Shown here: one piece after another, positions 1 to 64,000 of the stretch
Layout of the letters: each line of letters starts with the position of its first letter
Position numbering within the stretch: the first letter of the stretch is position 1
Source: an uncultured Actinomycetes bacterium
GTDB taxonomy: Bacteria > Actinomycetota > Thermoleophilia > UBA2241
Assembly: GCA_963833555.1 (NCBI GenBank)
Contig: CAWHYB010000002.1
Location: 680,229-744,228 of the forward strand
Direction of reading: 5' to 3'
Length of the DNA: 64,000 nt
Translations under genes and position numbers: made by a program
Notes under the pieces: model-generated
The model's database searches: none
What the model saw: only the letters and a program-made list of their open reading frames with translations
Told to the model about the DNA's origin: nothing

Positions 1-174
1 CGGATCTACGCAGGCAGGCAGAGCGTTTTCTGGCCCGGGGTCTGGCCGGTCAATCCCTTCACCGGCGAACCCCTCCATCCGGGCACAGGCCCCGGCGACT
101 ATCGCTACGTTCGAGTATCGAGCAGTCGTTTCAGACTCATTGTCCTCAACCGCCACGGGAAGCCAATTCACTGA
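1..174 (+). CDS. hypothetical cassette ORF, 5' end outside window
   Basis: Open frame 1 from position 1 to a TGA at 172-174, immediately upstream of attC 181-273. Confidence 0.3.
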   Translation, partial: RIYAGRQSVFWPGVWPVNPFTGEPLHPGTGPGDYRYVRVSSSRFRLIVLNRHGKPIH

Positions 175-180
175 GGGCAC

Positions 181-273
181 ACCTAACAATCGCATCGAGC
201 AGACGCCGCTCCAAGGTATGCTCAGGTTGAAAGGCAAGCGAATGCGGCGCAGCTCATGCGCGTCACGTTAGGG
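181..273 (+). other. attC recombination site (inverse core ACCTAAC ... core GTTAGGG)
   Basis: Consensus structure CCTAACAAtcGCATCgAgCAG ... CtGCGCaTGCGcgtcACGTTAGG; imperfect inverted repeat. Confidence 0.75.
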
Positions 274-504
274 CGACGCGCCGGGCCGGCCGAGACACCG
301 CGAGTATCACCCGATCGTCCGTGGCGGCCGGCCTTGGGAGGACTTGCCGATAAGAGATAGAGGGGTGTGGGTCGCAGCCGCCAGCCCTCTTGCCGTCACG
401 GCACAGATCCGTCCTGCGGTCGTCTTCTGCGACGGCGCAGCGCCGCATCGCAGGGCAGAGTCGCCGCTGGTGGGCGGCGAGACGCGAACGGAACACCCGC
501 GCTG

Positions 505-606
505 CCCTAACAAGCGCGTCAACCTGGCAAACAGAGGCCCCAACGGTGGAGTAAAGTCCACTGGCAGCGCGGCCTCGGTTTGCAGGTTATGCGCGAAACG
601 TTAGGT
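505..606 (+). other. attC site (CCCTAAC ... GTTAGGT)
   Basis: Inverse core matches the core of the preceding attC (GTTAGGG). Inner stems GCGCgTCAACCTG / CAGGTTATGCGCG. Confidence 0.8.
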
Positions 607-613
607 TGAAGTC

Positions 614-1081
614 ATGGCCGAGATCGTAATGACAGACACCGGCTCTTCCGAGCGGGCCATCAGGCGTCCAGGCCGGTTTGCTCCGCTGCAGCTCACCATC
701 GGGGCCGCGGTCGCACTGGCGCTGGCGGTCGGGACAGCAGGTCTCGGCTGGCTGCTTCTCGTGCTGCCCCAGCCGGGTGGATCGGGCCCGTCGGTCAGCG
801 TGTTCCACGCCTACCTCGCGATTGCCTCTGTGTGGCTCGTCGCCGCTCTTGTCGGGGGACTTGGGGCCGTGACGGTCGTCAGGTGGCCGCGCCAGACCGC
901 CTGCGCCGTGGGCCTCGCCGTCGTCGCTGGGATTGCCGTCGTGCCGACCATCGGCCTCCTGCGCGGGCGCGACCTCCTGGTTCCTGAGCTGATGGCGGTT
1001 TGGCTGTTCTCTGCCGTGCCGCTCACGTTCGCAGTCGTTTCCGCTCTGAAGCGGCCCATCACTGACGACAACGGCTGTTGA
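614..1081 (+). CDS. cassette-encoded integral membrane protein (about 4 TM), unknown function
   Basis: ATG at 614, 155 aa, hydrophobic helices, followed directly by attC 1089-1181. Confidence 0.6.
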   Translation: MAEIVMTDTGSSERAIRRPGRFAPLQLTIGAAVALALAVGTAGLGWLLLVLPQPGGSGPSVSVFHAYLAIASVWLVAALVGGLGAVTVVRWPRQTACAVGLAVVAGIAVVPTIGLLRGRDLLVPELMAVWLFSAVPLTFAVVSALKRPITDDNGC

Positions 1082-1088
1082 GGACTCA

Positions 1089-1181
1089 ACCTAACAAGCA
1101 CATCGAGCAGACAGGCCCCGCAGGTATGATGCAGCACGTAAGGGCTGCGATGGCCTGCAGCTCATGTGCGAAACGTTAGGC
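1089..1181 (+). other. attC site (ACCTAAC ... GTTAGGC), subfamily B stems GCACATCGAGCAG / CTGCAGCTCATGTGC
   Basis: Inverse core is complementary to the preceding core GTTAGGT. Compensatory base changes relative to subfamily A attCs. Confidence 0.8.
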
Positions 1182-1201
1182 CGAAGCGGAGGAACGGAGT
1201 C

Positions 1202-1888
1202 GTGTCCCGACTGGAGCCCTCTACACCAGCCGTTCTCGCAGTCGCGATCCTGAGCGCAGTCTTCCTCGCCTCATCCTGCTCGTCCGGGCGACCGACGCCG
1301 TCGCCGGCAGGCCAAGCGGCGTGGGCCTCCTACGGCAACACCCGCGCCGGCTTTGCGGTGCGCTACGACCCGCGGCGGCTCACCGCGCCGACGGAGTCTT
1401 CCTCTGCCAGGAGCATCGCCGTCCGCTTCGTGGCCAATGGCCCGGTCTATCGGGGTCGCTTGACGGCCATCGGGCTCGCCGACCGCAACCAGAAGGATCG
1501 GCTCGGCTCGGCGCTGGGCGGCGTGGAGATCGACGTGTTCCGTGCGTCGCGACCGATCCTGCTTCCTCGGACCGAAGTCCTTCTCAGGGCCAAACGACTT
1601 CTGTTCCTGTCCGAAGTCGCTGCCGTGGGCTCGTCGGGCACGCGAACGGTCGCCCCCGTGCTGATCTCCGGCCTGGCTGGCGTCAAGCTGACGATGGCCT
1701 GGGGCGACCTGCGCGCCGAGGAGTACTGGTTGAGTCGCGGCAACACCTTCTACCGCCTTCAGTTCAGAGCGACGACGGCCGCCTGGCCTGGCATGGCCCC
1801 AATCTACGACGCCCTCGCGAAGTCGTTTCAACTCGAGCCGAAGCTCGGCCTAACAAGCACATGGAGCAGACAGGCCCCGCAGGTATGA
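1202..1888 (+). CDS. cassette-encoded putative lipoprotein (signal peptide ...FLASSC), unknown function
   Basis: GTG at 1202 with GGAGGA Shine-Dalgarno 8 nt upstream. The track ORF 1166.. starts inside the attC, so the downstream start is preferred. 3' end reads about 40 nt into attC 1848-1940. Confidence 0.55.
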   Translation: MSRLEPSTPAVLAVAILSAVFLASSCSSGRPTPSPAGQAAWASYGNTRAGFAVRYDPRRLTAPTESSSARSIAVRFVANGPVYRGRLTAIGLADRNQKDRLGSALGGVEIDVFRASRPILLPRTEVLLRAKRLLFLSEVAAVGSSGTRTVAPVLISGLAGVKLTMAWGDLRAEEYWLSRGNTFYRLQFRATTAAWPGMAPIYDALAKSFQLEPKLGLTSTWSRQAPQV

Positions 1889-1940
1889 TGGGCTTCGGAA
1901 GGGCTGCGATGGCCTGCAGCTCATGTGCGAGACGTTAGGC
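1848..1940 (+). other. attC site (GCCTAAC ... GTTAGGC), subfamily B
   Basis: Same architecture as attC 1089-1181; inverse core is complementary to the preceding core. Confidence 0.8.
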
Positions 1941-1948
1941 GGTTCCGA

Positions 1949-2476
1949 GTGACTGCCACCTCACTGCGACCGGTGTCACCTGGTGATCTCGCGACCATCG
2001 ACGGGTGGGCCGCGGCCCTCGGCGCCGAGGCGCCGTCGCGCACCCGCCCATACGCCGCGGGCGCCGACCGGCACGACTCCGCTTCCGGCCTTTTCTGGAA
2101 CGTGGTGGTCGGCGACGGTCGCGAGGTCGGCACCGTCTGGATCGAGCGTCTCGGCGGGCGACCCGAGGCCCGTCTCGGTGTGTTCCTCGACGACCCGGCC
2201 GACTTCGGGCGCGGCATCGGCCGCTCGGCGCTGCGGCTCGCCATCGCCGAGTATCGCGAGGCGTACCCCGGCGACTCCCTCTCGCTGCACGTGCGTGACT
2301 CCAACGCACGCGCCATCGCCTGTTACCGCGCCGTGGGCTTCGAGATCGTCGACACAGGCTCGAAGGTGCTGCCATCCGGCGAACGCGTCGCGTTCCACAC
2401 CATGGTTCTGGCAGGCCGACCGTCTGCGGCGGACCGCCTAACAAGCACATCGAGCAGACCGGCCCGGCAGGTATGA
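1949..2476 (+). CDS. GNAT family N-acetyltransferase (cassette)
   Basis: Motif GRGIGRSALRLAIAEY (acetyl-CoA-binding Q/RxxGxG/A) and about 175 aa. GTG at 1949 just after the attC core. 3' end overlaps the next attC. Confidence 0.7.
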   Translation: MTATSLRPVSPGDLATIDGWAAALGAEAPSRTRPYAAGADRHDSASGLFWNVVVGDGREVGTVWIERLGGRPEARLGVFLDDPADFGRGIGRSALRLAIAEYREAYPGDSLSLHVRDSNARAIACYRAVGFEIVDTGSKVLPSGERVAFHTMVLAGRPSAADRLTSTSSRPARQV

Positions 2477-2527
2477 TGCGAGTCGAAGGAGCGCGCTGGC
2501 CTGCAGCTCATGTGCGACACGTTCGGC
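2436..2527 (+). other. attC site (GCCTAAC ... variant core GTTCGGC)
   Basis: Subfamily B stems. The variant core is matched by the variant inverse core GCCGAAC of the next attC. Confidence 0.8.
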
Positions 2528-2556
2528 GCACTTGGTTTGAGCGGGGGACGGAGGGC

Positions 2557-3033
2557 GTGACCGTGACCGTGTCGCTGCGCGAGGTCGTCGAGGAGCTCGA
2601 GGCCCTGCCCGACGAGGCGACGCTCTACTTACATCGCGAGACCGGCGAACTCTACGCGCTCGGCGACGAGGAGGCGAGCCTTGTCGAGGACGGCCGGGCC
2701 GAGGAGCTCCCCGACTGGCTGTGCGACGACGTCCCGAGGATCCGCGAGATCCTCACCACGCAGCACTGGCTCATCCTGCCGACTCGCTTCGACGTCCACG
2801 AGTGGGCGATCATGGACGAGTTCGCCCGATCGCTCGAGGACCGGGGCCTCAGCGACGACCTGCGCGCGGCCATCCACGGCCGGGGAGCCTTCCGCGCGTT
2901 CAAGGACGCGGTCCACCGGCGCGGCGCGCATGAGGACTGGTATCGCTTCCGCGACGCAGCAATCACCGACCTCGCCGCTGCCTGGCTCGACGAGCACGGC
3001 ATCGCCTACGCTCGCGATGTGGATGCACCGTGA
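2557..3033 (+). CDS. UPF0158-family protein (cassette)
   Basis: GTG at 2557 after GGACGGAGGG. Motifs LYLHRETGELY, HEWAIMDEF and AIHGRGAFRAFKD resemble the UPF0158 family. Confidence 0.55.
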   Translation: MTVTVSLREVVEELEALPDEATLYLHRETGELYALGDEEASLVEDGRAEELPDWLCDDVPRIREILTTQHWLILPTRFDVHEWAIMDEFARSLEDRGLSDDLRAAIHGRGAFRAFKDAVHRRGAHEDWYRFRDAAITDLAAAWLDEHGIAYARDVDAP

Positions 3034-3043
3034 GGGGGGAGGC

Positions 3044-3136
3044 GCCGAACAAACGCATCAACCTGACAACGCCCGCAGCGGTGCTAGGGTTCGAACCGCA
3101 GCGAAGGCGTTGCAGGTTATGCGCGAAACGTTAGCG
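3044..3136 (+). other. attC site (GCCGAAC ... GTTAGCG), subfamily A
   Basis: Stems GCATCAACCTGACAACGCC ... CGTTGCAGGTTATGCGCG. Confidence 0.8.
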
Positions 3137-3175
3137 CCACCTACCGGAGGGCCAGTGAGAGCAGAGGGGGGAACG

Positions 3176-3674
3176 GTGGCCAAGCCGACATATCACGAAG
3201 GGGACTGGTTTGCCGTGCCGCTTCGCGGCCGGGGGCTATGCGACTGGTCTGCTGGCGCGAGCAAGTCGCAAGGGGATGCCTGTCGGCTACTTCTTCGGTC
3301 CGCGACGAGCCGCCCCAGCTCGTCTCGAGGAACTCAGCGAGCTGAGTGCCGACCAGGCCGTCTGGATCAATAGGTTCGGTGACCTCAGCCTTTCTCGCCG
3401 CACGCCCCCCGACGAGCGCTGGCCGATCATCGGTCGGTTCCCGGACTGGGAGCGTGATCTGTGGCCGATGCCCGTGTTCGGTCGCTATGAGGAGCTTACC
3501 GGGCGCTGGTTTGAAACGTACTACGCGGACCACGATCCAAGCCGACCCAGCGGCCAGAGTCAGGTTGCGCCCGGGCCGGTCGAGCAGTTGCCACGGGAAG
3601 GAATGGCAGGAGCTGGTTACGTGGAGCTGTGGCTCGACCGAGTCCTCGGAGGTGCCGCGGATGCGGGGCGCTAA
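3176..3674 (+). pseudogene. cassette ORF of unknown function, interrupted by a frameshift in a GGCCGGGGG run near 3235
   Basis: Frame X from GTG 3176 (VAKPTYHEGDWFAVPLRG) and frame Y from 3210 (GGYATGLLARASRKGMPVGYFFGP...) join into one protein after a 1-nt correction. The reconstructed 5' end vaguely resembles some polymorphic-toxin immunity proteins. Confidence 0.4.
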
Positions 3675-3761
3675 CAAACGCATCAACCTGACAACGCCTG
3701 CACCGGTGCTAGGGTTCGAGCCGCAGCAGATGCGTTGCAGGTTATGCGCGACACGTTAGAT
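3669..3761 (+). other. attC site (CGCTAAC ... GTTAGAT), subfamily A
   Basis: Inverse core is complementary to the preceding core GTTAGCG. Confidence 0.8.
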
Positions 3762-3838
3762 GCACCGAAGATGAGCCGCTCCGTCACTCCCATGGGGTAA
3801 CATCTGCGGCGCGAGGTGTTGAGGAAGAAGGGAGAAAC

Positions 3839-4051
3839 GTGTCCGTCCTTTTCAGGATCGAGCTTGAGCGAGAGACCGACGGGCGCTGGATCGCCGAGGT
3901 GGTCGAGCTGCCCGGCGTGCTCGCCTACGGCGCGAGCCAGGACGACGCCATCGCTCGCGTGCAGGCGCTCGCTCTGCGCGTGGTCGCCGACCGGCTCGAG
4001 CACGAGGAGGCCGGCCGCGAGTATCTGAACATCTCCTTCGCCGCTGCGTGA
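3839..4051 (+). CDS. hicB: HicB-like (UPF0150) antitoxin
   Basis: 70 aa; RETDGRWIAEVVELPGVLAYGASQDDAIARVQALAL matches the HicB/UPF0150 fold signature. GTG start after AAGGGAG. Confidence 0.6.
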   Translation: MSVLFRIELERETDGRWIAEVVELPGVLAYGASQDDAIARVQALALRVVADRLEHEEAGREYLNISFAAA

Positions 4052-4260
4052 GCGACTGGCCCAGCACCCGCGCCAAGCTCGTCCTCGCCGCCCTGCTGCG
4101 CATCGGCTGGACGGTCGAGCGCCAGACCGGCTCGCACCGCATCCTCTCCCGCCCCGGTTGGCCCGACCTCGTCTTCGCCTTCCACGACCGCGACGAGATC
4201 GGCCCACGCATGCTCGCCCGCATCGCCAAGCACAGCGGACTGCGGCCCGAGGACCTGTGA
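4048..4260 (+). CDS. hicA: HicA/YcfA-like mRNA interferase toxin
   Basis: 70 aa; GWTVERQTGSHRIL...GLRPEDL resembles the YcfA/HicA family. Start overlaps the hicB stop by 4 nt. Confidence 0.55.
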   Translation: MSDWPSTRAKLVLAALLRIGWTVERQTGSHRILSRPGWPDLVFAFHDRDEIGPRMLARIAKHSGLRPEDL

Positions 4261-4271
4261 GCCGGGCACCT

Positions 4272-5378
4272 GAGTTCAAGTTCGAAGTGCAACACCTGCG
4301 CTTCTGACGCTCTCTTCTACCGGGCTTGTGCATAGCACTCCTCCGGGGTCCTGTAGCCCAGTCGCTTGCGTCGGCCGCGCGTTCAGCTTCGCGGCGATCG
4401 CGTCGCAGTCGGCCTGCGTGACGTGCGCCATGCTCGTGCGCTTGGGCAGGTACTGGCGGATCAGCCCGTTGGTGTTCTCGTTGGTGCCCCGCTCCCAGGA
4501 GTGGTGCGGGGTGGCGAAGTAGAAGAGCGCACCGGTCGCCGCCTCGATCTCGGCGTAGCTGTGGAACTCGGTGCCGTTGTCGGCGGTCACGGTGGCGACG
4601 CGGCCCGGGTGCGCGGCGATCAGCTCGATGCAGCGCGCCGTCGCGTCGGCGGCGCGGTGGCGCGCGAGCTTGCCCATGACCGGTAGCCGGTCGCGCGCTC
4701 GACCATGGTCACGACGCTGTTGCGGCCGTGCTCGTTGCCCATGACCGTGTCGATCTCCCAGTGGCCGACGACCTGCGCGCGTCTCGACCTCCGCCGGCCG
4801 CTCCGAGATGTGGCGCTTGCCGGCGAGCCTGCCGCGGGAGTCGTAGGCGCCGTAGCGTTTGCGCCGCTTCTTGCCCGCCTGGCGCATGTGCCTCCACAGC
4901 TTGCCCGCCGGCGCGCTTGTCGCGCCAGACGTGGAGGTAGATCGTCTCGTAGCTGATCGCGAGCAGCTCGTGGCGGGCGCAGCCAGCCGGCGACCTGCTC
5001 GGGGCTCCAGTCGAGGCGCGAGGAGCTGCTCGACCAGCGATCCACTCCTCGGCGCCGAAGTGGCTGTTGCGGCGCGAGCGCCGGCGCCTCGCGCGCGTGC
5101 GCTCGCAGGCGGTGAAGGCGCGGTAGCCGCCGTCGGCGCGGCGGTTGCGCGCGCACCTCGCGCGAGATCGTCGAGGGCGCCCGCCCGAGGTCGCGGGCGA
5201 TGGCCCGCGACGAGAGCCCCTGTCGCCGCAGGGCGGCGATGGCGTATCGTTCTCCCGAGGTGATCTGGTGATACTGCATCTGCGGTTCCCCTTTTCTTGG
5301 CGGATTGGAGGAACCGAAGTGTCCCAGATCGCCTCACCTCTCTCGGGGGGTCGGGTGTTGCGCTTAGTATCTGAATTC
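4272..5378 (-). mobile_element. IS30-family insertion sequence (degraded), inserted between the hicA stop and the cassette's attC
   Basis: Imperfect terminal inverted repeats GAGTTCAAGTTCGAAGTGCAACACC (4272-4296) and reverse complement GAATTCAGATACTAAGCGCAACACC (5354-5378) flank a transposase reading frame. Confidence 0.65.
4276..5279 (-). pseudogene. IS30-family transposase with at least 2 frameshifts
   Basis: N-terminal HTH (YHQITSGERYAIAALRRQGLSSRAIARDLGRAPSTISRE) lies in one frame. C-terminal DDE region (DNGTEF...HHSWERGTNENTNGLIRQYLPK) lies in another frame. Confidence 0.7.
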
Positions 5379-5383
5379 GCCCC

Positions 5384-5476
5384 ACCTAACAAGCGCATCA
5401 ACCTGACAACGCCCGCAGCGCTGCTAGGGTTCAGACCGCAGCGCATGCGTTGCAGGTTATGCGCGAAACGTTAGAG
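5384..5476 (+). other. attC site (ACCTAAC ... GTTAGAG), subfamily A
   Basis: Same structure as the other subfamily A sites. Inverse core is 1 mismatch from the complement of the preceding core GTTAGAT. Confidence 0.75.
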
Positions 5477-5531
5477 CGACGTGCTGGCTTGGGGTCGCTA
5501 GACGGGGACATCTGAACGAACGGGGGGTGCG

Positions 5532-5642
5532 ATGGCGAACGGCAATTGGTCGCAGGCGTCACGAACAGCACTGCTGGTCGTGGCCTTCGGCATCGTCGCA
5601 GTCATCGCCCTCAGTGTCCTGGTTCAAGCGCTCCTGCACTAG
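5532..5642 (+). CDS. 36-aa hydrophobic single-TM peptide in a 280-bp cassette
   Basis: ATG 5532 to TAG 5640-5642 (MANGNWSQASRTALLVVAFGIVAVIALSVLVQALLH). It is the only ORF fitting between two attCs. Below the 60-aa track cutoff. Confidence 0.3.
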   Translation: MANGNWSQASRTALLVVAFGIVAVIALSVLVQALLH

Positions 5643-5669
5643 CTTGGCCGGTGCTCGCATGGGAACGCG

Positions 5670-5756
5670 CCCTAACAAGGCGTTCGAGCAGACTCGCCGA
5701 AGCTCATTGCAGGACCGTGGCGTGAGCGCTCGCTGCTCAACGCCGAAACGTTAGGC
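5670..5756 (+). other. attC site (CCCTAAC ... GTTAGGC), short divergent variant
   Basis: Stems AACAAGGCGTTCGAGCAG / CTGCTCAACGCCGAAACGTT. Confidence 0.7.
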
Positions 5757-5767
5757 AGGGTCAAGCC

Positions 5768-5986
5768 GTGACCGCATGGTTCGACAGGCTCCTTCATCGC
5801 CAGACGCGGAATCCCGAGGAGTACGAAAGAGTTCGCTGCGACCTCTGCAGCGGCACCGGCATCTGGCTCGGGCTCCAGCCGCACAACGCAACCGAGCCCA
5901 ACCCGGTGCACTTCTACAGAGGCGACCACTGCCCCAGGTGCCATGGCGACGGTTGGCTCGAGGTCAAGCGTGAGATCCATGACTAG
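5768..5986 (+). CDS. small Cys-rich (CxxC...CxxC) zinc-ribbon-like protein (cassette)
   Basis: 72 aa with CDLCSGTG and CPRCHGDG pairs. Fills the cassette between two attCs. Confidence 0.5.
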   Translation: MTAWFDRLLHRQTRNPEEYERVRCDLCSGTGIWLGLQPHNATEPNPVHFYRGDHCPRCHGDGWLEVKREIHD

Positions 5987-6025
5987 CGGCATCGGCGCCG
6001 TCGTCGGCCTCGCACCGCACGACCT

Positions 6026-6127
6026 GCCTAACAAGTGCGTCAACCTGACAAACCACGGCCCCGACAGTATGCTCGGGTCGCAAGCGCGCGTGGCCGTGGC
6101 TTGCAGGTTACGCACACCACGTTAGGC
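6026..6127 (+). other. attC site (GCCTAAC ... GTTAGGC)
   Basis: Inverse core is complementary to the preceding core. Confidence 0.8.
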
Positions 6128-6170
6128 GTATCTGTCCAGGCGCCTTGAGGCCGGAACCAGGGGGGGCATC

Positions 6171-6656
6171 GTGGATATCGGCTCGCGACCTTTCACCAGG
6201 TGGGCGCTTGCCATCGCCGGCGTCGTCGGTGTCTGCGTGGCCGGACTGCTTCCCGTGACCCTGACTCAGTACGGCCACCGGATCATCGCGCTGTCGCTCA
6301 CGCGGAGGCTGGGCGACTGGGTCGTCGGCGCTCCTCCGGCCGGACTGACCCTGCTCGTCGCGGGCTTTCTCTGCGCGCTTCTGCTGCTCGTTGCGAGGTG
6401 GCCGGTGAAGGCGTGCGCTGCCGTCGCCCTGGCTTGGTTCGTCTTCGCACAGGCGGCCTTCCGGCCGGACGGCCGCTGGGCTCAAGAGATGGCTCAGACC
6501 TTCGACATGACACGCTTCTATGTCGGCGGGCTCGTGACCATGGCGGTCCTGCTGGCGCTCTCGATCCTTGCGCTGATCACAGCCGTGGTCGCGAGCCCAG
6601 TCCAGGCACGAGGCAAGCCCGCTCCTGCACACGTGGCGCCGACGCCGGATGCTTGA
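6171..6656 (+). CDS. cassette-encoded membrane protein (4-5 TM), unknown function
   Basis: 161 aa, hydrophobic helices, ATG at 6171. Confidence 0.55.
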   Translation: MDIGSRPFTRWALAIAGVVGVCVAGLLPVTLTQYGHRIIALSLTRRLGDWVVGAPPAGLTLLVAGFLCALLLLVARWPVKACAAVALAWFVFAQAAFRPDGRWAQEMAQTFDMTRFYVGGLVTMAVLLALSILALITAVVASPVQARGKPAPAHVAPTPDA

Positions 6657-6674
6657 TCTCGGTAGGCGCAGAAC

Positions 6675-6767
6675 GCCTAACAATCGCATCAACCTGACAA
6701 CGCCCGCGGCGGTGCTAGGGTTCGCAGCGCAGCGCACGCGTTGCAGGTTATGCGCGAAACGTTAGCA
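6675..6767 (+). other. attC site (GCCTAAC ... GTTAGCA); last attC, end of array
   Basis: Subfamily A; no further attC follows, and GC content drops immediately after. Confidence 0.8.
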
Positions 6768-6825
6768 ACATCAGCATGAAGGAAGCCGGTAGTTCTTTTG
6801 GTCCGGCCTGGATGAGAGGGCCTGC

Positions 6826-7115
6826 TTGAGGACTAAGACGATGCTCATCGTCGGCACCGCTGCTGTCTTTGCCCGCCATTGTCGCAGCGCTCGTATTGAG
6901 GCTCGCAGGAAGAGATCGCAAGCGTGGCGAAGGCTTACCGTGTTTATTTTAGAAAAGCGGACGGCGGCTCGGAGGATTACACCGTCGATCATTCGGTATT
7001 CGTTTATCTCATGGACCGGGATGGAAATTACTTAACTCACTTCATGTTCAACACCCCGGCGGAAAACATGGTGAGCGTGATTAAAAAGCGCATTTCCGGC
7101 GATAAAAGCTCCTGA
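6826..7115 (+). pseudogene. sco: SCO1/SenC-family copper chaperone remnant with an internal deletion
   Basis: An N-terminal membrane anchor (MLIVGTAAVFA.AIVAALVLRLAGRDRK, two frames) is joined directly to the C-terminal 70 aa (GSQEEIASVAKAYRVYFRKADGGSEDYTVDHSVFVYLMDRDGNY...). The thioredoxin-like CxxxC core is absent. About 290 nt remain, versus about 600 nt expected. Confidence 0.6.
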
Positions 7116-7263
7116 TTTAGGCTGATGCTCAACCAAAGGTCAATTTTAAGTTCGAAGGGGGTGTGTCAACCTAGCGTGGACGGCGCGTTATGATTTCAAC
7201 GGTTTGGGAGGCGCTTGTAGCGTGGTCTTTCTGTGAAGCGTTCACTCAACATAAGGGGATCAC

Positions 7264-8727
7264 GTGCTCTACCACCTGTATGAGCTGGGCCAGGCGGCCA
7301 TGTCTCCGGCGAGAGCGGTCGCACATTCCACGCGCTTCATTATGCGCAACCCGTTCAACCCGCTATCCTACACCAACGTAGGCCGCAATGCGGCCGCGGC
7401 AGCGGAGCTTCTGGAGCGGACTACGCGCCGCTACAAAAAGCCAACCTTCGGTATCGCGCACACCACTGTAAAGGGCGTGCCGGCCACCGTTACCGAAGAG
7501 ACGGTTTGGCACAGGCCCTTTTGCAATCTGATCCGCTTCCGGAAGCACCTGCAGGACGGAAGCACGCCCAACGAGCCGCGGCTTCTGATCTTCGCGCCGG
7601 TTTCGGGGCACTTCGCCACGCTTCTGCGCGGGACGGTGGAAGCGATGCTTCCCCATGCCGACGTTTACATCACCGACTGGCAGGATGCGCGCTTCGTGCC
7701 CTTGCGCGACGGCAATTTCGACCTCGACGATTACATCGATTACGCAACCGCGATGATGGAGCTATTCGAGGGCGACGTGCATGTGATGGCCGTCTGCCAG
7801 CCTGCGGTCCCGGTCCTCTCCGCGATTGCGCTGATGGAGGCTCGCGAAAGTCCGGCCGTTCCGCGCAGCCTTATCATGAAGGGCGGGCCAATCGATACCC
7901 GCATCAGCCAAACGGCGGTGAACAGGCTCGCCGAGGAAAAGGGCACCAACTGGTTCCGGCGCACGGTAATCACCTCGGTTCCCTGGCCGAATGCCGGGCA
8001 CGGGCGGCTGGTGTATCCTGGCTTCCTCCAGCTTACAGGGTTCATGGTCATGAACCTCGACCGGCATGTGAACGCGCACAAGGATCTGTTCGTCCACCTC
8101 GTCCGGGGCGATGGCGACTCGGCCGATAAACACAAGGTGTTTTACGACGAGTACCTGGCTGTCATGGACCTGGCGGCGGAATATTATCTGCAAACGATCG
8201 ATCAGGTTTTCGTCAAGCATCAGCTTCCGAAGGGCGAGATGTTCCACCGCGGCCAGCCGATCGACCTCGGCGCCATCCGCCGCACCGCGCTCATGACGAT
8301 CGAGGGCGAGAAGGACGACATAACCGGGCTAGGCCAGTGCGAGGCGGCGCTGCACCTCTGCACCAATCTGCCAAACTCCAAGAAGCTGCATTACACGCAA
8401 GAGGGCGTCGGCCACTACGGCATTTTCAACGGCTCGCGCTACCGCAACGAGATCGTCCCCCGCATCGAAGGCTTCATGTCGGATCACGATGTGCGCGGCA
8501 ACGGGCTCCACTGGCTCATGCACAGGCTGGTGGGCGAAAAAAGTGCGGTTGCGGATTCGCCAGAGCCGCTCCAGCACGTGCCTGTCAGCGCAAACGCCAT
8601 GGAGGTTGTGGGAGCAGAGGCGCCGGCGCTGTCGGTGCTTCCCGCGAAGCCGTCGCTGAGGATCGGAAAAAGCCGCTCGCCAGCCCGCCTTCCGAAGCCA
8701 CCCCACGGTAGAAGGCGGCACCGTTAG
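7264..8727 (+). CDS. phaZ: intracellular poly(3-hydroxybutyrate) depolymerase
   Basis: MLYHLYELGQAAMSPAR N-terminus and length typical of intracellular PhaZ. The 3' end runs into a repeat element, so the C-terminus is uncertain. Confidence 0.8.
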   Translation: MLYHLYELGQAAMSPARAVAHSTRFIMRNPFNPLSYTNVGRNAAAAAELLERTTRRYKKPTFGIAHTTVKGVPATVTEETVWHRPFCNLIRFRKHLQDGSTPNEPRLLIFAPVSGHFATLLRGTVEAMLPHADVYITDWQDARFVPLRDGNFDLDDYIDYATAMMELFEGDVHVMAVCQPAVPVLSAIALMEARESPAVPRSLIMKGGPIDTRISQTAVNRLAEEKGTNWFRRTVITSVPWPNAGHGRLVYPGFLQLTGFMVMNLDRHVNAHKDLFVHLVRGDGDSADKHKVFYDEYLAVMDLAAEYYLQTIDQVFVKHQLPKGEMFHRGQPIDLGAIRRTALMTIEGEKDDITGLGQCEAALHLCTNLPNSKKLHYTQEGVGHYGIFNGSRYRNEIVPRIEGFMSDHDVRGNGLHWLMHRLVGEKSAVADSPEPLQHVPVSANAMEVVGAEAPALSVLPAKPSLRIGKSRSPARLPKPPHGRRRHR

Positions 8728-8880
8728 AGGGGCACGAAGAAGACCCCCTCATCCTGTCCTTCTCCCCAGGGGGAGAAGGGACCCGAGAATTGCCCTCTTA
8801 CCTCGGTGAAAGGCCGCAGCCAACTCCCTCTCCCCTTGGGGAGAGGGTTGGGGTGAGGGGGTCTTCTGCCGCTTACCCTG
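8727..8880. repeat. mosaic palindromic intergenic repeat (CCCTCACCC / GGGAGAGGG family), copy 1
   Basis: Nested hairpins CTTCTCCCC..GGGGAGAAG and CCCTCTCCCC..GGGAGAGGG..GGGGTGAGGGGG. Related copies at about 14040, 18125 and 38410. Confidence 0.7.
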
Positions 8881-8917
8881 AAAAAAGCGGGGCGTTTCCG
8901 CCCCGCATCGGTCTGCT

Positions 8918-9562
8918 TCAGTGTACGATTTCGGTCAGCAGCAAAGGCTCTTGCTGCGTGTCCAGATACGGCATGGCCGCGGGCACCGGGTGTTCCTCCA
9001 CCGGGTCCGGCGAGAAGAATTCGCCGTCGATTTGGGCGAGAAAATCCTCGCAAGCCGCGCGCAGCTCGTATAGCGCCTGCCGGCCGCCAACGAGGTAGGA
9101 GCCATCCGCCGGCTGTTCGCCCGCTGGCTTTTCAGCTCCCGCCTCCGGTTTCCTCTGGGAGAAGAACCGGACGAGCGACATGCCGCCGTTGAACATGCGC
9201 TGAGCATCGCGCAGAAATCCGGATTGGATTTCCTCGCAAGGCCCAGTCGCATCGAGGAAGCGGTCGATGTCGAGCTGAAACTCAGGCTCAAGCCGCCTGA
9301 GTTCCGCGGCCCAGATCCGGGCGCGCAGCAGTTTCGTCACCATAAGCGCCTCGCGTTCCTCGAAGCTCTTGCAGCTATCGCGGAAACGCCCAAGCTTTGC
9401 CGCGATTTCGGCATGCCCCGCGCCTTTGAGGTCGGCTTTTTGCAGCGCGGTGCGCTCGAAATACCAAGCATCGCTCAGCGCGGATCTTAGTGCATCTTTT
9501 AGAAGGTAGACCACGGTGTAGACGTCGTGGTCTTGATCGGGTTTGATCGTCCAGAGCGTCAT
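8918..9562 (-). CDS. hypothetical protein downstream of nrdJ
   Basis: 214-aa ORF with protein-like composition and no recognisable motif. Confidence 0.4.
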   Translation of the reverse strand: MTLWTIKPDQDHDVYTVVYLLKDALRSALSDAWYFERTALQKADLKGAGHAEIAAKLGRFRDSCKSFEEREALMVTKLLRARIWAAELRRLEPEFQLDIDRFLDATGPCEEIQSGFLRDAQRMFNGGMSLVRFFSQRKPEAGAEKPAGEQPADGSYLVGGRQALYELRAACEDFLAQIDGEFFSPDPVEEHPVPAAMPYLDTQQEPLLLTEIVH

Positions 9563-9647
9563 GTTTCGGCTCTCAGCCTTTTTCAGCGTCTGAGGCGATA
9601 AGCCTCCCGCGCCTAGTGCGGCGCGGGTTTCGGCAAGCGGCGTAATC

Positions 9648-12600
9648 CTAAGAGCATCCAGTCGTACCGCCGCAGGTATCGCACTTCAAACAGGTTCCGT
9701 TGCGAACGAGTGTGAAGTTGCCGCATGTGCCGCAGGCTTCGCCCTCGTAACCCTTCGCGCGCGCTTCAGCGAGAAGCTCAGCCTTTCCAGGCCGTCCACT
9801 CGGAACTGACAGATGGGTTGCAGAAAACGCGGCACTCGCCCCATCGCGCGCGTTTACATCGGAGGACCCTAGCGAAAGACCTTCATCTTCCGCACGCAGG
9901 GCATAAGCGAGGGCGCCGTGACTCTCATATGTATTGGCGCTACCGACTCGCTCAGGCTGACTCTGATCTTGAACTATGACAACTTTGTGGTGAAGTCCGC
10001 GTGTGAGGCCCTTGCTCACCAGGCGGTCGGCCAAGAAAACGGGCGCGGACGCCTTCTGGCCGGGCTTGTCCTCCGCCACGCCGCCGCCCATGATCGTCGA
10101 GCCGATGGCCGAGGGATCGACATGGGCCAGGTCGCTGCGGTCGAGATAGGAGACGGCCAGCTCGCGGAAGATGTAGTCGAGGATCGAGGTTGCGTTCTTG
10201 ATCGCCTCGTTGCCCTGCACCAAGCCGGCAGGCTCGAAGCGGGTGAAGGTGAACGCCTCCACATACTCATCGAGCGGCACGCCATATTGCAGGCCAAGGC
10301 TGATCGCGATGGCGAAATTGTTCATCAAGCTGCGGAAAGCGGCGCCTTCCTTGTGCATGTCGATGAAGATTTCGCCCAGGCGCCCGTCCTCGAACTCGCC
10401 GGTGCGGAGATAGACCTTGTGGCCGCCGACGACCGCCTTCTGGGTGTAGCCCTTGCGGCGGTTCGGCAGCTTCTCGCGCTCGGCGGTGAGCCGCACGCGC
10501 TCGATGATGCGCTCGACGATGCGCTCGGCGACGATCTGGGCGCGCCTGCCCTGGGGTGCCACGGCAATGGCGTCCGCGTCTTCGCCGTCCTCGGAGAGGA
10601 GCTGGGCGGAAAGCGGCTGCGAGAGCTTGGAGCCGTCGCGGTAGAGCGCGTTCGCCTTAAGCCCCAGCTTCCACGACAGCATATAGGCTTCGCGGCATTC
10701 GGCCACCGTCGCCGAATTCGGCATGTTGACGGTCTTGGAGATTGCGCCGGAGATGAAAGGCTGGGCGGCGGCGAGCATGTGGATATGGCTCTTCCAGGAG
10801 AGCGCGCGCTTGCCGCGTTTGCCGCATGGGCTCGCGCAATCGAAGACGGGAAGATGCTCAGGCTTGAGGCCCGGCGCGCCTTCGAGCGTCATCGTTCCGC
10901 AAACGTACTCGTTTGCGGCTTCGATCTCGGCCTTCGAAAAGCCGATTGCCGCAAGCAGGTCGAAGCCCGGCGCGTTCATCGCTTCCGGCGTCAGCTTCAG
11001 GCTCGCGTTGCAGAAATCCTCGCCGAGCGTCCACTTGTTGAACACGAATTTGATGTCGAAAGCGCTGGCAAGGCCCGCCTCGACGCTTGCGATTTTCTCC
11101 GGCGTGAAGCCCTTTGCCGCCAGCGTCTTGTGATTGACGTGCGGCGCATCGGCGAGCGTGCCGCGGCCCACGGCGTAGGTGATGATGGCCGCAATCGTGC
11201 CTTCGCCGTAGCCGAGTGTCCGCAGCGCTTCAGGGACGGCGCGGTTGATGATCTTGAAATAGCCGCCGCCGGCCAGCTTCTTGAACTTCACGAGCGCGAA
11301 ATCGGGCTCGATGCCGGTCGTGTCGCAGTCCATGACGAGCCCGATGGTGCCCGTGGGCGCGATCACCGAGACTTGCGCGTTGCGGAAGCCGTGCGCCTGG
11401 CCGAGCGAGATGACCTCATCCCAGGTCTCGCGCGCGGCGGTGACGAGATCGTCTTGCGGGCAAACGCCATCCTTCAGCGGCACCGGCGCGGTCGAAAGCA
11501 GCTCGTAGCCGTTATCCCGGCCATAGGCCGCGCGCCGGTGGTTTTTCATGACGCGGAGCATGTGTGCCGCGTTCAGGCCGTAGCCGGCAAAGGAGCCAAG
11601 CTCTTTGGCCATCCCCGCCGAGGTGGCATAGGAGACGCCGGTCATCAGCGCGGAAATCGCTGCCGTCAGCGCACGGCCCTTACCCGAGTCGTAGCCGAGG
11701 CCGGACACCATGAGCAGCCCGCCCAGATTAGCGAAGCCCAGGCCCAGCGTGCGGTATTCGTAGGACAACTGCGCGATTTCCTTCGACGGGAATTGCGCCA
11801 TGGTCACGGAGATTTCCAAGACAATCGTCCAGAGCCGGCAGGCATGGGCGAACGCCTTCACGTCGAGAATGCCGCCGCCGCTACGGTCGCGGAACGCCAG
11901 CAGGTTAAGCGAGGCCAGGTTGCAGGCGGTGTCGTCGAGGAACATGTACTCCGAGCAGGGGTTCGAAGCCCGGATCGGTCCGCTCGCGGGGCAGGTGTGC
12001 CAGTCGTTGATGGTGGTGTGGAACTGGATGCCCGGATCGGCGCTGGCCCAAGCCGCCTCGGCGATTTGGTCCATGAGGCCGCGCGCCTTCAAGGTCTTCA
12101 TCGCCTTGCCGCCCATGCGCGCCTTCAGCTCCCAATCGCCGTCCTGTTCAACCGCGTGCAGGAAGGCGTCGTTGACGCGGACGGTGTTGTTGGAGTTCTG
12201 GCCCGCGACCGTGCGATAGGCCTCGCCCTCCCAATCGGTGTCGAAGCCCGGGAAGGCGATGGACTTGAAGCCCTGCCGCGCGAACTGGATGACGCGCTGG
12301 ATGTAATTGTCCGGCACGAAGGCGGCGCGGGCTGCCCTGACCTCGCGCTTGAGCGCCGAATTCTTGGCTGGGGTCGAAGCAATCCTCGCCCTCGCCCTCG
12401 CAATTCACGCACGCCTTCATGATCGCGGTCAGATGCTTCTGGCAAGCCTTCGAGCCCGGCGACCAGCGCCGCGACCTTCTGCTCCTCCAGCACCTTCCAG
12501 CTGATGAAACCCTCGATGTCGGGGTGATCGGCGTCGACGATCACCATCTTGGCGGCGCGCCGGGTGGTGCCGCCGGACTTGATCGCGCCGGCCGCCCGGT

Positions 12601-13384
12601 CGCCGATCTTCAGGAAGCTCATGAGCCCCGAGGATTTGCCGCCGCCCGAAAGCTTCTCGCCCTCGCCGCGCAGCCGGGAGAAGTTCGAGCCCGTGCCCGA
12701 GCCGTATTTGAACAGCCGCGCCTCGCGAACCCACAGGTCCATGATGCCGTTCTCGTTTACGAGATCGTCCTGCACGGACTGGATGAAGCAGGCATGCGGC
12801 TGCGGATGCTCATAGGCGCTGGCGGAGCGGACCAGTTCGCCCGTCTCGAAATCCACGTAATAGTGGCCTTGGCCGGGGCCGTCGATGCCATAGGCCCAAT
12901 GCAGGCCGGTGTTGAACCATTGCGGGCTGTTCGGCGCGGCCATCTGCATGGCGAGCATGTAGCAAAGCTCGTCGTGGAAGGTCTGCGCGTCCTCTTCCGC
13001 CGTGAAGTAGCCGCCCTTCCAGCCCCAATAAGTCCAGGCGCCGGCCATGCGGTCGAAAACCTGCCGCGCGTCCTTCTCTGGGCCAAAGCGCTCGGCTTCG
13101 GGCAGGCCCGCCAGCGCTGCTTTGTCGGGCACGGAACGCCACAGCCAAGACGGAACGCGATTCTCCTCGATGCGCTTCATGCGGGCCGGCACGCCCGCCT
13201 TGCGGAAGTATTTCTGCGCCAGAATGTCGGCTGCAACCTGGCTCCATTGCTCGGGAACGAGAAAGCCCTCAAGCTCGAAGATCAGCTTGCCATCGGGATT
13301 CTTGAGTTCGCTCGTAGCCTCGCGGAACGCGATATCCGCATAGGGAGACTGACCTTTTTTCGTAAAGCGCCGTTCGATCCGCAT
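9648..13384 (-). CDS. nrdJ: class II adenosylcobalamin-dependent ribonucleoside-diphosphate reductase (about 1245 aa), apparently with 2 frameshifts near 12300-12440
   Basis: N-terminus [23 protein letters not shown] 13384 with GGAG Shine-Dalgarno. Regions [30 protein letters not shown] and a C-terminal CxxC tail. Three partial frames (12125-13516, 12148-12420, 9648-12317) cover one protein. Confidence 0.85.
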
Positions 13385-13698
13385 CGAGAATTCTCCTGCC
13401 CCCGGCGCGCGTCGCAGCGCGCCTGCCCATAAGCGTGATGATTGTGGAACGCAGAACAGACTGACGCAGAACATGAAGACACAGCATCGCCCGCAGCCCG
13501 GTCTGAACAGGGACACGGCAGCGCAAATAACCTGCGCTTGCTACCAGCGATGTAGAGCGTTTGTAACGGAAGGGAGCCGCCTGGACGGCCAGCGAGAAAA
13601 AGATGCCGCCGCACCCTCCTCGAAGGGTGCTCCCCGCTAGCGGCAAGTTTGGAAGTTAGGCGATTCGGGCGCTCGCGGGTGTCACGCGGAAGCAACAC

Positions 13699-13749
13699 CC
13701 ACATCTATCTTTAGTGGTTAGCATCCCGAACTAGGGCCACATCTTGTGG
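13699..13749 (-). promoter_or_regulatory. candidate NrdR operator pair upstream of nrdJ
   Basis: CCACATCTATCTTTAGTGG (13699-13717) and the perfect-armed palindrome CCACATCTTGTGG (13737-13749) lie about 34 bp apart. They are AT-rich within a GC-rich genome. NrdR typically binds two spaced palindromes at RNR promoters. Confidence 0.35.
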
Positions 13750-14039
13750 CAAAGGGCTCCAAGAAACAAGATAAGTTGTGCGAAGCTGGAGGGAAGTTGG
13801 GGAAAACCCGGGCGAATGTCACAGGTATTTAACAGGGCATGCACAGGGGGATGTGAAGGGCCTGGAGCCCAGAGTTAATGGCCGGACTGCCGCGCCCGGC
13901 CAGCGATATAGCCTCCTCGATGAGCTGCTCCACAGACCGGCGAATGCGTTGTCCAACGCGGGAAACTTTTCCCCCGGCGCCCGGGATGGCCAACCGGTGC
14001 AAATGTTGGAAAAGCGTCTCAAGCCAGATTGGGTTGGCA

Positions 14040-14230
14040 AAAAGACCCCCTCACCCCAGCCCTCTCCCGCAGCAAGCTCGCCTTGGCGAGCTTGCCACTT
14101 GAGTAACCCGCATCCGCAAGCGGATGCGGATGGGAGAGGGAGTTGGCTGCGGCCTCGCATCGAGGTGAGAGGATAATTTTGGCGTCCCCTCGCCCCAACG
14201 GGGAGAGGGACAGGGTGAGGGGGCCTTTTA
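14040..14230. repeat. mosaic palindromic intergenic repeat, copy 2
   Basis: CCCTCACCCCAGCCCTCTCCC...GCAAGCTCGCCTTGGCGAGCTTGCC...CATCCGCAAGCGGATGCGGATG...GGGAGAGGGACAGGGTGAGGGGG. Confidence 0.7.
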
Positions 14231-14279
14231 CGAATCAATCGCGCGGATTTCGGAATCGACCGGCGCCGGGGGCCAGCCA

Positions 14280-14606
14280 TTAGCCCTTCTCGCAGGTGAA
14301 GGCGCCCGGCTTGCGGCCATATTCGCGGGAGCCCGGATAATGACTGAAGTGGTCCTTGTCGACCCAGACCACGTCGCCTTTGCAATGCGTCCTGGCCTCG
14401 GCCTCCGTCGCGTAACCGGCGGGGCCGGCAGGTTTCGCCGGCTTCTTGGCTCCGGCCTCCGGCTTTTCCCCGGATTTCGCGGCGGCTTCAGGTTTGGCGG
14501 CGGACTGGGCTTTTTCGTCCGTTTGCGCCATGGCGGCCGAAGCCGCCAGCACCAGAATACTCGCAACCCCAAACAGCCTTAAGCGCGGCAAGATGGCGGC
14601 ATTCAT
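14280..14606 (-). CDS. small secreted protein (signal peptide, Ala/Lys/Pro-rich, C-terminal CKGD...CEKG)
   Basis: Start at MNAAILPRLRLFGVASILVLAASAAMA; two cysteines near the C-terminus. Confidence 0.45.
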   Translation of the reverse strand: MNAAILPRLRLFGVASILVLAASAAMAQTDEKAQSAAKPEAAAKSGEKPEAGAKKPAKPAGPAGYATEAEARTHCKGDVVWVDKDHFSHYPGSREYGRKPGAFTCEKG

Positions 14607-14882
14607 ACGAATCTCCTCAAGAGTTGTTCCCTCGGGCGCAAGCCTGCCTGCGTTGTCCGGCAAATCTTTGTCGAAACCCATCGGGTCGCGCATTAAACCG
14701 GCACATTACAAATAGGGGCAAAACGGTAGACTTCGCGCAGGCCGTTGCTGGCTTACGTTCCAATTGCGCTAAAGGTAGAGCACCATCGTCCTGGAGTTAC
14801 CTTGACACTTTAGGCCTTGCCGGCCAAGCAGTTGGCCGGGAGGGCACCGCGAAGGAGCTTCTCACGGGGGCCGGAGACTGAC

Positions 14883-16404
14883 ATGAGCGGCATTGCCACG
14901 AGCTGGGGCGAGAGTTTAAGCAACAAGATCGCGGCCGCGCAATCGTGGCCCGCAAACCGGGTTGCCGCTGGCAGCCTGCTGCTATTCGTTGTTGCCTGGA
15001 CAATGCACGGTGTTATCGCCGGCGCGGGCAGAGCGCTGCACATCGATGTGCTTGAAGCCTATGCCTGGGGAAAAGAATTTCAGCTCGGCTATTATCCGCA
15101 CCCGCCTTTTTGGGCCTGGATCGCGGGCGCATGGTTCCTGGTGTTCCCGGTAAATAATGAGTCGTTTATCCTGCTCGAAGCCATAAACTCCGCCTTGGGC
15201 CTTTGGGGCGCCTGGATGCTGGCCGGGCTTTTCGCGCGGGACTGGACGCGCCACGCCGCGGTTCTCATGCTGCTCGCCACGCCGTTCTACACGGTCATGG
15301 CGTTCAAGTTTAACGCCAACACCATTTTTGTCTCGCTGTGGCCGTGGACGGCGTTCTTTTTCGTGAGATCGCTGGACCGCATGAAGGCGCGCGACGCCGC
15401 CTTATTCGGGGCCTTCGCCGCCGCCTGCATACTCTCGAAATACTACGCCGCGATCCTGCTGATGACCTGCGGCTTATCGCTGTTCTTCCATCCGAATGGG
15501 CGCAAATACGTTTTTTCGCCCCTGCCGTGGATAGCAGCAGCGGTTTTTGCCGCGGCTGTTCTGCCGCATGTTCTATGGGCGCTGAGGAGCGACCTCACGC
15601 CGGCCACCTACGCGGCAGCCAAGACCGGGCAACGGCTGGGCTTACGCGATCGAGCATATGGCGCGCTTCGTCCTCGACAACACGCTCCATTTCGCCGGCC
15701 CGCTGGTCTTGCTTCTAGTGGCTTGGCGAATATCGAAAGCCCGGCCGCTTCATGAACCGGCGGAACGGCCGCAGCAATCGCGGCGGCGCTTCCTTGCCGT
15801 GATCGTGCTGGCGCCTCCTTTGCTGACGATGGTTTTCGCACTGGGCTTCCAGCTCAAGATCGACGCGGACATGGCGGCCGGAATTTTTCCGCTCATGCCG
15901 CTCTTCCTGATGCAATATGTTTCCCCGCTCGACGGCCGGCTCTGCTTCCGGCTGGCGGGGGCGGTGGCGCTCGCCGTAACGGTTGGGTCCGTGCCCGTGG
16001 CTCCCATCGAAGGCGCGGTCCTGGGCAGAAAAAACGTCCTCCCGCAGCGCGAGCTTGCCGCGGCGGTCACCGCCCTCTGGCATGCCGGGACGCATACGCC
16101 GCTCCGCTATGCCGGCGGGCGGTATCTTCACGCCCACGCCATCAATTTCTACAGCGAGGACCATCCATCGAGCTTTATCGAGCTCCAGTACCCGAGATCG
16201 CCTTGGGTAACGCCCGAAAAAATAAAGAAATATGGGCTGCTCATAGCCTGCCTTCACGACGATTCGGAATGTCTCGCCAGGGCGCCGGAGGTTCTATCGG
16301 GGAACTGGAAACAATATTCCATAAGCGTCGGCCGCGTGATCGGAACCCGCCGGCTTCCGGAGGAAGCCTTCGATATCTTCATTATGCCGCCGCAACCCGC
16401 CTAG
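14883..16404 (+). pseudogene. GT39/ArnT-like glycosyltransferase (PMT_2 family), paralog 1, +1 frameshift near 15636
   Basis: About 85% identical to the intact paralog 2. An extra C (CAACGG versus AAAGG) splits the ORF into 14817-15755 and 15658-16404. Confidence 0.7.
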
Positions 16405-16550
16405 CCGCCGGCGCTGGCTTTTCTTGCGCCGTCCAGGCGGGGCTGCTATTGCCCCCCCGGCAGGGGCAGCTTCGCCGATGGTGGATTTCACCCTAGCAGT
16501 TGCGCGAGTAACCCACGGAAGAGCCCCCCACGGAGGGACCGGAGACTGAG

Positions 16551-18086
16551 ATGAGCGGCATTGCGGGGCAAAGCGAAGCCACGAGCTGGGGCGGGGGTTT
16601 AAATAACAAGATCGCGGCCGCGCAATCGTGGCCCGCAAACCGGGTTGCCGCTGGCGGCCTGCTTCTATTCATCGTTGCCTGGACAATGCACGGGGTCATC
16701 GCCGGCGCGGGCGGATCGCTGCATTTCGATGTGCTCGAAGCCTATGCCTGGGGAAAAGAGTTTCAGCTTGGCTACAATCAGCACGGGCCTTTCTGGGCGT
16801 GGATCGCGGGCGCATGGTTCCTCGTTTTCCCAGTAACCAATGCCTCATTCATCTTGCTTGAGGCTATAATCTCCGCTCTGGGCCTCCTCGGCGCCTGGAT
16901 GCTCGCAGGGCTTTTCACCAGGGGCTGGACGCGCCATGCCGCGGTGCTCATGCTCCTCGCGACGCCGCTCTATACCATTATGGCGTTCAAGTATAACGCC
17001 AACACCATCTTCGTCTTACTGTGGCCGTGGACGCTATTCTTTTTCGTGAGGTCGCTGGATCGCATGAACGCGCGCGACGCCGCCTTATTCGGGGCCTTCG
17101 CCGCTCTATGTATACTCTCCAAATACTACGCCGCGATCCTGCTGATGAGCTGCGGCTTATCGCTGTTCTTCCATCCCAATGGACGCAAATACGTTCTTTC
17201 GTCCCTGCCGTGGATCGCAGCGGCGGTCTTTACCGCGCTTGTTCTGCCGCATGTCCTTTGGGCGCTGACGAACGATGCACCGCCAGCCGCCTACGCCATG
17301 AGCCTGACCGGGAAAGGCTGGCTGTTCGCGATCGGGCATGCGGCGAGCTTCGTTCTCGACAATGCGGTTCATTTCGCCGGCGTGCTGGCCTTGCTCTTTC
17401 TGGCTTGGCGGCTATCGAAAGGCCGCCCGGTTCATGAGCCGGCGGAACGGCTGCAGCAATCGCGGCGCCGCTTCCTTGCTGTGCTCGTACTGGCGCCTCT
17501 CCTGCTGACGATCGTTTTCGCAATCGGCTTTCAGCTCAAGATCGAGGCAATCATGGCGGTTGGAATTTTTCCGCTCATGCCGCTCTTTCTGATGCAATTT
17601 GTCTCTCCCCTCGACGCCCAGCTCTGCTTCCGGCTGGCGGCGGCGGTGGCGCTTGCGGTGACGGTTGGGTCTGTGCCGGCGGCTCCGATCGAAAGGGCGG
17701 CCGTGCTCAAAAGGAGCGCTGAGCCGCGGCGGGAGCTTGCAGCGGCGGCCACGGCGCTCTGGCACGCCGAGACTCACATGCCGCTTCGCTATGCCGGTGC
17801 CCGGAACCATTATGCCTTCGCCATGAGTTTCTACAGCGAGGATCATCCATCGAGCTTTGTCGACCTCTCCTACAGGAAGTCGCGTTGGGTGACGCCGGAA
17901 AAAATAAAGAAATATGGGCTGCTCATAGCTTGCGCTCACGAGGATTCGGACTGTCTCGCCAGGGCACAGGAGGTTCTATCGGGGAGCTGGAAACAATATC
18001 CCATAAGCGTTGGCCGCGTGATCGGAGCCCGACGGCTTCCGGAGGAAGCCTTCGATATCTTCATTATGCCGCCGCAGCCGGTCTAG
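16551..18086 (+). CDS. GT39/ArnT-like membrane glycosyltransferase (PMT_2 family), intact paralog 2
   Basis: 511 aa, multi-TM, motif AYAWGKEFQLGYNQHGPFWAWIAGAWF typical of ArnT/PMT-like transferases. Confidence 0.75.
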   Translation: MSGIAGQSEATSWGGGLNNKIAAAQSWPANRVAAGGLLLFIVAWTMHGVIAGAGGSLHFDVLEAYAWGKEFQLGYNQHGPFWAWIAGAWFLVFPVTNASFILLEAIISALGLLGAWMLAGLFTRGWTRHAAVLMLLATPLYTIMAFKYNANTIFVLLWPWTLFFFVRSLDRMNARDAALFGAFAALCILSKYYAAILLMSCGLSLFFHPNGRKYVLSSLPWIAAAVFTALVLPHVLWALTNDAPPAAYAMSLTGKGWLFAIGHAASFVLDNAVHFAGVLALLFLAWRLSKGRPVHEPAERLQQSRRRFLAVLVLAPLLLTIVFAIGFQLKIEAIMAVGIFPLMPLFLMQFVSPLDAQLCFRLAAAVALAVTVGSVPAAPIERAAVLKRSAEPRRELAAAATALWHAETHMPLRYAGARNHYAFAMSFYSEDHPSSFVDLSYRKSRWVTPEKIKKYGLLIACAHEDSDCLARAQEVLSGSWKQYPISVGRVIGARRLPEEAFDIFIMPPQPV

Positions 18087-18124
18087 TACACCTCGCGGGA
18101 AGGACGAGTTATAGCCATGGCGCG

Positions 18125-18290
18125 TTACCCCTCACCCCAGCCCTCTCCCCATGGGAGAGGGAGTCCCGCTATGCCCGTTGTTAGGGCGTCCCCTCTCCCC
18201 CATCCGCATTCGCTTGCGAATGCGGACACTCTTAGTTGCAAGCTCGCCAAGGCGAGCTTGCCGAGAGGGACAGGGTGAGGGGTAATGCCC
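18125..18290. repeat. mosaic palindromic intergenic repeat, copy 3
   Basis: Same motif set as copy 2, in rearranged order. Confidence 0.7.
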
Positions 18291-18393
18291 GTTCTGCGGA
18301 TTACTGATTCCGTGTACCAGCTGCCGGCGCTGGCTTTTCTTGTGCCGTCCAGGCAGGGCTGCTATTGACCCCCCGAAAGGGACAGCTTCGCCG

Positions 18394-19905
18394 ATGGTAG
18401 ATTTCACCCAAACCGTTGCAGGTTCAGCGGAAGACGCTTCTCCCGCCGCCGAGGGGAGCTTGACGGCGAAGGCCATCCTGGGCTTCGTGGGGACTTGCGC
18501 GATCGCCAAGCTGTTCGCCGCCTGGGTCACGGGGTTCGCGGGCGACGAGTTCTTACACCGCCGTCATCTCGCGCACGCTCGCGCTGTCCTACTTCGACCA
18601 CCCGCCGTTGCATCAGTGGGTTGTGCATGCAACCGCCGCCGTGGCGGGCGAGGGCTGGTGGCTGAGGCTGCCGGCTTTGCTGATGGTGCTCTGCACCAAC
18701 CTGCCGCTTTACGGCTTGAGCCGCAGGCTGTTCGGGGCGGAGGCGGCGCTGTGGGCGCTGTTCGGGTTCAACGCGGCGATCTATTTCGTGGTGTGGCCCG
18801 ATGGGCTGATCCTGCCTGACGTGCCCCTGTTTCTTTTTCTCAGCACGGCCATATGGATCGTCGCCGAAATCCTGTTCGGACCGCCGCGCGGCAAACTCGC
18901 TCCCGCGGCGCTTTGGCTCGCGGCGGGGCTGGCATTCGGGCTGGCCGGACTCGCCAAGTACTCGGCTATCTTCGCTCCCATCGGCCTATTCGGGTTTCTG
19001 GCCTTCTCGCCGCGCCACCGGCATTGGCTTTGGCACCCCTATCCCTATCTGGGGGCGGCGCTTGCCTTCGCCGCTTTCACGCCGGTTCTGATCTGGAACC
19101 AGCAGCACCAGTGGGTTTCTTTTTCGTTCCAGTCGGGGCGGACCGCATCCGGGACGACCTTCGACGCAACCGCATTCCGGCATTTCGCCGAGGCATTGGG
19201 CGCTCAAATCGCGCTGCTTTCGCCATGGATCGGCGCGCCGCTCGTACTGGCACTCTGGGCCGCCGCGCGCTCCCGCGATCCGGAAAGCCCCAGCCGATTT
19301 CTGCTCTGGCTCGCCGGGGTGCCGCTGGTGCTGTTCTCGCTATGCCGTTCCTTGGCAAGACCACGATACCGCATTGGTTCAACTCGGCTTGGCTGTTCGC
19401 CTTTCCGCTGCTCGGCGCTTGGCTGAGCCGGAAGAGCGCGAACTGGCTCCGTTCCTGGGCCATCGCGAGCGCGGCGCTTTCCGCGGTATGCTTTACCGTA
19501 TTCACGGCTTACGTGTCTCTGGGGCCGTTCTGGCAGGCCGCCAGCGCTAGCCCCAAGCGCGACGCCACGGAATGGAGCTACAACTGGCGCGGGCTTAAAG
19601 AATCGGCCGCCTGGCGCGCTTCAGGCGAGGGCGCGCCCGCCTTCGTGGCCGTGAACAATTGGCGCGTTGGCGGAAAGGCCGGCGGAGCGGTGGGGCCGGA
19701 GGTTCCGGTCTGCGCGTTCACGGACGATCCGCGCGGATTCGCCTTCGAATGCGACACCAGCGCGCTTTTAGGCCAGGACGCGTTGATCGTTGTCCCAAAG
19801 GAGAACGCCGAGGCTCCTCGGCGGGGATCGCTCCCTATTTCGAGCGCGTCGGCCCCACCTTCGAGGTTGGCGAAGGGCGCGGCGGGCGCGTGGAGCGCTT
19901 CGTGA
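18394..19905 (+). pseudogene. GT39/GT83 ArnT-like glycosyltransferase, paralog 3, at least 3 frameshifts
   Basis: Pieces 18340-18819, 18608-19426, 18853-19905 and 19659-20072 read as one ArnT-like protein (YFDHPPLHQWV..., KYSAIFAPIGLFGF..., GYKLSAPLRDAL). Confidence 0.6.
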
Positions 19906-20142
19906 CGGTTGCGCGCGGCTATAAGCTGTCGGCGCCCCTACGAGACGCCCTACGGGATCGATGCCAGGTGAGCCGCCCCGTTCGAGCCCGGGGGCAGGCT
20001 GCACCGGCGGCAGTTGACCCTTTGCAAACTCCGAACCCGCGGGGAAGCGAGGGTCCGGCGGCAGGCGCCTGAGCAGGGCCCGTGACTCCAACGCTTCTGG
20101 CCGCATTTTGCCAACGGCTGGCTTGGAGCTTGAACGCTCCGC

Positions 20143-21903
20143 CTATTTCCAATGCGCAAACTTCGACGTGTGTCCGATGCCAGGGTTAAAGAAATTGCTA
20201 GGATCAAGGCTTCTATAGTGGTTCAGCAGTGCCGGTTTCGCCGGGTACAAATGACCAACGCTATGTTCCGCTGGATATTCAGCCCCGCGCGTATCGAGGA
20301 TCTTCCACATCGCATGCTCTACTTCCATTGGATCCTGGCCTTTCTTCACAACGTAATCCTGGTGAAACACCTGGCAAAAGAAGTGCCCGTAGTAGAGTTT
20401 GTAGAGAAGCCTTGAAGTAATGCTCTCGGGCAGATGCTCGAACCAGCTCGTCCCGTTCCGCGGAAGCGCAACATCGAGCGCGACAATGTCTTCCACTTGC
20501 CTGCGATGGATGGCGCGGTAGCGCACCGCGGCCCCAGCTGCGGCAAACCGGTGTAAAAAGGCTTTCGCGCCTTCGCCGGGGGTGCACTCGAAGAAGGAAC
20601 CCTGCGCCGAGGGAAAGATCGTACCGAGATAGGCACGCGCTTCCTCGATGCCGTCCCCCGCCATCCTGAGCATCAGATGATGCTCGAATCTTTCGTGATA
20701 CTCGTAGAGACGCTTGGGCAGGTGCCGCGGGAAGAGAGAGCTGATGGCCTGCAGGATCCGGTCTGAGAGATCGTGCGGCATGAACCTAAAACGGGCGCAA
20801 AAGGCGTCGAAGCGCCCCTTCAGCGCAAATATCATCGGCATCCGGCCGGTTCCCAAATATCGAATCGCGAGGAATGTGTCCTTTCCGTATTTCCCGGCGA
20901 TGGCGAAAGCGTCGCGATGAATATACTCGCCTTGGATTGGAAGCGCTTTGAACTTCGCGAGAATGTGGCGGCGGATGGCTGTGAGTTCCCCGTGATCGTT
21001 GGTGCCGATATAGAAATCGCCTATGCGCTTTTCCTTCGGAAACGTGTCGAGGCGGACGGCAAGCAGCATCACCTTGCCGGCGCTGCCTGCCGACTCGAAT
21101 AGCCGCTTGGGATCGGCGTTGAAGCGCGCCGGCGTTTCCGCCTCGATATCACGGACATCCCGCTGGTAGTCATGATCGGAGCAAAAGCGGGCCGGATCGT
21201 GCTCAATGTCCTCCGGCCTAAAATCGCCCTTCTCGACCCTCTTCAGAATTGTTTCTGGGGCGTCGCCGAGGCGGACCCCTAGATGGTTGACGAGATGCAC
21301 GTTTCCCGTCTCGTCGATCCGGGCGTACAAGGTCATCTGCGTGAACGCCGGACCGCGGTGAATTAGCGCGCCGCCGGAGTTATTGCAAACGCCTCCGAAG
21401 ACCGAGGCGCCGATGCAGGACGAGCCGATCACCGAGTGTGGATTGCGCCCGAGCGGCTCCAATACCTCCTCAAGCTCGAAGAAAGTCGCGCCCGGAAGGC
21501 AAATGACCTGCCGGCCCTCGCCGATCACGTGGATCTTTGCTATCCGCAATGTGCTGACGATCACGATTTCCCGATCATACCGATCGCCATCAGGGGTCGA
21601 GCCCCCTGTCAATCCGGTGTTGGCGGCCTGCATGATGACGATCTTGCCGGCTGCGGCACAAGCATTGAGCACGCGCCACATTTCGACGAGCGTGCCTGGT
21701 TGGACCACGGCCAGCGCGGTCCCCTCCCCGCATCGAAAGCCCTTGCGGAACCGCCTCGTGCTAGCTGAGCTTGTCAAGACACGGCTGCTGCCCACGATGT
21801 TCTTCAAATCTGAGATAAGCCGCGAATTTTCCTTGGTCCCTTGCGCAGCCCCGTCTGCCCTATCGTGCCTGTTGCAGCCGTTATCGCTGGCAGTTGCCGT
21901 CAT
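20143..21903 (-). CDS. dld: FAD-dependent D-lactate dehydrogenase (quinone)
   Basis: 586 aa, collinear with E. coli Dld-type sequence (IIMQAANTGLTGGSTP, GSSCIGASVFGGVCNNSGG, HRFAAAGAAVRY). Confidence 0.85.
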   Translation of the reverse strand: MTATASDNGCNRHDRADGAAQGTKENSRLISDLKNIVGSSRVLTSSASTRRFRKGFRCGEGTALAVVQPGTLVEMWRVLNACAAAGKIVIMQAANTGLTGGSTPDGDRYDREIVIVSTLRIAKIHVIGEGRQVICLPGATFFELEEVLEPLGRNPHSVIGSSCIGASVFGGVCNNSGGALIHRGPAFTQMTLYARIDETGNVHLVNHLGVRLGDAPETILKRVEKGDFRPEDIEHDPARFCSDHDYQRDVRDIEAETPARFNADPKRLFESAGSAGKVMLLAVRLDTFPKEKRIGDFYIGTNDHGELTAIRRHILAKFKALPIQGEYIHRDAFAIAGKYGKDTFLAIRYLGTGRMPMIFALKGRFDAFCARFRFMPHDLSDRILQAISSLFPRHLPKRLYEYHERFEHHLMLRMAGDGIEEARAYLGTIFPSAQGSFFECTPGEGAKAFLHRFAAAGAAVRYRAIHRRQVEDIVALDVALPRNGTSWFEHLPESITSRLLYKLYYGHFFCQVFHQDYVVKKGQDPMEVEHAMWKILDTRGAEYPAEHSVGHLYPAKPALLNHYRSLDPSNFFNPGIGHTSKFAHWK

Positions 21904-22288
21904 GGGTTATTTCTTCGCTCTTGTTAGGGCGGGAATACGCAAAGCCACCTGTCTGCTCGCGGAGCAGAATGTGCGAGGCGTTGAGACTGCGAATTGGTAT
22001 CGCGGGATCGGCGGGAACTTCGCCATGGACCTGCAGCGCCAGATAGCGCCCGCAGCAAACTCTCAGAAACGACGCAAAATTGCCGGCGTCACCCCGCGCT
22101 TCCACGAGTTCATCATAGAGCTTCGCGACGAGCTGACTGAGGGTCAGCCCATCGCGCCCGGCGATCTCGGCAAGAATGTTCCAGAAGAAGGCCTCAAGCC
22201 GCAGGCTGGTGGCGAGACCGTGCAACCTGAGAGAGCGGGTGTGACGCTCCCAAAGCGCAGGGTCTCCCTCAATGAACAGTTTGCACAT
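21881..22288 (-). CDS. ribbon-helix-helix domain protein
   Basis: MCKLFIEGDPALWERHTRSLRLHGLATSLRLEAFFWNILAEIAG; conserved small alphaproteobacterial protein. 3' end uncertain. Confidence 0.45.
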   Translation of the reverse strand: MCKLFIEGDPALWERHTRSLRLHGLATSLRLEAFFWNILAEIAGRDGLTLSQLVAKLYDELVEARGDAGNFASFLRVCCGRYLALQVHGEVPADPAIPIRSLNASHILLREQTGGFAYSRPNKSEEITHDGNCQR

Positions 22289-22357
22289 TGGAACCTCCAA
22301 GGAACCGGCAGCTACCGCAGCATACCATCATAAGCGCTGCCGGTTCCCAGAATAGGG

Positions 22358-22939
22358 CTAATGTACGATCTTGGTTCCCAGCACGGCGAGGAACTGGCTG
22401 ATCCAGGCCGGGTGCGCGGGCCACGCGGGCGCCGTTACGAGATTTCCGTCGGTCACCGCCGCATCGATGGCGATCTCGGCATACTTGCCATGCGCCAGCT
22501 CGACCTCCGCACGGCAAGCTGGATAGGCCGAGCATGTCCGCCCCTCAAGCACGCGCGCAGCGGCAAGAAGCTGCGCCCCATGGCAAATCGCGGCAACCGG
22601 CTTACCGGCGCGGAAGAAGTGCTGCACGGCTTCAATCACCTTCGGATTTAACCGGAGATATTCCGGCGCGCGTCCACCCGGTATGAGCAGGGCATCATAG
22701 GACTCGGGTTTGATGTCCGCGAAGGTTGCGTTTAGGGTGAAGTTGTGGCCGCGCTTTTCGCTGTAGGTCTGCTGGCCCTCGAAATCGTGGATCGCGGTTG
22801 CGATATGATCGCCCGCCTTCTTATCTGGGCAGACCGCATCGACCATGTGGCCCACCGCGAGAAGCGCCTGGAACGGCACCATTGTCTCGTAGTCCTCGCC
22901 AAAATCGCCGCAAATCATCAGAATGCGCTTGCCAGGCAT
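22358..22939 (-). CDS. DJ-1/PfpI family protein
   Basis: 193 aa with [10 protein letters not shown] and the nucleophile-elbow Cys. Confidence 0.8.
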
Positions 22940-23516
22940 GGTTTCCTCCTTGGCTCATTTTCTTGAGTTCAATTATCGCATGGCGAGACAAGCGGTGGGT
23001 AGTATCCGGCTGTGACAAACGCAACTTCGCCGGCAGTCTGCAATATTGGATTTTCGGAGCAGGACGAAGGCGCATCGGATCAACGCACGAGAGCATTACG
23101 CAGATCGCTGGCGTAGCTTCCAACCTACTTCGATGGGCTCGAACGTCTCCTCCTGGCCCAATCAGCCCGTTCTAAGGTGTGAGGGCGGCAACCACAACAT
23201 ATAGTGGGTGTCTGTGTTAACCGGATAGGCACGCTTCGAACATGGCGGGACCGCGCATTTGCCGTTCCTTATGTTGGCGCCCATGCGCCTTCGCGGGAAC
23301 GGCGCCGCGGGTTAGCCGCCACCGCTTCGCTTATCGGACGAGCGCCATGATGCCGCCGGGGCGTTCCGTTCCATAGGCGGATATTTCCACATCCGGAAAA
23401 ACCTTCAGCTTTTCGCTTCTCCCCTGCAAGCATGAGGGAAGCTTGAGGCTTCACATGGCTGTCATCAAACAGGACTAAGCGTCCCTGAACTTTAACCGCG
23501 AAGCTTAAGGGCGGGC

Positions 23517-24146
23517 ATGTCAGAGACGCTACTGGTATTGGGGATCATCCTCGGGTTGACGTTGTCCGGTTTGCTGGTTTGCACGGTCGCCTGTGAGAAG
23601 TTCAAGTTTTGGCCCACGCCGGGCAAGGGAACCTGGCAGAGCCTGCTGTTCTGGAGCCTGTTTCGCGGCCTTAACGTGACCACGCTCACCATGGGTTTCG
23701 TTTGCTTTCAGCCCTGGCAGGACTTCTATCCGGAACGCGTGGCGGCCGGCGGGATCGCGATTCTCTGTGGCCTCCTTTACGTGTGGGCGCTCCATGCCCT
23801 TGGCCGCACCAACGTCTACTGCGGCCGCGATGGGCTCGTCACCAGCGGCATCTACGCCTGGACGCGCAATCCGCAATACGCGACGGCAATCCCGGCCTTT
23901 CTCTTCCTCGCGGTTGCCTCTTACTCGGCTGCTGTTTCCGTGGCCGCGTCGCTGCTTATCCTCTGCTACGCGCTGATGGCGTTTGCCGAGGAGCGCTGGC
24001 TCGAAGCCGCCTATGGCGCGGAATACCTGCGCTACCGGCGCGAGGTCGCCCGCTTTTACAATTGGCGCCATGCCTTGGCTCTGCTCAAGCAGGAGTTCCC
24101 GCCAACAAGGCGCGCCGCCGAAGAACCGGTCTCCGAACGGCCCTAG
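23517..24146 (+). CDS. isoprenylcysteine carboxyl methyltransferase (ICMT/PEMT-like) membrane methyltransferase
   Basis: 209 aa, 4-5 TM, C-terminal RREVARF and EERWLEAAYGAEYLRYRR motif. Confidence 0.7.
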   Translation: MSETLLVLGIILGLTLSGLLVCTVACEKFKFWPTPGKGTWQSLLFWSLFRGLNVTTLTMGFVCFQPWQDFYPERVAAGGIAILCGLLYVWALHALGRTNVYCGRDGLVTSGIYAWTRNPQYATAIPAFLFLAVASYSAAVSVAASLLILCYALMAFAEERWLEAAYGAEYLRYRREVARFYNWRHALALLKQEFPPTRRAAEEPVSERP

Positions 24147-24235
24147 CACCAGCGTTCCGCCCGGAGACACCTTGCCGCCAGTCACGATCGAAAATGCCAC
24201 GGGTCACAGGTGAACGGCAGATAGGAATCGAAGCG

Positions 24236-25183
24236 ATGCCCAAGGACAGCAATCAGGACGGGAGCCAGCCCCGCGAGTCTCGCCAGTACCGGACGCTTTT
24301 TGTTTCCGATATTCATCTGGGCGCGCGGGCTTGCCAGGCGGACGCCTTCCTCGACTTCCTCCGCCACAATGAAGCGGACACCATCTATCTCGCCGGCGAC
24401 ATTATCGATTTCTGGAGCTTGAAGCGCACGCCCGTATGGCTGCAATCGCATAACGACGTGCTGCAGAAGCTGTTGCGGAAAGCCCGCAAGGGAACGCGGG
24501 TCGTCTTCATTCCTGGCAACCATGACGAAGCGGTTCGCAGCTATTGCGGGATGAGCTTCGGGGCCATCGAGATCCATCGCGATGCCGTGCATGTGACGGC
24601 GGAAGGGCGCCGCTTTCTCGTGCTGCATGGCGACGAGTTCGACGTCGTGGTGCGCTATGCACGCTGGCTCGCGCTGCTTGGGGACCGCTCCTACGAATTC
24701 GCGGTTTGGTGCAACCGGCCGCTGAACTTCTTCCGGCGCCGGCTTGGCTTGGGCTTCTGGTCGCTCTCGAACTATCTCAAGCTGCGCGTGAAATCGGCGG
24801 TGAATTTCATCGGTGAATTCGAGCATGCGATTGCGGCGGAGGCGAAGCGGCGCGCGGCCGATGGCGTGATTTGCGGCCATATCCATCACATGACCGACCG
24901 GATGATCGAAGGGGTTCGCTACGTCAACTGCGGCGACTGGGTCGAAAGCTGCACCGCGATCGCCGAGGACCACGACGGCACGCTTCACCAAATCCGCTGG
25001 CATCCAGCAGCGGCAAAGCCCGCGCTGGCTCTTCCGGCGCCGGTTCCGCTTGCCGCCATCGAGGCACTATCGCCCGGCGCGTCCGCCCTGGGTGTAATGA
25101 CGGCCAATTGGGCCGCGGCTGGCCCCGCGCCACTGGCGAATGCCGTCCAGCCGGTGCGCAAAGACATGGCTATCGCAGAATGA
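24236..25183 (+). CDS. metallophosphoesterase, UDP-2,3-diacylglucosamine hydrolase (LpxH)-like
   Basis: VSDIHLG...GDIIDFW...GNHDE...GHIHH calcineurin-like motifs. ATG at 24236. Confidence 0.65.
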   Translation: MPKDSNQDGSQPRESRQYRTLFVSDIHLGARACQADAFLDFLRHNEADTIYLAGDIIDFWSLKRTPVWLQSHNDVLQKLLRKARKGTRVVFIPGNHDEAVRSYCGMSFGAIEIHRDAVHVTAEGRRFLVLHGDEFDVVVRYARWLALLGDRSYEFAVWCNRPLNFFRRRLGLGFWSLSNYLKLRVKSAVNFIGEFEHAIAAEAKRRAADGVICGHIHHMTDRMIEGVRYVNCGDWVESCTAIAEDHDGTLHQIRWHPAAAKPALALPAPVPLAAIEALSPGASALGVMTANWAAAGPAPLANAVQPVRKDMAIAE

Positions 25184-26446
25184 ACTCAAGGAGGATCGAT
25201 TTGGCTAACGTAGCGGAAGCGAAGAGGTCTACGAGCACTGGCATGATCGGCGCCGCGGTGTACCGGAGCAAGCCGCTTTCTGCCGAGGGGCTGCGTGAGC
25301 GGCTCTTCACGCTGGCATTCTCCAATCTTGTCTATGCGCAGATCTGGGAGGACCCCGCGGTCGATCTTGAGGCGCTTGCGCTCGACAGCACGAGCCGCAT
25401 CGTCACCATCGCCTCGGGCGGCTGCAACGTGCTGAGCTATCTTACCGCGGGGCCGGAGCATGTCGCGGCGGTCGATATCAACGGCGCGCATGTCGCGCTC
25501 AACCGGCTCAAGCTCGCCGCCGCCCGGCACTTGCCCGATTACGAGTCCTTCTACCGCTTCTTCGGCGCGGCAGACGCCTCCGAAAATGTGGCGGCCTTCA
25601 AGACCCACATCCTGCCTCATCTCGATCCGCAAACGGCAGCCTATTGGCAGTCGCGCCATGGCCTGCGCCGCCGCCGCCGGATCAAGCGGTTCACCAGCAA
25701 TTTCTATCGCGCGGGGCTGCTCGGCAGCTTCATCGGGGCGAGCCACTTCGTGGCGCGGCTGAACGGCGTCAATCCGCGAATGATTCTGAAAGCGCGGACG
25801 CTTGAAGAGCAGCGCCGCATCTTCGACCAGAAATTCGCGCCGCTGTTCGACAGGCGGGCGTTGCGCTGGCTCGTCAACCGCCCGGCCTCGCTTTACGGGC
25901 TTGGCATTCCGCCCGCGCAGTACAAGGCGCTGGCAGGGGACGGCGAAGGCGGCATTGCGGAGGTGCTCAAGAAGCGCCTGGAACGCCTGGCTTGCGGCTT
26001 CCCCCTGTCCGAGAACTACTTCGCCTGGCAGGCTTTCGGCCGCCGCTACGCGCCCTCGGGCGGGCCGCTGCCTCCCTATCTCGATCCGGCGAATTTCGAG
26101 CTGGTGCGGGAGAACGCGCCGCGCGTCTCGGTTCACCACGCCTCTTTCACGGATTACCTTGCCAGCGCGCCAGACGGCAGCCTGGACCGGTACATTCTTC
26201 TCGACGCCCAGGACTGGATGAACGATGCCGTGCTCACCGGGCTATGGCAGGAAATCACCAGGACGGCCCGGCCTGGGGCGCGCGTGATCTTCCGCACCGC
26301 CGGCGAGGCGACGATCCTTCCGGGACGCATACCGGAACCCATCCTCTCCCGCTGGCATTATGCGGACGGACCTCTCCCGCGAGCTTACCCTGAAGGACCG
26401 TTCCGCCATCTACGGCGGTTTCCATCTTTACATTTTGCAGGGGTAA
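25180..26446 (+). CDS. btaA: diacylglycerol-homoserine synthase BtaA (betaine lipid DGTS), with a 1-nt indel near 26365 that removes its stop
   Basis: DUF3419-type sequence. A +1 frame from about 26365 gives DLSRELTLKDRSAIYGGFHLYILQG then TAA 26444-26446, followed by an AGGA ribosome-binding site and ATG of btaB. In the sequence as given, the main frame reads through into btaB. Confidence 0.65.
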
Positions 26447-26451
26447 GGACG

Positions 26452-27105
26452 ATGCAGGCCGCCGCCACAGCCGCGGAGAAAATGGACGCTATCTACCGCC
26501 GCCAGCGTTTCATTTACGACGCCACGCGGCGCTACTACCTCCTTGGCCGCGACCGCCTGATCGGAAGCCTCAAGCCTCCGCTTGGCGGCGCGGTGCTTGA
26601 GGTTGGCTGCGGCACGGCGCGCAATCTCATCCGCGCCGCGAAGCGCTATCCCGACGCCCGCTTCCACGGCATCGACATCTCCGAGGCGATGCTCAAGTCG
26701 GCGCGGGCTTCCGTTGCGAGGAGCGGTTTGCGGTCGCGCGTCGCTCTGGGGCAAGGAGACGCCACGGCCTTTCAACCGGCCGCGCTTTTCGGGCGCGACG
26801 CCTTCGACCGCATCTATGTTTCCTATTCGCTGTCGATGATCCCGCCGTGGCAGGACGCCCTCAGGCACGCCATGGCGCTACTGGCGCCGCGAGGAGAACT
26901 GCACATCGTCGATTTCGGGGAGTTCGCGGGCTACCCAGCGCTCCTGCGCCACGCGCAACTCGCCTGGCTGCGCCGCTTCTCCGTGGTGCCCATCCCGGGG
27001 ATGCAGGGAAAGATTGCGGCGCTCGCCGGGGAGGCGGGACTTACAGCGACGGCCGAAAGCCTTTATGGCGGCTACGCCATCCAGATGCGGCTGGGCCGCC
27101 GATAA
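26452..27105 (+). CDS. btaB: SAM-dependent N-methyltransferase BtaB (DGTS synthesis)
   Basis: LEVGCGTARNL SAM-binding motif, about 218 aa, immediately downstream of btaA. Confidence 0.7.
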   Translation: MQAAATAAEKMDAIYRRQRFIYDATRRYYLLGRDRLIGSLKPPLGGAVLEVGCGTARNLIRAAKRYPDARFHGIDISEAMLKSARASVARSGLRSRVALGQGDATAFQPAALFGRDAFDRIYVSYSLSMIPPWQDALRHAMALLAPRGELHIVDFGEFAGYPALLRHAQLAWLRRFSVVPIPGMQGKIAALAGEAGLTATAESLYGGYAIQMRLGRR

Positions 27106-27339
27106 GCGCCCATCGAGGTGACTGCTTTCAAGGCTTTCAGCAGATACCGCCATACATGGCAGCGAGTTCGCGCTCGAAGCCATCCATGAGCCAGCCCCTG
27201 CCGGTCATGAGAGGGCGGCAGAAGAAGTGCGCCGCCTACGCCTGTTCCATTGCTGGAGGGCGCGCGATGAATTAAAACAAAAGTCGGGACTTCACGGGCA
27301 TAAGGGGCGGCCTCATGCTCGGCACCATTCTGTCTATCG

Positions 27340-28955
27340 TTGGCGGCGTTTCCGAAGCGGTCAACATCTATAAATTCGGCACACTCTCGCCAAGGAAGCG
27401 ACGCCGAACGTGTGCTCGGCGCGCTGGATCGCATTCATGCTCAGGTCGAGCGGCTCTATGACAACATCCTTTACGCGCCGGGCATCGAGGGCTTGAGTCC
27501 TGCGGCGGGCACGGCCCACCGGCTTGGCGATCTGCGCGAAGCGCGAGAGCTTTTGGAGCCGGTGCAAGCGGCGCTGGGCGGGGAGATCGTCTCTTCGGGG
27601 CTCATCGAGACGCCGGGCAAAAATGGAACGGGCGATGGTCGAAAAACCCAGGGCGGTGCTGGAAGACATCCGCCCGCAGGATTTGGCGGTGCGCCAGCCA
27701 ATCCGGACAAGGTGCCGGTGCTGTTCGTGCATCAAGGCGTGCGCTATATCGGCTGGCAGATGCGCGGGGCGTTGCCGGTGTTGTTCAATTGCGAGTTGCA
27801 CGATCTGCCGGGGTTGGGGGCTTCGCTGACGCCGGAGGTTTGGGACAACCGCCGCAACAGAGCTGGCAGCCTCCGGCCGGCCGGCGCGGCGGCGCAAGCC
27901 CGATCTCAGGGCGGCGGCTGGCTTGGACAAGGCAAAGGCATTCGTTGCCGGGCCGCCTGGCGGGCAGGCTCCCGTTGCGCCGGTCGCGAGGGAGACCCCG
28001 GCAAGGCCCAGGCAGGCTCCGGCTGTGCAGCCTTCCCAGCAGGGAGCGCCGCGCGCGTGGCCTGCCCCTATCGCGGGCAACGCCACTATTCCATTGAAGC
28101 CTGCGGCGGTTGCGCGGCCCGCTTGGGCCAGCGGTGCGGGGGAGGACAAGCTCGGCGTTTGGGCGGATTTCTGCGTGGGCGATGCCGGCAGCGGATGCGG
28201 TGGATCGAGCCGGGAACTTCACGATGGGCTCGCCCAACGGCGAGGCCGGCCGCTATGACGATGAAGGCCCGAACGGGGCGTGAGGTGCGGCTCACCAAGG
28301 GCTTCTGGCTTGGCGATACGCAGGTGACGCAGGCGCTTGGGACCGCCGCGATGGGCAGCAATCCGAGCAATTTCGAGGGTGCCGGAGCGGCCGGTGGAGA
28401 GAGTGGGCTGGGACGATGCGCAGTGAGTGGTTCTGACAAAAGATGAAGGCGCGCATTCCAGGGCTCGATCTCGGGCTGCCCACGAAGGCGCAATGGGAAT
28501 ATGCATGCCGTGCGGGCACAACGGACGCCAATTACGCGCGTGGAACGCTGACGTTATGGGGCAAGTTGCGTGGTTTGCGGATAATCGCGGCGACCAGACT
28601 CATCCGGTGGCCCAAAAGCCATGTAACGACTGGGGGCTTTACGATATGATGGGTAATGTTTGGGAATTGTGCGCTGATGGCCCACGCAGCTACACTGCCG
28701 AGCCTGTCCCAGACCCTGCCGGCGCCGGAGAATCTGCCCCGCGAGGCGCGGCAGGCGCGCCACTCAACGTGGCGAGCGCTGCGCGGCGGCTCCAGGGATT
28801 GCTACGCTGGGAACGTGCGCGCTGCGAGCCGCGCCAGCGATTGGGACGTCTGGGGCGGCAGCATCGGGTTCCGCTGCTGCATTGAGTCCGGTCGTGGGCC
28901 AAGCAGGAGAAGGGAGCCGGGCCCCAATAGCCGCGCGGGAGGCGCGGCAACTTAG
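27340..28955 (+). pseudogene. FGE/SUMF1-domain protein with about 300-aa N-terminal region of unknown function; several frameshifts
   Basis: VRLTKGFWLGDTQVTQA, KAQWEYACRAGTTD, WGLYDMMGNVWE and IGFRC motifs of the formylglycine-generating-enzyme fold. These are distributed over frames 27340-28446, 28443-28649, 28427-28885 and 28656-28955. Confidence 0.55.
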
Positions 28956-29683
28956 GTCCGGCGGGGGGCTTCGCACTTTCGGCGGCCATACTCATATGGC
29001 CGGTTGCGTTCTCCCCCGATTGCCGCAACAGCCCTCTCAGGCTACGATGGCGGTACGCTGAAACTCTGGGACCTGACGCCGCACCTCCTCGCCTCCGCCA
29101 GCCGCTGACGGCCGCCCGGTTCGCGGAACGGAAGCGATGGGCGGCGCCATAAGCCGCAGGGAAAGCAGTTTCATGGGCTGCACCGAGCAGCGATGGCCCG
29201 TCTCTCAATTTCTACTTGGTATTCGGAAGAGCCGCCGTCGCCCTTATGCGCGAAAGAAGGGAGCCGCATGACCGAAATCAACGCCATCGGCGCCGCAAAG
29301 GCACGCGCCAATCCGGCGGGCGTCCAGTGCAGGCGTGAAACAGGATTTGTATCCTATTTCGCCTGTCTGGACACAAACCTCACGCTGAACTGGCGCGTAT
29401 ATCTCTTCTGCGCTAAATATATGAGCAAAGGGATATATTTAATGGCGCTTTTTATTCGGGACGCCGAGAGGATGCGGTAGCGGAAAAATTCGCACGCTCA
29501 CCAAGGCCAAAACCAAAACGGAGGGCGTTAGCCGTGCCCATCAACGAAGCTGTTAAATGCGCGCCACGCTTTGCCGCTTCAGGAACGATTGGCGCGCTCC
29601 AAAGCGATGACGGATGCAATGGGACGGAGTTGCCGGCCTTGCCGATGCCGACGCGTCAGCCGATGAGATGTGGGATGAGCGTG

Positions 29684-29830
29684 ATGTTCGTTGACGCCTC
29701 TGTCATCGTTGCCCTTTTGGGCGTGAGCCAGGCCACGGAAATCGAAACCGCATGGCCTCACCGAGCAGTCCGTTTTTCATTTCGCCACTCGTAAAATTCG
29801 AGGCGGCAGTCCCTTGGCACGGCTGAAAGG
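29684..29830 (+). pseudogene. PIN-domain (VapC-like) toxin 5' fragment
   Basis: MFVDASVIVALL N-terminus typical of VapC; it continues as FISPLVKFEAAV in another frame, then decays. Confidence 0.3.
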
Positions 29831-30206
29831 GCGGCGAGGGTGGCAAACGCAAACCGACAGCTAAACCTGGCAGGCTCACGCGGCGGTCACTCTTATGTCG
29901 AGGACATAGAAGCCGAAGAAATTGCGATCTCACCTGAAATTGGGAAAGGGGCGTAAGAGGCGCGCATCACCTTGGCAAAGCTATCGGCCATTTCGGCGAT
30001 CTTAAATTCGGCGATTGTTTCGCGTATGCGTGTGCCAAGGTGCTCGGTGTGGCTCTGCTCTATAAAGGAAACGATTTCGCCCATACCGATCTTGCCTAAA
30101 CTGGACATATCATGTGCTACCTAAACCGGCCAACTTAATTCGCTATCGACACCTGACGCCGTACCTCCCCGCCTCTGCTGGCCGCTGATGGTACGGCACA
30201 CGCCCA

Positions 30207-30392
30207 TCAGGCGATGGCATCGAGCCCCTTGGCCTTCACCAGCGCGAGCAGCTTGAGCGACGGGCCGGAGGGCCGCTTCTCGCCGCGCTCCCATTCGCCC
30301 ACCAGCTTCACCGCCACATTGAGGTAGCGCGCGAACACCGCCTGGCTGAGGCCTTCGCGCTCGCGCAACGCGGCCACCTCCGCCGCCGGCAT
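30207..30392 (-). CDS. HTH XRE-type antitoxin (HigA-like)
   Basis: LSQAVFARYLNVAVKLVGEWERGEKRPSGPSLKLLALV. Confidence 0.55.
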   Translation of the reverse strand: MPAAEVAALREREGLSQAVFARYLNVAVKLVGEWERGEKRPSGPSLKLLALVKAKGLDAIA

Positions 30393-30508
30393 GTCCCCGG
30401 CCTTAGTCAGGCAGGAACTCGTCGAACTCGCGCATGGTCTTCTTATCGATGACGCCAATTTCGTAGGCATCCGCTATCGCCTCATGCACCGCCGCCGCGG
30501 TCTTGCTC

Positions 30509-30879
30509 TTATAGGTCTTGGCCATCGCACGCGATCTCCATCCATTTGCCGGCGGCAACCATTGCGTCCGCCTGCTCCTCAGTCCAGCTCAGCATCGACG
30601 CGGCGGCTTGGCGCAACCGCTTCAGGTCCGCTTCGCCGATATTATCCAAGTCCTTCTTGGCGAAGCCGAATAGGAACACCGCGCGGGTTTGCGAGCGGAA
30701 GCAATAAGCGTGCGATAGCCGCCCGAGCGGCCTTGGCCCTGCCGCGCCACGCGCTGCTTGACGATGCCACCGCCTAGATCGGCATCCACGGCCCCGCGCC
30801 CGGCGCGCACGATGGCTTCGCATAAGGCCCGGTCTTCCAGCCGCTCCTTCTTTGCAAAGCGCTCGAAAGCCCGCGTCAT
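30509..30879 (-). pseudogene. RelE/HigB-like toxin, frameshifted
   Basis: MTRAFERFAKKE...GGYRTLIA (one frame) and FRSQTRAVFLFGFAKKDLDNIGEADLKRLRQAA (second frame). Lies upstream of the HTH antitoxin. Confidence 0.5.
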
Positions 30880-31484
30880 GAAAACCCGCAACCGTCCCTG
30901 CCTTCCAGCCCGTTGAGTAAATATACTCCCCTGAGGGGAGTGCTTCAAGGATTACCCCCCTTTCGCGCAACCAGGGGGCGGAATGAGCGGCAAGGGCTGG
31001 TCTCTCCAGACGAACTGTCCAGGCGAACCGATGCGCCGCGCGCCGCCACACAGGCAACCTTCAATCTTGCCTGCAATTCGTATATTATGCGGCGGTTGCC
31101 CGCATTTGGGGCGAGTTGTGCGCGGGCAAAAGCCTTCCTGTCATCGACGCAGCCATCGCCGCGACGGCACTTGCCCATTGTTTGACGCTCGTGACGAGAA
31201 GTACCAAGGATTTCGCCCCCTCCGGCGTGCCTATCCTCAACCCTTGGCGGATATAGCGAACGGTTTCCGCGATGGCTGCACGCGGGCGGCGGCGGCCTGC
31301 CTCTCAATTTCTGCCGCGGTATTCGGAAGCCGCCATCACCCATTTGCGCAAAAGAACGGGCAACCGAGTCCGGAATCGACCCGAGGGGAAGTTCCTTCTC
31401 CGGCGCCGCCGGAGGAAGAGGCAATCGAAGCACTTAGCCAAGTACAGCACGGGTTATGGAATCGTTTCTTTCTGGTGAGGCGCT

Positions 31485-31640
31485 ACCATGGTTAATCCCA
31501 ACAAGGTAAACGCGCGCATCGCGTGTTCAAATCGCGCGCATTTTTGCGTTTTTTTGCTCACTTTGGGCCGATTTCTGCTTTTCAAAATACCGGTTAAATA
31601 TAATCGAATATTTGAAATTAACCACGAAGATTCGCGGTGC
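31485..31640 (+). repeat. about 160-bp repeat, copy A (inverted partner at 38700-38872)
   Basis: About 90% identity over GGGCCGATTTCTGCTTTTCAAAATACCGGTTAAATATAATCGAATATTTGAAATTAACCACGAAGATTCGCG. Substitutions are not biased to synonymous positions, so the overlapping MVNP... ORFs are not coding. Confidence 0.6.
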
Positions 31641-32155
31641 GGACAGCCGTCTAGGCGTCCGTGTAAACTTCATGTGTTGCATCAATGCCTTAGCTGGCAC
31701 ACCACTTAACGCTTACTCAAGACATTTGTGCTATATTACTTCAAACTCGAAAGACAGCCGTCCGGCCCGCCAAGACAGCGGCCGTAAGTGGCCGGGAGAG
31801 TTAATATGAGGTTTGTAATGCGCCTGGCTTGCGCCCGTGGGGGAGCCAAGCAATCAAGTGGATTGGGTGTCCGATTTGCATCGGAGCATGGGAATTTTAA
31901 TCCCCGGATCGATGCGATCCGCGGCTTCCATAATAACACTCCCGCCTGGCATGGGCTCACCTGGGCGAGTTTGCAGCTCAGTTCGGCCGGGGATCGCTTG
32001 CAGATCAATGTGCTGCATGGCTGCCACTGTGGCAATAAAGCCCAGTTCGTGTTTGATTTCGATCAAGAAGGCCGCAAAAAAGCCGTGGCACCTGCTTAGC
32101 CAACACTCCCAAACTCCCTCGGGGGCGTAAGGTTTACGGAGCAGGAGCTGCAAGA

Positions 32156-32782
32156 ATGTTGAAAGTCGATGCCATTGCCTCGGCTAAGGCGGCACGGGAG
32201 CCATTTTGCTTCCTGGTGACGCAGGTTCTGGACCAGGGCGATCTGGAAAAGATCCGGGCCGATTTCCCAGCTATCGAGAAGCCAGGTATCTTCCCGCTGG
32301 AAGACCTGAAATACGGCGCGGCCTTTGAGGCGGTCATAAAGGAGATGAGGTCGCCGAAGTTTGCCGCGGTGATCGGCAAACAGCTCGATATCGATCTCAC
32401 CGGGCTGCCGACCATGGTCACTGTGCGCGGCCACGCTCAGGCCAAGGACGGGCGCATCCATACCGACACCAAGGATAAAGTCGCGACCTGTCTTCTATAT
32501 CTCAACGGCGCTTGGGACGAGGGCGGCGGACGGCTGCGCGTCTTGCGTGGCGGCCACGACCTCGAAGACTATATCGCCGAGGTTCCGCCGAGCGGAGGCA
32601 CCTTCGTCGCGTTCAAGGTCGCGGACAACTCCTGGCACGGGCACAAGCCCTTCGTCGGCGAACGCCGCTACATCATGATGAACTGGATGCGCTCGGACGC
32701 GGCCCGCAGCCGCCAGTACGGCCGTCATAAGTTTTCGGCGAAGGTGAAACGGCTTATCCCATTCTTTTATAGTGGAAAGTAA
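32156..32782 (+). CDS. 2OG-Fe(II) oxygenase superfamily protein (prolyl-4-hydroxylase-like)
   Basis: HTD...H iron-binding triad and WHGH; 208 aa. Confidence 0.6.
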   Translation: MLKVDAIASAKAAREPFCFLVTQVLDQGDLEKIRADFPAIEKPGIFPLEDLKYGAAFEAVIKEMRSPKFAAVIGKQLDIDLTGLPTMVTVRGHAQAKDGRIHTDTKDKVATCLLYLNGAWDEGGGRLRVLRGGHDLEDYIAEVPPSGGTFVAFKVADNSWHGHKPFVGERRYIMMNWMRSDAARSRQYGRHKFSAKVKRLIPFFYSGK

Positions 32783-33446
32783 CATGACAGGTACAGTAAC
32801 GCCCGCGGGGGCCAATCCCGTCGCGGAGAGTTTTCTTGCATGTCTTGAGCGTTCAAGGCACGCCACCTCGCCTTTCGATTACTGGCTTTTGGAAAAACCG
32901 CTTCCCGATGAGGATGCGACCGCGATAGCGAGCCTGCCCTTCGCGCCGCCGTCCGAGCTGATTTTTAACGGCAAGCGCGAGACCAACAACTCCACGCGCG
33001 TCTACTTCAACGCCGAGAACCAGGCCAAGTTCGATGTGTGCCGCCGCGTTGTGGCCGGGTTCCAGGACCCTCGCGTGCGCGGCGCCATCGAGCAGGCGAC
33101 GAAGACCGATCTTTCGGATGGGCACCTGCGGATCGAGTATTGCCAGGACACCGAGGGCTTTTGGCTTGAGCCGCATACCGACATCTTCGTGAAGAAGTTC
33201 ACGATGCTGGTCTATCTTTCGGACGATCCCCGCCTCAAGGCCGCGGGAACGGATGTGCATGGCGGCCCGCCGGATTTTCCGTATATCTGCTCGGCGCCTT
33301 ATGGCAAGAATCTCGGGGTGATCTTTATTCCGGGGCCGAATACTTGGCACGCGGTGGGCAAGCGCCCGCTGAATGGCGCGATCCGCAAGCACATCATCGT
33401 CAATTACGTCACGTCCGGGTGGCGGGACAAATACGAGCTGGCATAG
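32772..33446 (+). CDS. 2OG-Fe(II) oxygenase superfamily protein, paralog
   Basis: HTD triad, 224 aa, overlapping start with the upstream paralog. Confidence 0.55.
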   Translation: MESNMTGTVTPAGANPVAESFLACLERSRHATSPFDYWLLEKPLPDEDATAIASLPFAPPSELIFNGKRETNNSTRVYFNAENQAKFDVCRRVVAGFQDPRVRGAIEQATKTDLSDGHLRIEYCQDTEGFWLEPHTDIFVKKFTMLVYLSDDPRLKAAGTDVHGGPPDFPYICSAPYGKNLGVIFIPGPNTWHAVGKRPLNGAIRKHIIVNYVTSGWRDKYELA

Positions 33447-34520
33447 GGGGGCCGGGCCAGCTCGGAGGCGGAGCGAACCCGAAAGCGTCGCTCCGCCTAG
33501 TCTCATGTAATTGCGGGCTGTGTACGCCGCTCTTGTAGAGCGGTGTTTGCCGTTGTGCGCCATGATACCCTATTGGGGGCAGGCTGCGCGTGGGGCAGCA
33601 TCCCGCGGGCTTGCAGCCCCAGCGATGGGCACGGGACCCTGGATCGCAGGGCGCTGGCGCTTATGACGGTCCCTGTTGCACCGTGAGCGCCGTTTCCGGG
33701 ACACCGTGTCTTCATCAATCCGATAGTGGGGAGCAAGCCCAGGCCGTCTGGGCGCCAGGCGGCCGGCCGCCGGCTCACCGTGTTGCTCCGTCACCGCGAG
33801 CGCCAGCTTGAGGTAAACTCTGCGAAATATTCCAGGGCTGGTTTATGCATTCGCCATGGATTGCCATGGCCGCCATGCCCCTTTGCGATTACAACCGGCT
33901 CAATTGGTGCATTGTGCTCTATCAGGCGCGGCCGCGCTGGAATGGTTGGCACTGCAAAGTTTGCGAAGATTGGTTACCAAAATCTGAATTGAATTTCGCT
34001 TTTTGCGGGCGTAATAATTACAAGGTTTGCTGCGCGGGGGATGCTGGAATGTTGCGGTGCTGTGGCATGCGCAAAGAGCACCCGAAATACCGCTCAGTTT
34101 GCGTTCAGCACACCCAATATTATTTCCTGCGCTCCGGAAAGAGACATTCTTCCGGAAGAGCTAAATGTTAATTGATGATAATTATTGCGGTATTAATATC
34201 AGTATCTCAGTTTGTGCATCCGAGTTACATAAGCATTGCTAATGGATTTTTTCTCCCGGACTGTTGCATGTTTACTTGATGAGCCAATGCCTGCGCGTAT
34301 TGATTAAAAAGAATTCTGCTGCATCAGCGAATTTTTTGTTTGCACGGGCACAAAAATCTGTAAACTTACCCTCGATTGGGGAGGGTTATAACTATCGACG
34401 TGAGCCCTCCTTCCGAAAGGTGAATTGCGGATGCTGATTTTTTTGAGATCTATGAAATCAAATAAACGCGAGTCGCTGGGCTTCATATTGTAGTTGCTCA
34501 GTTCGCTCGCCAAGTAGGAT

Positions 34521-34958
34521 GTGGAGCCGACTATGTCAGCCGGAAAAGAAGAGGATGGCGTCAGGGACGCCAAGCGAATGAGGACCAAAGCCACACCAAT
34601 GACTACTGCAACCGTTCCAGAGGTGAAGCCTGGGGGTCAGGGTCGTGTGAAGGATCCTTCGCACGACAAACGTTTGGCGAGGAACCGGGTAGGCCCCACT
34701 GGCCAAGGGCGCGTCAAGGATAGGGGCAACGATAAGCGGCTGGCCCAGAATCGGCCCGGACCCACGGGCCAAGGCCGCGTGAAAAATCCAAAGGAAGACC
34801 GGCGGCTTTCCGCTAACCGGGAAGGCCCCACCGGACAGGGCAGGGTCAAGGATCCGACGCATGACCGGCGGCTTTCCGAGAACCGGCCAGGCCCCACGGG
34901 ACAGGGCAGGGTTAAGGATCCCGCCAGGGATAAGCGGCTCCGCGACAACCGCCCCTAG
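34521..34958 (+). CDS. hydrophilic protein of six 21-aa tandem repeats (G-P-T-G-Q-G-R-V-K-D-P-x-x-D-K-R-L-x-x-N-R)
   Basis: GGAG Shine-Dalgarno 6 nt upstream of ATG. Repeats are conserved at protein level but use different synonymous codons. Preceded by a 700-bp AT-rich region. Confidence 0.55.
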   Translation: MEPTMSAGKEEDGVRDAKRMRTKATPMTTATVPEVKPGGQGRVKDPSHDKRLARNRVGPTGQGRVKDRGNDKRLAQNRPGPTGQGRVKNPKEDRRLSANREGPTGQGRVKDPTHDRRLSENRPGPTGQGRVKDPARDKRLRDNRP

Positions 34959-35624
34959 CTGGTTGCAAGCATGCACGTGCACAACCACCGCGCAATCTTT
35001 GGTGGAAATCCTGAGCGCGTCAGCGGGAAACTGTCTTGCGTCTAGCGCACGCCTGAAGCAGACTACGCAGGCACGGGGCGAGGTTTCGCCTTCGTTGCGG
35101 AAATGGCTGTGGCATTTGCGCTTGCCGCCAGGGAACAGTTTTCCGGGGCCGTTGTTGCGCTCTCTGCACCGCCGCTCTCAGGCTTTTGCTAGATAGATAA
35201 CTTATGCCGATGACCGACCAAAACAAGCGCAGCTACCCTCTGAGCGTAGAGGGCGGGGGCGCACGGGTCACGCAGGACGAAGGGCTTGCCTCGGTGGTAT
35301 CGGCGTATCTCGATGGCGAGCTTTCGGGAGAGGAGCTTCGTGGAGTTAGAGACACTTTTGCGGAACAACGAAGCACTGTCGCGCGAGATCGCCGAGATGA
35401 GGCGCATCGACCGGCAGCTAACGGGGTTGGGCGCCGATATCCTGGCCGAGCCGATACCGGAAGCTTTGCTGGAGGCGTTGGCCCAGCTTGAGGACGAGTA
35501 AGAGCCACGCACGCATCGGACGGCCGGGAAAACGCCGTTCCGAGGGCTGCAAGGACATTGAATTCGCAGACATTGTCAAAGAGCCGCCAGGCCAACGTGC
35601 CATCAGCACGCTCCCCGGCGTGGT

Positions 35625-36383
35625 TTATGCCGCCGGGGCCATGTTCTTCGGGTTACCGGGAAGGAGCCTGACGTCTTCGCCAGCCGGAAAGGTCAGCGTG
35701 GCGCGGGTTCCGTGATTGCCGCGGCTCATAGCGCAGCACGCCGGATAGTTTATCCGCCATACCGGCCATGATGCGCTGGCCAACTCCGCGCGGCCGTGCC
35801 GACATCGGTCATGCCTCCGACGCCGTCGTCCTCCACGATGAGCTTTGCGTTCTGGCCCTCGGCGCAGAAGGGATACCCGGACGGGACCTCGTCCGCCGGG
35901 GTAGGCGTGCCTGAGCGCGTTCAAGATAAGCTCCGCCGCCACGATGCCCACCGCAACCACGGTATCGGGTCCAGCCTGGAGCGGATCGGAGGTAAAGGCG
36001 ATGGCGCTTTCCTCGCCGTCCCGTCCCGCTGAGACGTCCTTCAAGTCGCGGATCAGGTTTGAGAGATAGGCGCTTAGGGAAATCCAGCGCACGTCGAAAG
36101 AGGTGTAGAGCGAGCGGTGAACCCGGGCCACCGCGAGAACCCTGCTGTTGGCCTCCTTGAGAGCGGCCTTCACATCGTCATTGCCGGACATCTCCCCTTG
36201 AATGTGCAGGAGGGACGCGATCAATTGAAGGCTGTTGCTGACGCGGTGGTTGACCTCCCGCAAGAGCAGGGCTTGCTCTTCCGCAAGCGCCTTGAATTGA
36301 TCGCGGTCAGCGAGCACCCCGGCGTGAGCCTCGCCGTTATCCTGTTCCTGCCCGGTTAGAGATTTCTGCCTCCGGTTAGGCAT
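35625..36383 (-). pseudogene. HWE/HisKA_2-family sensor histidine kinase (PhyK-like), compensating frameshifts near 35650-35700
   Basis: LLREVNHRVSNSLQLIASLL H-box, LNALRHAYP, and C-terminal GTRATLTFP. Confidence 0.6.
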
Positions 36384-36612
36384 GGTGCGGGTCCACCGCT
36401 AGCCGCCAAAACAGGGCCTTGCCCAATGTCCCATTTGCAAGTGAGGTCATGGCAATGTCCATTTTCCGAGGCTCTTCTCTATTGTTAGTGAAACAAGGAT
36501 ATGTTGCACTCAAAATGTGTATTTCGTTGAAATAGTCAAGGTAGTGTGGATGGAGACGTGAAGTAGATATATCGCAAAAGTGCCGTATGTGCGCCAAAGG
36601 TTGAGGTGTGAA

Positions 36613-37128
36613 TCATGTGACAGGCTCAGCTCTAGTTTTCTCACCATTGGAATATTCTTCAAGACGCTGACGCGCCCGGCTCAGCCGGCTCTTGACCGTG
36701 CCAACCGGGCAATTGCAAACGGCGGCGGCCTCCTCGTAGGACAGCCCCTCGGCCGCGATCAGCACAATCGCCTCTCGCTGCTCGGGGGCAAGCCGGCCCA
36801 AGCTCTTCAACACATCCTGAAATTCGACATATTTCTCCTGCGTCGCCCGCAGCTCCAGATAACTCGGGTCGACTTCGTCCAGCGGAGCGGTCTGGTGATA
36901 CTTTCGGTACCTGATGCCGTTGTAGAAGCTGTTGCGCAGGATCGTGAACAGCCAGGCGCGCAAATTCGTGCCCATCTGGAACTTGTCGAGATTGGATAGA
37001 GCCTTGACGAGCGTATCCTGGACCAAGTCGTCGGAATGCTGCGCGCTTTGCGTTAGCGAAAGCGCGAACGCGCGCAGGTTCGGAATCCATTTGACCAGCT
37101 CGTCACGCAAAGCTGCGTGATCGCTCAT
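36613..37128 (-). CDS. ecfG: ECF sigma factor of the general stress response (EcfG/sigma-EcfG)
   Basis: 171 aa with sigma-70 regions 2 and 4. Co-oriented directly downstream of nepR. Confidence 0.8.
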   Translation of the reverse strand: MSDHAALRDELVKWIPNLRAFALSLTQSAQHSDDLVQDTLVKALSNLDKFQMGTNLRAWLFTILRNSFYNGIRYRKYHQTAPLDEVDPSYLELRATQEKYVEFQDVLKSLGRLAPEQREAIVLIAAEGLSYEEAAAVCNCPVGTVKSRLSRARQRLEEYSNGEKTRAEPVT

Positions 37129-37439
37129 GACCTCCGCTCCCGCTTTGCGATCTCCTCGATCAAACGAAGCATCTTTTCGGGGATCGGCTCTTTGAGAACG
37201 GTTTCGTACAACTGGACAATACCGGCGGTAAATCGCGCCTCGTCCAACTCTGCCTCCTTTGCTAGCGGCTTGGCGCGGCGCTCGCCGCTCCTTTCGTCCA
37301 GCACCTCCGCGGGCAGCGAGCGGGCACGGGCGGCCAGCCCTTGCGGGGCCGTCTCCCGGCTTTTCCGTTGCTGCTGCGTCTCCTGAGACGGGAGGAGAAC
37401 TTTCTCCTCGCTCTCGCCGGATGCGTCCATAATATCGAT
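37125..37439 (-). CDS. nepR: anti-sigma factor NepR
   Basis: C-terminal GIVQLYETVLKEPIPEKMLRLIEEI matches the NepR signature; overlaps the ecfG start. Confidence 0.7.
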   Translation of the reverse strand: MDIMDASGESEEKVLLPSQETQQQRKSRETAPQGLAARARSLPAEVLDERSGERRAKPLAKEAELDEARFTAGIVQLYETVLKEPIPEKMLRLIEEIAKRERRS

Positions 37440-37505
37440 CCTTGCCTTGGCTTGCCGGTGCCCCCGGACATTAATGGTCATGCCTAAAACGATGTTCACC
37501 CGGTG

Positions 37506-37530
37506 GAACACGTTGCGCGCACGTTTGTTG
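37506..37530 (+). promoter_or_regulatory. possible EcfG-type promoter (GGAAC ... GTT) upstream of phyR
   Basis: GGAAC at 37506-37510, with CGTT/GTT 11-17 nt downstream; spacing is ambiguous. Confidence 0.25.
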
Positions 37531-37580
37531 CAACGTGGACGCAACTATGTCGCGGCAATAGTTTAGGGGGTGTGACTCCA

Positions 37581-38408
37581 ATGGCAGTCTCTCAATCCAT
37601 CGCTCCTCATCTGCCATCGCTGCGCCGGTTCGCCCGGGCTCTTTCGGGGTCGCAGGAGAGTGGGGACGCCTATGTCGTGGCGCTGCTCGAAGCGCTGGCC
37701 GAAGACCCTTCCATGTTTCCGCTGGATATGGACCCCAAGATCGCGCTTTACAGGCTGTTCCTGAAGATCTGGAACTCCGTGGACGCGAACGCCTTCCCGG
37801 CCTTCAGGCTTGAGCAGACGGAAGCCATGCGGAGCCTGCAATCGCTGACGCCCGAGCCGAGGCAGGCGTTTTTGCTCCTGTCGGTCGAAGGCTTCGACGC
37901 CAGGGCAATCGCCCAGATTCTGGACACGAGCGAAGCCGATGCCGTGGCACTGGTGGCGGCGGCCGATCGAGAAATCGCGAGCCAGATCGAGCCGGCGGAC
38001 ATCCTGATCATCGAGGACGAGCCGATAACCGCGTCGCACCTCGAAGACCTGGTGCTGAGTTCCGGCCACCGCGTCACGGGGATCGCGCGCACGCATCACG
38101 ACGCTCTGAAGCTTGCGCATAAGCGGCGGCCCACGCTGATCTTGTCGGATATCCAGCTTGCGGACGGCAGTTCTGGCGTCGAGGCGGTGAACGAGATTTT
38201 GGCCGGGCTTGAGGTTCCCGTCATTTTCGTAACCGGCCATCCCGAGATGCTGCTGACCGGGGCGAAGCCGGAGCCGGCCTTCCTGATCGCCAAGCCGTTC
38301 AGCGCCGAAACGGTCAAGGCGGTGATCGGGCAGGCGCTGTTCTTCGAGGTCCGGTCGCGCGGGAAAGGCAGCCGCCGGGAGGCGGAGGCGCGCGGCGCTA
38401 GGGTTTGA
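37581..38408 (+). CDS. phyR: anti-anti-sigma response regulator PhyR (sigma-like N-terminus plus receiver domain)
   Basis: MAVSQSIAPHLPSLRRFARALSGSQESGDAYV... ECF-like domain and a C-terminal receiver domain (ILIIEDEP...). Divergent from nepR-ecfG. Confidence 0.85.
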   Translation: MAVSQSIAPHLPSLRRFARALSGSQESGDAYVVALLEALAEDPSMFPLDMDPKIALYRLFLKIWNSVDANAFPAFRLEQTEAMRSLQSLTPEPRQAFLLLSVEGFDARAIAQILDTSEADAVALVAAADREIASQIEPADILIIEDEPITASHLEDLVLSSGHRVTGIARTHHDALKLAHKRRPTLILSDIQLADGSSGVEAVNEILAGLEVPVIFVTGHPEMLLTGAKPEPAFLIAKPFSAETVKAVIGQALFFEVRSRGKGSRREAEARGARV

Positions 38409-38409
38409 G

Positions 38410-38530
38410 AGTTGGGGCTTGTTCGAGCGTTCCTTGTCCCTCCCGCAGCTGCTCGCGGCCGCGGGAGCAAGAATGGCAAGCTCGCCGCGAGCCGGCTTGG
38501 AGAAGGACAGGATGAAGGGGGGACTTCGCC
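38410..38530. repeat. mosaic palindromic intergenic repeat, divergent copy 4
   Basis: GTCCCTCCCGCAGC..GCGGGAG and CAAGCTCGCCGCGAGC motifs. Confidence 0.5.
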
Positions 38531-38699
38531 GCCTTGTAACGCCATGTTAACCCTCAAAAGTGCAGGGATTACCCCAAAAAGCGGTGCCTTTCGATCTTGA
38601 AGTATATTAGCACAAATACCTTGAGGTGCGCGTTAAGGCGGAGAGATTGCGTAAGCCATTGAAATAGTCACGCAATTAATGGTGCAACATCTCCGCTGG

Positions 38700-38872
38700 C
38701 GGGGGCTTGCGCGATTTTGTGGTTAATCGCAAATATTCGTTTATATTTAACGGGGTTTTTGAAACGCAGAAATCGGCCCGAAACGGGCAAAAAATCGACG
38801 AAATGCGCAAGAAAAGCGCATGCGCATCGCTCGTTTACTATAACCGGATTCACCATTATAGGGCGCTACGGG
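38700..38872 (-). repeat. about 160-bp repeat, copy B (inverted relative to 31485-31640)
   Basis: See copy A. Confidence 0.6.
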
Positions 38873-38988
38873 AAATTTACTTCCCGTTAAGGCACGCGGG
38901 AGCCGTTCCAAGCTAGTACCCGCCCATTCCGGCAGTTGCGCGCCAAATCCTGCGTAGCAGGCGGCGTCCAGATGAGGCGCGCCATGGA

Positions 38989-39364
38989 CTATTGGTGAGG
39001 CTCGGGCGGTGGGCAGTCCTCGCCTGCTTCCAGCCGGGCCAACCAGGCATCCGCTTCCTCGCCGGTGATGTGCTCGCCGCTTGCCCGGTACGCGGACCAA
39101 GCCGCCATGGCATCTGCCTTGAAGCGCTCGCCCGCTTCCTCGCGTAGCCCTTTATGAAACCCATCCCATTGCATGCCCTGCGAACCATCCTCCTCAAACG
39201 CTTTGAGCCGCCTGTTTAACTCCGCCTCCTGCCATTCCGGCAGCGGCAGGAGTTTCTCCTCCTCAAGGGTGGTCCAGATATCTTCAGCGAGTTGCAGACG
39301 ATCCTCGACGGATAGCTGCGGGAGTTCTTCCAAGCTGGGCCGGTGCATGCTCTGCTGCTTCATG
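38989..39364 (-). CDS. putative addiction-module antitoxin (Unstab_antitox-like) fused to or followed by a CopG/RHH antitoxin C-terminal remnant
   Basis: LSVEDRLQLAEDIWTTLEEE...LPEWQEAELNRRLKAFEED, followed by ...ADAWLARLEAGEDCPPPEP. ATG at 39364. The rest of the 408-aa track ORF is antisense to the caspase gene. Confidence 0.45.
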
Positions 39365-39495
39365 TCGTCCCCAACCTTAGCACATCGATGCGGTTCGTTC
39401 CAAATGCAGGCAGTTCGTAATGCACACCCACGCGTGCCATTGCGTCCGGTTTGTAACTGAGGCATAGCTGGGGAAACTCTGATGGTTGAATATCC

Positions 39496-40386
39496 ATGTT
39501 TCGTTTGCCGGTATTCGTTTTCGCCGCAGGACTCCTGTTTTGCGCCCCCGCATGCGCGGAAAAGCACGCGCTCGTGATCGGTATCAATGCCTATGAGAAT
39601 GTGCCGCAGCTCAAGAAGGCAGTCGGCGACGCAGCGGCCATGAGTAATGCCTTCAAGGCTGCGGGATACCGGGTTGTGGCGCTCAACGACGTGTCGCAGG
39701 ACGATTTTTTGCGGCACTGGGATGCATTCCTGCAATTCGTGAAGGAGGGCGACGAGGCGGCTTTGTTCTTCTCCGGCCACGGCCTGCAAATCGGCGGCGA
39801 AAACTACCTTCTTTTGAAAGATGTACCGAGGGCATCGAGCGGCGAGAACGTCGTACGGGCTCATTCGGCCCAATTTTACGCGCTCCTGGACGGTCTCCAA
39901 TCCAGGCGGCCCCGCGTCAGCCTTGTGATATTGGACGCCTGCCGCGACAATCCCTTTAAGTTTCAAGGCACGAAAAGCATCGGCAACACTCAAGGCTTGG
40001 TCCCAATCGGGAGTGCGCCGAAGGGAACATTCGTGATGTATTCGGCGGATAAGAACGAAGAGGCGTTGGACAGCCTCTCCGACGACGATCACGAGTTCGT
40101 CTCCATTTACGTTCGCCATTTGGTGCCGCTGCTCGCCAAGCCAGGTATGAGAATTCAGGATGTCGCAATTGAAGTGAGCGAACAGGTTAGCAGCGTCGCG
40201 CTCAAAGTAAAACACGACCAGAATCCCGCGTATTACGATGCGCTGAGAGGTAGCAAGTTTTGCTTCTCTGGATGTTCCAAAGAAAGCGAAGGCAATACGA
40301 AACCGGATCCAATGCCTCTACCTTCGGCCAACGAATGCGCGGCCACCAATCCGGCAGTCCCATGTTTATGGAGCAGCAATCAGTGA
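39496..40386 (+). CDS. caspase-family (peptidase C14) protein with signal peptide
   Basis: KHALVIGINAYENV...FFSGHG...VILDACRDNPF catalytic His/Cys dyad context. Confidence 0.75.
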   Translation: MFRLPVFVFAAGLLFCAPACAEKHALVIGINAYENVPQLKKAVGDAAAMSNAFKAAGYRVVALNDVSQDDFLRHWDAFLQFVKEGDEAALFFSGHGLQIGGENYLLLKDVPRASSGENVVRAHSAQFYALLDGLQSRRPRVSLVILDACRDNPFKFQGTKSIGNTQGLVPIGSAPKGTFVMYSADKNEEALDSLSDDDHEFVSIYVRHLVPLLAKPGMRIQDVAIEVSEQVSSVALKVKHDQNPAYYDALRGSKFCFSGCSKESEGNTKPDPMPLPSANECAATNPAVPCLWSSNQ

Positions 40387-40400
40387 TACGTTTTCTCTTT

Positions 40401-40832
40401 GTGATGGTGCTGCTTGGTTTGAGCACCGCAGTCCAGGCTGAATGCAGAACTGAGCTGAAACCAACTGACCGCTACAGCGACCTATCGAACATTTTAAAGT
40501 GCTTGAAAGATGAAATCGGTAAGCTAAGAACTGTCCCGAGCGAATCGGCACCACCAATTAACGAAACACCTCCTGTCGCTGTCAATACCGAGGGAGAATT
40601 CAATAGAATATTTGGCCCCTATTCTATAAAACTCACTGCGTGCAATCAAAAAAATAAAACGGTAGTCTGCAAGATCGAGTTCACCTCAGTTGAGGATGGT
40701 CTGCTGATGTTTAATGTTGGTGGGACCATTTATGCTGACAAAAGCGGTTTAATACACTCTTGTAATAAAATTCAAGCGCAAAAATCAAATGGTTATTCCA
40801 CTCCGTTGAACAAAACAGGAACTCTACCTTAG
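40401..40832 (+). CDS. small secreted protein, AT-rich gene (about 42% GC), unknown function
   Basis: Signal peptide MVLLGLSTAVQA, 143 aa. Composition is sharply different from its neighbours. Confidence 0.45.
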   Translation: MMVLLGLSTAVQAECRTELKPTDRYSDLSNILKCLKDEIGKLRTVPSESAPPINETPPVAVNTEGEFNRIFGPYSIKLTACNQKNKTVVCKIEFTSVEDGLLMFNVGGTIYADKSGLIHSCNKIQAQKSNGYSTPLNKTGTLP

Positions 40833-40989
40833 TCATAAGCACACAAGCCGGAATACCTTACACGGCAGATGTAATATTCAAGCAGTCAGCTTTAGATATC
40901 CAGTTGATTTCGCGACTTCAGCTTGAGCCTTCACTCCAAGGAGTGGCAAAATTTAGAGTTTATGAACGTCCCGATATCAAACTGAACTT

Positions 40990-43959
40990 CTAATGCGCCT
41001 CATCCCAATTCTGCGCCGCCCGCGCGTCCACCTTCAGCGGCACGGAGAACGCGACGGCGGGCTCCGCCGCCCGCTCCATCACCCGCACCGCGGCCTTGAT
41101 GGTCCCCTCGACCTCCCCTTCCGGCGCCTCGAACACAAGCTCGTCATGCACTTGCAGCAGCATCCGCGCGGACAGCCCCGCCTTGGCAAGCGCGGCCGGC
41201 ATGCGGATCATCGCCCGGCGCAGGATATCGGCCGCCGTGCCCTGGATCGGCGCGTTGATCGCCGCCCGCTCGAAGAACGCGCGCATATTCCGCTGCGGCG
41301 TATTGATCTCCGGGAAGTGGATCTTCCGGCCGAACAGCGTCTCGACATAGCCGTCCTCGCGCACCTTGGCGCGCATCGCGTCCATATAGGCGCGGATGCC
41401 GGGGAAGCGCTCGAAATACTTGGCGATATATTCGCCCGCCTCGCCGCGCCCGATGCCGAGTTGCTGCGACAGGCCGAACGCCGAGATGCCGTAGATGATG
41501 CCGAAATTGATGGCCTTGGCGCGGCGGCGCACCTCGCCCGGCATATCCTTGATCGGCACGCCGAACATCTCGGACGCCGTCATGGCGTGGATGTCGAGCC
41601 CCTCCGCGAAGGCGCGTTTCAGCTCGGGGATGTCCGCCATGTGCGCAAGCACGCGCAGCTCGATCTGGCTGTAGTCGGCCGAGATTAGCTTCTTGCCGGG
41701 CTCCGCGATGAAGGCGGTGCGGATTTGCCGGCCTTCCTTGGTGCGGACGGGTATGTTTTGCAGGTTCGGCTCGGTCGAGGAGAGCCGCCCGGTCGAGGTG
41801 GAGGCCAGCGCGTATGAGGTGTGAATGCGGCCCGTTTCCGCGTCGATATGCTGGGGCAGCGAGTCGGTGTAGGTGCTCTTGAGCTTGGCGAGCTGCCGCC
41901 ATTCCAGCAGCTTCGACGGCAGCAACCGTTGATCGGGCGTTAGCTCCTCGCTCGCAACCAGTTCCTCCAGCACCTTGGCGCCGGTGCTCCATTTGCCGGT
42001 GGCGGTCTTTTTCGCGCCCGGCAGGCCGAACTTGCCGAACAGCAAATCCGCGACCTGCATCGTCGAGCCGATATTGAAGCGCTGGCCCGCGAGTGCGCAA
42101 ATCTCGTCCTCGAAGCGGGCGAGGCTTTGCGCGAATTCGCCGGAAAGGCGCGAGAGCAGCGTCCGGTCCACCTTGACGCCCGCAAGCTCCATTTCGCCCA
42201 GGATCGCGGGCATGGGCCGCTCCAGCGTCTCGTAGACCGCCGCCATCCCTTCCGCCGCGAGCCGCGCCTTGAACAGATGCCACAGGCGCAAGGTCACGTC
42301 CGCGTCCTCGGCGGAATATTCGGTGGCCTTGTCCACGGGCACGCAATCGAATGTGACCAGCGTCTTGCCCTTGCCCGCCACATCGGCGAAGCTTATGGGC
42401 GTGTGGCCCAGATGGCGCTTGGCCAGCTCGTCCATGCCGAAGCCCGCGAGCCCGCCCCGGCCCTGGTCCACCGCGTAGGCCAGGAGCATGGTGTCGTCGT
42501 AGGCGCAAAGCCGCACGCCATAGCGGCGCATCACCACGAGGTCGTATTTGATGTTCTGGCCGATCTTGAGCACGCTCTCGTCTTCGAGCAGTGCCTTCAG
42601 CCGGGGTATCGCGTGCTCCAGCGGGAGCTGGGGGATGTCGCCCGCGCCGGTAAAGTCGAGGCCGTCGCCGGCGCGGTGCGCGAGCGGGATGTAGCAGGCG
42701 CGGTTCGGCTCAAGCGCGAGCGCCACGCCGCAAAGGTGCGCGGCCACGGCGTCGAGGTCCGTCGTCTCGGTGTCGAAGGCGACGAAACCCTGCTCCGTCG
42801 CGGCGGCGATCCAGTCTTCGAGCGTTTGCAGGTCCGTGACCTGGGTATAGCCGGCGTGGTTGAACGGGACGGACCGCAGCCAATCCTGTACCCGGCGCAG
42901 CTCCGCCGCCGGCCCGGCGGCAGGCGCGGCTTTCTCCGCATTCGGCTCGCCACCGGCCTGCGCTAGCTGCGCGGCATCCGGGCGCGGTGCCGTTTCGCCG
43001 GGCGGAGGCGGCTCGACGCCGTATGCCGCCGAGACCCGCTTCGTCAGCGAGCTGAACTCCATCGAGTGCATAAACGCCAGGAGCGCGTGCGGGTCCGGCT
43101 CCTCGACGGCGGTGAGATCCAGCGGCCGTTCGACCGGCACGTTCCGGTCCAGCTCGACCAGCCGCCGCGACAGCCGCGCCTGATCCGCGAACTCGATCAG
43201 CCGCTCGCGCCGCATCTTCTGCTTGATGAGCGGCGCCTTCGCGAGCAGCGTTTCGAGATCGCCATATTCGCGGATCAGCTCGGCGGCGGTCTTGATGCCG
43301 ATGCCCGGCACGCCCGGCACGTTGTCGACGCTGTCGCCCGCCAGCGCCTGCACCTCCACGACCTTGTCCGGCGTCACCCCGAATTTCTCAAGCACCTCCG
43401 GCTCGCCGATCTCCTTGTTCTTCATGGTGTCGAGCATGGAGACGCGCGCGCCGACGAGCTGCATCAAGTCCTTGTCCGAGGACACGATCACCACCTCGCC
43501 GCCGGCCTCCGCCGCCTGGCAGGCGTAGGTTGCGATGATGTCGTCGGCCTCGAAGCCTTCCTGCTCGATGCAGGCCACGTTGAAGGCGCGCACCGCGTCG
43601 CGGATCAGCGGGAATTGCGGCACCAGCTCCGGCGGCGTCTCGGGCCGGTGCGCCTTGTAATCGGCGGAGATGGCATGGCGGAAGCTCACCCGGCTGTGGT
43701 CGAAAATCACGGCAAGGTGCGTGGGCCGCTTTTCGCCCTTGGTTTCGCGCAAGAGCTTCCACAGCATGTTGCAAAAGCCGTGCACGGCTCCGACCGGCAG
43801 CCCGTCGGAGGGCCGGGTCAGCGGCGGCAGCGCGTGAAAGGCGCGGAAAATGTAGCCCGAGCCGTCGATGAGATAGACGCGGCTTTTGGGCGGGATGGCG
43901 GGTGCGCCTTCGGGTTGCGCGGTTTGGGACCGGCCGGGAGCGAGAATCGTCATGCGCCA
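40990..43959 (-). CDS. polA: DNA polymerase I
   Basis: 989 aa with 5'-3' exonuclease, 3'-5' exonuclease and polymerase domains. The RRRAKAINFGIIYG..., QVHDELVFE and other Pol I motifs are present. No frameshift. Confidence 0.9.
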   Translation of the reverse strand, partial: WRMTILAPGRSQTAQPEGAPAIPPKSRVYLIDGSGYIFRAFHALPPLTRPSDGLPVGAVHGFCNMLWKLLRETKGEKRPTHLAVIFDHSRVSFRHAISADYKAHRPETPPELVPQFPLIRDAVRAFNVACIEQEGFEADDIIATYACQAAEAGGEVVIVSSDKDLMQLVGARVSMLDTMKNKEIGEPEVLEKFGVTPDKVVEVQALAGDSVDNVPGVPGIGIKTAAELIREYGDLETLLAKAPLIKQKMRRERLIEFADQARLSRRLVELDRNVPVERPLDLTAVEEPDPHALLAFMHSMEFSSLTKRVSAAYGVEPPPPGETAPRPDAAQLAQAGGEPNAEKAAPAAGPAAELRRVQDWLRSVPFNHAGYTQVTDLQTLEDWIAAATEQGFVAFDTETTDLDAVAAHLCGVALALEPNRACYIPLAHRAGDGLDFTGAGDIPQLPLEHAIPRLKALLEDESVLKIGQNIKYDLVVMRRYGVRLCAYDDTMLLAYAVDQGRGGLAGFGMDELAKRHLGHTPISFADVAGKGKTLVTFDCVPVDKATEYSAEDADVTLRLWHLFKARLAAEGMAAVYETLERPMPAILGEMELAGVKVDRTLLSRLSGEFAQSLARFEDEICALAGQRFNIGSTMQVADLLFGKFGLPGAKKTATGKWSTGAKVLEELVASEELTPDQRLLPSKLLEWRQLAKLKSTYTDSLPQHIDAETGRIHTSYALASTSTGRLSSTEPNLQNIPVRTKEGRQIRTAFIAEPGKKLISADYSQIELRVLAHMADIPELKRAFAEGLDIHAMTASEMFGVPIKDMPGEVRRRAKAINFGIIYGISAFGLSQQLGIGRGEAGEYIAKYFERFPGIRAYMDAMRAKVREDGYVETLFGRKIHFPEINTPQRNMRAFFERAAINAPIQGTAADILRRAMIRMPAALAKAGLSARMLLQVHDELVFEAPEGEVEGTIKAAVRVMERAAEPAVAFSVPLKVDARAAQNWDEAH

Positions 43960-44167
43960 ACTATAGGCATTCGCGGAAGCAGCGCAATGCGGGGACCATG
44001 CGCAAGGCCGCGCCGTCCAATGGCCGGGCCGATTATTGAACAGGAACTTTGGGGGCCGGGCAGCCAGCAGTGCGATCCCGTGTCCGCGCGGCAGCGTTTC
44101 ATGTCGCGTCGCCCGTCGTCGTCCCGGAAGCCGCTTTGCGGCTATCCGGGATCGCAACAGGCGCCGG

Positions 44168-44215
44168 CATTTGTAACGATCCCGGATAATGCCTTTGGCA
44201 TTTCCGGGATGACTT
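44168..44215. repeat. palindromic element CGATCCCGGATAATGCC..GGCATTTCCGGGATG, copy 1
   Basis: Near-perfect hairpin; second copy at 44808-44860. Confidence 0.5.
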
Positions 44216-44542
44216 TGAGTGAAACGTTCAGGCGGTTTCGGTATCGCTCCCGTTTGAACCCCAGCAAGAGAAACTCCTCCCAACGGCCCGAATGCCGGCT
44301 TCCGGCCTCCCCCCCGCGGAACCCGCGGTGCGCGTGCCGTTGCGGCGAAGCCTCGCCCAAGCCTTGATAGTTAAGAAAATGTGAGTCAATCTTTTCCTGT
44401 ACGGATAATGCCTTTATATAGAAAGCAACCACAGCGCGAAGATGAGGGTGGCGGATCGGCAAGGAACGTTCATTTTGGCTTGGCTGAAGGCGGCGTCCGC
44501 GGGCAGGCGGATTTGCCCCGCACAAGCGAGGAGGAAGGAAAC

Positions 44543-44731
44543 ATGGGGGAAAATGGCAGCAGTCCCAACGGCAACGCCCGGCCGCCGGAAGAGCCCGTCA
44601 GGACAACCGAAGAGAGCGGTCTTGTGCTCGATGACGAGTTGCGTTCGGCGGCTAGCCCGTTCCTTTATCTTCTATCGAGCCTCTTGATCGCGGTCGCCGC
44701 CTACGTCCTTTATGCCTTGTTGCGCGGGTGA
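44543..44731 (+). CDS. small membrane protein (62 aa)
   Basis: MGENGSS...FLYLLSSLLIAVAAYVLYALLRG; flanked by the two palindromic elements. Confidence 0.3.
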   Translation: MGENGSSPNGNARPPEEPVRTTEESGLVLDDELRSAASPFLYLLSSLLIAVAAYVLYALLRG

Positions 44732-44807
44732 ACGTGAAGGCTTTCCCGATTACCCCGATGGTTCCGCCGGTACGACCACAGGGGTAATTCTCGCCGCAAA
44801 GGGCGCC

Positions 44808-44860
44808 TGGCGTTTGTAACGATCCCGGATAACGCCGTTGGCGTTTCCGGGATGACGGGA
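44808..44860. repeat. palindromic element, copy 2 (possible bidirectional terminator after the outer-membrane-protein gene)
   Basis: TTTGTAACGATCCCGGATAACGCCGTTGGCGTTTCCGGGATGAC. Confidence 0.5.
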
Positions 44861-44929
44861 ATGTGCCAAGCACGCGCCCGGTAATCCGCCGGACTGTACC
44901 GGATGGGCGCGCGCTTTCGAGAACTCGGG

Positions 44930-47419
44930 CTACCTGCAGAACGCCGATGGCGTGAGGCAGGTGTTGGTATCGGCGTAGAAGTCGTACCTGACACCGGCGG
45001 TTATGAGCAGCTCGTTCTCGGTGGTCTGAGTTGTGCCCTGGCTGCGCCATGTCATCCGGTCGCCGACTTCGATCTCAAGATTCAAGTCTTTCCGCACGAA
45101 GTAGCTGATGAGCAGCGACGGTATGACCGTGTACTCGCTCCAGCCCCCGGTCTTGCCCGTGGTGTAGGTGCCGATAAGATGCGGCTGAATGCGCACGTCC
45201 TGTATAACCGGATAGCGCACGGAGAGGTCCGCCGCGAAGTTGTTGGACTCTTTCAGGTCCGAGTAGCGGAAGGCCGCGGAGTACATATCGCCTTCCGTAA
45301 GCAAGGAAGACCCAATCAGCTGCACGCCATAGTAGAACTCATCGCCGCTGTCAGGCATACCGGCGACCGTATAGGAAGCGATCGTTCCGTTGATGTGCGC
45401 CTGCGTGACATCGAGATTGAGCTGTACCTTGTCGGTGATTTGCCGCGTATAGCCGAGGTTGGCCGATTGGTAGGTCGCCGTCCTGTCTATGGCCATCTGC
45501 AGCAGGTCTGCCTGGCTGTAGGTCGATCTCTTCAGGAGATCGTAAATCGTGGTGAAGGCCTGGCCCTGCAAAGCGTTCCAGGTCGTCAAATATGGAGCCA
45601 TCCGGTAATCGGCGCCCGCGCGGATGATCGATTTGTCGGGCAGCGTCCAGGTGCCGGTGAAGATCGCCGCGTCGAGCTTGTCGAAATGGACGTCGTAATC
45701 GACGGTCAGGAACGCGGACTTGGTCATGTCGTTGTACCGGAATTCCGCACCAACCGCCTGCCGGTCGACGATGTTGCGGTCCATCTGCTCGATGGCATAG
45801 ACATCCGCGTCAAGCCCCTTCCATGGACCGAAGTTCAACGCGCCACCGTAGAAGTAACGGTCGTCCTTGAAAGGCGTGTCGGTGCGGTAATCCACCGGGG
45901 AGCCGCCGAACGTGGAGAAGCCGAATATCGGGTCGTACTGATAGGTGAAGACCGCGCCGTCGAACCGGCCGAGGATGCCGTCGCTGTTGCGGATTTGGCG
46001 GCCCAGCCGGAAGGTCGTCCCCCAATCCTTGACGGAGGTGTCGAGATAGAGCGAGCTGATCCCGAACAGGTCCTCGGCCGTCGGCTGGATGCGGTATTCA
46101 TCCGTTCCCGAGAAGCGGAACTTCATCTTTACGTTGCCATCGCCCCATTGCGCGGTCGTGTCGAAGCTCGACAGGACCTCGTTCTGGTGGGTCTGAAGAT
46201 CTTCTCTTGTCTTGTTCAAATTGAGCGCTTGGGTGGGATCGCGGTTGACGGAGTAGCTGTCGTCCCGGATGTAGGTTGAGGAGACGCTTCCAGACACGGA
46301 GCCATAAGAGGGCCGCGCGGCGGGCTCCCCGGCAGGTGCTGGCGTCCCATCCGCGTTGACGGGCGCGGAAGCTGCATTGCGCAGTCTCTCCGCGGGAGCG
46401 GCCTCGGCCGTCTCGATGGCCAGCAGCCGCTGACGCACACCATCGTTTCCGTCACCCTTGGGGTAGCGGCGAAGATAATCCTCGTAAACCTCCTTGGCCG
46501 CCCCGGTTTGCCTGGCCTTTTGATAGGCTACGCCTAACAGCTCGCGGGCCTCCGGTGTCCGCCGGTTCTCGGGCTGCTGCGCCGCCTTTTTCAGTTGTGC
46601 GATGGCAGTCTCGAACTTGTTCGCCTTCAGGTCGGCGCGCGCCTGGGTTATGAGCACGGCGGTTGCCGCCTCGGCCGGGCTTGCGCTGCTGCCGGCGCTT
46701 GCCGGAGCCTGAGCCTGAGCCGAATCGGCGGCCGGCTGGCTTGTCTGCTCGGGCGTCACCTCGCTGGGGCCAATGACCGCGGCATTCTTGGTTTCCGGAA
46801 CATCCGGAATAGGCGCGGGGGCTGGCGCGCGCTTGGTCATCGCGCTTTCCGGGCGTGCTTGCGGTATCGACGTTGTCGTGTCGCCCCAAGCGCTGTCCCC
46901 GGCCAAAGTGGGATACACGGGCTTGCAAGGCCTGCCGTTCTTCGGGTCGCCAACCGAAACGACAAGGCTTTGGAAATCCGTTCCGCCGGCCGCGCTGAAA
47001 TGCACGTTCCGGTCGAACACGATGGTAAGCGACGGGCTTTCGGCGATGCGCGCCTCGTATTCGATGGCCTTGATGGCTGTATGCCGGTCCTGCGGAGGCC
47101 GCAGCGCTTCCCTCTCGAACCCGCCTTGGATGACGAACTCGCGCGGGTCGACCGGCCGGAAAAGGATGCGAAGCTGATTTCCCGAGGTTACGGGAAAGTG
47201 GCTGTCGTACCGGATGCGGAAGTTGAAGTTGATCTTATAGATCGAGCAGCCGCCACCGGAGGCGATCTGGTAGCCGGACAGTACGCGATTGGTGACAGGT
47301 TGGGCGTGCGATACGCCAGACCAGCCAGCCAATAGGCATGCTGTCAACGCAGCACTCCCGAGCATGCCTGGAAATGAGTGTGTACGCCTTTGCATCATGT
47401 CCCTCTTCATATTGGGCAT
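44930..47419 (-). CDS. outer-membrane protein: signal peptide, Ala/Pro/Gln-rich linker plus TPR-like segment, C-terminal about 480-aa predicted beta-barrel
   Basis: 829 aa. Alternating amphipathic strands rich in Y/F/G/T/D in the C-terminal half. Directly downstream of the multihaem cytochrome gene on the same strand. Confidence 0.55.
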   Translation of the reverse strand: MPNMKRDMMQRRTHSFPGMLGSAALTACLLAGWSGVSHAQPVTNRVLSGYQIASGGGCSIYKINFNFRIRYDSHFPVTSGNQLRILFRPVDPREFVIQGGFEREALRPPQDRHTAIKAIEYEARIAESPSLTIVFDRNVHFSAAGGTDFQSLVVSVGDPKNGRPCKPVYPTLAGDSAWGDTTTSIPQARPESAMTKRAPAPAPIPDVPETKNAAVIGPSEVTPEQTSQPAADSAQAQAPASAGSSASPAEAATAVLITQARADLKANKFETAIAQLKKAAQQPENRRTPEARELLGVAYQKARQTGAAKEVYEDYLRRYPKGDGNDGVRQRLLAIETAEAAPAERLRNAASAPVNADGTPAPAGEPAARPSYGSVSGSVSSTYIRDDSYSVNRDPTQALNLNKTREDLQTHQNEVLSSFDTTAQWGDGNVKMKFRFSGTDEYRIQPTAEDLFGISSLYLDTSVKDWGTTFRLGRQIRNSDGILGRFDGAVFTYQYDPIFGFSTFGGSPVDYRTDTPFKDDRYFYGGALNFGPWKGLDADVYAIEQMDRNIVDRQAVGAEFRYNDMTKSAFLTVDYDVHFDKLDAAIFTGTWTLPDKSIIRAGADYRMAPYLTTWNALQGQAFTTIYDLLKRSTYSQADLLQMAIDRTATYQSANLGYTRQITDKVQLNLDVTQAHINGTIASYTVAGMPDSGDEFYYGVQLIGSSLLTEGDMYSAAFRYSDLKESNNFAADLSVRYPVIQDVRIQPHLIGTYTTGKTGGWSEYTVIPSLLISYFVRKDLNLEIEVGDRMTWRSQGTTQTTENELLITAGVRYDFYADTNTCLTPSAFCR

Positions 47420-47640
47420 TCGCTGCGTGGAGTTTTGTTGGAGCAGTCACAAGCATTCCCTGGATCATCCGCCGGATCCCGGGTGAAGCTCTGCGTGACA
47501 GCTCTGTGTGGGCAGAGTGCCGCGCAGTTGTAGCCTTGTTGCCGTGGGGCCTGAAGGTCTTCGTGCCCAGGTAGGTGCCGGAGTGGCAGGTCATGCAGTT
47601 CGAGGTCGAGAGCACGACATTGAGTGCGCGTGCCCGTGCA

Positions 47641-50600
47641 TTACCCATCGTGGCGGTGGCAAATCCGCCGCTGATCGTGCTCTTGTGGCAGACGTCGCAG
47701 GACACGGTCTCCGGTTGGCACGTGGTTGGAGACCTCCTTCATCGCGCCGTTGGTTCCGGTGCCATGGCAGCTGTAGCAGTTGCCCGAGGCCGAGGCCGGA
47801 TGGCTGTACGACGCGCCAGCGAAGCTCGTGAAGGTCTTGTGGCAGTCGTAGCAGTTCTCGTTAGTGGGCGTGGTCGTGACGTGGCTCGTTGGCTTAACCA
47901 CGACGCCCAGATAGCTTCCCATGTGGCAGGTGGTGCAGTTGGAGGCCGTCGAGACGCCCAGCGCGGTATGGCCCGCCGAGCCCATGGTGAAGGTGGCGAA
48001 CCCGCCGATGTTTTTGCTCGTGTGGCAAGCGTCGCAGGACACCGAGCCGGTCGGGACGTGCTTGGAAACCTCCATCATCGCACCGTTCTTTCCGGTGCCG
48101 TGGCAGCTATAGCAGGTGCCCGACGTCACGCCCGAGTGATTGTAGGTGGCGCCGGCGAAGCTCGTGAAGCTGCTGTGGCAACCGGAAGCCGAGCAGTTCT
48201 GATTGGTTGGGCTCGTCGTCACGTGGGTCGACGGCTTCACCACGACTCCCAGGTAGCTCCCCATGTGACAGGTCGTGCAGGTCGAGGTCATGGTGACGCC
48301 GAGCGCGCTATGTCCGGTGGACCCCATCGTAAAGGTGGCAAACCCGCCAACGCTTGTGCTGGTGTGGCAGGCATCGCAAGACACCGAGCCGGTTGGGACG
48401 TGGGTGGAGACCTCCTTCATCGCGCCGCCCGATCCAGTGCCGTGGCAGGTGTAACACTGGCCGGACGAACTGGTGGTGTGGGTGTAGGTTGCGCCAGAGA
48501 AGCTCGTGAAGCTGGTGTGGCAGCCCGAAGCCGAGCAGTTCTGGTTCGCCGGCGTCGTCGCGATGTGGGTCGAAGGCTTCACCATGACGCCGAGATAGCT
48601 TCCAATATGGCAGGAGGTGCAATTCGAGGTCATGCTGACGCCGAGCGCGGTATGGCCGGCAGTCCCCATCGAGAAGGTGGCAAAGCCGCCGGTGGATGTG
48701 CTCGTGTGGCAGGCGTCGCAGGTGGTGGTCCCGGTGGGGACGTGGGTGGAGACTTCCTTCATCGCGCCGCCCGAACCGGTGCCGTGGCAGGTGTAGCATT
48801 GGCCGGACGAGCTGGTGGTGTGGGTGTAGGTTGCACCCGCGAAGCTGGCGAAGCTGCTGTGGCACCCCGAAGCCGAGCAGTTCTGGTTCGCCGGGGTGGT
48901 CGCAACGTGGGTCGAAGGCTTCGCCACGACGCCCAAGTAGCTCGCCGTCTGATGGCAGGAGGTGCATGTCGAGGTCATGCTGACGCCGAGCGCGGTATGG
49001 CCGGCAGTCCCCATCGAGAAGGTGGCAAAGCCGCCCGTGTTCGTGTTCGTGTGGCAAGTGTCGCAGGACACCGAGCCGGTGGGAACGTGGGTTGAGACTT
49101 CCTTCATCGCGCCGCCCGAACCGGTGCCATGGCAGGTGTAGCATTGGCCGGTTGAGCTGGTGGTGTGGGTGTAGGCCGTGCCGGAGAAGCTCGTGAAGCC
49201 GCTGTGGCAGCCCGAAGCCGAGCAGTTCTGGTTCGCCGGAGTGGTCGTGACGTGGGTCGAAGGCTTCACCACGACGCCGAGATAGCTTCCCATATGGCAG
49301 CTTGTGCAATCCGAGGTGGAACTCACCCCGAGCGCCGTGTGCCCGGCCGTTCCCATCGTGAAGGTCGCGAAGCCGCCGACGGCAGTGCTCTTATGGCAAG
49401 CGTCGCAGGTCGTCGCGCCGGTTGGAACGTGGGTTGAGACTTCCTTCATCGCGCCGCCCGATCCGGTGCCGTGGCAGGTGTAGCACTGGCCGGACGAGCT
49501 GGTGGTGTGGGTGTAGGTCGTACCGGCGAAGCTCGTGAAGCTGGTGTGGCAGCCCGAAGCCGAGCAGTTCTGGTTCGCCGGGGTCGTCGCGATGTGGGTC
49601 GAAGGCTTCACCATGACGCCGAGATAGCTTCCAATATGGCAGGAGGTGCAATCCGAGGTCATGGCTGACGCCGAGCGCGCTATGTCCGCTGGACCCCATC
49701 GAGAAGGTGGCAAAGCCGCCGGTGTTTGTGCTCGTGTGGCAGGCGTCGCAGGTGGTGGTCCCGGTGGGGACGTGGGTTGAGACTTCCTTCATCGCGCCGC
49801 CCGAACCGGTGCCATGGCAGGTGTAGCATTGGCCGGACGAGCTGGTGGTGTGGGTGTAGGTTGCGCCTGCGAAGCTCGCGAAGCTGCTATGGCAACCGGA
49901 GTGCGGAGCAATTCTGGTTCGCCGGACTGGTCGCAACGTGGGTCGAAGGCTTCACCACGACGCCGAGATAGCTTCCTATGTGGCAGGAGGTGCAATTCGA
50001 GGTCATGGTGACGCCGAGCGCCGTATGACCGGCAGTCCCCATCGCGAAGGTGGCAAAGCCGCCAGTGTTCGTGTTCGTATGGCAGGCGTCGCAGGTCACC
50101 GCGCCGGTCGGAACGTGGTTGGAGACTTCCTTCATCGCGCCGCCCGAACCGGTGCCGTGGCAGGTGTAGCATTGGCCGGTTGAGCTGGTGGTGTGGGTGT
50201 AGGCTCGTGCCGGAGAAGCTCGTGAAGCCGCTGTGGCAGCCCGAAGCCGAGCAATTCTGGTTCGCCGGAGTGGTCGTGACGTGGGTCGAAGGCTTCACCA
50301 CGACGCCGAGATAAGTGCCCATGTGGCAGCTCGTGCAGTCCGAGGTGGAGCTTACGCCAAGCGCCGTGTGGCCGGCCGACCCCATCGTGAAGGTGGCGAA
50401 GCCGCCGACGGCAGTGCTCTTGTGGCAGGCGTCGCAAGTCACCGTTCCGGTTGGAACGTGGCTGGCGTTCATTTGCATGGCGCCGCCCACACCGGTGCCG
50501 TGGCAGCTATAGCACTGTCCCGACGAGTTGGTTGAATGGGCGAAGGCCGCACCGGCGAAGCTCACATAGCTCCGGTGGCAGCTCACGCAATCCGCCTGGC

Positions 50601-51009
50601 CGATCGCGACGTGGGTAGCCGGCTTGGAGACCGGAGTGACGCCGTAGAATGTCTGTCCGTTGTGGCAGGCCGCGCAATTCGAGGTGATGCCCGCATGGTT
50701 CATCGGCGCGCTGGCGAAGGTCACCGCGTTTCTGTGACAGGTGTCGCAGGCTGTCGTCTGGGCCGGAATGTGATTGGCGGGCTTGCCTGGCGCGAGCGTG
50801 CCGTTGTGGCAGGCGACGCACTGCCGGGGCGTTCCCTGCAGCCGGCCATTGACGTGGCAGGTCACGCATTCGACGGTTATATGAGTGCCCGTCAGCGGAA
50901 AGCCCGTCTTGGAGTGATCGAAATGCGCGGTTCCTTGAGCCAGTGCAGGAACTGCCATGGCAATCAGAATGATGGCGCAAATGCCGCCGATCCAGCCAAA
51001 TCTATTCAT
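47641..51009 (-). pseudogene. giant multihaem c-type cytochrome (about 1120 aa, about 35-40 CX2CH/CX4CH motifs) built from about seven 114-aa tandem repeats; 2 apparent frameshifts (about 49660, about 49860)
   Basis: Signal peptide MNRFGWIGGICAIILIAMAVPALAQG. Repeat unit contains CDACH, CTSCH, CSASGCH and CYTCH. Frames 49789-51009, 49391-49936 and 47641-49713 are collinear. Confidence 0.75.
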
Positions 51010-51707
51010 GTGTCCCCTCGCGCAATGCAGCTCAGGCTCAATCTTGAGCCGAACGCGCCTCGGGGGGATAACGGGCTACTCCGCGCGATAATCCGTAGGC
51101 CTGATGTTTCTTTAGGAAATTTTAGCGTTTTGCTACAATAGGTTGCGCGTCACGCCCGGAATGTTACCCATGGTTGTGGCGTAAGCTCCAAGCTGCCCGC
51201 GAGAAAAGCGGTTCCGCCTCCGCTAATTCAAAAGAAACCTATTGGCCTGCCTATTTCCACCCGCCCTTCAGGTGTGTGCGGCGAGGTAAGAGCAGAGGAC
51301 GGGCGGCTTGCAGCAGGCCGCCCGTCCGTTTCCGCCGTTAGCGGGGGCTGCGGCGTGCACGTAAAACGTGCGACGGGCATGTTCCATCCCGGAAGCGGCC
51401 ATTTTCTTGTGCGGATTGATTTCTGGAAGCTTTTCAGCGGCCCGCATGTGGAACTGGGCGGGAAAAGGAAGCGGCAGGCGGCACCTCGAGGTTGTCCGCC
51501 TGCCTGTGCCGCTGTGGGGTAGCAGCAAGGACCAAAACGGGCCTGAAATGAAAATAATCCAGAAAAAGCCAAAAAAAATCAGCATGGCTTAAGCTCGCAA
51601 ATTTTGTCAGGAATGTGCGCCGGACAAAAATTCTCCATTATTTGGCTGCTGCAGGGATTAATGCACGGTCTGCACCGTTATCGCCAACAGTCCAAGGGGG
51701 CTCATTA

Positions 51708-52237
51708 GTGACAAGCGATCCGCGGCAAGGAATAGTCGAGCTTTTGCCCCGGCTACGCCGCTTCTCCTATGCCTTAACGGGCGACCCCGAGAAAGGAGAC
51801 GATCTGGTGCAGGAAGGTTGCTTGCGCGCTTTTGCCCGCCTCGATCAGTGGCAGCCAGGTACGCGACTTGATAGCTGGATGTTCCGAATCATTCATAACA
51901 TCTGGATCGATCAGAAGCGGGCCTCGAAAGTGCGCGGCGCTGTAGTGGACCTCGACGACGCGCCGGAGCTGATGGGGATGGATGGCCGGGATGTCGTTGA
52001 GCGCCGCTTGACCCTGAACCGGGTGCTCGAAGCGATGGCGGAGCTGCCGCAAGAGCACCGGGAGTTGATCGCTCTAGTTAGTATCGAAGGTGTTTCCTAT
52101 CAGGAAGCGGCTACGATTTTGGAAATTCCAGATTGGTACCGTTACAAGCCGGCTTGTGCGCGCGCGGCGTGCTCTCCATGCCATTGCCGTTGAAGGTGTT
52201 CAGAAGGTGGAAGGCGAAAATAATGCTGTCCGATGAA
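51708..52237 (+). CDS. ECF sigma-70 family factor (+1 indel near 52128 in region 4)
   Basis: GTG 51708 after AAGGGGG. Region 2 (DDLVQEGCLRAFARL...WMFRIIHN) is intact. Region 4 is restored as EIPIGTVTSRLVRARRAL by removing one G. Confidence 0.65.
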
Positions 52238-53023
52238 GTACTGATGGCATATGCCGACGGTCAGCTCGATGCCGGTGAACGCGCGAGGCTGAGAAAGCTG
52301 ATCGCGCAGGATCCGGAGGCCAGCGCCCGCCTTGAGGTCTTTGAGGCAACGGGGCAAGACTTGGCTTCCGTGTTCGACGAGCACATGAATTCGCCGTTGC
52401 CCGAGAAACTCAGCCGCCTTGCGCTTTACGCTCAGCCCCTTCCGGTTAAAAGGTCTAGCCTCGGCCAGGTCGCGGACGCCCTCCGGAGCTTCGTCCGGCC
52501 AGCCCATCCCTTTGGATTGGCCGCTGCTTCGGCCGCCATGCTGATCGCCGGGATCGGCGCCGGCTGGCTCCTGCATGGCGGCGTTGGCGAAAGCGGCTCT
52601 CCCATGAGCGATCTTGTTCAGGTGGAAAGCGATGGCCGCACCGTTGCCCGCGGGCCTCTCAGCATGGCCCTGGACAACTCGCAGAGCGGGAGGGAGACAA
52701 TCCTCCCTTTCGCTGCGGGCAAGGTTCTGAGAGTGGCAGTCAAGCTGTCGTTCCGCAACCATGCCCAAGATTATTGCCGGCAGTACGAAGCTGGGTTGGC
52801 AGGCTCAGAAAATTTTGGCGGCATCGCCTGCAACTCGAACGGCCAGTGGAACATAAAGCTTCAGGCGCAACTCGCCCCGGCGCATCCGTCAGCCGGAAGG
52901 ACAGCGCCGGCCGGCACTGAGAGTTCGGCCCTGGAAGCGGCTGTCATGTCCTGGATCGACGGCGACGCCCTCGATCAGCGGGATGAGGACGCGATGATCC
53001 TCAAAGGCTGGAAAGAGCACTGA
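52223..53023 (+). CDS. putative anti-sigma factor (membrane-spanning)
   Basis: MLSDEVLMAYADGQLDAGERARL N-terminus typical of anti-sigma factors, one TM (AAASAAMLIAGIGAGWLL). Start overlaps the sigma-factor stop. Confidence 0.55.
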   Translation: MLSDEVLMAYADGQLDAGERARLRKLIAQDPEASARLEVFEATGQDLASVFDEHMNSPLPEKLSRLALYAQPLPVKRSSLGQVADALRSFVRPAHPFGLAAASAAMLIAGIGAGWLLHGGVGESGSPMSDLVQVESDGRTVARGPLSMALDNSQSGRETILPFAAGKVLRVAVKLSFRNHAQDYCRQYEAGLAGSENFGGIACNSNGQWNIKLQAQLAPAHPSAGRTAPAGTESSALEAAVMSWIDGDALDQRDEDAMILKGWKEH

Positions 53024-53300
53024 TACCAGTCGCCAATGACCGTTCCTGTACCGCGCCGTCATCGCGAGGCCGCTTGAGCGGCCGTGGCGATCCAGGAGCA
53101 ATCGGCACTACGCTTGCCGCTGTTGCCCTGGATTGCTTCGCTTCACTCGCAATGACGGAAAGTGCTCAAAACTCACAGCGGCTGGTATTAAGCGGCCATT
53201 GCGCCAGGTTAACCGGCCAGTCGAACGCGAAGAGGCACTAAGCCTTTGTTTTATCGTGCGTCTTCATCGGAAAACCGCTTCACACTTTTCCGGACGCACT

Positions 53301-55291
53301 TTAGCGGCTGCCGGCGTCCAGTTTCGCGACCTCGCTTGCATTCCCCTGGCAGGATGGCGGAGCCTGCAAAAGCCCCCTGCCGTAAATCGAATTGCGGCCT
53401 AGGGGGCCGAGATGGGTGATGTTTACACGTTCGAGGAGGCTCTCCTTGGAAGAGCGCAGCACGTCTGGCGGATAGACCGCCAGGACGCCTGTAACGAAAG
53501 GCGAGGCGAACGACGTGCCGGAGCGGTAACCCTCCCGCGCTTCCGGCCATGCCGTCCAGATATCCACTCCAGGCGCCGCGATATCGATATGCGCGCCGCG
53601 ATTGGCGTAGGGGTAGTTCCTCATGTCCTTGGTGACCGCCGTCACGGCAATTACTTGCGGATAAGCGGCCGGGTAGGCCGGCTCGGCCGCCGGTCCCTCG
53701 TTTCCCGCCGCAGCCGTAAAAACCAATCCCCTGGCGCTCAGAGCCTCGATTTTTCTCTGTACAAGATCGTCCCGCGGTCCTGAGAAGCTCATATTTACGA
53801 GCCTGACCCCGGAATCCGACATCCAGTCGAGGGCTTTCATGAAGGAGACGGTATCGGTGACCGGGTCGCCGCCCTCATCGGCGTAGAAAATGCTCGCCGC
53901 GTGGTAGGTAGCCTCCGGAGCGAGGCCGGGAGTGCCGCTATCGGGCCGGCCCGCCAGCAATGCCAGCACTCCAGTACCATGCCAAATGCTGGCGGCGCTC
54001 TTGCCCGCGGGCAGGAAAGCCCTCTGCGTAATTTTCTGGTTCTTGAACGCGGGGTGCTGCAGGTCGAAGCCAGTGTCGATGACGCCGATCTTCACGTTTC
54101 GCGCGCAGGCGGAATAACGATCGTTCCATTGGATCGCTTGTTGTGCGTAACAGCGGTCCCCGCCGCATTTCTTGCCGCCGAGAACGGCAATGCTCGCGGC
54201 GTGGCCCTCTCCATCTTGTTTCATGGCCGGCTGATAAAGCCGGTAAATGTTATTGTGCTGGAAATGCTCCCCGGGCAGGTTTTGCCTGCAAGAGCCTCAT
54301 CCCTTGCGCGGGGTCCATTCCGGGCGGAAGCGTCAGGACGGTGAAGGGGTCTGGCCCGAGCCCATGTCCACCCCCCGGCCCATGTCCGCCTCCAGGCCCA
54401 TGTCCACCCCCTGGACCTTGTCCGCCTCCAGGCCCTTGTCCTGCTCCGCCGACCTGAAATCCGAGTGCGCGGGCGCGGGCAGCCCCATCAGGGCTCAGAT
54501 TGGCGGCAAGCACCTCGGTACGGGAATAAGAGCGCGGATCGGGTGCGATGGGCATGCCGCTTCCGCCGGGCGTTCGGGAATTGCCGCTCTTTACGGGTGC
54601 CGGGGACTTGTCGCCCTTTACGGGCGTCCAGCCCTTTGCTGGATCGCGGCCCGCGCCCTCTCCCGCACCTTTTGCCTCAGGGGAGTGTTCCGCCTCCTTG
54701 GTACCCGTATGGGGACCGTAATTGTCCTTTAGCAAGTTTTCCCAGGTCTTGCTGTCCTTGCCAACGTCCAGCCGGAGTTCCTTGGGCAAGCCCTTTAGCT
54801 CAGGTTGCGGCAGCCCGACCGAGGGGGGCTTGCCATCGCTTTGCGGGTGGGCGCTGCCTACGCCGGAGTAGGTGTATCCGCTGCCGCTGCTTCCGTAGCC
54901 AGTGTATCCGCCGCCGCTTCCATAACCAGAGTATCCGGTGCCGGCTCCATAGCCCGTGTATCCGTCGCCGCCGCGCTGGCCGCCGCCGTCTCCGCCGCCC
55001 GAGCCCGAGTAACCGCCACCACCACTGCCGCCTCCAGAGCTTTCCCCTCCGCCGCTAGAGCTGGTCCCGCCGCTGGTTCGCCGCCTCCGGAGCTTTCCCC
55101 TCCGCCGCTAGAGCTGGTCCCGCCGCTGTGCTCGCTGCTGTGGTGGCCATCGGCAAAGGCGGGTGAAATGGGAGCGGCCTCCCAGGCATAGTCGATATAG
55201 CCGGCGCGCGCGGCAAGGAACGCAGCCAGGAGCAGCGCGAGCGCGCTCCCGGTTGAGAGCGAGAACTTCGGCGGTAATTCTGGCCTCAATG
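53301..55291 (-). pseudogene. secreted S8 (subtilisin-like) peptidase with long Gly/Ser/Tyr-rich and GPGGGH-repeat N-terminal region; frameshifts and a 50-bp tandem duplication
   Basis: Catalytic motifs VIDTGFD, HGTGVL and GTSFASPFVTG lie in 53301-54224. Upstream frames encode GQGPGGGQGPGGGHGPGGGH and GYSGYGSGGGYTGYG segments. Direct repeat at 55038-55076 and 55088-55126. Confidence 0.6.
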
Positions 55292-55733
55292 TATTCTCCG
55301 AAGCGTTCAGAAATGCCGTTATCAGGTGCACGCAACTTAATGGCAGACGGAGGCTCCGTTTTTGCCACATCCAACACAAAACGTTTGAGCGGCCCGATTT
55401 ATCCAGCAAGCGTCCGCGCCAAGTTACAGATGCTGCTTGGCAGGGCAGCCGCGCCGGTCTTCCTTTGCCGCCGCGCTAGGCGCGGAAGGCCACGGGAAGC
55501 GGACCTGTCCACGGGCATGTATCTTTGTGTGTCAGTATGTCGCAATTGCGGCGAGGGTGCAGCTTCGCGCCCGAACAATTCAAATTAAGCCGCCTCGCTT
55601 CTAATAGTTTTATTGGGTCTTATGGCGAGGCTGGCGGGCTCCTCTATGGGGGATCGCAATACTTTAAAGTAAGTTATTTGTTGCAAGTCTGCTTTTCTTG
55701 GAGCAGACTTGAACCAGTACCCGGGAGCGGCCG

Positions 55734-57082
55734 TTACCTGAACGACTTGGTGTTGTGGCACTTCTCGCAGGCCCTGCCGAAACTGCCGCCGTGTGCGTCG
55801 TCGTTCGCATGGCAGCCGTAGCAGGTGTCCGGCACGGAAATCTTGCCCTCGCTTTTCTCGCGATGGCAGCTCGCGCAAGACAAGCCGCTATGCGCGCCAG
55901 TAAGCGGGAAATTTGTCTGCTTGGCGTGGTCGAAGCGCCACCGGCTCCAGCCGTTCGGCGAATGGCACGACGCGCAAGCGTTGCCAAGCGTGCCTTGATG
56001 GTGCTCGTCCTTGTGGCAGCTTGAGCATGCGGAGGGCGCGTCCTTGAAGGACGGCGACTTGTGGCATTGCTCGCAGGGAACGACGGCGTGTTTTCCAAGC
56101 AGCGGAAAGCGCGTGAGATCGTGATCGTAGGCGACCTTCTTACGCCAGGCGTTCTCGTTGTGGCACTGCTGGCAGTTCTGGCCGAGCTGGCCCTTATGCG
56201 CGTCGTCCTTCTTGTGGCAGGAGATGCAAGTCATCCCGAGCTTGTCCTTGTACAGGTCGCCCGTGTGGCAGGCCTCGCACTTCAGGGGCAGCATGCGCGC
56301 CGCGCAGCGGAAATTTGGTCTTCGAGTGATTGAAGCGGACGGTCTTCCACTTGGTGCTCTCGTGGCAGGACTCGCACTTCGCGCCGTACTTGCCCTGATG
56401 GACGTCCTGAAGCTGATGGCAGGATGAGCACGCGAGCGGCACGCCCTTATATTTCTCGTTGGGGTGGCAGGCGGCGCAAGTCACCTTCTCGTGCCCGCCC
56501 GTCAGCGGGAATTTGGTCTTCGAGTGGTCGAAGGTGCGGACCTTGGACCAGCTTTCCTCGCTGTGGCAGCTCTGGCAGTTTTCGCCGAGGCGGCCCTTAT
56601 GCTTGTCGTGGCTCTTGTGGCAGCCGATACATTGGTTCGGCGCGTTCCTGAACTTTACATTCGGCTTGTGGCAGTTGTCGCACGCAGGCTCCTTGTGGCC
56701 GCCAACGAGCGGAAAATTCGTCAGTGCGTGATTGAAGGTTTCCTTGTCGAGCTGAACGATGTCGGCGGTCCGGCCCTTGTGATCCGTGTGGCAGACGGTG
56801 CAATTGGGCTTGACGGCATCGGGGCGCTTGCCATGAAGGCCGCGCCCAAGATCGCGGTCTTTGGCAATATCCTTGTGGCAGGCGAGGCAAAGCCGGGACT
56901 GCGAGGTTTTGGTGAACGAACTCGTGGCAATTCGAGCACTCCTTTTCGAGCTTCGCATGCCCTTGCACGAGTTCGCCGGGCATGACGAGTTTCTCGAAAA
57001 TGTTCTGAGCGCCCGCCGTCGAGGCCGCGGCCAGGACAAGGAAAGGCACGGCCAAAAGGCGTAGCAGGAAGCGGGCTCTCAC
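55734..57082 (-). pseudogene. multihaem c-type cytochrome with paired CXXCH motifs (about 12 haems), 2 frameshifts
   Basis: Signal peptide (V)RARFLLRLLAVPFLVLAAASTAGA. Repeated F.H..T.FPL.G.H....C..CH modules. Frames 56597-57625, 56194-57039 and 55734-56294. Confidence 0.7.
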
Positions 57083-57104
57083 AGCGCGGCACCTAATGGG
57101 AGCG

Positions 57105-58000
57105 GCGTAGAGGTGAACCGCGATCACATGCAGGATCGCTGTCAGCACGAGCAGGAAGAACAAGGGCATATGCAGCACATGCCACAGGGCGAACATGCGG
57201 TCGTACACGCCGAACCGCGCGGCCTTGTTAACGGCGGCGAAATAGATCGAAAGGTGTCCCCTGACGAGATTGAGCTTCTTGCGCCGCGTTCTCCATCCCC
57301 AGCCTCGCCGCTTGCCCTCCACCTCGATTGCCGCCTTCACTTCCTGGCATAGGCGCCGCCTGACATTCCGCCAGCGCCAGCCGAGGGCAAAAAACGCCCA
57401 AAGACTGGCAAGGAAGCTTGAGTGCCTGACCAGGACGCGGGCCTCGAATTTTTCAAGCTCGGATACGAGCCGGCCCGAATCCTCATAGTCGCCGCCAAGC
57501 GCGCGCTTCATGAAATCCGCGTCGCCCAGCATTTCCTTGATCTCGCCCTTGGTGCCGTACAGGCCCTTATGGATCTTGGCGAACAGATACCGCCCGATGA
57601 TCCCGCTCGCCACAATCGTCAGCATGAAGAACAGCGCGACGGAGGCATTGAGCGAATGGAGTTTCCGTGAAATATTTGGCCCGGAAGTTCGAGTGAAAGA
57701 CGATCAGCACGGGCCGACAATGCCGAGAAACATGTGCGAGCGGAACCAGGTGGGCACCTTGCCGAGGCTTCGAAGGAAGCGCGCGCGCTTGCGCAGCGGA
57801 TAAAGCAAAAGGACGAGCATCATCAGCGAGCCAACGATGCCCAGCCAGTAGCCGAGCCCGGTGTCGGCGCTGATATATTCTTCGTCGCGATTGATCCAGC
57901 CGAGATAGAGCGCGGCTATCGACAGCCGCGGTGAACAGGAGGGTGCCAGCCCCCGAGATCGTCTTGCTGAAATAATGCGAAAAGGCGGCGGCATTCACGG
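57105..58000 (-). pseudogene. polytopic membrane protein, possibly a b-type cytochrome partner of the downstream multihaem cytochrome; frameshifted
   Basis: TM helices carry conserved His residues (FRSHMFLGIVG, FALWHVLHMPLFFLLVLTAILHVIAVHL). Three collinear frames. Confidence 0.35.
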
Positions 58001-58434
58001 CAATCCGGCGCGGGCTGCCCTTCGCTCTTGGGCTTGCTCCACGGGCTGGGCGTGTTGCTCCCGCACGAAGGTCAAGGCCGGCTTGGTTTGACATCGTTCC
58101 CCCGGTTCAAGATTGGTGCCATTAGGAAACCACGATTGGCGTGACTCAAGAGGCAACTCTGCCGTGGCGGAGCCGGACGAAGCGGCACAAAGCGGGCGCT
58201 TTTGTGACAGCCATACTCAAGTGTTTGTTAGCCACAGCTATCCGGAAGCCCGTTCGAGAAAAAAGGGTTAACGCCGTGGATTAAAACCCTCGCGGCTTCG
58301 TTATAGTGTGGGGTTAGGGTGTAATAGCGTGCCTACCAGCATTTGCGCTTATACACCCGGTAGACAGCGGCGCAGGTTGAACGGGCAGGTGCTGGGGTTC
58401 CGTCCGCCAGGCTAAGAGGGCATTTTTCTTAATA

Positions 58435-59739
58435 ATGGAAATAGATTACTTGGCATTTGCCTACGCAGTTCCCTTCCTGGTTATCTGGCTCCTCTACACG
58501 GGCTGGCGGCGCCGCTCCGATGCGCGCACCCTGGAGGCGAAAAAGCACGCGATAGAGCTGGGCTTACATGAACCGGCTTCGCTTCATCCAGTTTTCGACC
58601 ATGGCAAGTGCATGGGCTGCGGCTCGTGCGTTTCGGCATGCCCCGAGGGCGACATCATCGGGCTTGTACGCGGCAAGGCTGAACTCATCGACGGGTCCGA
58701 GTGCATCGGCCATGGCGCTTGCCGCGCGGCCTGCCCATACGATGCCATCACGCTGGTCTTCGGCACGGAAGCCCGCGGGGTGGATATCCCCCACGTCAGC
58801 GAGACTTTCGAAACCAACGTTCCGGGCATCTTCATCGCGGGCGAGCTTGGCGGCATGGGCCTGGTCCGCAATGCCACGGAGCAAGGCCGGCAAGCGATGG
58901 AATCCATTCGCAAGCTCGGCGGTTCCGGCCAGAAAGACGTTCTCGATGTGCTTATTGTAGGCAGCGGGCCAGCGGGAATCGCTGCCAGCTTGGCGGCCAA
59001 GGCACATAAGATGCGTTACCTGACTGTTGAGCAGGACAGCCTTGGCGGAACGGTCGCGCATTTTCCGCGCCGCAAGATCGTGATGACGCAGCCAGCCGAG
59101 CTGCCGCTGGTCGGCAAGGTCAAGTTCACGGAGGTCCTGAAAGAGGATCTCCTCGCCTTCTGGGCGGGCGTCGTCAAGCAGCACCAGCTCAGAATCCGCT
59201 TTGGCGAGCGCGTGGACGGCATAAAGAAAAATGGGCAGGGCTTTGAGGTGCAAACCACGCGCGGCGCCTACGCAACCCGCGCGGTCCTGCTCGCAATCGG
59301 GCGGCGCGGGACGCCGCGCAAGCTGGAGGTGCCGGGCGAAGAGCAGCCCAAGGTCGTTTATCGCTTCATCGATCCCGAGCAATACGCCGGGCAGCATGTG
59401 CTCGTCGTGGGCGGCGGCGACAGCGCGCTGGAGGCCGCTGGCACCATCGCCGCGGAAACGGACGCAACGGTGACGCTTTCCTACCGCTCGGAAGCCTTCT
59501 CGCGCGCCAAGCCGAAAAACCGCGACCGCGTCGACAAAGCCGTGAAGGAGGGCAAGCTCAAGCTGATGCTCAAGTCGAAGGTGATCGAGATCGGCCAAAA
59601 TTCGGTGGAACTTGAATGGCAGGGTAAGCGGCAGCAGCTCCAGAACGATGCTATAATCGTCTGCGCGGGCGGTATTCTGCCTACCAACTTTCTGAAGTCC
59701 ATCGGCATCGAGGTCGAAACCAAGCATGGCACGGTTTAA
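58435..59739 (+). CDS. 4Fe-4S ferredoxin-domain plus FAD/NAD(P)-binding pyridine-nucleotide-disulfide-type oxidoreductase with N-terminal TM anchor
   Basis: CMGCGSCVSACP and CIGHGACRAACP cluster motifs, then LIVGSGPAGIAASL and VVGGGDSALEAA Rossmann motifs. Confidence 0.7.
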   Translation: MEIDYLAFAYAVPFLVIWLLYTGWRRRSDARTLEAKKHAIELGLHEPASLHPVFDHGKCMGCGSCVSACPEGDIIGLVRGKAELIDGSECIGHGACRAACPYDAITLVFGTEARGVDIPHVSETFETNVPGIFIAGELGGMGLVRNATEQGRQAMESIRKLGGSGQKDVLDVLIVGSGPAGIAASLAAKAHKMRYLTVEQDSLGGTVAHFPRRKIVMTQPAELPLVGKVKFTEVLKEDLLAFWAGVVKQHQLRIRFGERVDGIKKNGQGFEVQTTRGAYATRAVLLAIGRRGTPRKLEVPGEEQPKVVYRFIDPEQYAGQHVLVVGGGDSALEAAGTIAAETDATVTLSYRSEAFSRAKPKNRDRVDKAVKEGKLKLMLKSKVIEIGQNSVELEWQGKRQQLQNDAIIVCAGGILPTNFLKSIGIEVETKHGTV

Positions 59740-61219
59740 CAGAAACCGCCTTCTCCTCTTCGTTTCCTGCCTCGCAATTCCGGCCATGCCGGCCTTCGAG
59801 GCGCATGCGCAAAGCACGCGGGGCAATTCCGCCGTCGATTCCTCGGTGCGAACCGGGGCGTTCTCGCAAGCCGCCGCCCTCTTGGAGACGCAAGCCAAGG
59901 CCGGAAGCGCGGACGCGCAATACGAGCTTGGCGCGCTTTACCGGATCGGGCGCGGGGTGGAGCAGAACGACCAGGCAGCCTTCCACTGGATGAAGGAAGC
60001 CGCGGCTAACGGCCACGTCCGCGCGCAATATAGCCTCGCGACGATGTATCTCACGGGGCGCGGCACGGCCGTTGACGCCGGCGCGGCGGAGATGTGGGCC
60101 AAACGCGCGGGCGAGAAGGGCCATGCGGAAGCTTCGGCCTTGCTCGCCCGTATCGCCGCCAAGCAGGCAGCGCCCAAGGAGACAAAGGAAGCGCCCGGCT
60201 GGAAGGCGACCGTCACCGGACCGTCCGGCCCAGCGCCTGCCATTCCCGCAAACATTCCAAACGAGCCGCGCCTGATCCTGGACGCGGCCCGCCGCTCCAA
60301 TGTCGAGGCGGTACGCAAGCTGGCCTCCAACCGCGCCAGCCTCGAAGCCCGCGACGAGGATGGCAACACGGCCCTGGCCCTGGCCGCTGCCTTGGGAAAT
60401 GCCGCTGTCCTCGATGCCTTGCTCGGGGCGGGCGCGAATGTCGAAACCCGCAACAACACGCAGGAAACGCCGCTGATGATCGCCGCGGCTAATGGCCGCG
60501 AGCAGGCGGTCGAGCTGCTGGCGGCAAAACGCGCGGCGCTCAACGCCGCCCGCCCGGATCAGGCAACGCCGCTGACGCTTGCGCTGCATCGCTGCCATGA
60601 GAAAGCCGTCGCCATGCTGCTGGCAAAGGGCGCCAATCCGAACCTCGGCGGAGAGGCGGAAGGTGGCCCTCTTTCCATGGCGAGCCGCAAGTGCAACGGG
60701 CGCGTGGTTCAGGCGCTAATCGAGCGCGGTGCCGATATCAACAAGCCCGACGCCTCCGGCAGGACCCCATTGTGGTTCGCCGCGGACCGGGAGAATCTGG
60801 ATGCGATCGACGCGCTCTTGAAGCGGAGCGCCTCGCTGCCCCTGGCGGATAAGAACGGAATGACGCCGTTCTTGCGCGCGCTGGAACAGGGCCACGTCGA
60901 AGCCGGCATGCGCTTTTTTGCGCGCGGCGCCGACGTTAATCTGGCAACCGCCTCCGGCAACACGCCGCTGATGCTCGCCGCGCGGCTTGGCTCGCTTCCG
61001 CTGATCCAGGCATTGCTGCAAGCGGGGGCCAAGATCGACGCCCGCAACAATTTCGGCAACACGGCCCTGATGATCGCGGCTAGCGAAGGGCGCGCGGATG
61101 CGGCTCGCGCGCTGGTGGCTGGCGGCGCCGACAAGAGCCTTCGCAACAAAAAGCGCGAAAGGGCCGCGGACGCAGCCAGCGCCGCGGGGCACGCGGATAT
61201 CGCGGACGCGCTGCGCTGA
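59726..61219 (+). CDS. secreted Sel1-repeat / ankyrin-repeat protein
   Basis: Signal peptide; Sel1-like AQYELGALYRIGRGVEQN repeats; at least 7 ankyrin repeats (DGNTALALAAALGN...). Confidence 0.75.
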   Translation: MARFNRNRLLLFVSCLAIPAMPAFEAHAQSTRGNSAVDSSVRTGAFSQAAALLETQAKAGSADAQYELGALYRIGRGVEQNDQAAFHWMKEAAANGHVRAQYSLATMYLTGRGTAVDAGAAEMWAKRAGEKGHAEASALLARIAAKQAAPKETKEAPGWKATVTGPSGPAPAIPANIPNEPRLILDAARRSNVEAVRKLASNRASLEARDEDGNTALALAAALGNAAVLDALLGAGANVETRNNTQETPLMIAAANGREQAVELLAAKRAALNAARPDQATPLTLALHRCHEKAVAMLLAKGANPNLGGEAEGGPLSMASRKCNGRVVQALIERGADINKPDASGRTPLWFAADRENLDAIDALLKRSASLPLADKNGMTPFLRALEQGHVEAGMRFFARGADVNLATASGNTPLMLAARLGSLPLIQALLQAGAKIDARNNFGNTALMIAASEGRADAARALVAGGADKSLRNKKRERAADAASAAGHADIADALR

Positions 61220-61478
61220 CACGGGCAGCCAATCCCGTCATGCAAGCTGATGTTCCGGCGCCCCGAAGGGCACGCCCGCCGGCGGGCTGGTGCAATTGTG
61301 CATAACCGCCTTCACGATTTGTGAAACATTTTACAAAGTGTTTGACGGATTTGGAAAAAGCCACATACTAACGGTTGTCGCGGCCCAAAGCTCAAGTAAG
61401 GGTAGGGATCGCCCTTTGAAGCGCGGGGATTAGAGCTTTTGTGCCGCGGCGCTTAAGTACATTAGGAGATATATAGTT

Positions 61479-61736
61479 ATGAGTGAGTCATTTTCCGCCA
61501 GGCGCAGCCCGTTTTCCCTTCACGAGCTTTCTTTAGACTGCTCGGAGCAGGCAGAAGAGTCAGTCCCCCCTGTGGCGGCGGTGTCCTCCGATCCAACCAT
61601 CGAGCAAATAAGAGCTGTGCAAGGCACGCTGAACTTCCTGACCGCCCTGATGACATTTTACGGCGAGATGCTTGACCGGGATGCTCTTTCCGATACCGGA
61701 CAGGCCCGCGGCAAAGGCGCCGGTCTTCAATCGTAA
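61479..61736 (+). CDS. hypothetical protein
   Basis: 85-aa ORF after an AT-rich promoter-like region. Confidence 0.3.
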   Translation: MSESFSARRSPFSLHELSLDCSEQAEESVPPVAAVSSDPTIEQIRAVQGTLNFLTALMTFYGEMLDRDALSDTGQARGKGAGLQS

Positions 61737-61805
61737 TACTTGCCGCTGGCCCCGGGAAATCGGCCCGGAGGCGTCCGCCCCAGGGTCGATTATTATAAGA
61801 GACTT

Positions 61806-62177
61806 CTATGGCCGCAAAGGCTTTCCCCAGCGCCGGTACCGCTCGCCTGAAGTGGATCGCGAAGAGCCGCCAGCCTCGCCGCCCCCGCCTCCGCCACTAC
61901 CCCCGCCTCCCACGCCGAACAGGGATCCGATGAGGCTGATTGCGAAGCGCATGGCGATGCTGTAGCCGACCAGCACGATCTGATTGGGCTGTAGGAAAAT
62001 ATCCACCCAAACCATGTAGCTATCGGGCAGTCCCAAGGACGAGAGTTCTTCTTGCACATGCTTTGCGCCGGCGAGCAGGTCTCGCATGGTGGTGGGAAAA
62101 TGTATGGCCGTGTAAGTGAAGGCAATGAGCGCGAGGATCATTGTGAAGGCGAAAGACGTTAGCGAAAAAAATAGCTT
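61806..62177 (-). CDS. small membrane protein with Gly-rich C-terminal tail
   Basis: MKLFFSLTSFAFTMILALIAF... with two TM segments, then GGGGSGGGGGGEAGG. Confidence 0.35.
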   Translation of the reverse strand, partial: KLFFSLTSFAFTMILALIAFTYTAIHFPTTMRDLLAGAKHVQEELSSLGLPDSYMVWVDIFLQPNQIVLVGYSIAMRFAISLIGSLFGVGGGGSGGGGGGEAGGSSRSTSGERYRRWGKPLRP

Positions 62178-62467
62178 CATGGCCTGCCTTTCGTTTGCGC
62201 GGCGGATAGGTTCATGGTCCCGCTGCCCTTTGAAATAGAGTTCCATGACTCATGCGGCTATTTTTTGTAAATTGAAACGGGTTTTGAAACGCAAGGTTTA
62301 CACAGGCCGCGATGCAGCGTGCGGAAAATGCGGCGGCAAAGGCGGAAGGCGCGGTTTACACAGCACGCCGCGCGCGGCCGGCTTTACACTTAGGAACGGC
62401 TTGGGCGGCCTTGCCCGCCGTGCTATGCTGCAGTGCAGCACGACCAAGAAGGTAGAACGCGCCCGCC

Positions 62468-64000
62468 ATGCCCGATCAGCCCTGGATTTTCCGCACCTAT
62501 GCGGGGCACTCGACCCCGAAAGCCTCCAACGAGCTTTATCTCAAGAACCTCGCCAAGGGGCAGACGGGCCTTTCGATCGCCTTCGACCTGCCGACGCAAA
62601 CGGGCTACGACGCTGACCATCCGCTCGCGCGCGGCGAGGTTGGCAAGGTCGGCGTTCCGGTCGGCCATCTGGGCGACATGCGCGCGCTGCTCGACGGCAT
62701 CCCGCTCGCCAAGATGAACACGTCCATGACCATCAACGCGACGGCCGCCTGGCTGCTTGCGCTTTACGTGGCGCTGGCGGACGAGCAGGGCGCGGACCGC
62801 AAGGCGCTGACGGGCACGGTGCAGAACGACATCATCAAGGAGTACCTGTCGCGCGGCACCTACGTCTTCCCGCCGCAGCCCTCGATGCGGCTCATCAAGG
62901 ACATCGTGGTCTTCTCCTTCCGCGAGATGCCGAAGTGGAACCCCACCAACGTCTGCTCCTACCATCTGCAGGAAGCCGGCGCCACGCCGGTGCAGGAACT
63001 GGCCTATGCGCTGGCCATCGCGCAAGCCGTGCTCGACACAGTGAGGGACAGCGGCGAAATCCCCGCGGAGGCGTTCCCGGAGGCGGTCGCGCGCATCTCT
63101 TTCTTCGTGAATGCCGGCGTGCGCTTCGTCACCGAGATGTGCAAGATGCGCGCCTTCGTGGACCTCTGGGACGAGATTTGCGAAAAGCGCTACGGCGTCA
63201 CCGACCCGAAGCTCCGCCGTTTCCGCTACGGCGTCCAGGTCAACTCGCTCGGGCTTACCGAGCAGCAGCCGGAGAACAACGTCTATCGCATCCTGCTTGA
63301 GATGCTGGCCGTGGTGCTTTCGAAGAAGGCGCGGGCGCGCGCGGTGCAGCTCCCGGCCTGGAACGAGGCGCTGGGCTTGCCGCGCCCCTGGGACCAGCAA
63401 TGGTCGCTCCGCATGCAGCAGATCGTGGCCTATGAAACCGACCTCCTCGAATATGCCGACATTTTCGACGGCAGCGCACGCCATCGACGCCAAGGTCGAG
63501 GAGCTGAAGTGCCAAGCCCGCGAGGAGCTTGGCGCGCATCGAGGAGATGGGCGGCGCGATTGCGGCCGTCGAGGCGAGCTATATGAAGCAGCGGCTGGTG
63601 GAAAGCAACGCGGCGCGGCTGCGCAAGATCGAGACGGGCGAGCAGATCGTCACCGGCGTCAACAAATTCCTTGAGACCGAGCCATCGCCCCTCTCGGCGG
63701 GCTCGGACGGCGGCATTCAGACGGTGCCGGAAGGGGTCGAGCGCGAGGCAGTGGAGGCGCTCAAGGCCTGGCGCGCCGCACGCGACAACAGCGCCGCCGT
63801 GGCGAGCCTCAACGCACTCCGCGCCGCCGCCCAGGAAGGCCGCAACATCATGGAGCCGTCCATCGCCTGCGCCAAGGCCGGCGTGACCACGGGCGAGTGG
63901 GCGGGCACCTTGCGGGAAGTCTTCGGCGAATACCGTGCGCCGACAGGTGTCTCGCGCGCCGCGATTGGGACCGGCGGCGAGGGGCTTGCCCAGGTCCGCG
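62468..64000 (+). CDS. ecm: methylmalonyl-CoA mutase family protein, most like ethylmalonyl-CoA mutase; 3' end outside window, 2 frameshifts near 63480-63545
   Basis: PWIFRTYAGHSTPKASNELYLKNLAKGQTGLSIAFDLPTQTGYD... collinear with MCM-family substrate-binding domains. Continuation (EEMGGAIAAVEASYMKQRLVESNAARL...) is in other frames. Confidence 0.7.

Follow-up and report, generated by a model that had tools for sequence, protein, structure and literature searches.

An integron cassette array of Thermoleophilia type, probably misjoined to a Rhodomicrobium-like chromosome

Introduction

Integron integrases recognise the bottom-strand hairpin of attC sites through its extrahelical bases and cut between the G and the TT of R'. 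Recombination between attC sites then excises cassettes as circles, which are reinserted at attI beside the integrase gene. In sedentary chromosomal integrons, as in the Vibrio cholerae superintegron and Xanthomonas, long arrays of small, promoterless-looking cassettes of no known function are built on a few closely similar attC sub-types and include toxin-antitoxin cassettes and insertion sequences (established knowledge; PMC4889954, PMC5371416). Mobile class 1 cassettes have attC sites arranged as R''-spacer-L''...L'-spacer-R', with two extrahelical bases 7 positions apart in the aadA attC (G16 and T23 in attCaadA7, PMC5027507). Clusters of attC sites lacking an integron integrase are termed CALINs (Cury et al. 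2016, PMC4889954).

The array described here occupies the left end of the window, the whole stretch of 64,000 nucleotides that was analysed. It shares all the listed features of sedentary chromosomal integrons, but those belong to another host phylum and another attC sequence family. The attC layout is also that of mobile class 1 cassettes, but resistance genes, a 3' conserved segment and a Tn402 module are all missing; the sites are GC-rich and 86-101 nt long, and a similar array is absent from 72,556 plasmids. With 11 attC and no intI within the 64-kb window, the locus is like a CALIN; however, the array extends past the window edge at the end where intI would be expected, and we do not class it as a CALIN.

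Results

Positions 1-6898 are a genuine integron cassette array segment, with ten complete, co-oriented and mostly single-gene cassettes and a partial cassette at either end. Eleven attC-like sites, every one on the + strand, lie within 181-6767 and delimit complete cassettes of 280-1715 bp. With their covariance model scores, these are attC1 (181-273, R'' ACCTAAC and R' GTTAGGG, 95.6 bits), attC2 (505-606, a long variant of 101 nt, fold z -5.3, 70.6 bits), attC3 (1089-1181, 101.6 bits), attC4 (1848-1940, 99 bits), attC5 (2436-2527, 86.5 bits), attC6 (3044-3136, R'' GCCGAAC, 94.9 bits), attC7 (3669-3761, 93.1 bits), attC8 (5384-5476, fold z -6.2, 102.1 bits), attC9 (5670-5756, the most divergent, 59.3 bits), attC10 (6026-6127, a long variant, fold z -5.6, 79.4 bits) and the final attC11 (6675-6767, R' GTTAGCA, 98.2 bits). 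In the folded bottom strand an unpaired spacer separates the R-box stem from the L stem, and the '' arm of the L stem bears two extrahelical bases, T and G, at a distance of 6 nt. The R box, the spacer and these extrahelical bases are canonical attC features as defined in PMC5027507. Fold z was -2 to -6 in nine of the eleven sites. In their alignment 98.2% of cells are paired, with compensatory changes in 10 of 21 pairs, a covariation matched by none of 500 shuffled controls, and slid controls paired at 21-38%. Run on the full 64 kb, the covariance model built from the 11 sites retrieved those 11 alone (59-102 bits; runner-up 12.6 bits).

The crossover signature was examined by comparing the 10 nt from the G of R' of attC(i-1) with the reverse complement of R''. 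R' matched the R'' of attC(i) at 90 of 100 positions vs 66 of 100 for the R'' of its own site, and one variant can be followed as it travels: the R' of attC5, GTTCGG, pairs not with its own R'' but with that of attC6 (CCGAAC). Repeats of this kind, intergenic imperfect palindromes of ~90-100 nt, could suggest REP/BIME, MITE or terminator-like elements, but the RYYYAAC/GTTRRRY cores, the unpaired spacer and the conserved extrahelical bases leave this reading a negligible probability. Moreover, the repeats have a single orientation, each at the 3' end of a co-oriented ORF, their crossover signature moves with the cassettes, none occurs in the remaining 57 kb, and the same family adjoins integron integrases in other genomes. 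A REP/MITE identity was rejected on covariance-model specificity, crossover signature and integrase-linked relatives. Thus an earlier note on this DNA, which had counted 11 attC sites and ten cassettes, with R'/R'' complementarity travelling with each cassette as REP or MITE elements would not produce, is borne out by the folds, the covariation and the crossover signature.

The cargo, on the + strand unless stated otherwise, is as that note had described it (a GNAT, HicA/HicB, a zinc ribbon, membrane proteins and a lipoprotein-like ORF), with its UPF0158 match turning out to be borderline. The 3' end of cassette 0 (1-180) runs off the left window edge, and its frame 1 stays open until a TGA at 172-174, which precedes the attC1 R'' core by 6 nt; this partial sequence has no family match and no matching protein on record. 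The body of cassette 1 (274-504) holds no convincing ORF. Cassette 2 (614-1081) encodes a 155-aa hydrophobic protein of no known family, whose exact sequence occurs only on the 759,312-nt source contig, and cassette 3 (1202-1888) a 228-aa lipoprotein-like orphan whose sole database match is itself on that contig. Cassette 4 (1949-2476) encodes a GNAT acetyltransferase (PF00583, 33.7 bits) and cassette 5 (2557-3033) a 158-aa UPF0158-like protein just under threshold (PF03682, 20.9 bits vs a cut-off of 21.1). The Imm26-like ORF of cassette 6 (3175-3674) is likewise borderline (PF15428, 21.9 bits vs 23.3), with an apparent frameshift, read from the sequence, near 3232 (GTG 3175 in one frame, a long ORF 3210-3674 in another). 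Cassette 7 carries a toxin-antitoxin pair, hicB (3839-4051) and hicA (4048-4260; PF07927, 49.7 bits for the cargo), followed on the - strand by a degraded IS30-family insertion sequence with several frameshifts (4266-5380). Neither this element nor the Imm26-like ORF had been recorded in the earlier note. The last three complete cassettes encode a 36-aa hydrophobic peptide (cassette 8, 5532-5642), a zinc-ribbon-like protein of 72 aa with two CxxC pairs and only sub-threshold family matches (cassette 9, 5768-5986) and a 161-aa membrane protein of no known family (cassette 10, 6171-6656). Beyond attC11, a 131-bp tail on the same strand (6768-6898, 57% GC) contains a GAGGA motif and an ATG at 6841 opening a hydrophobic N-terminus (MLIVGTAAVFA...); it has no match in 34 loci nor in JGI metagenomes, and most plausibly represents the beginning of an 11th cassette that the join has truncated.

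To find relatives of the array, 185,579 species genomes were first scanned for exact matches to the L'-R' motif, and the covariance model was then applied. It placed arrays of this attC family almost exclusively in Thermoleophilia or 'Actinomycetes' MAGs, where they scored 50-94 bits, reached 17 sites in 8 kb and lay on contigs of up to 1.28 Mb; only a 5-kb contig with the label Deltaproteobacteria departed from this, with two sites of lower score (38.5 and 25.8 bits). Five single motif matches in other taxa, including an alphaproteobacterial Jannaschia MAG, had no attC, and no array of this family was confirmed in the alphaproteobacterial genomes among these species representatives. We compared the window with soil MAG loci L004-L008, L010-L016 and L019 (for example from MFD01299.bin.2.115, MFD04492.bin.1.108, MFD04716.bin.2.196 and SRP302447_co3_62), host taxonomy being taken from MAG record titles. 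In four of these MAGs integron integrases adjoin such arrays: full-length integrases lie upstream in L019 and L006 (TIGR02249, 477.6 and 471.5 bits; cut-off 265), and also in L007 and L008. There, intI is co-oriented with the array ('inverted integrase' layout), in contrast to sedentary chromosomal integrons, where it is divergent.

Content and composition tie the window to the same loci. The hicBA cassette is 84% identical in nucleotides to a cassette of the Actinomycetes locus L004, and the 90% cluster of hicB includes a 'HicB family antitoxin [Thermoleophilia bacterium]'; the cassette 4 GNAT is 56% identical in amino acids to a cassette ORF in L011. The IS30-family element is 85% identical in nucleotides to an intact copy in L019, which has the same position relative to an attC and a transposase with HTH_38 and rve. 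The window nevertheless differs from the fetched loci in that it shows no intI, ends in alphaproteobacterial DNA and carries mostly orphan cassettes, not found in those loci. With attCs masked, the array correlates in tetranucleotide composition with Thermoleophilia DNA, non-array DNA included, at 0.94-0.97, vs 0.863 with the remainder of the window, whose alphaproteobacterial chunks correlate with one another at 0.92-0.98. The k-mer log-likelihood changes sign at 5-7 kb, and GC content is 67.3% in the array vs 61.6% in the remainder, where about 70% and about 63% had been claimed. The array is of the kind seen in the chromosomal integrons of soil Thermoleophilia (Actinomycetota).

Composition and homology place the end of the foreign segment at 6898|6899, 131 bp past the last attC, and not at 6767, where the stretch described in the earlier note ends. 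Homology to 12 Rhodomicrobium-like assemblies (5 + 7) begins at 6899/6900, at about codon 130 of sco1/senC, with microhomology of at most 1 nt. Only the 3' remnant of that gene is present (6899-7115, + strand; residues 130-200 of 200, PF02630 positions 99-133/134, a 63-aa protein call on the source contig), and the window lacks the sco1 5' half, regB and regA. Intact alphaproteobacterial genes begin with one for an intracellular PHB depolymerase (7264-8727, + strand), which shares 96% identity with a JGI contig and 89% with 'MAG: Rhodomicrobium sp.'; downstream lie an ECF sigma factor and a PhyK-like kinase. On these genes the neighbour, previously called alphaproteobacterial and Rhizobiales-like, is indeed alphaproteobacterial and Rhodomicrobium-like (Hyphomicrobiales). 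Alphaproteobacteria are essentially integron-free in surveys, as had also been pointed out (PMC4889954; bioRxiv 10.1101/2022.02.28.482270).

Discussion

Array and alphaproteobacterial proteins all lie on one deposited 759,312-nt NCBI/ENA contig, and the array directly adjoins Rhodomicrobium-like DNA there, as it would in a native, long-resident chromosomal integron of the alphaproteobacterial lineage. However, seven conspecific assemblies from different samples (97.7-98.9% nucleotide identity) carry at that place an intact sco1 of 200 aa, with regB and regA after it. This contradicts a native integron, which is very improbable also in that the attC family, cassettes and IS are common to Thermoleophilia integrons, the composition is unlike the host, the array end falls in a truncated housekeeping gene and the window lacks intI. 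The Rhodomicrobium-like chromosome occupying 6899-64000 does not have this array as a resident feature.

We consider it probable that a real Thermoleophilia array was joined bluntly in sco1/senC to this chromosome by assembly error, and we infer that the join is artefactual rather than biological. The chimera would then belong to the 759-kb contig as deposited and would not stem from the windowing. Compared with its relatives, the essential nrdJ gene of the window has two +1 insertions in homopolymers, as in noisy long-read assemblies, and the records of the closest Thermoleophilia MAGs and of the conspecific alphaproteobacterial contigs are named in the same long-read style (MFD..., contig_N; ERZ250395xx). 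Some observations count against a misjoin. With most of its cassette ORFs intact, the array segment is a polished consensus of several reads and not one raw chimeric read, and no adapter remnant was found at the junction. Long-read assemblers also remove most chimeric reads, so that blunt inter-genome joins are uncommon.

The polished consensus, the adapter-free join and the presence of both halves on one deposited contig would fit a Rhodomicrobium-like strain that very recently gained at least 6.9 kb of Thermoleophilia array, with disruption of sco1/senC, by illegitimate recombination or with an unseen larger element, and as a CALIN if intI was left behind. CALINs (PMC4889954) and cassettes outside integrons are known, and a few integrons in Alphaproteobacteria are now on record (bioRxiv 10.1101/2022.02.28.482270). 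We nevertheless hold such an insertion to be unlikely: it is absent from the seven conspecific assemblies, would inactivate sco1 and part it from regBA, and requires an attC family confirmed in none of the alphaproteobacterial species representatives, with a composition that is unameliorated Thermoleophilia. In addition, the mid-gene junction shows no attC G|TT crossover, IS or inverted repeat. Loot et al. 2024 reportedly described IntI-mediated cassette insertion at genomic attG sites, which would likewise put cassettes into a genome without an integron. By this route, however, the junction should fall at the G|TT of the terminal attC, whereas the break in the window lies 137 nt further, with no GTT there. 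Of the two possibilities raised in the earlier note, a rare integron in that clade or a chimeric window, the chimera thus appears the better, and the former is opposed by the Thermoleophilia attC family, two cassettes and IS, by the seven intact conspecific loci and by a cut in sco1 lacking any site-specific signature. Being of Thermoleophilia type and probably misjoined, the array is poor evidence for an integron in Alphaproteobacteria.

The hicBA toxin-antitoxin cassette probably stabilises the array. Since intI lies upstream and co-oriented in the Thermoleophilia relatives, the integrase for this array would be found beyond the left edge of the window. With hosts assigned by MAG record titles, Thermoleophilia do have complete integrons, in contrast to isolate-genome surveys that report this phylum to be without integrons.

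Eleven attC sites define a cassette array at the left end of the window

Eleven imperfect palindromes of ~86-101 nt lie on the + strand in the leftmost 6.8 kb of the window (attC1 to attC11, at 181-273, 505-606, 1089-1181, 1848-1940, 2436-2527, 3044-3136, 3669-3761, 5384-5476, 5670-5756, 6026-6127 and 6675-6767). The earlier note had read them as the attC sites of an integron cassette array, and predicted folds, covariation and a crossover footprint all confirm this reading. The cores of all eleven sites have the form ...AAC on the left and GTT... on the right; 12 of the 22 agree in full with the 7-mer consensus (top strand, R'' RYYYAAC and R' GTTRRRY; PMC5027507) and the remainder are off at one or two positions. 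When folded as single-stranded DNA, the bottom strand of every site is predicted to form the canonical attC hairpin, with an R-box stem of 5-7 bp, an asymmetric unpaired spacer, an L-box stem and a variable terminal loop. The L-box stem is broken on the '' arm by two extrahelical bases, a T and a G 6 nt apart. It is by such features that attC sites are defined, attCaadA7 having its extrahelical bases at G16 and T23 (PMC5027507). Paired cells make up 98.2% of the alignment of the eleven sites, and 10 of 21 pairs show compensatory double changes, a covariation equalled by none of 500 column shuffles, while pairing falls to 21-38% with slid partners. A covariance model trained on the window's own sites, and hence circular for the window and independent for other genomes, scored all eleven at 59-102 bits; in the other 57 kb it detected no further attC (next best, 12.6 bits). 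No Rfam family or tRNA was found in the window, and Rfam holds no attC family.

Whole-cassette exchange by the integrase at G|TT produces hybrid attC sites, in which the bases 3' of the R' G belong to the next cassette. The array bears this footprint: the ten bases from the G of R' at one site match the reverse complement of R'' at the following site at 90/100 positions, versus only 66/100 against R'' of the same site, and a rare variant is split across two sites (GTTCGG in attC5, its partner CCGAAC in attC6). The complementarity that had been described as travelling with each cassette is thus borne out in numbers, and REP or MITE elements would not give it.

An IntI-like ORF is absent from the whole 64 kb (tblastn best E 2.5), so that no integrase gene adjoins the array within the window as it would in a complete integron; from the orientation of the sites, the integrase is expected left of position 1. 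Look-ups of proteins that the left edge would cut short, in three + frames and from six - strand starts, gave no database match, nor did a search for proteins that include the frame-1 fragment. Within the window the array fits the formal CALIN definition, yet it is truncated on the intI side. Like sedentary chromosomal integrons, it has attC sites of a few sub-types that closely resemble one another, cargo of orphan genes, a toxin-antitoxin cassette and an IS insertion, and functionally it is an ordinary cassette array of the sedentary chromosomal type.

Cassette cargo and a probable IS30-family element

Nine of the ten cassettes carry + strand ORFs, which stop 8-48 nt short of R'' or overlap it; the cassette at 274-504 is without a convincing ORF. 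Pfam/NCBIfam searches of the cassette ORFs returned a GNAT acetyltransferase, borderline matches for a UPF0158 protein and an Imm26-like protein, a 228-aa lipoprotein-like orphan, two membrane proteins of 155 and 161 aa without a family, a 36-aa peptide and a 72-aa double-CxxC protein, and, as the earlier note had it, no resistance gene. No PADLOC defence model matched the cassette proteins. The Imm26-like ORF looks frameshifted: it has an apparent GTG start at 3175 in another frame (VAKPTYHEGDWFAVPLRGRG...), then shifts near 3232, and is either a pseudogene or one more indel error. The remaining cargo is a hicB-hicA pair of type II toxin-antitoxin organization, in which the HicA domain (PF07927, 49.7 bits) is preceded by a 70-aa ORF overlapping hicA by 4 nt; this ORF had no direct HicB match in the Pfam/NCBIfam search, and its 90% cluster bears the name HicB family antitoxin.

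The hicBA cassette also contains a degraded element, probably of the IS30 family (4266-5380, - strand), with at least three frameshifts. In an intact copy of this element, in the Thermoleophilia-group locus L019, HTH_38 scores 57.2 bits and rve 29.7 bits, under its cut-off of 32.6. Imperfect terminal repeats of ~28 nt were read by eye for the element. Searched against a database of 72,556 plasmids, the array gave only IS30 transposase-core matches, annotated as IS30 family. The element occurs in two unlike cassettes, after hicA in the window and after an unrelated 216-aa ORF in the other locus (L019:4285-5396). Each copy stops, at its right end, ~6 nt 5' of the R'' core in the attC of its host cassette, a shared position which suggests that insertion is targeted to the attC boundary. 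Targeting of attC is known for IS1111-attC elements, which are of another family.

The array belongs to an integron family of Thermoleophilia

The conserved L'-R' motif was sought in 185,579 genomes, one for each bacterial or archaeal species, and the covariance model was applied to the matches. Arrays of the window's attC family were found in thirteen loci (50-94 bits), all from MAGs of Thermoleophilia or 'uncultured Actinomycetes', hosts named from MAG record titles and one protein name. These loci hold up to 17 sites per 8 kb and some lie on contigs of 0.1-1.28 Mb. The exception among the scanned genomes was a pair of weaker sites on a 5-kb contig labelled 'Deltaproteobacteria'. Single-site matches in Jannaschia, Pandoraea, Terriglobales, Eremiobacterota and Clostridia were set aside as chance because none of them has an attC by the covariance model; the Jannaschia match is in an alphaproteobacterial MAG. 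One MAG, MFD04492.bin.1.108, carries more than 40 attC sites of the family over three contigs.

Four of the Thermoleophilia or 'Actinomycetes' MAGs carry an integron integrase immediately upstream of the array and in its orientation. Two are full length (L019:482-1435 and L006:2220-3209, the latter on the - strand; TIGR02249, 477.6 and 471.5 bits against a cut-off of 265), one is frameshifted (L007:4-1059, 335 bits) and one is partial, ended by the locus edge (L008:3-626). The array of the window shares more than its attC sites with these MAG loci: its hicBA cassette is 84% identical in nucleotides to a cassette of L004, its GNAT 56% identical in amino acids to a cassette ORF of L011, its IS 85% identical in nucleotides to the intact copy of L019, and its HicB shares a 90% cluster with a protein that bears the name '[Thermoleophilia bacterium]'. 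Composition points the same way, as the array with its attC sites masked has a tetranucleotide correlation of 0.94-0.97 with the Thermoleophilia loci, including their non-array DNA, versus 0.863 with the remainder of the window, where 6.9-kb chunks correlate with one another at 0.92-0.98. The k-mer log-likelihood ratio flips sign between 5 and 7 kb. Judged from these likenesses of sequence (attC family, cassettes and IS, all common to arrays that adjoin intI), the array is a member of a Thermoleophilia integron family.

The neighbouring DNA is a Rhodomicrobium-like chromosome

From 6899 on, the window is Rhodomicrobium-like (Hyphomicrobiales). The alphaproteobacterial neighbour proposed for the array is supported by its PHB depolymerase, which shares 96% identity with a JGI protein and 89% with one from 'MAG: Rhodomicrobium sp.', and by the downstream genes, which include DNA polymerase I, an ECF sigma factor and a PhyK-like kinase. 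Twelve relatives (five at 82-96% nucleotide identity, and seven conspecific assemblies, from different samples, at 97.7-98.9%) have the gene order regA-regB, sco1 (200 aa), phaZ, a hypothetical gene and nrdJ.

In the window, the essential gene nrdJ (class II ribonucleotide reductase; 9651-13384, - strand; 1274 aa in relatives) is broken at 12364-12456 by two +1 homopolymer insertions relative to relatives, GGG to GGGG and CCC-G to CCCGG, both probably errors of sequencing or assembly. The same gene is similarly fragmented in two conspecific assemblies (L027 and L028).

Other features of this DNA were seen in passing. An intergenic repeat of ~100-130 nt, unrelated to attC, occurs at 8738-8867, 14046-14229 and 18128-18282, and is also intergenic, sometimes inverted, in related Rhodomicrobium-like loci. 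Tandem paralogous PMT_2 glycosyltransferase genes (14817-18086) share ~84-85% nucleotide identity, and one of them is seemingly split into two ORFs (14817-15755 and 15658-16404). A 744-aa ORF at 24871-27105 joins DUF3419 (BtaA-like) to a SAM methyltransferase (BtaB-like); this could be a fused betaine-lipid synthase or an effect of ORF calling across two genes. At 47641-51009 (- strand) lie two large multihaem c-type cytochrome ORFs with weak, below cut-off matches to DmsE/MtrA-family decahaem proteins; this stretch has a strong GC skew (+0.12 to +0.16), and nowhere else in the Rhodomicrobium-like DNA is the k-mer score tilted, if slightly, to the side of the Thermoleophilia training set.

Array and chromosome meet at a blunt join within sco1

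Homology of the window to all 12 relatives begins at 6899/6900, at codon ~130 of sco1 (sco1/senC). Only residues 130-200 of Sco1 are in the window, from which the 5' half of the gene and regB-regA are absent. Between attC11 and the breakpoint (6898|6899) lies a tail of 131 bp (6768-6898, 57% GC), in which a GAGGA-spacer-ATG and the hydrophobic N-terminus after it read like the start of a cut-off eleventh cassette. No match to the tail turned up among the 34 loci retrieved or at any other place in the window. JGI metagenomes, scanned for exact copies of the attC11/tail junction and of the tail, likewise gave none.

Microhomology at the join is at most 1 nt, and no IS end, inverted repeat or GTT is present there. 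An integrase-made product, attC x attI or attG, was rejected since the break does not fall at the G|TT of attC11, which lies 137 nt leftward. The array's IS has no second copy in the Rhodomicrobium-like DNA. The conspecific locus L029 (1.22-Mb contig) has an IS30-family insertion between SBP_bac_3 and MFS genes, ~4 kb from sco1 (L029:16738-17700); it is unrelated or only distantly related to the array's IS (76% over 82 nt). With the array's IS absent on one side and the L029 element unrelated, a shared repeat as the cause of the join was ruled out.

Exact look-ups place array proteins (HicA, HicB, the zinc ribbon, both membrane proteins and the lipoprotein) and alphaproteobacterial proteins (PhaZ, D-lactate dehydrogenase and the 63-aa Sco1 remnant) together on a single contig of 759,312 nt on public record; the join is therefore present in the deposited assembly, and windowing did not create it. 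The record names of the conspecific contigs and of the closest Thermoleophilia MAGs share a common style. The earlier note had left the choice between a rare integron of this clade and a chimera. The first does not stand: the locus is intact in conspecifics and the array is of the Thermoleophilia family. An integron native to the alphaproteobacterium is very improbable, being contradicted by intact sco1-regB-regA in seven conspecific assemblies; a resident integron would recur at this locus in close relatives or have host DNA on both flanks, and the array is missing from the one and shows a single visible flank.

We consider it likely that array and chromosome were brought together by an assembly chimera. 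The join is blunt, links two phyla within a conserved gene, is unique among eight conspecific assemblies and is without a mobile-element or site-specific signature, and the donor composition is unameliorated, with a compositional switch; all of these favour a chimera. The homopolymer insertions in nrdJ, as found in long-read metagenome assemblies, mark the source assembly as error-prone and indirectly indicate the same. Two observations keep this from being certain and speak for a real insertion, by which a soil Rhodomicrobium-like alphaproteobacterium would very recently have gained a multi-cassette segment of a Thermoleophilia integron within sco1/senC. A sequencing-adapter remnant was not found at the junction, where adapter sequences aligned at null level, and the cassette ORFs are mostly intact, so that the array segment is a polished consensus and not one raw read. 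We nevertheless regard such an insertion as unlikely, and the chimera remains the favoured reading.

Implications for the host range of integrons

Among the complete genomes covered by surveys, 243 were alphaproteobacterial, and none of these had an integron, In0 or CALIN, in line with the earlier note; this want of integrons was termed "extremely puzzling" (PMC4889954). Taken at face value, the window is an alphaproteobacterial integron array; the evidence says that it should not be counted as one, and it is weak evidence for an integron in this class. One such join can mislead surveys of integron host range that are based on MAGs. If the join were real, an entire cassette array would have crossed from one phylum to another, into a class long described as integron-less.

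The window is a specimen of an under-described integron family of Actinomycetota, and a warning on assigning hosts from MAG contigs. For Actinobacteria, surveys of isolate genomes reported no complete integron (bioRxiv 10.1101/2022.02.28.482270); for Actinomycetota, a study of 2026 speaks of a "virtual absence" (PMC13323075). As the literature that we searched holds no account of Thermoleophilia integrons, the complete integrons in four MAGs are a modestly new observation. Thermoleophilia MAGs bear complete integrons, with full-length IntI and long arrays of similar attC sites, and this class may be an untapped pool of sedentary integrons.

Follow-up and report, generated by a model that had tools for sequence, protein, structure and literature searches.

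A probable PCC3-type trans-envelope multihaem cytochrome system with its own ECF sigma regulon in an alphaproteobacterium of the order Hyphomicrobiales

The 64,000-nucleotide stretch of DNA analysed here (the window) carries a locus that probably encodes a trans-envelope multihaem cytochrome system of the PCC3 type, with an ECF regulon of its own. The host is an alphaproteobacterium of the order Hyphomicrobiales and lies near MAGs labelled Rhodomicrobiaceae. PCC3 (porin-cytochrome c complex 3) is a predicted cluster type described by He et al. (2017, Front Microbiol 8:1584, PMC5566968) and defined as non-homologous to MtrAB and OmbB-OmaB-OmcB. Its reference clusters are Slit_0867-0870 and Slit_1446-1449 of Sideroxydans lithotrophicus ES-1 and the cluster of Bradyrhizobium (Agromonas) oligotrophicum S58, and both S58 and Bradyrhizobium sp. 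STM 3843 were named as carriers (PMC5566968). Judged from sequence, the cytochrome and porin pair at 44930-51009 is the outer half of such a cluster. The first-pass annotation had seen this half, and the genes for the inner-membrane protein, the 18-haem cytochrome, the S8 protease and the Fe-S flavoprotein operon fell just outside its coordinates. The core genes, and the repeat array within the largest of them, are as follows.

57095 to 58094, minus strand: PCC3 inner-membrane protein, with five predicted TM helices, two bis-His motifs and SGxxG
55734 to 57082, minus strand: 18-haem cytochrome, the PCC3 "periplasmic MHC", with a Sec signal peptide and frame changes at ~56920 and 56289
47465 to 51009, minus strand: large multihaem cytochrome, the PCC3 "extracellular MHC", with ATG at 51009 and a length of ~3.5 kb
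47644 to 50563, minus strand: tandem array in the large cytochrome gene, a 342-nt (114-aa) unit in 8.5 copies (Tandem Repeats Finder)
44930 to 47419, minus strand: PCC3 porin, an intact ORF of 829 aa with a signal peptide

The four components stand in the order inner-membrane protein, periplasmic cytochrome, extracellular cytochrome and porin, as in Slit_1446-1449 of ES-1 and in the PCC3 description (PMC5566968). This gene order, the motifs of the inner-membrane protein and the homology of the porin to those of S58 and STM 3843, where the homologs sit beside giant cytochromes, are the basis for the assignment to PCC3. The large cytochrome also shares with PCC3 a very high haem number with a low residues-per-haem ratio (~28 aa per haem at this locus) and a repetitive sequence rich in Thr, Ser, Ala and Gly.

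A Sec signal peptide and a conserved N-terminal module (FDHxxTGFPLxGxH...), common to 19 orthologs, precede the repeat array of the large cytochrome (81% matches, score 3331). Each 114-aa unit holds four haem motifs, CXXCH, CX4CH, CXXCH and CXXCH, unlike the PCC3 reference, and most of the 41 haem motifs of the protein fall within the 8.5 copies. At least five small indels break the frame of the gene: single inserted bases at ~50205, 49900, 49665 and 47712, with more 1-2 nt indels at 47470-47560; when the four inserted bases are removed, it reads through with 33 CXXCH and 7 CX4CH motifs. The 3' end was placed using L084, a relative known from short reads and with a 94% identical porin; this comparison puts the stop at ~47465 and adds a terminal CX4CH. 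The giant multihaem cytochrome recognised earlier is present, and its estimated 37 or so motifs become 41 after frame repair. In six frames the 64-kb window holds 56 CXXCH motifs (33 in the large cytochrome, 18 in the second cytochrome and 5 elsewhere), and the motif density of the large cytochrome gene is far above chance.

The large cytochrome matches the Cytochrome_C7 profile and, at 80.7 bits against a cut-off of 192, DmsE. Such weak DmsE/MtrA-model matches (80.7 and 28.9 bits), together with the same cytochrome-then-porin order, would fit a divergent member of the MtrAB/MtoAB/PioAB group. We consider this very improbable: both scores are far under the 192-bit cut-off, 41 haems compare with 10, the porin gives no match to the MtrB/PioB model TIGR03509, MtrB is missing from its fold matches, its barrel has 22 strands, and PCC3 is by definition non-homologous to MtrAB (PMC5566968). 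What the locus has in common with MtrCAB of Shewanella, MtoAB of Sideroxydans and PioAB of Rhodopseudomonas palustris TIE-1 is a cytochrome gene immediately upstream of a barrel gene, and the concept of a periplasmic and a surface-side cytochrome. It does not belong to their sequence families; they use decahaem cytochromes and a 26-strand barrel without periplasmic domains and reach the quinone pool via CymA-type tetrahaem proteins, whereas this locus has a bis-His membrane protein. OmaB-OmbB-OmcB of Geobacter sulfurreducens is likewise a three-part conduit of periplasmic cytochrome, porin and outer cytochrome, but it is non-homologous to PCC3 (PMC5566968), its outer cytochrome is a 12-haem lipoprotein and its porin has no TPR domain. 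The first-pass annotation was right that the outer-membrane protein is unlike MtrB-type porins (22 versus 26 strands); the distinct architecture it proposed is not new, having been described as PCC3 by bioinformatics in 2017 (PMC5566968).

The porin gene follows the cytochrome gene on the same strand, as had been noted, and its product was modelled with AlphaFold2 (pLDDT 82 overall, pTM 0.70). The model shows a beta-sandwich (aa 47-157), a disordered Pro/Ala/Ser-rich linker (aa 171-244), the TPR-like helices expected from the earlier reading (aa 248-339), and a confident barrel (aa 372-817, pLDDT >90) of 22 strands with a helical insert at aa 613-645, followed by a C-terminal tail with two conserved Cys. 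The original PCC3 topology predictor had given up to 42 "transmembrane regions", compared with the 22 strands plus periplasmic domains seen here. Searches of Pfam, NCBIfam and PDB sequences returned only weak TPR matches for the porin. A word search found 106 homologs, and the family counts 1,345 clusters (50% identity level, E<=1e-30). In S58 and STM 3843, giant cytochrome genes adjoin homologs that match the porin over its full length (37% identity, E 1e-153 to 1e-158); a named link from the porin to the betaproteobacterial reference clusters was not found.

The order of cytochrome and porin is kept in relatives. Of 75 informative related loci, which come from Alpha- and Betaproteobacteria-type MAGs, 74 have a haem-rich gene immediately ahead of the porin gene, with haem motif counts from 15 to >115. 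The closest relatives are long-read MAGs labelled Rhodomicrobiaceae, and carriers include Bradyrhizobium, Methylocystis and Hyphomicrobium.

Exporters such as BcsC, PgaA and Slam join an N-terminal periplasmic TPR segment to a C-terminal barrel. The TPR segment before the barrel, and the presence of AlgE among generic barrel matches (ranks 23 and below), could suggest a BcsC/PgaA/AlgE-type exopolysaccharide exporter with a cytochrome neighbour by chance. This candidate was rejected on synteny and family searches, and we give it almost no credence: Pfam, NCBIfam and PDB sequences gave no match to the BcsC, PgaA or AlgK/AlgE families, the strand count is 22 versus 16-18, no polysaccharide synthase genes lie nearby, and the cytochrome neighbour is conserved in nearly all relatives. 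The first-pass annotation had named a confident BcsC/PgaA match combined with a lack of synteny as grounds against its reading; neither was seen, as BcsC/PgaA resemblance was absent in both sequence and fold and the synteny is strong.

A related proposal is that the barrel acts as a secretion or anchoring pore, usher-like or similar to the TPR-plus-barrel exporters, rather than as an insulating sheath, and that the repeat cytochrome is extruded through it as a surface "nanowire", with the TPR and beta-sandwich domains as a periplasmic loading platform. The porin does share the TPR-then-barrel layout of known exporters, and its best PDB fold matches are the 24-strand ushers FimD and PapC; these are weak, with TM-scores <=0.5, which indicate a "large barrel" only. 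The variable length of the cytochrome beside a constant N-terminal module would suit a linear, polymer-like substrate, and He et al. predicted the large cytochrome to be extracellular (PMC5566968). That surface exposure is itself a prediction, however, and usher plug and chaperone genes are absent. Like BcsC, PgaA, AlgK/AlgE, FimD and PapC, the locus has a periplasmic helical-repeat platform joined to a large barrel, but strand number differs, there is no family-level sequence match, and the conserved neighbour is a cytochrome instead of polysaccharide or pilus genes. We regard the pore as doubtful, and it overlaps the conduit reading without excluding it.

The inner half of the predicted PCC3 cluster is also recurrent. 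Among 80 genome loci, 47 have an ortholog of the 18-haem cytochrome (E<1e-100), and the inner-membrane protein was found in 43 loci; the periplasmic cytochrome has 18 haems here versus 21-27 in the PCC3 paper. The inner-membrane family carries an invariant WX3HX13H in each of TM3 and TM5 and SGxxG in TM4, in full agreement with the PCC3 description by He et al. (PMC5566968). The window's gene has at least three indels (~57940, a 1-nt deletion in TM3 and a 19-nt insertion); its second WX3HX13H and SGIIG are intact, and the first motif is broken only by the 1-nt deletion. The protein showed no significant sequence match in Pfam or PDB, and its model showed no fold match, to solved haem-b proteins or otherwise, so that it is from the motifs that we infer binding of two b-type haems.

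A regulatory module and a second operon accompany the core genes.

51708 to 52236, plus strand: ECF sigma factor (start at 51615 in the ORF list, GTG at 51708 likelier)
52223 to 53023, plus strand: anti-sigma factor candidate, a single-pass membrane protein whose gene overlaps the sigma gene end
53301 to 55290, minus strand: S8 subtilase, with a signal anchor, a Gly/Ser-rich region and a C-terminal catalytic domain
58435 to 59739, plus strand: Fe-S flavoprotein, a membrane-anchored 2x[4Fe-4S] ferredoxin domain fused to a thioredoxin-reductase-like FAD/NAD(P) domain
59726 to 61219, plus strand: periplasmic Sel1 and ankyrin repeat protein with a signal peptide, downstream of the flavoprotein gene

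The divergent sigma and anti-sigma pair upstream of the cytochrome was found where the first-pass annotation had placed it. The sigma factor matches Sigma70_r2 and r4_2 and scores 65.8 bits against TIGR02937 (cut-off 42.9); its region 4 is interrupted by a single extra base at 52131. The anti-sigma candidate combines an N-terminal anti-sigma domain, one TM helix and a periplasmic domain of ~150 aa with conserved Cys, matches zf-HC2 and NF052375 weakly, and is encoded by an intact gene, 78% identical to its L005 ortholog. The S8 subtilase gene has at least two frame changes (~55068 and ~54300), and the protease occurs with the same type of anti-sigma in 9-10 related loci. Of 28 informative loci, 26 have the flavoprotein gene divergently oriented upstream of the inner-membrane gene, and the Sel1/ankyrin gene is present in 16 of these 28. 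The PCC3 paper (PMC5566968) does not describe this conserved, co-regulated operon; it mentions neither the ECF sigma, anti-sigma and S8 module nor the two small-RNA-like units that lie between the cytochrome genes, nor the sigma/anti-sigma pair, which is inverted in the window's clade.

Control of the cytochrome-porin operon by the ECF sigma, as previously suggested, is supported by a candidate promoter motif shared with the sigma gene and by a similar motif in related loci. GGAT-N17-CGTT occurs 7 times in the window (2.2 expected; none of 100 shuffles reached 7), and six of the seven sites are upstream of cluster genes, preceding the cytochrome-porin operon, the sigma gene, the S8 protease gene and the Fe-S flavoprotein operon.

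51070 to 51094, minus strand: proximal promoter candidate of the cytochrome-porin operon, GGATTA-N15-CGTTAT, ~60 nt before the ATG
51285 to 51389, minus strand: second promoter-like site (51365-51389) and candidate small RNA B, a ~75-nt two-hairpin unit with a terminator-like end hairpin
51455 to 51560, minus strand: third promoter-like site (51536-51560) and candidate small RNA A, a ~75-nt two-hairpin unit with a C-rich loop and a terminator-like hairpin
51655 to 51681, plus strand: sigma-gene promoter candidate, GGATTA-N15-CGTTAT, then Shine-Dalgarno AAGGGGG and GTG 51708
55380 to 55404, minus strand: S8 gene promoter candidate, ECF-type motif
58278 to 58302, plus strand: Fe-S flavoprotein operon promoter candidate, ECF-type

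Downstream of the proximal site comes a conserved leader that contains a small hairpin; the two boxes of the site are kept with a variable spacer in L004, L005, L007 and L008. The boxes before the flavoprotein operon are kept in L004, L005 and L007, and the same three loci have an equivalent of the sigma-gene site, whose position implies autoregulation. For small RNA B, 5 of 20 pairs show compensatory changes (5 sequences); small RNA A has a fold z of -3.0 and is nearly invariant, so covariation is uninformative. The exact motif was not found in more distant clades. In clades other than the window's, GGAATA-N15/16-CGTT precedes the large cytochrome gene at 23 of 43 loci (wrong-strand sites at 5), the flavoprotein operon at 18 of 32 (wrong-strand sites at 0) and the sigma gene at 8 of 18; before the operon of the inner-membrane protein and 18-haem cytochrome, the promoter motif was found at none of 32 loci.

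EcfG-type sigma factors, which direct the general stress response in Alphaproteobacteria, use GGAAC-N16/17-CGTT promoters. The cluster sigma resembles them in its PhyR_sigma2 domain match, in ~37% identity to an EcfG-like sigma in the same window (36619-37305), and in the -10 box CGTT and spacing of its candidate sites. It differs in the -35 box (GGATTA here and GGAATA in other clades versus GGAAC), in its partner, a ~266-aa membrane anti-sigma versus the small soluble NepR, and in a candidate regulon that is the cytochrome cluster itself.

Frame breaks in nearly every cluster gene count against the PCC3 reading, since they could reflect a locus in decay. The cluster genes, ~10.7 kb in all, contain at least 13 frame-breaking indels, which spare the porin and anti-sigma genes; the neighbouring stretch at 31.5-38.5 kb has ~1 frame break in 7 kb (against L004). 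This difference would favour a pseudogene remnant that is non-functional in its host. We read the indels as assembly errors because the same kind of splitting affects housekeeping genes in the window, those for class II ribonucleotide reductase and methylmalonyl-CoA mutase. Decay appears improbable: the only premature stop arises from the 1-nt deletion in the inner-membrane protein gene, the broken genes remain 75-88% identical to orthologs with no accelerated amino-acid change, the closest relatives are long-read assemblies and L004 shows the same type of fragmentation, and neither the porin and anti-sigma genes nor any of the promoter boxes is damaged.

The direction of electron flow was considered separately. 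Rhodomicrobiaceae includes phototrophic Fe(II) oxidisers, and the nearest relatives carry this label. PCC3 itself was first recognised in neutrophilic Fe(II) oxidisers and is frequent in Sideroxydans; the first PCC3 proposal was inward flow, from oxidation of extracellular Fe(II), Mn(II) or minerals via the inner-membrane protein to the quinone pool. However, both PCC3 clusters of ES-1 are down-regulated on Fe(II), and many carriers (Bradyrhizobium, Methylocystis, Hyphomicrobium) are not known as Fe(II) oxidisers. The co-regulated, cytoplasm-facing NAD(P)-type Fe-S flavoprotein beside the inner-membrane gene also fits export from a cytoplasmic reductant more easily. Inward flow is a possibility that we take seriously but consider rather unlikely. 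The down-regulation in ES-1, and proteomics of that strain in which the extracellular PCC3 cytochrome was not detected, also count against the PCC3 conduit reading as a whole.

In summary, the genes point to a predicted "electron wire" across the cell envelope. The inner-membrane protein (~320 aa) would pass electrons over the inner membrane via two b-type haems, as its motifs suggest, the 18-haem cytochrome would bridge the periplasm, and the 41-haem cytochrome would be docked on, or threaded through, the 22-strand outer-membrane barrel, whose periplasmic beta-sandwich and TPR domains may hold partner proteins. The single-pass anti-sigma would hold the sigma until a presumed periplasmic signal frees it to activate its own gene and a regulon of the large cytochrome and porin, the S8 protease and the membrane-anchored Fe-S flavoprotein operon. 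We lean slightly towards outward flow, in which the system would serve electron disposal or the reduction of an extracellular acceptor.

Of the 56 CXXCH motifs counted across the six frames of the 64-kb window, 33 belong to the large cytochrome gene and 18 to a second cytochrome gene, leaving 5 outside both. The structural genes of the cluster, the anti-sigma candidate and the divergent flavoprotein gene are located as follows.

44930-47419, minus strand: intact porin ORF, 829 aa
51009 (ATG) to near 47465, minus strand: large cytochrome gene, haem-motif-rich, upstream of the porin ORF
52223-53023, plus strand: anti-sigma candidate, a membrane protein whose gene overlaps the sigma gene by about 11 nt
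55734-57082, minus strand: cytochrome with 18 haem motifs
about 57095-58094, minus strand: inner-membrane protein
58435-59739, plus strand: Fe-S flavoprotein anchored in the membrane by its N-terminus, with a pair of [4Fe-4S] motifs and an FAD/NAD(P) domain resembling thioredoxin reductase

The large cytochrome is not encoded by a single ORF. In a three-frame translation, the same repetitive protein changes frame at about 50205, 49900, 49665 and 47712, and each of these four junctions carries one surplus base compared with the adjacent repeats. Once the four bases are deleted, the protein reads without interruption; it has a Sec signal peptide and contains 33 CXXCH and 7 CX4CH motifs. The 3' end of the gene contains several more indels of 1-2 nt, and its true end was set by alignment to L084, a related locus (short-read metagenome scaffold) that encodes a porin of 94% identity. 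According to this alignment, the C-terminus reads '...C-x4-CH-x-QSFTRDPAD-stop' near 47465, and a 41st haem motif is gained. The protein comprises 8.5 copies of a 342-nt unit (114 aa, four haems) at 47644-50563, with about 28 residues per haem. The gap between its end and the start of the porin gene is 45 nt, and the multihaem cytochrome followed by an 829-aa outer-membrane protein, which the first-pass annotation had described, was thereby recovered with 41 motifs after repair. The leader of the cytochrome gene (51010-51069, minus strand) is near-invariant over about 50 nt across five relatives, while the surrounding intergenic DNA diverges; its sequence, CCCCGAGGCGCGTTCGGCTCAAGATTGAGCCTGAGCTGCATTGCGCGAGGGGACAC, runs into the ATG and includes a small hairpin (GGCTCAAG/TTGAGCC), and it may be a translational control element.

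The genes of the cluster carry at least 13 frame-breaking indels in 10.7 kb, and this number alone could point to a locus in decay. The class II (B12-dependent) ribonucleotide reductase gene (9651-13540, minus strand) and the methylmalonyl-CoA mutase gene (62456-63999, plus strand) are likewise each split into two overlapping ORFs in different frames, an indication that indel errors occur across the whole window. The broken cluster genes are 75-88% identical to their orthologs and free of premature stops, save one caused by a 1-nt deletion in the inner-membrane protein gene. The nearest relatives are long-read MAGs, one of them equally fragmented. Because housekeeping genes are split alike, no other sign of decay was seen and the relatives are long-read assemblies with the same defect in one case, we read the indels as consensus errors and consider decay of the locus improbable. 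Elsewhere in the window, a run of three paralogous genes for PMT_2-type (dolichyl-phosphate-mannose-like) glycosyltransferases occupies 14814-19423 (plus strand), and the first of them probably has a frameshift near 15600-15750.

Searches of Pfam, NCBIfam and PDB sequences with the porin matched its TPR segment only. The protein was modelled with AlphaFold2 on 74 homologs (pLDDT 82, pTM 0.70). In the model, a signal peptide is followed by a beta-sandwich (aa 47-157), TPR-like helices (aa 248-339) joined to it through a disordered linker, and a barrel of 22 strands (aa 372-817, pLDDT >90), so the outer-membrane barrel suspected in the first-pass annotation could be given a topology, with TPR-like and beta-sandwich domains preceding it. 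In a Foldseek comparison with the PDB, the model matched nothing more specific than large barrels in general (ushers, porins, FadL, AlgE); no TM-score exceeded 0.5, and MtrB, BcsC and PgaA were not prominent among these matches. In a profile search, the family amounted to 1,345 clusters at 50% identity (E<=1e-30).

Two known kinds of system were weighed against these data. Membership in the MtrB/PioB/MtoB porin and MtrA/DmsE decahaem families was rejected: the porin had no MtrB/PioB model match at E<=0.01, TIGR03508 for the MtrA/DmsE-type decahaem scored 80.7 bits against a cut-off of 192.2, and the large cytochrome has 41 haems. The cluster is thus not an MtrAB/PioAB member, in agreement with the earlier view of the porin as unlike the MtrB type. 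An exopolysaccharide exporter of the BcsC/PgaA/AlgE kind was also rejected, as there were no family matches in Pfam, NCBIfam or PDB sequences, the barrel folds found were generic (TM <=0.5), and the neighbouring genes encode cytochromes and regulators.

A scan of a genome collection gave 80 loci, mostly from Hyphomicrobiales (Rhodomicrobiaceae and Hyphomicrobiaceae MAGs, Bradyrhizobium including STM 3843 and S58, and Methylocystis) and some from beta/gamma-type MAGs. Among the 75 loci with enough flanking sequence, 74 have a haem-motif-dense 1.5 kb directly upstream of the porin gene. The cytochrome-porin adjacency proposed from the window alone therefore held in relatives, and with this synteny and no similarity to BcsC/PgaA, a polysaccharide exporter is excluded. 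Haem motifs in the upstream cytochrome number from 15 to more than 115, depending on the related locus. Farther upstream, an 18- or 21-haem cytochrome is present in 47 of the 80 loci, and 43 encode a multi-helix transmembrane protein of about 320 aa. The size of the large cytochrome varies by the number of repeat units, with a conserved N-terminal module; at two loci where the gene reaches the locus edge, it encodes at least 3,242 aa with 115 haem motifs (L061) and at least 3,296 aa with 109 (L049).

The gene content of the cluster corresponds to PCC3, the porin-cytochrome c complex 3 predicted by He et al. 2017 (PMC5566968). For the two PCC3 cytochromes, He et al. 2017 (PMC5566968) give median haem-site numbers of 34 and 21, with few residues per haem and an internally repetitive sequence; here, two haem-rich repetitive cytochromes with 41 and 18 motifs were found, the large one with the 342-nt tandem repeat, and the gene for the 22-strand outer-membrane barrel adjoins a multihaem cytochrome gene. 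The conserved inner-membrane protein described for PCC3 spans the membrane five times in about 300 aa and carries WX3HX13H in both TM3 and TM5 and SGxxG in TM4 (PMC5566968). Both motifs are invariant in our two alignments of this protein (A2 and A3), and the structure model places them on TM3, TM4 and TM5. In the protein of the window, SGIIG and the second WX3HX13H are intact, and the first is broken solely by the 1-nt deletion. Among the carriers named in the same study are Bradyrhizobium sp. STM 3843 and Agromonas (Bradyrhizobium) oligotrophica S58, the latter with an 85-haem cytochrome (PMC5566968). Full-length porin homologs were found in both, immediately after a giant cytochrome gene (L045 for STM 3843 and L076 for Bradyrhizobium oligotrophicum S58); in S58 strain E20, the giant cytochrome has about 2,740 aa and 91 CXXCH by our count, compared with 85 in PMC5566968. 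The gene order of the cluster is that of Slit_1446-1449 of S. lithotrophicus ES-1, one of the PCC3 reference clusters. A porin search from the Burkholderiales relative P0102 returned MAG proteins only, with no named Sideroxydans or Leptothrix protein and no direct tie to Slit_0867 or Slit_1449. The invariant motifs on the stated helices, the loci of the named carriers and the Slit_1446-1449 gene order together tie the window to PCC3, and the cluster is PCC3-type. The distinct architecture suggested at first pass stands insofar as the cluster is set apart from MtrAB/PioAB; it is not categorically new, and represents a PCC3-type variant with an ECF sigma/anti-sigma/S8 module.

The sigma gene of this module, divergent and upstream of the large cytochrome gene, matches Sigma70_r2 and Sigma70_r4_2, scores 65.8 bits against TIGR02937 (cut-off 42.9) and contains an inserted base at 52131. 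With regions 2 and 4 only and a score above the superfamily cut-off, it has the make-up of an ECF (group IV) sigma factor. The anti-sigma candidate has one hydrophobic helix and weak matches only, to zf-HC2 (E 0.009) and NF052375 (29 bits, cut-off 100). The divergent pair was thus found where the first-pass annotation had placed it, with the anti-sigma partner as a candidate. An ECF sigma homolog occurs within the cluster in 17 of 80 loci; in 13 of these, the 18-haem cytochrome gene directly precedes it on the same strand. The clade of the window has the sigma/anti-sigma pair in inverted orientation. The anti-sigma type of the window is present in 9 loci and the S8 protease in 10.

The S8 subtilase gene sits between the 18-haem cytochrome and anti-sigma genes (53301-55404, minus strand, including an ECF-type promoter-like site of its own). 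It encodes about 660-700 aa with a signal anchor, a Gly/Ser-rich region and a catalytic domain, co-occurs with this anti-sigma type in 9-10 loci, and might cleave the anti-sigma or process the cytochrome. A general stress response locus lies at 35628-38405, with an HWE/HisKA_2 kinase (35628-36398, minus strand), an EcfG-like sigma (36619-37305, minus strand) and a PhyR-like regulator (37488-38405, plus strand). About 6.5 kb containing polA, a caspase-like peptidase and an antitoxin-like ORF separate it from the porin gene, which such a locus directly adjoins in the related locus L004.

In six loci with a same-strand sigma gene, a GGAAT-N16/17-CGTT site precedes the conserved N-terminal module of the large cytochrome by about 230-370 nt. 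All loci taken together contain 82 occurrences of this motif, where about 22 would be expected, and the positions are fixed: 23 of 43 loci have it ahead of the large cytochrome (5 on the wrong strand), 18 of 32 ahead of the divergent flavoprotein/TPR operon (0 in the opposite direction), and 8 of 18 ahead of the sigma gene. The canonical EcfG pattern GGAAY-N15-18-CGTT showed no excess in the window and was absent from the intergenic regions of the cluster. The -35 box in the clade of the window is GGAT(T/A/G), which was spotted only once the relatives were aligned. The window contains 7 copies of GGAT-N17-CGTT where 2.2 would be expected; 0 of 100 shuffles reach 7, and 6 of the 7 sites are inside the cluster. 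The boxes are kept and the spacers vary in the relatives L004, L005, L007 and L008. The motif sites and two candidate small RNAs are as follows.

51070-51094, 51365-51389 and 51536-51560, minus strand: motif sites upstream of the large cytochrome gene
plus strand, 27 nt ahead of GTG 51708 (the likely sigma start, with a good ribosome-binding site): GGATTA-N15-CGTTAT site
before the S8 gene and before the flavoprotein gene: one motif site each
about 51455-51528 and 51285-51357, minus strand: candidate small RNAs

This motif evidence is as expected of an autoregulated ECF regulon, in which the sigma gene would share its promoter type with the cytochrome-porin, S8 and flavoprotein genes. ECF control of the cytochrome-porin pair, as first proposed, is supported at the sequence level by a shared and enriched promoter motif that also precedes the sigma gene. 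A scan for sigma-70 promoters and terminators gave background levels, and a literature search on ECF control of porin-cytochrome systems returned nothing relevant.

Between the sigma and cytochrome genes are two tandem units (51285-51560, minus strand), each with an ECF-type promoter-like site and then a two-hairpin element of about 75 nt. The element consists of a 5' hairpin with a C-rich loop (ACCCCACA / GCCCCCGCU) and a GC-rich terminator-like hairpin with a U-rich tail. The units are conserved in L004, L005, L007 and L008, with compensatory changes in 5 of 20 pairs of unit B. Rfam gave sub-threshold matches only, to Xoo2 for these units. They may represent sigma-dependent small RNAs, in which the CCCC loops may base-pair with GGGG at the ribosome-binding sites of the sigma gene and the cytochrome gene.

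The flavoprotein gene and a periplasmic Sel1/ankyrin repeat gene form a motif-preceded operon (58435-61219, plus strand), divergent from the inner-membrane protein gene. In 26 of 28 informative loci, the flavoprotein gene has this divergent placement, and 16 of the 28 contain the Sel1/ankyrin gene. The flavoprotein gene is absent from the description of PCC3 by He et al. (PMC5566968). Based on its conserved position beside the inner-membrane protein gene and the shared promoter motif, the flavoprotein is part of the PCC3-type system. Its presence hints that the system connects to cytoplasmic NAD(P)H, which would imply outward electron flow. Many related loci (e.g., L002 at 522-1802, L019, L023, L031 and L042) have a gene for a CcmH/CycH-like TPR protein, possibly a haem-lyase accessory factor, between the flavoprotein and inner-membrane protein genes or downstream of the porin; no homolog of it was found in the window. 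A split NOX-like module (NOX/ferric-reductase-like or cytochrome-b561-like fold) was also considered. A fold search with the inner-membrane protein model found nothing (best E 0.6), and its profile gave nothing significant against PDB sequences and Pfam. As neither a fold match nor a ferric-reductase domain match was obtained, the module is unsupported and now stands at the level of motifs.

Both PCC3 clusters of S. lithotrophicus ES-1 are down-regulated on Fe(II), according to later papers. We infer the function of the cluster and the direction of electron flow, and tentatively put forward a reading that we still hold to be rather unlikely: alphaproteobacterial PCC3 would serve not iron oxidation but electron export, as a self-contained, sigma-gated system. 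A periplasmic signal would release the EcfG-like sigma from the membrane anti-sigma, possibly aided by the co-regulated S8 protease. The sigma would turn on the giant repeat cytochrome with its 22-strand TPR-barrel as well as the Fe-S flavoprotein, which is membrane-anchored and of the NAD(P)H type, and would also drive the two C-rich-loop small RNAs, with possible feedback at the GGGG ribosome-binding sites of both the sigma gene and the cytochrome gene. Electrons would pass from a cytoplasmic reductant to the bis-His membrane protein, the 18-haem cytochrome and a surface wire, the length of which (15 to more than 115 haems) would be tuned through repeat expansion.

PCC3 is among the most widespread predicted extracellular electron transfer systems, with 1,345 clusters in the porin family alone, and to our knowledge it holds the largest haem counts in single proteins. 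The analysis offers handles on it that were not found in the literature searched. The dedicated ECF sigma/anti-sigma pair and its recognisable promoter motif define a candidate regulon, so removal of the anti-sigma could switch the system on in the laboratory. The conserved, co-regulated Fe-S flavoprotein operon suggests an electron source or destination, and the confident domain model of the porin (22 strands, TPR and beta-sandwich) is a guide to the complex. The ECF sigma/anti-sigma/S8 variant gives testable predictions on the regulation and partners of a widespread predicted system, and should electron export be confirmed, PCC3 would have a different role in soil and root-associated Alphaproteobacteria from the one now assumed.
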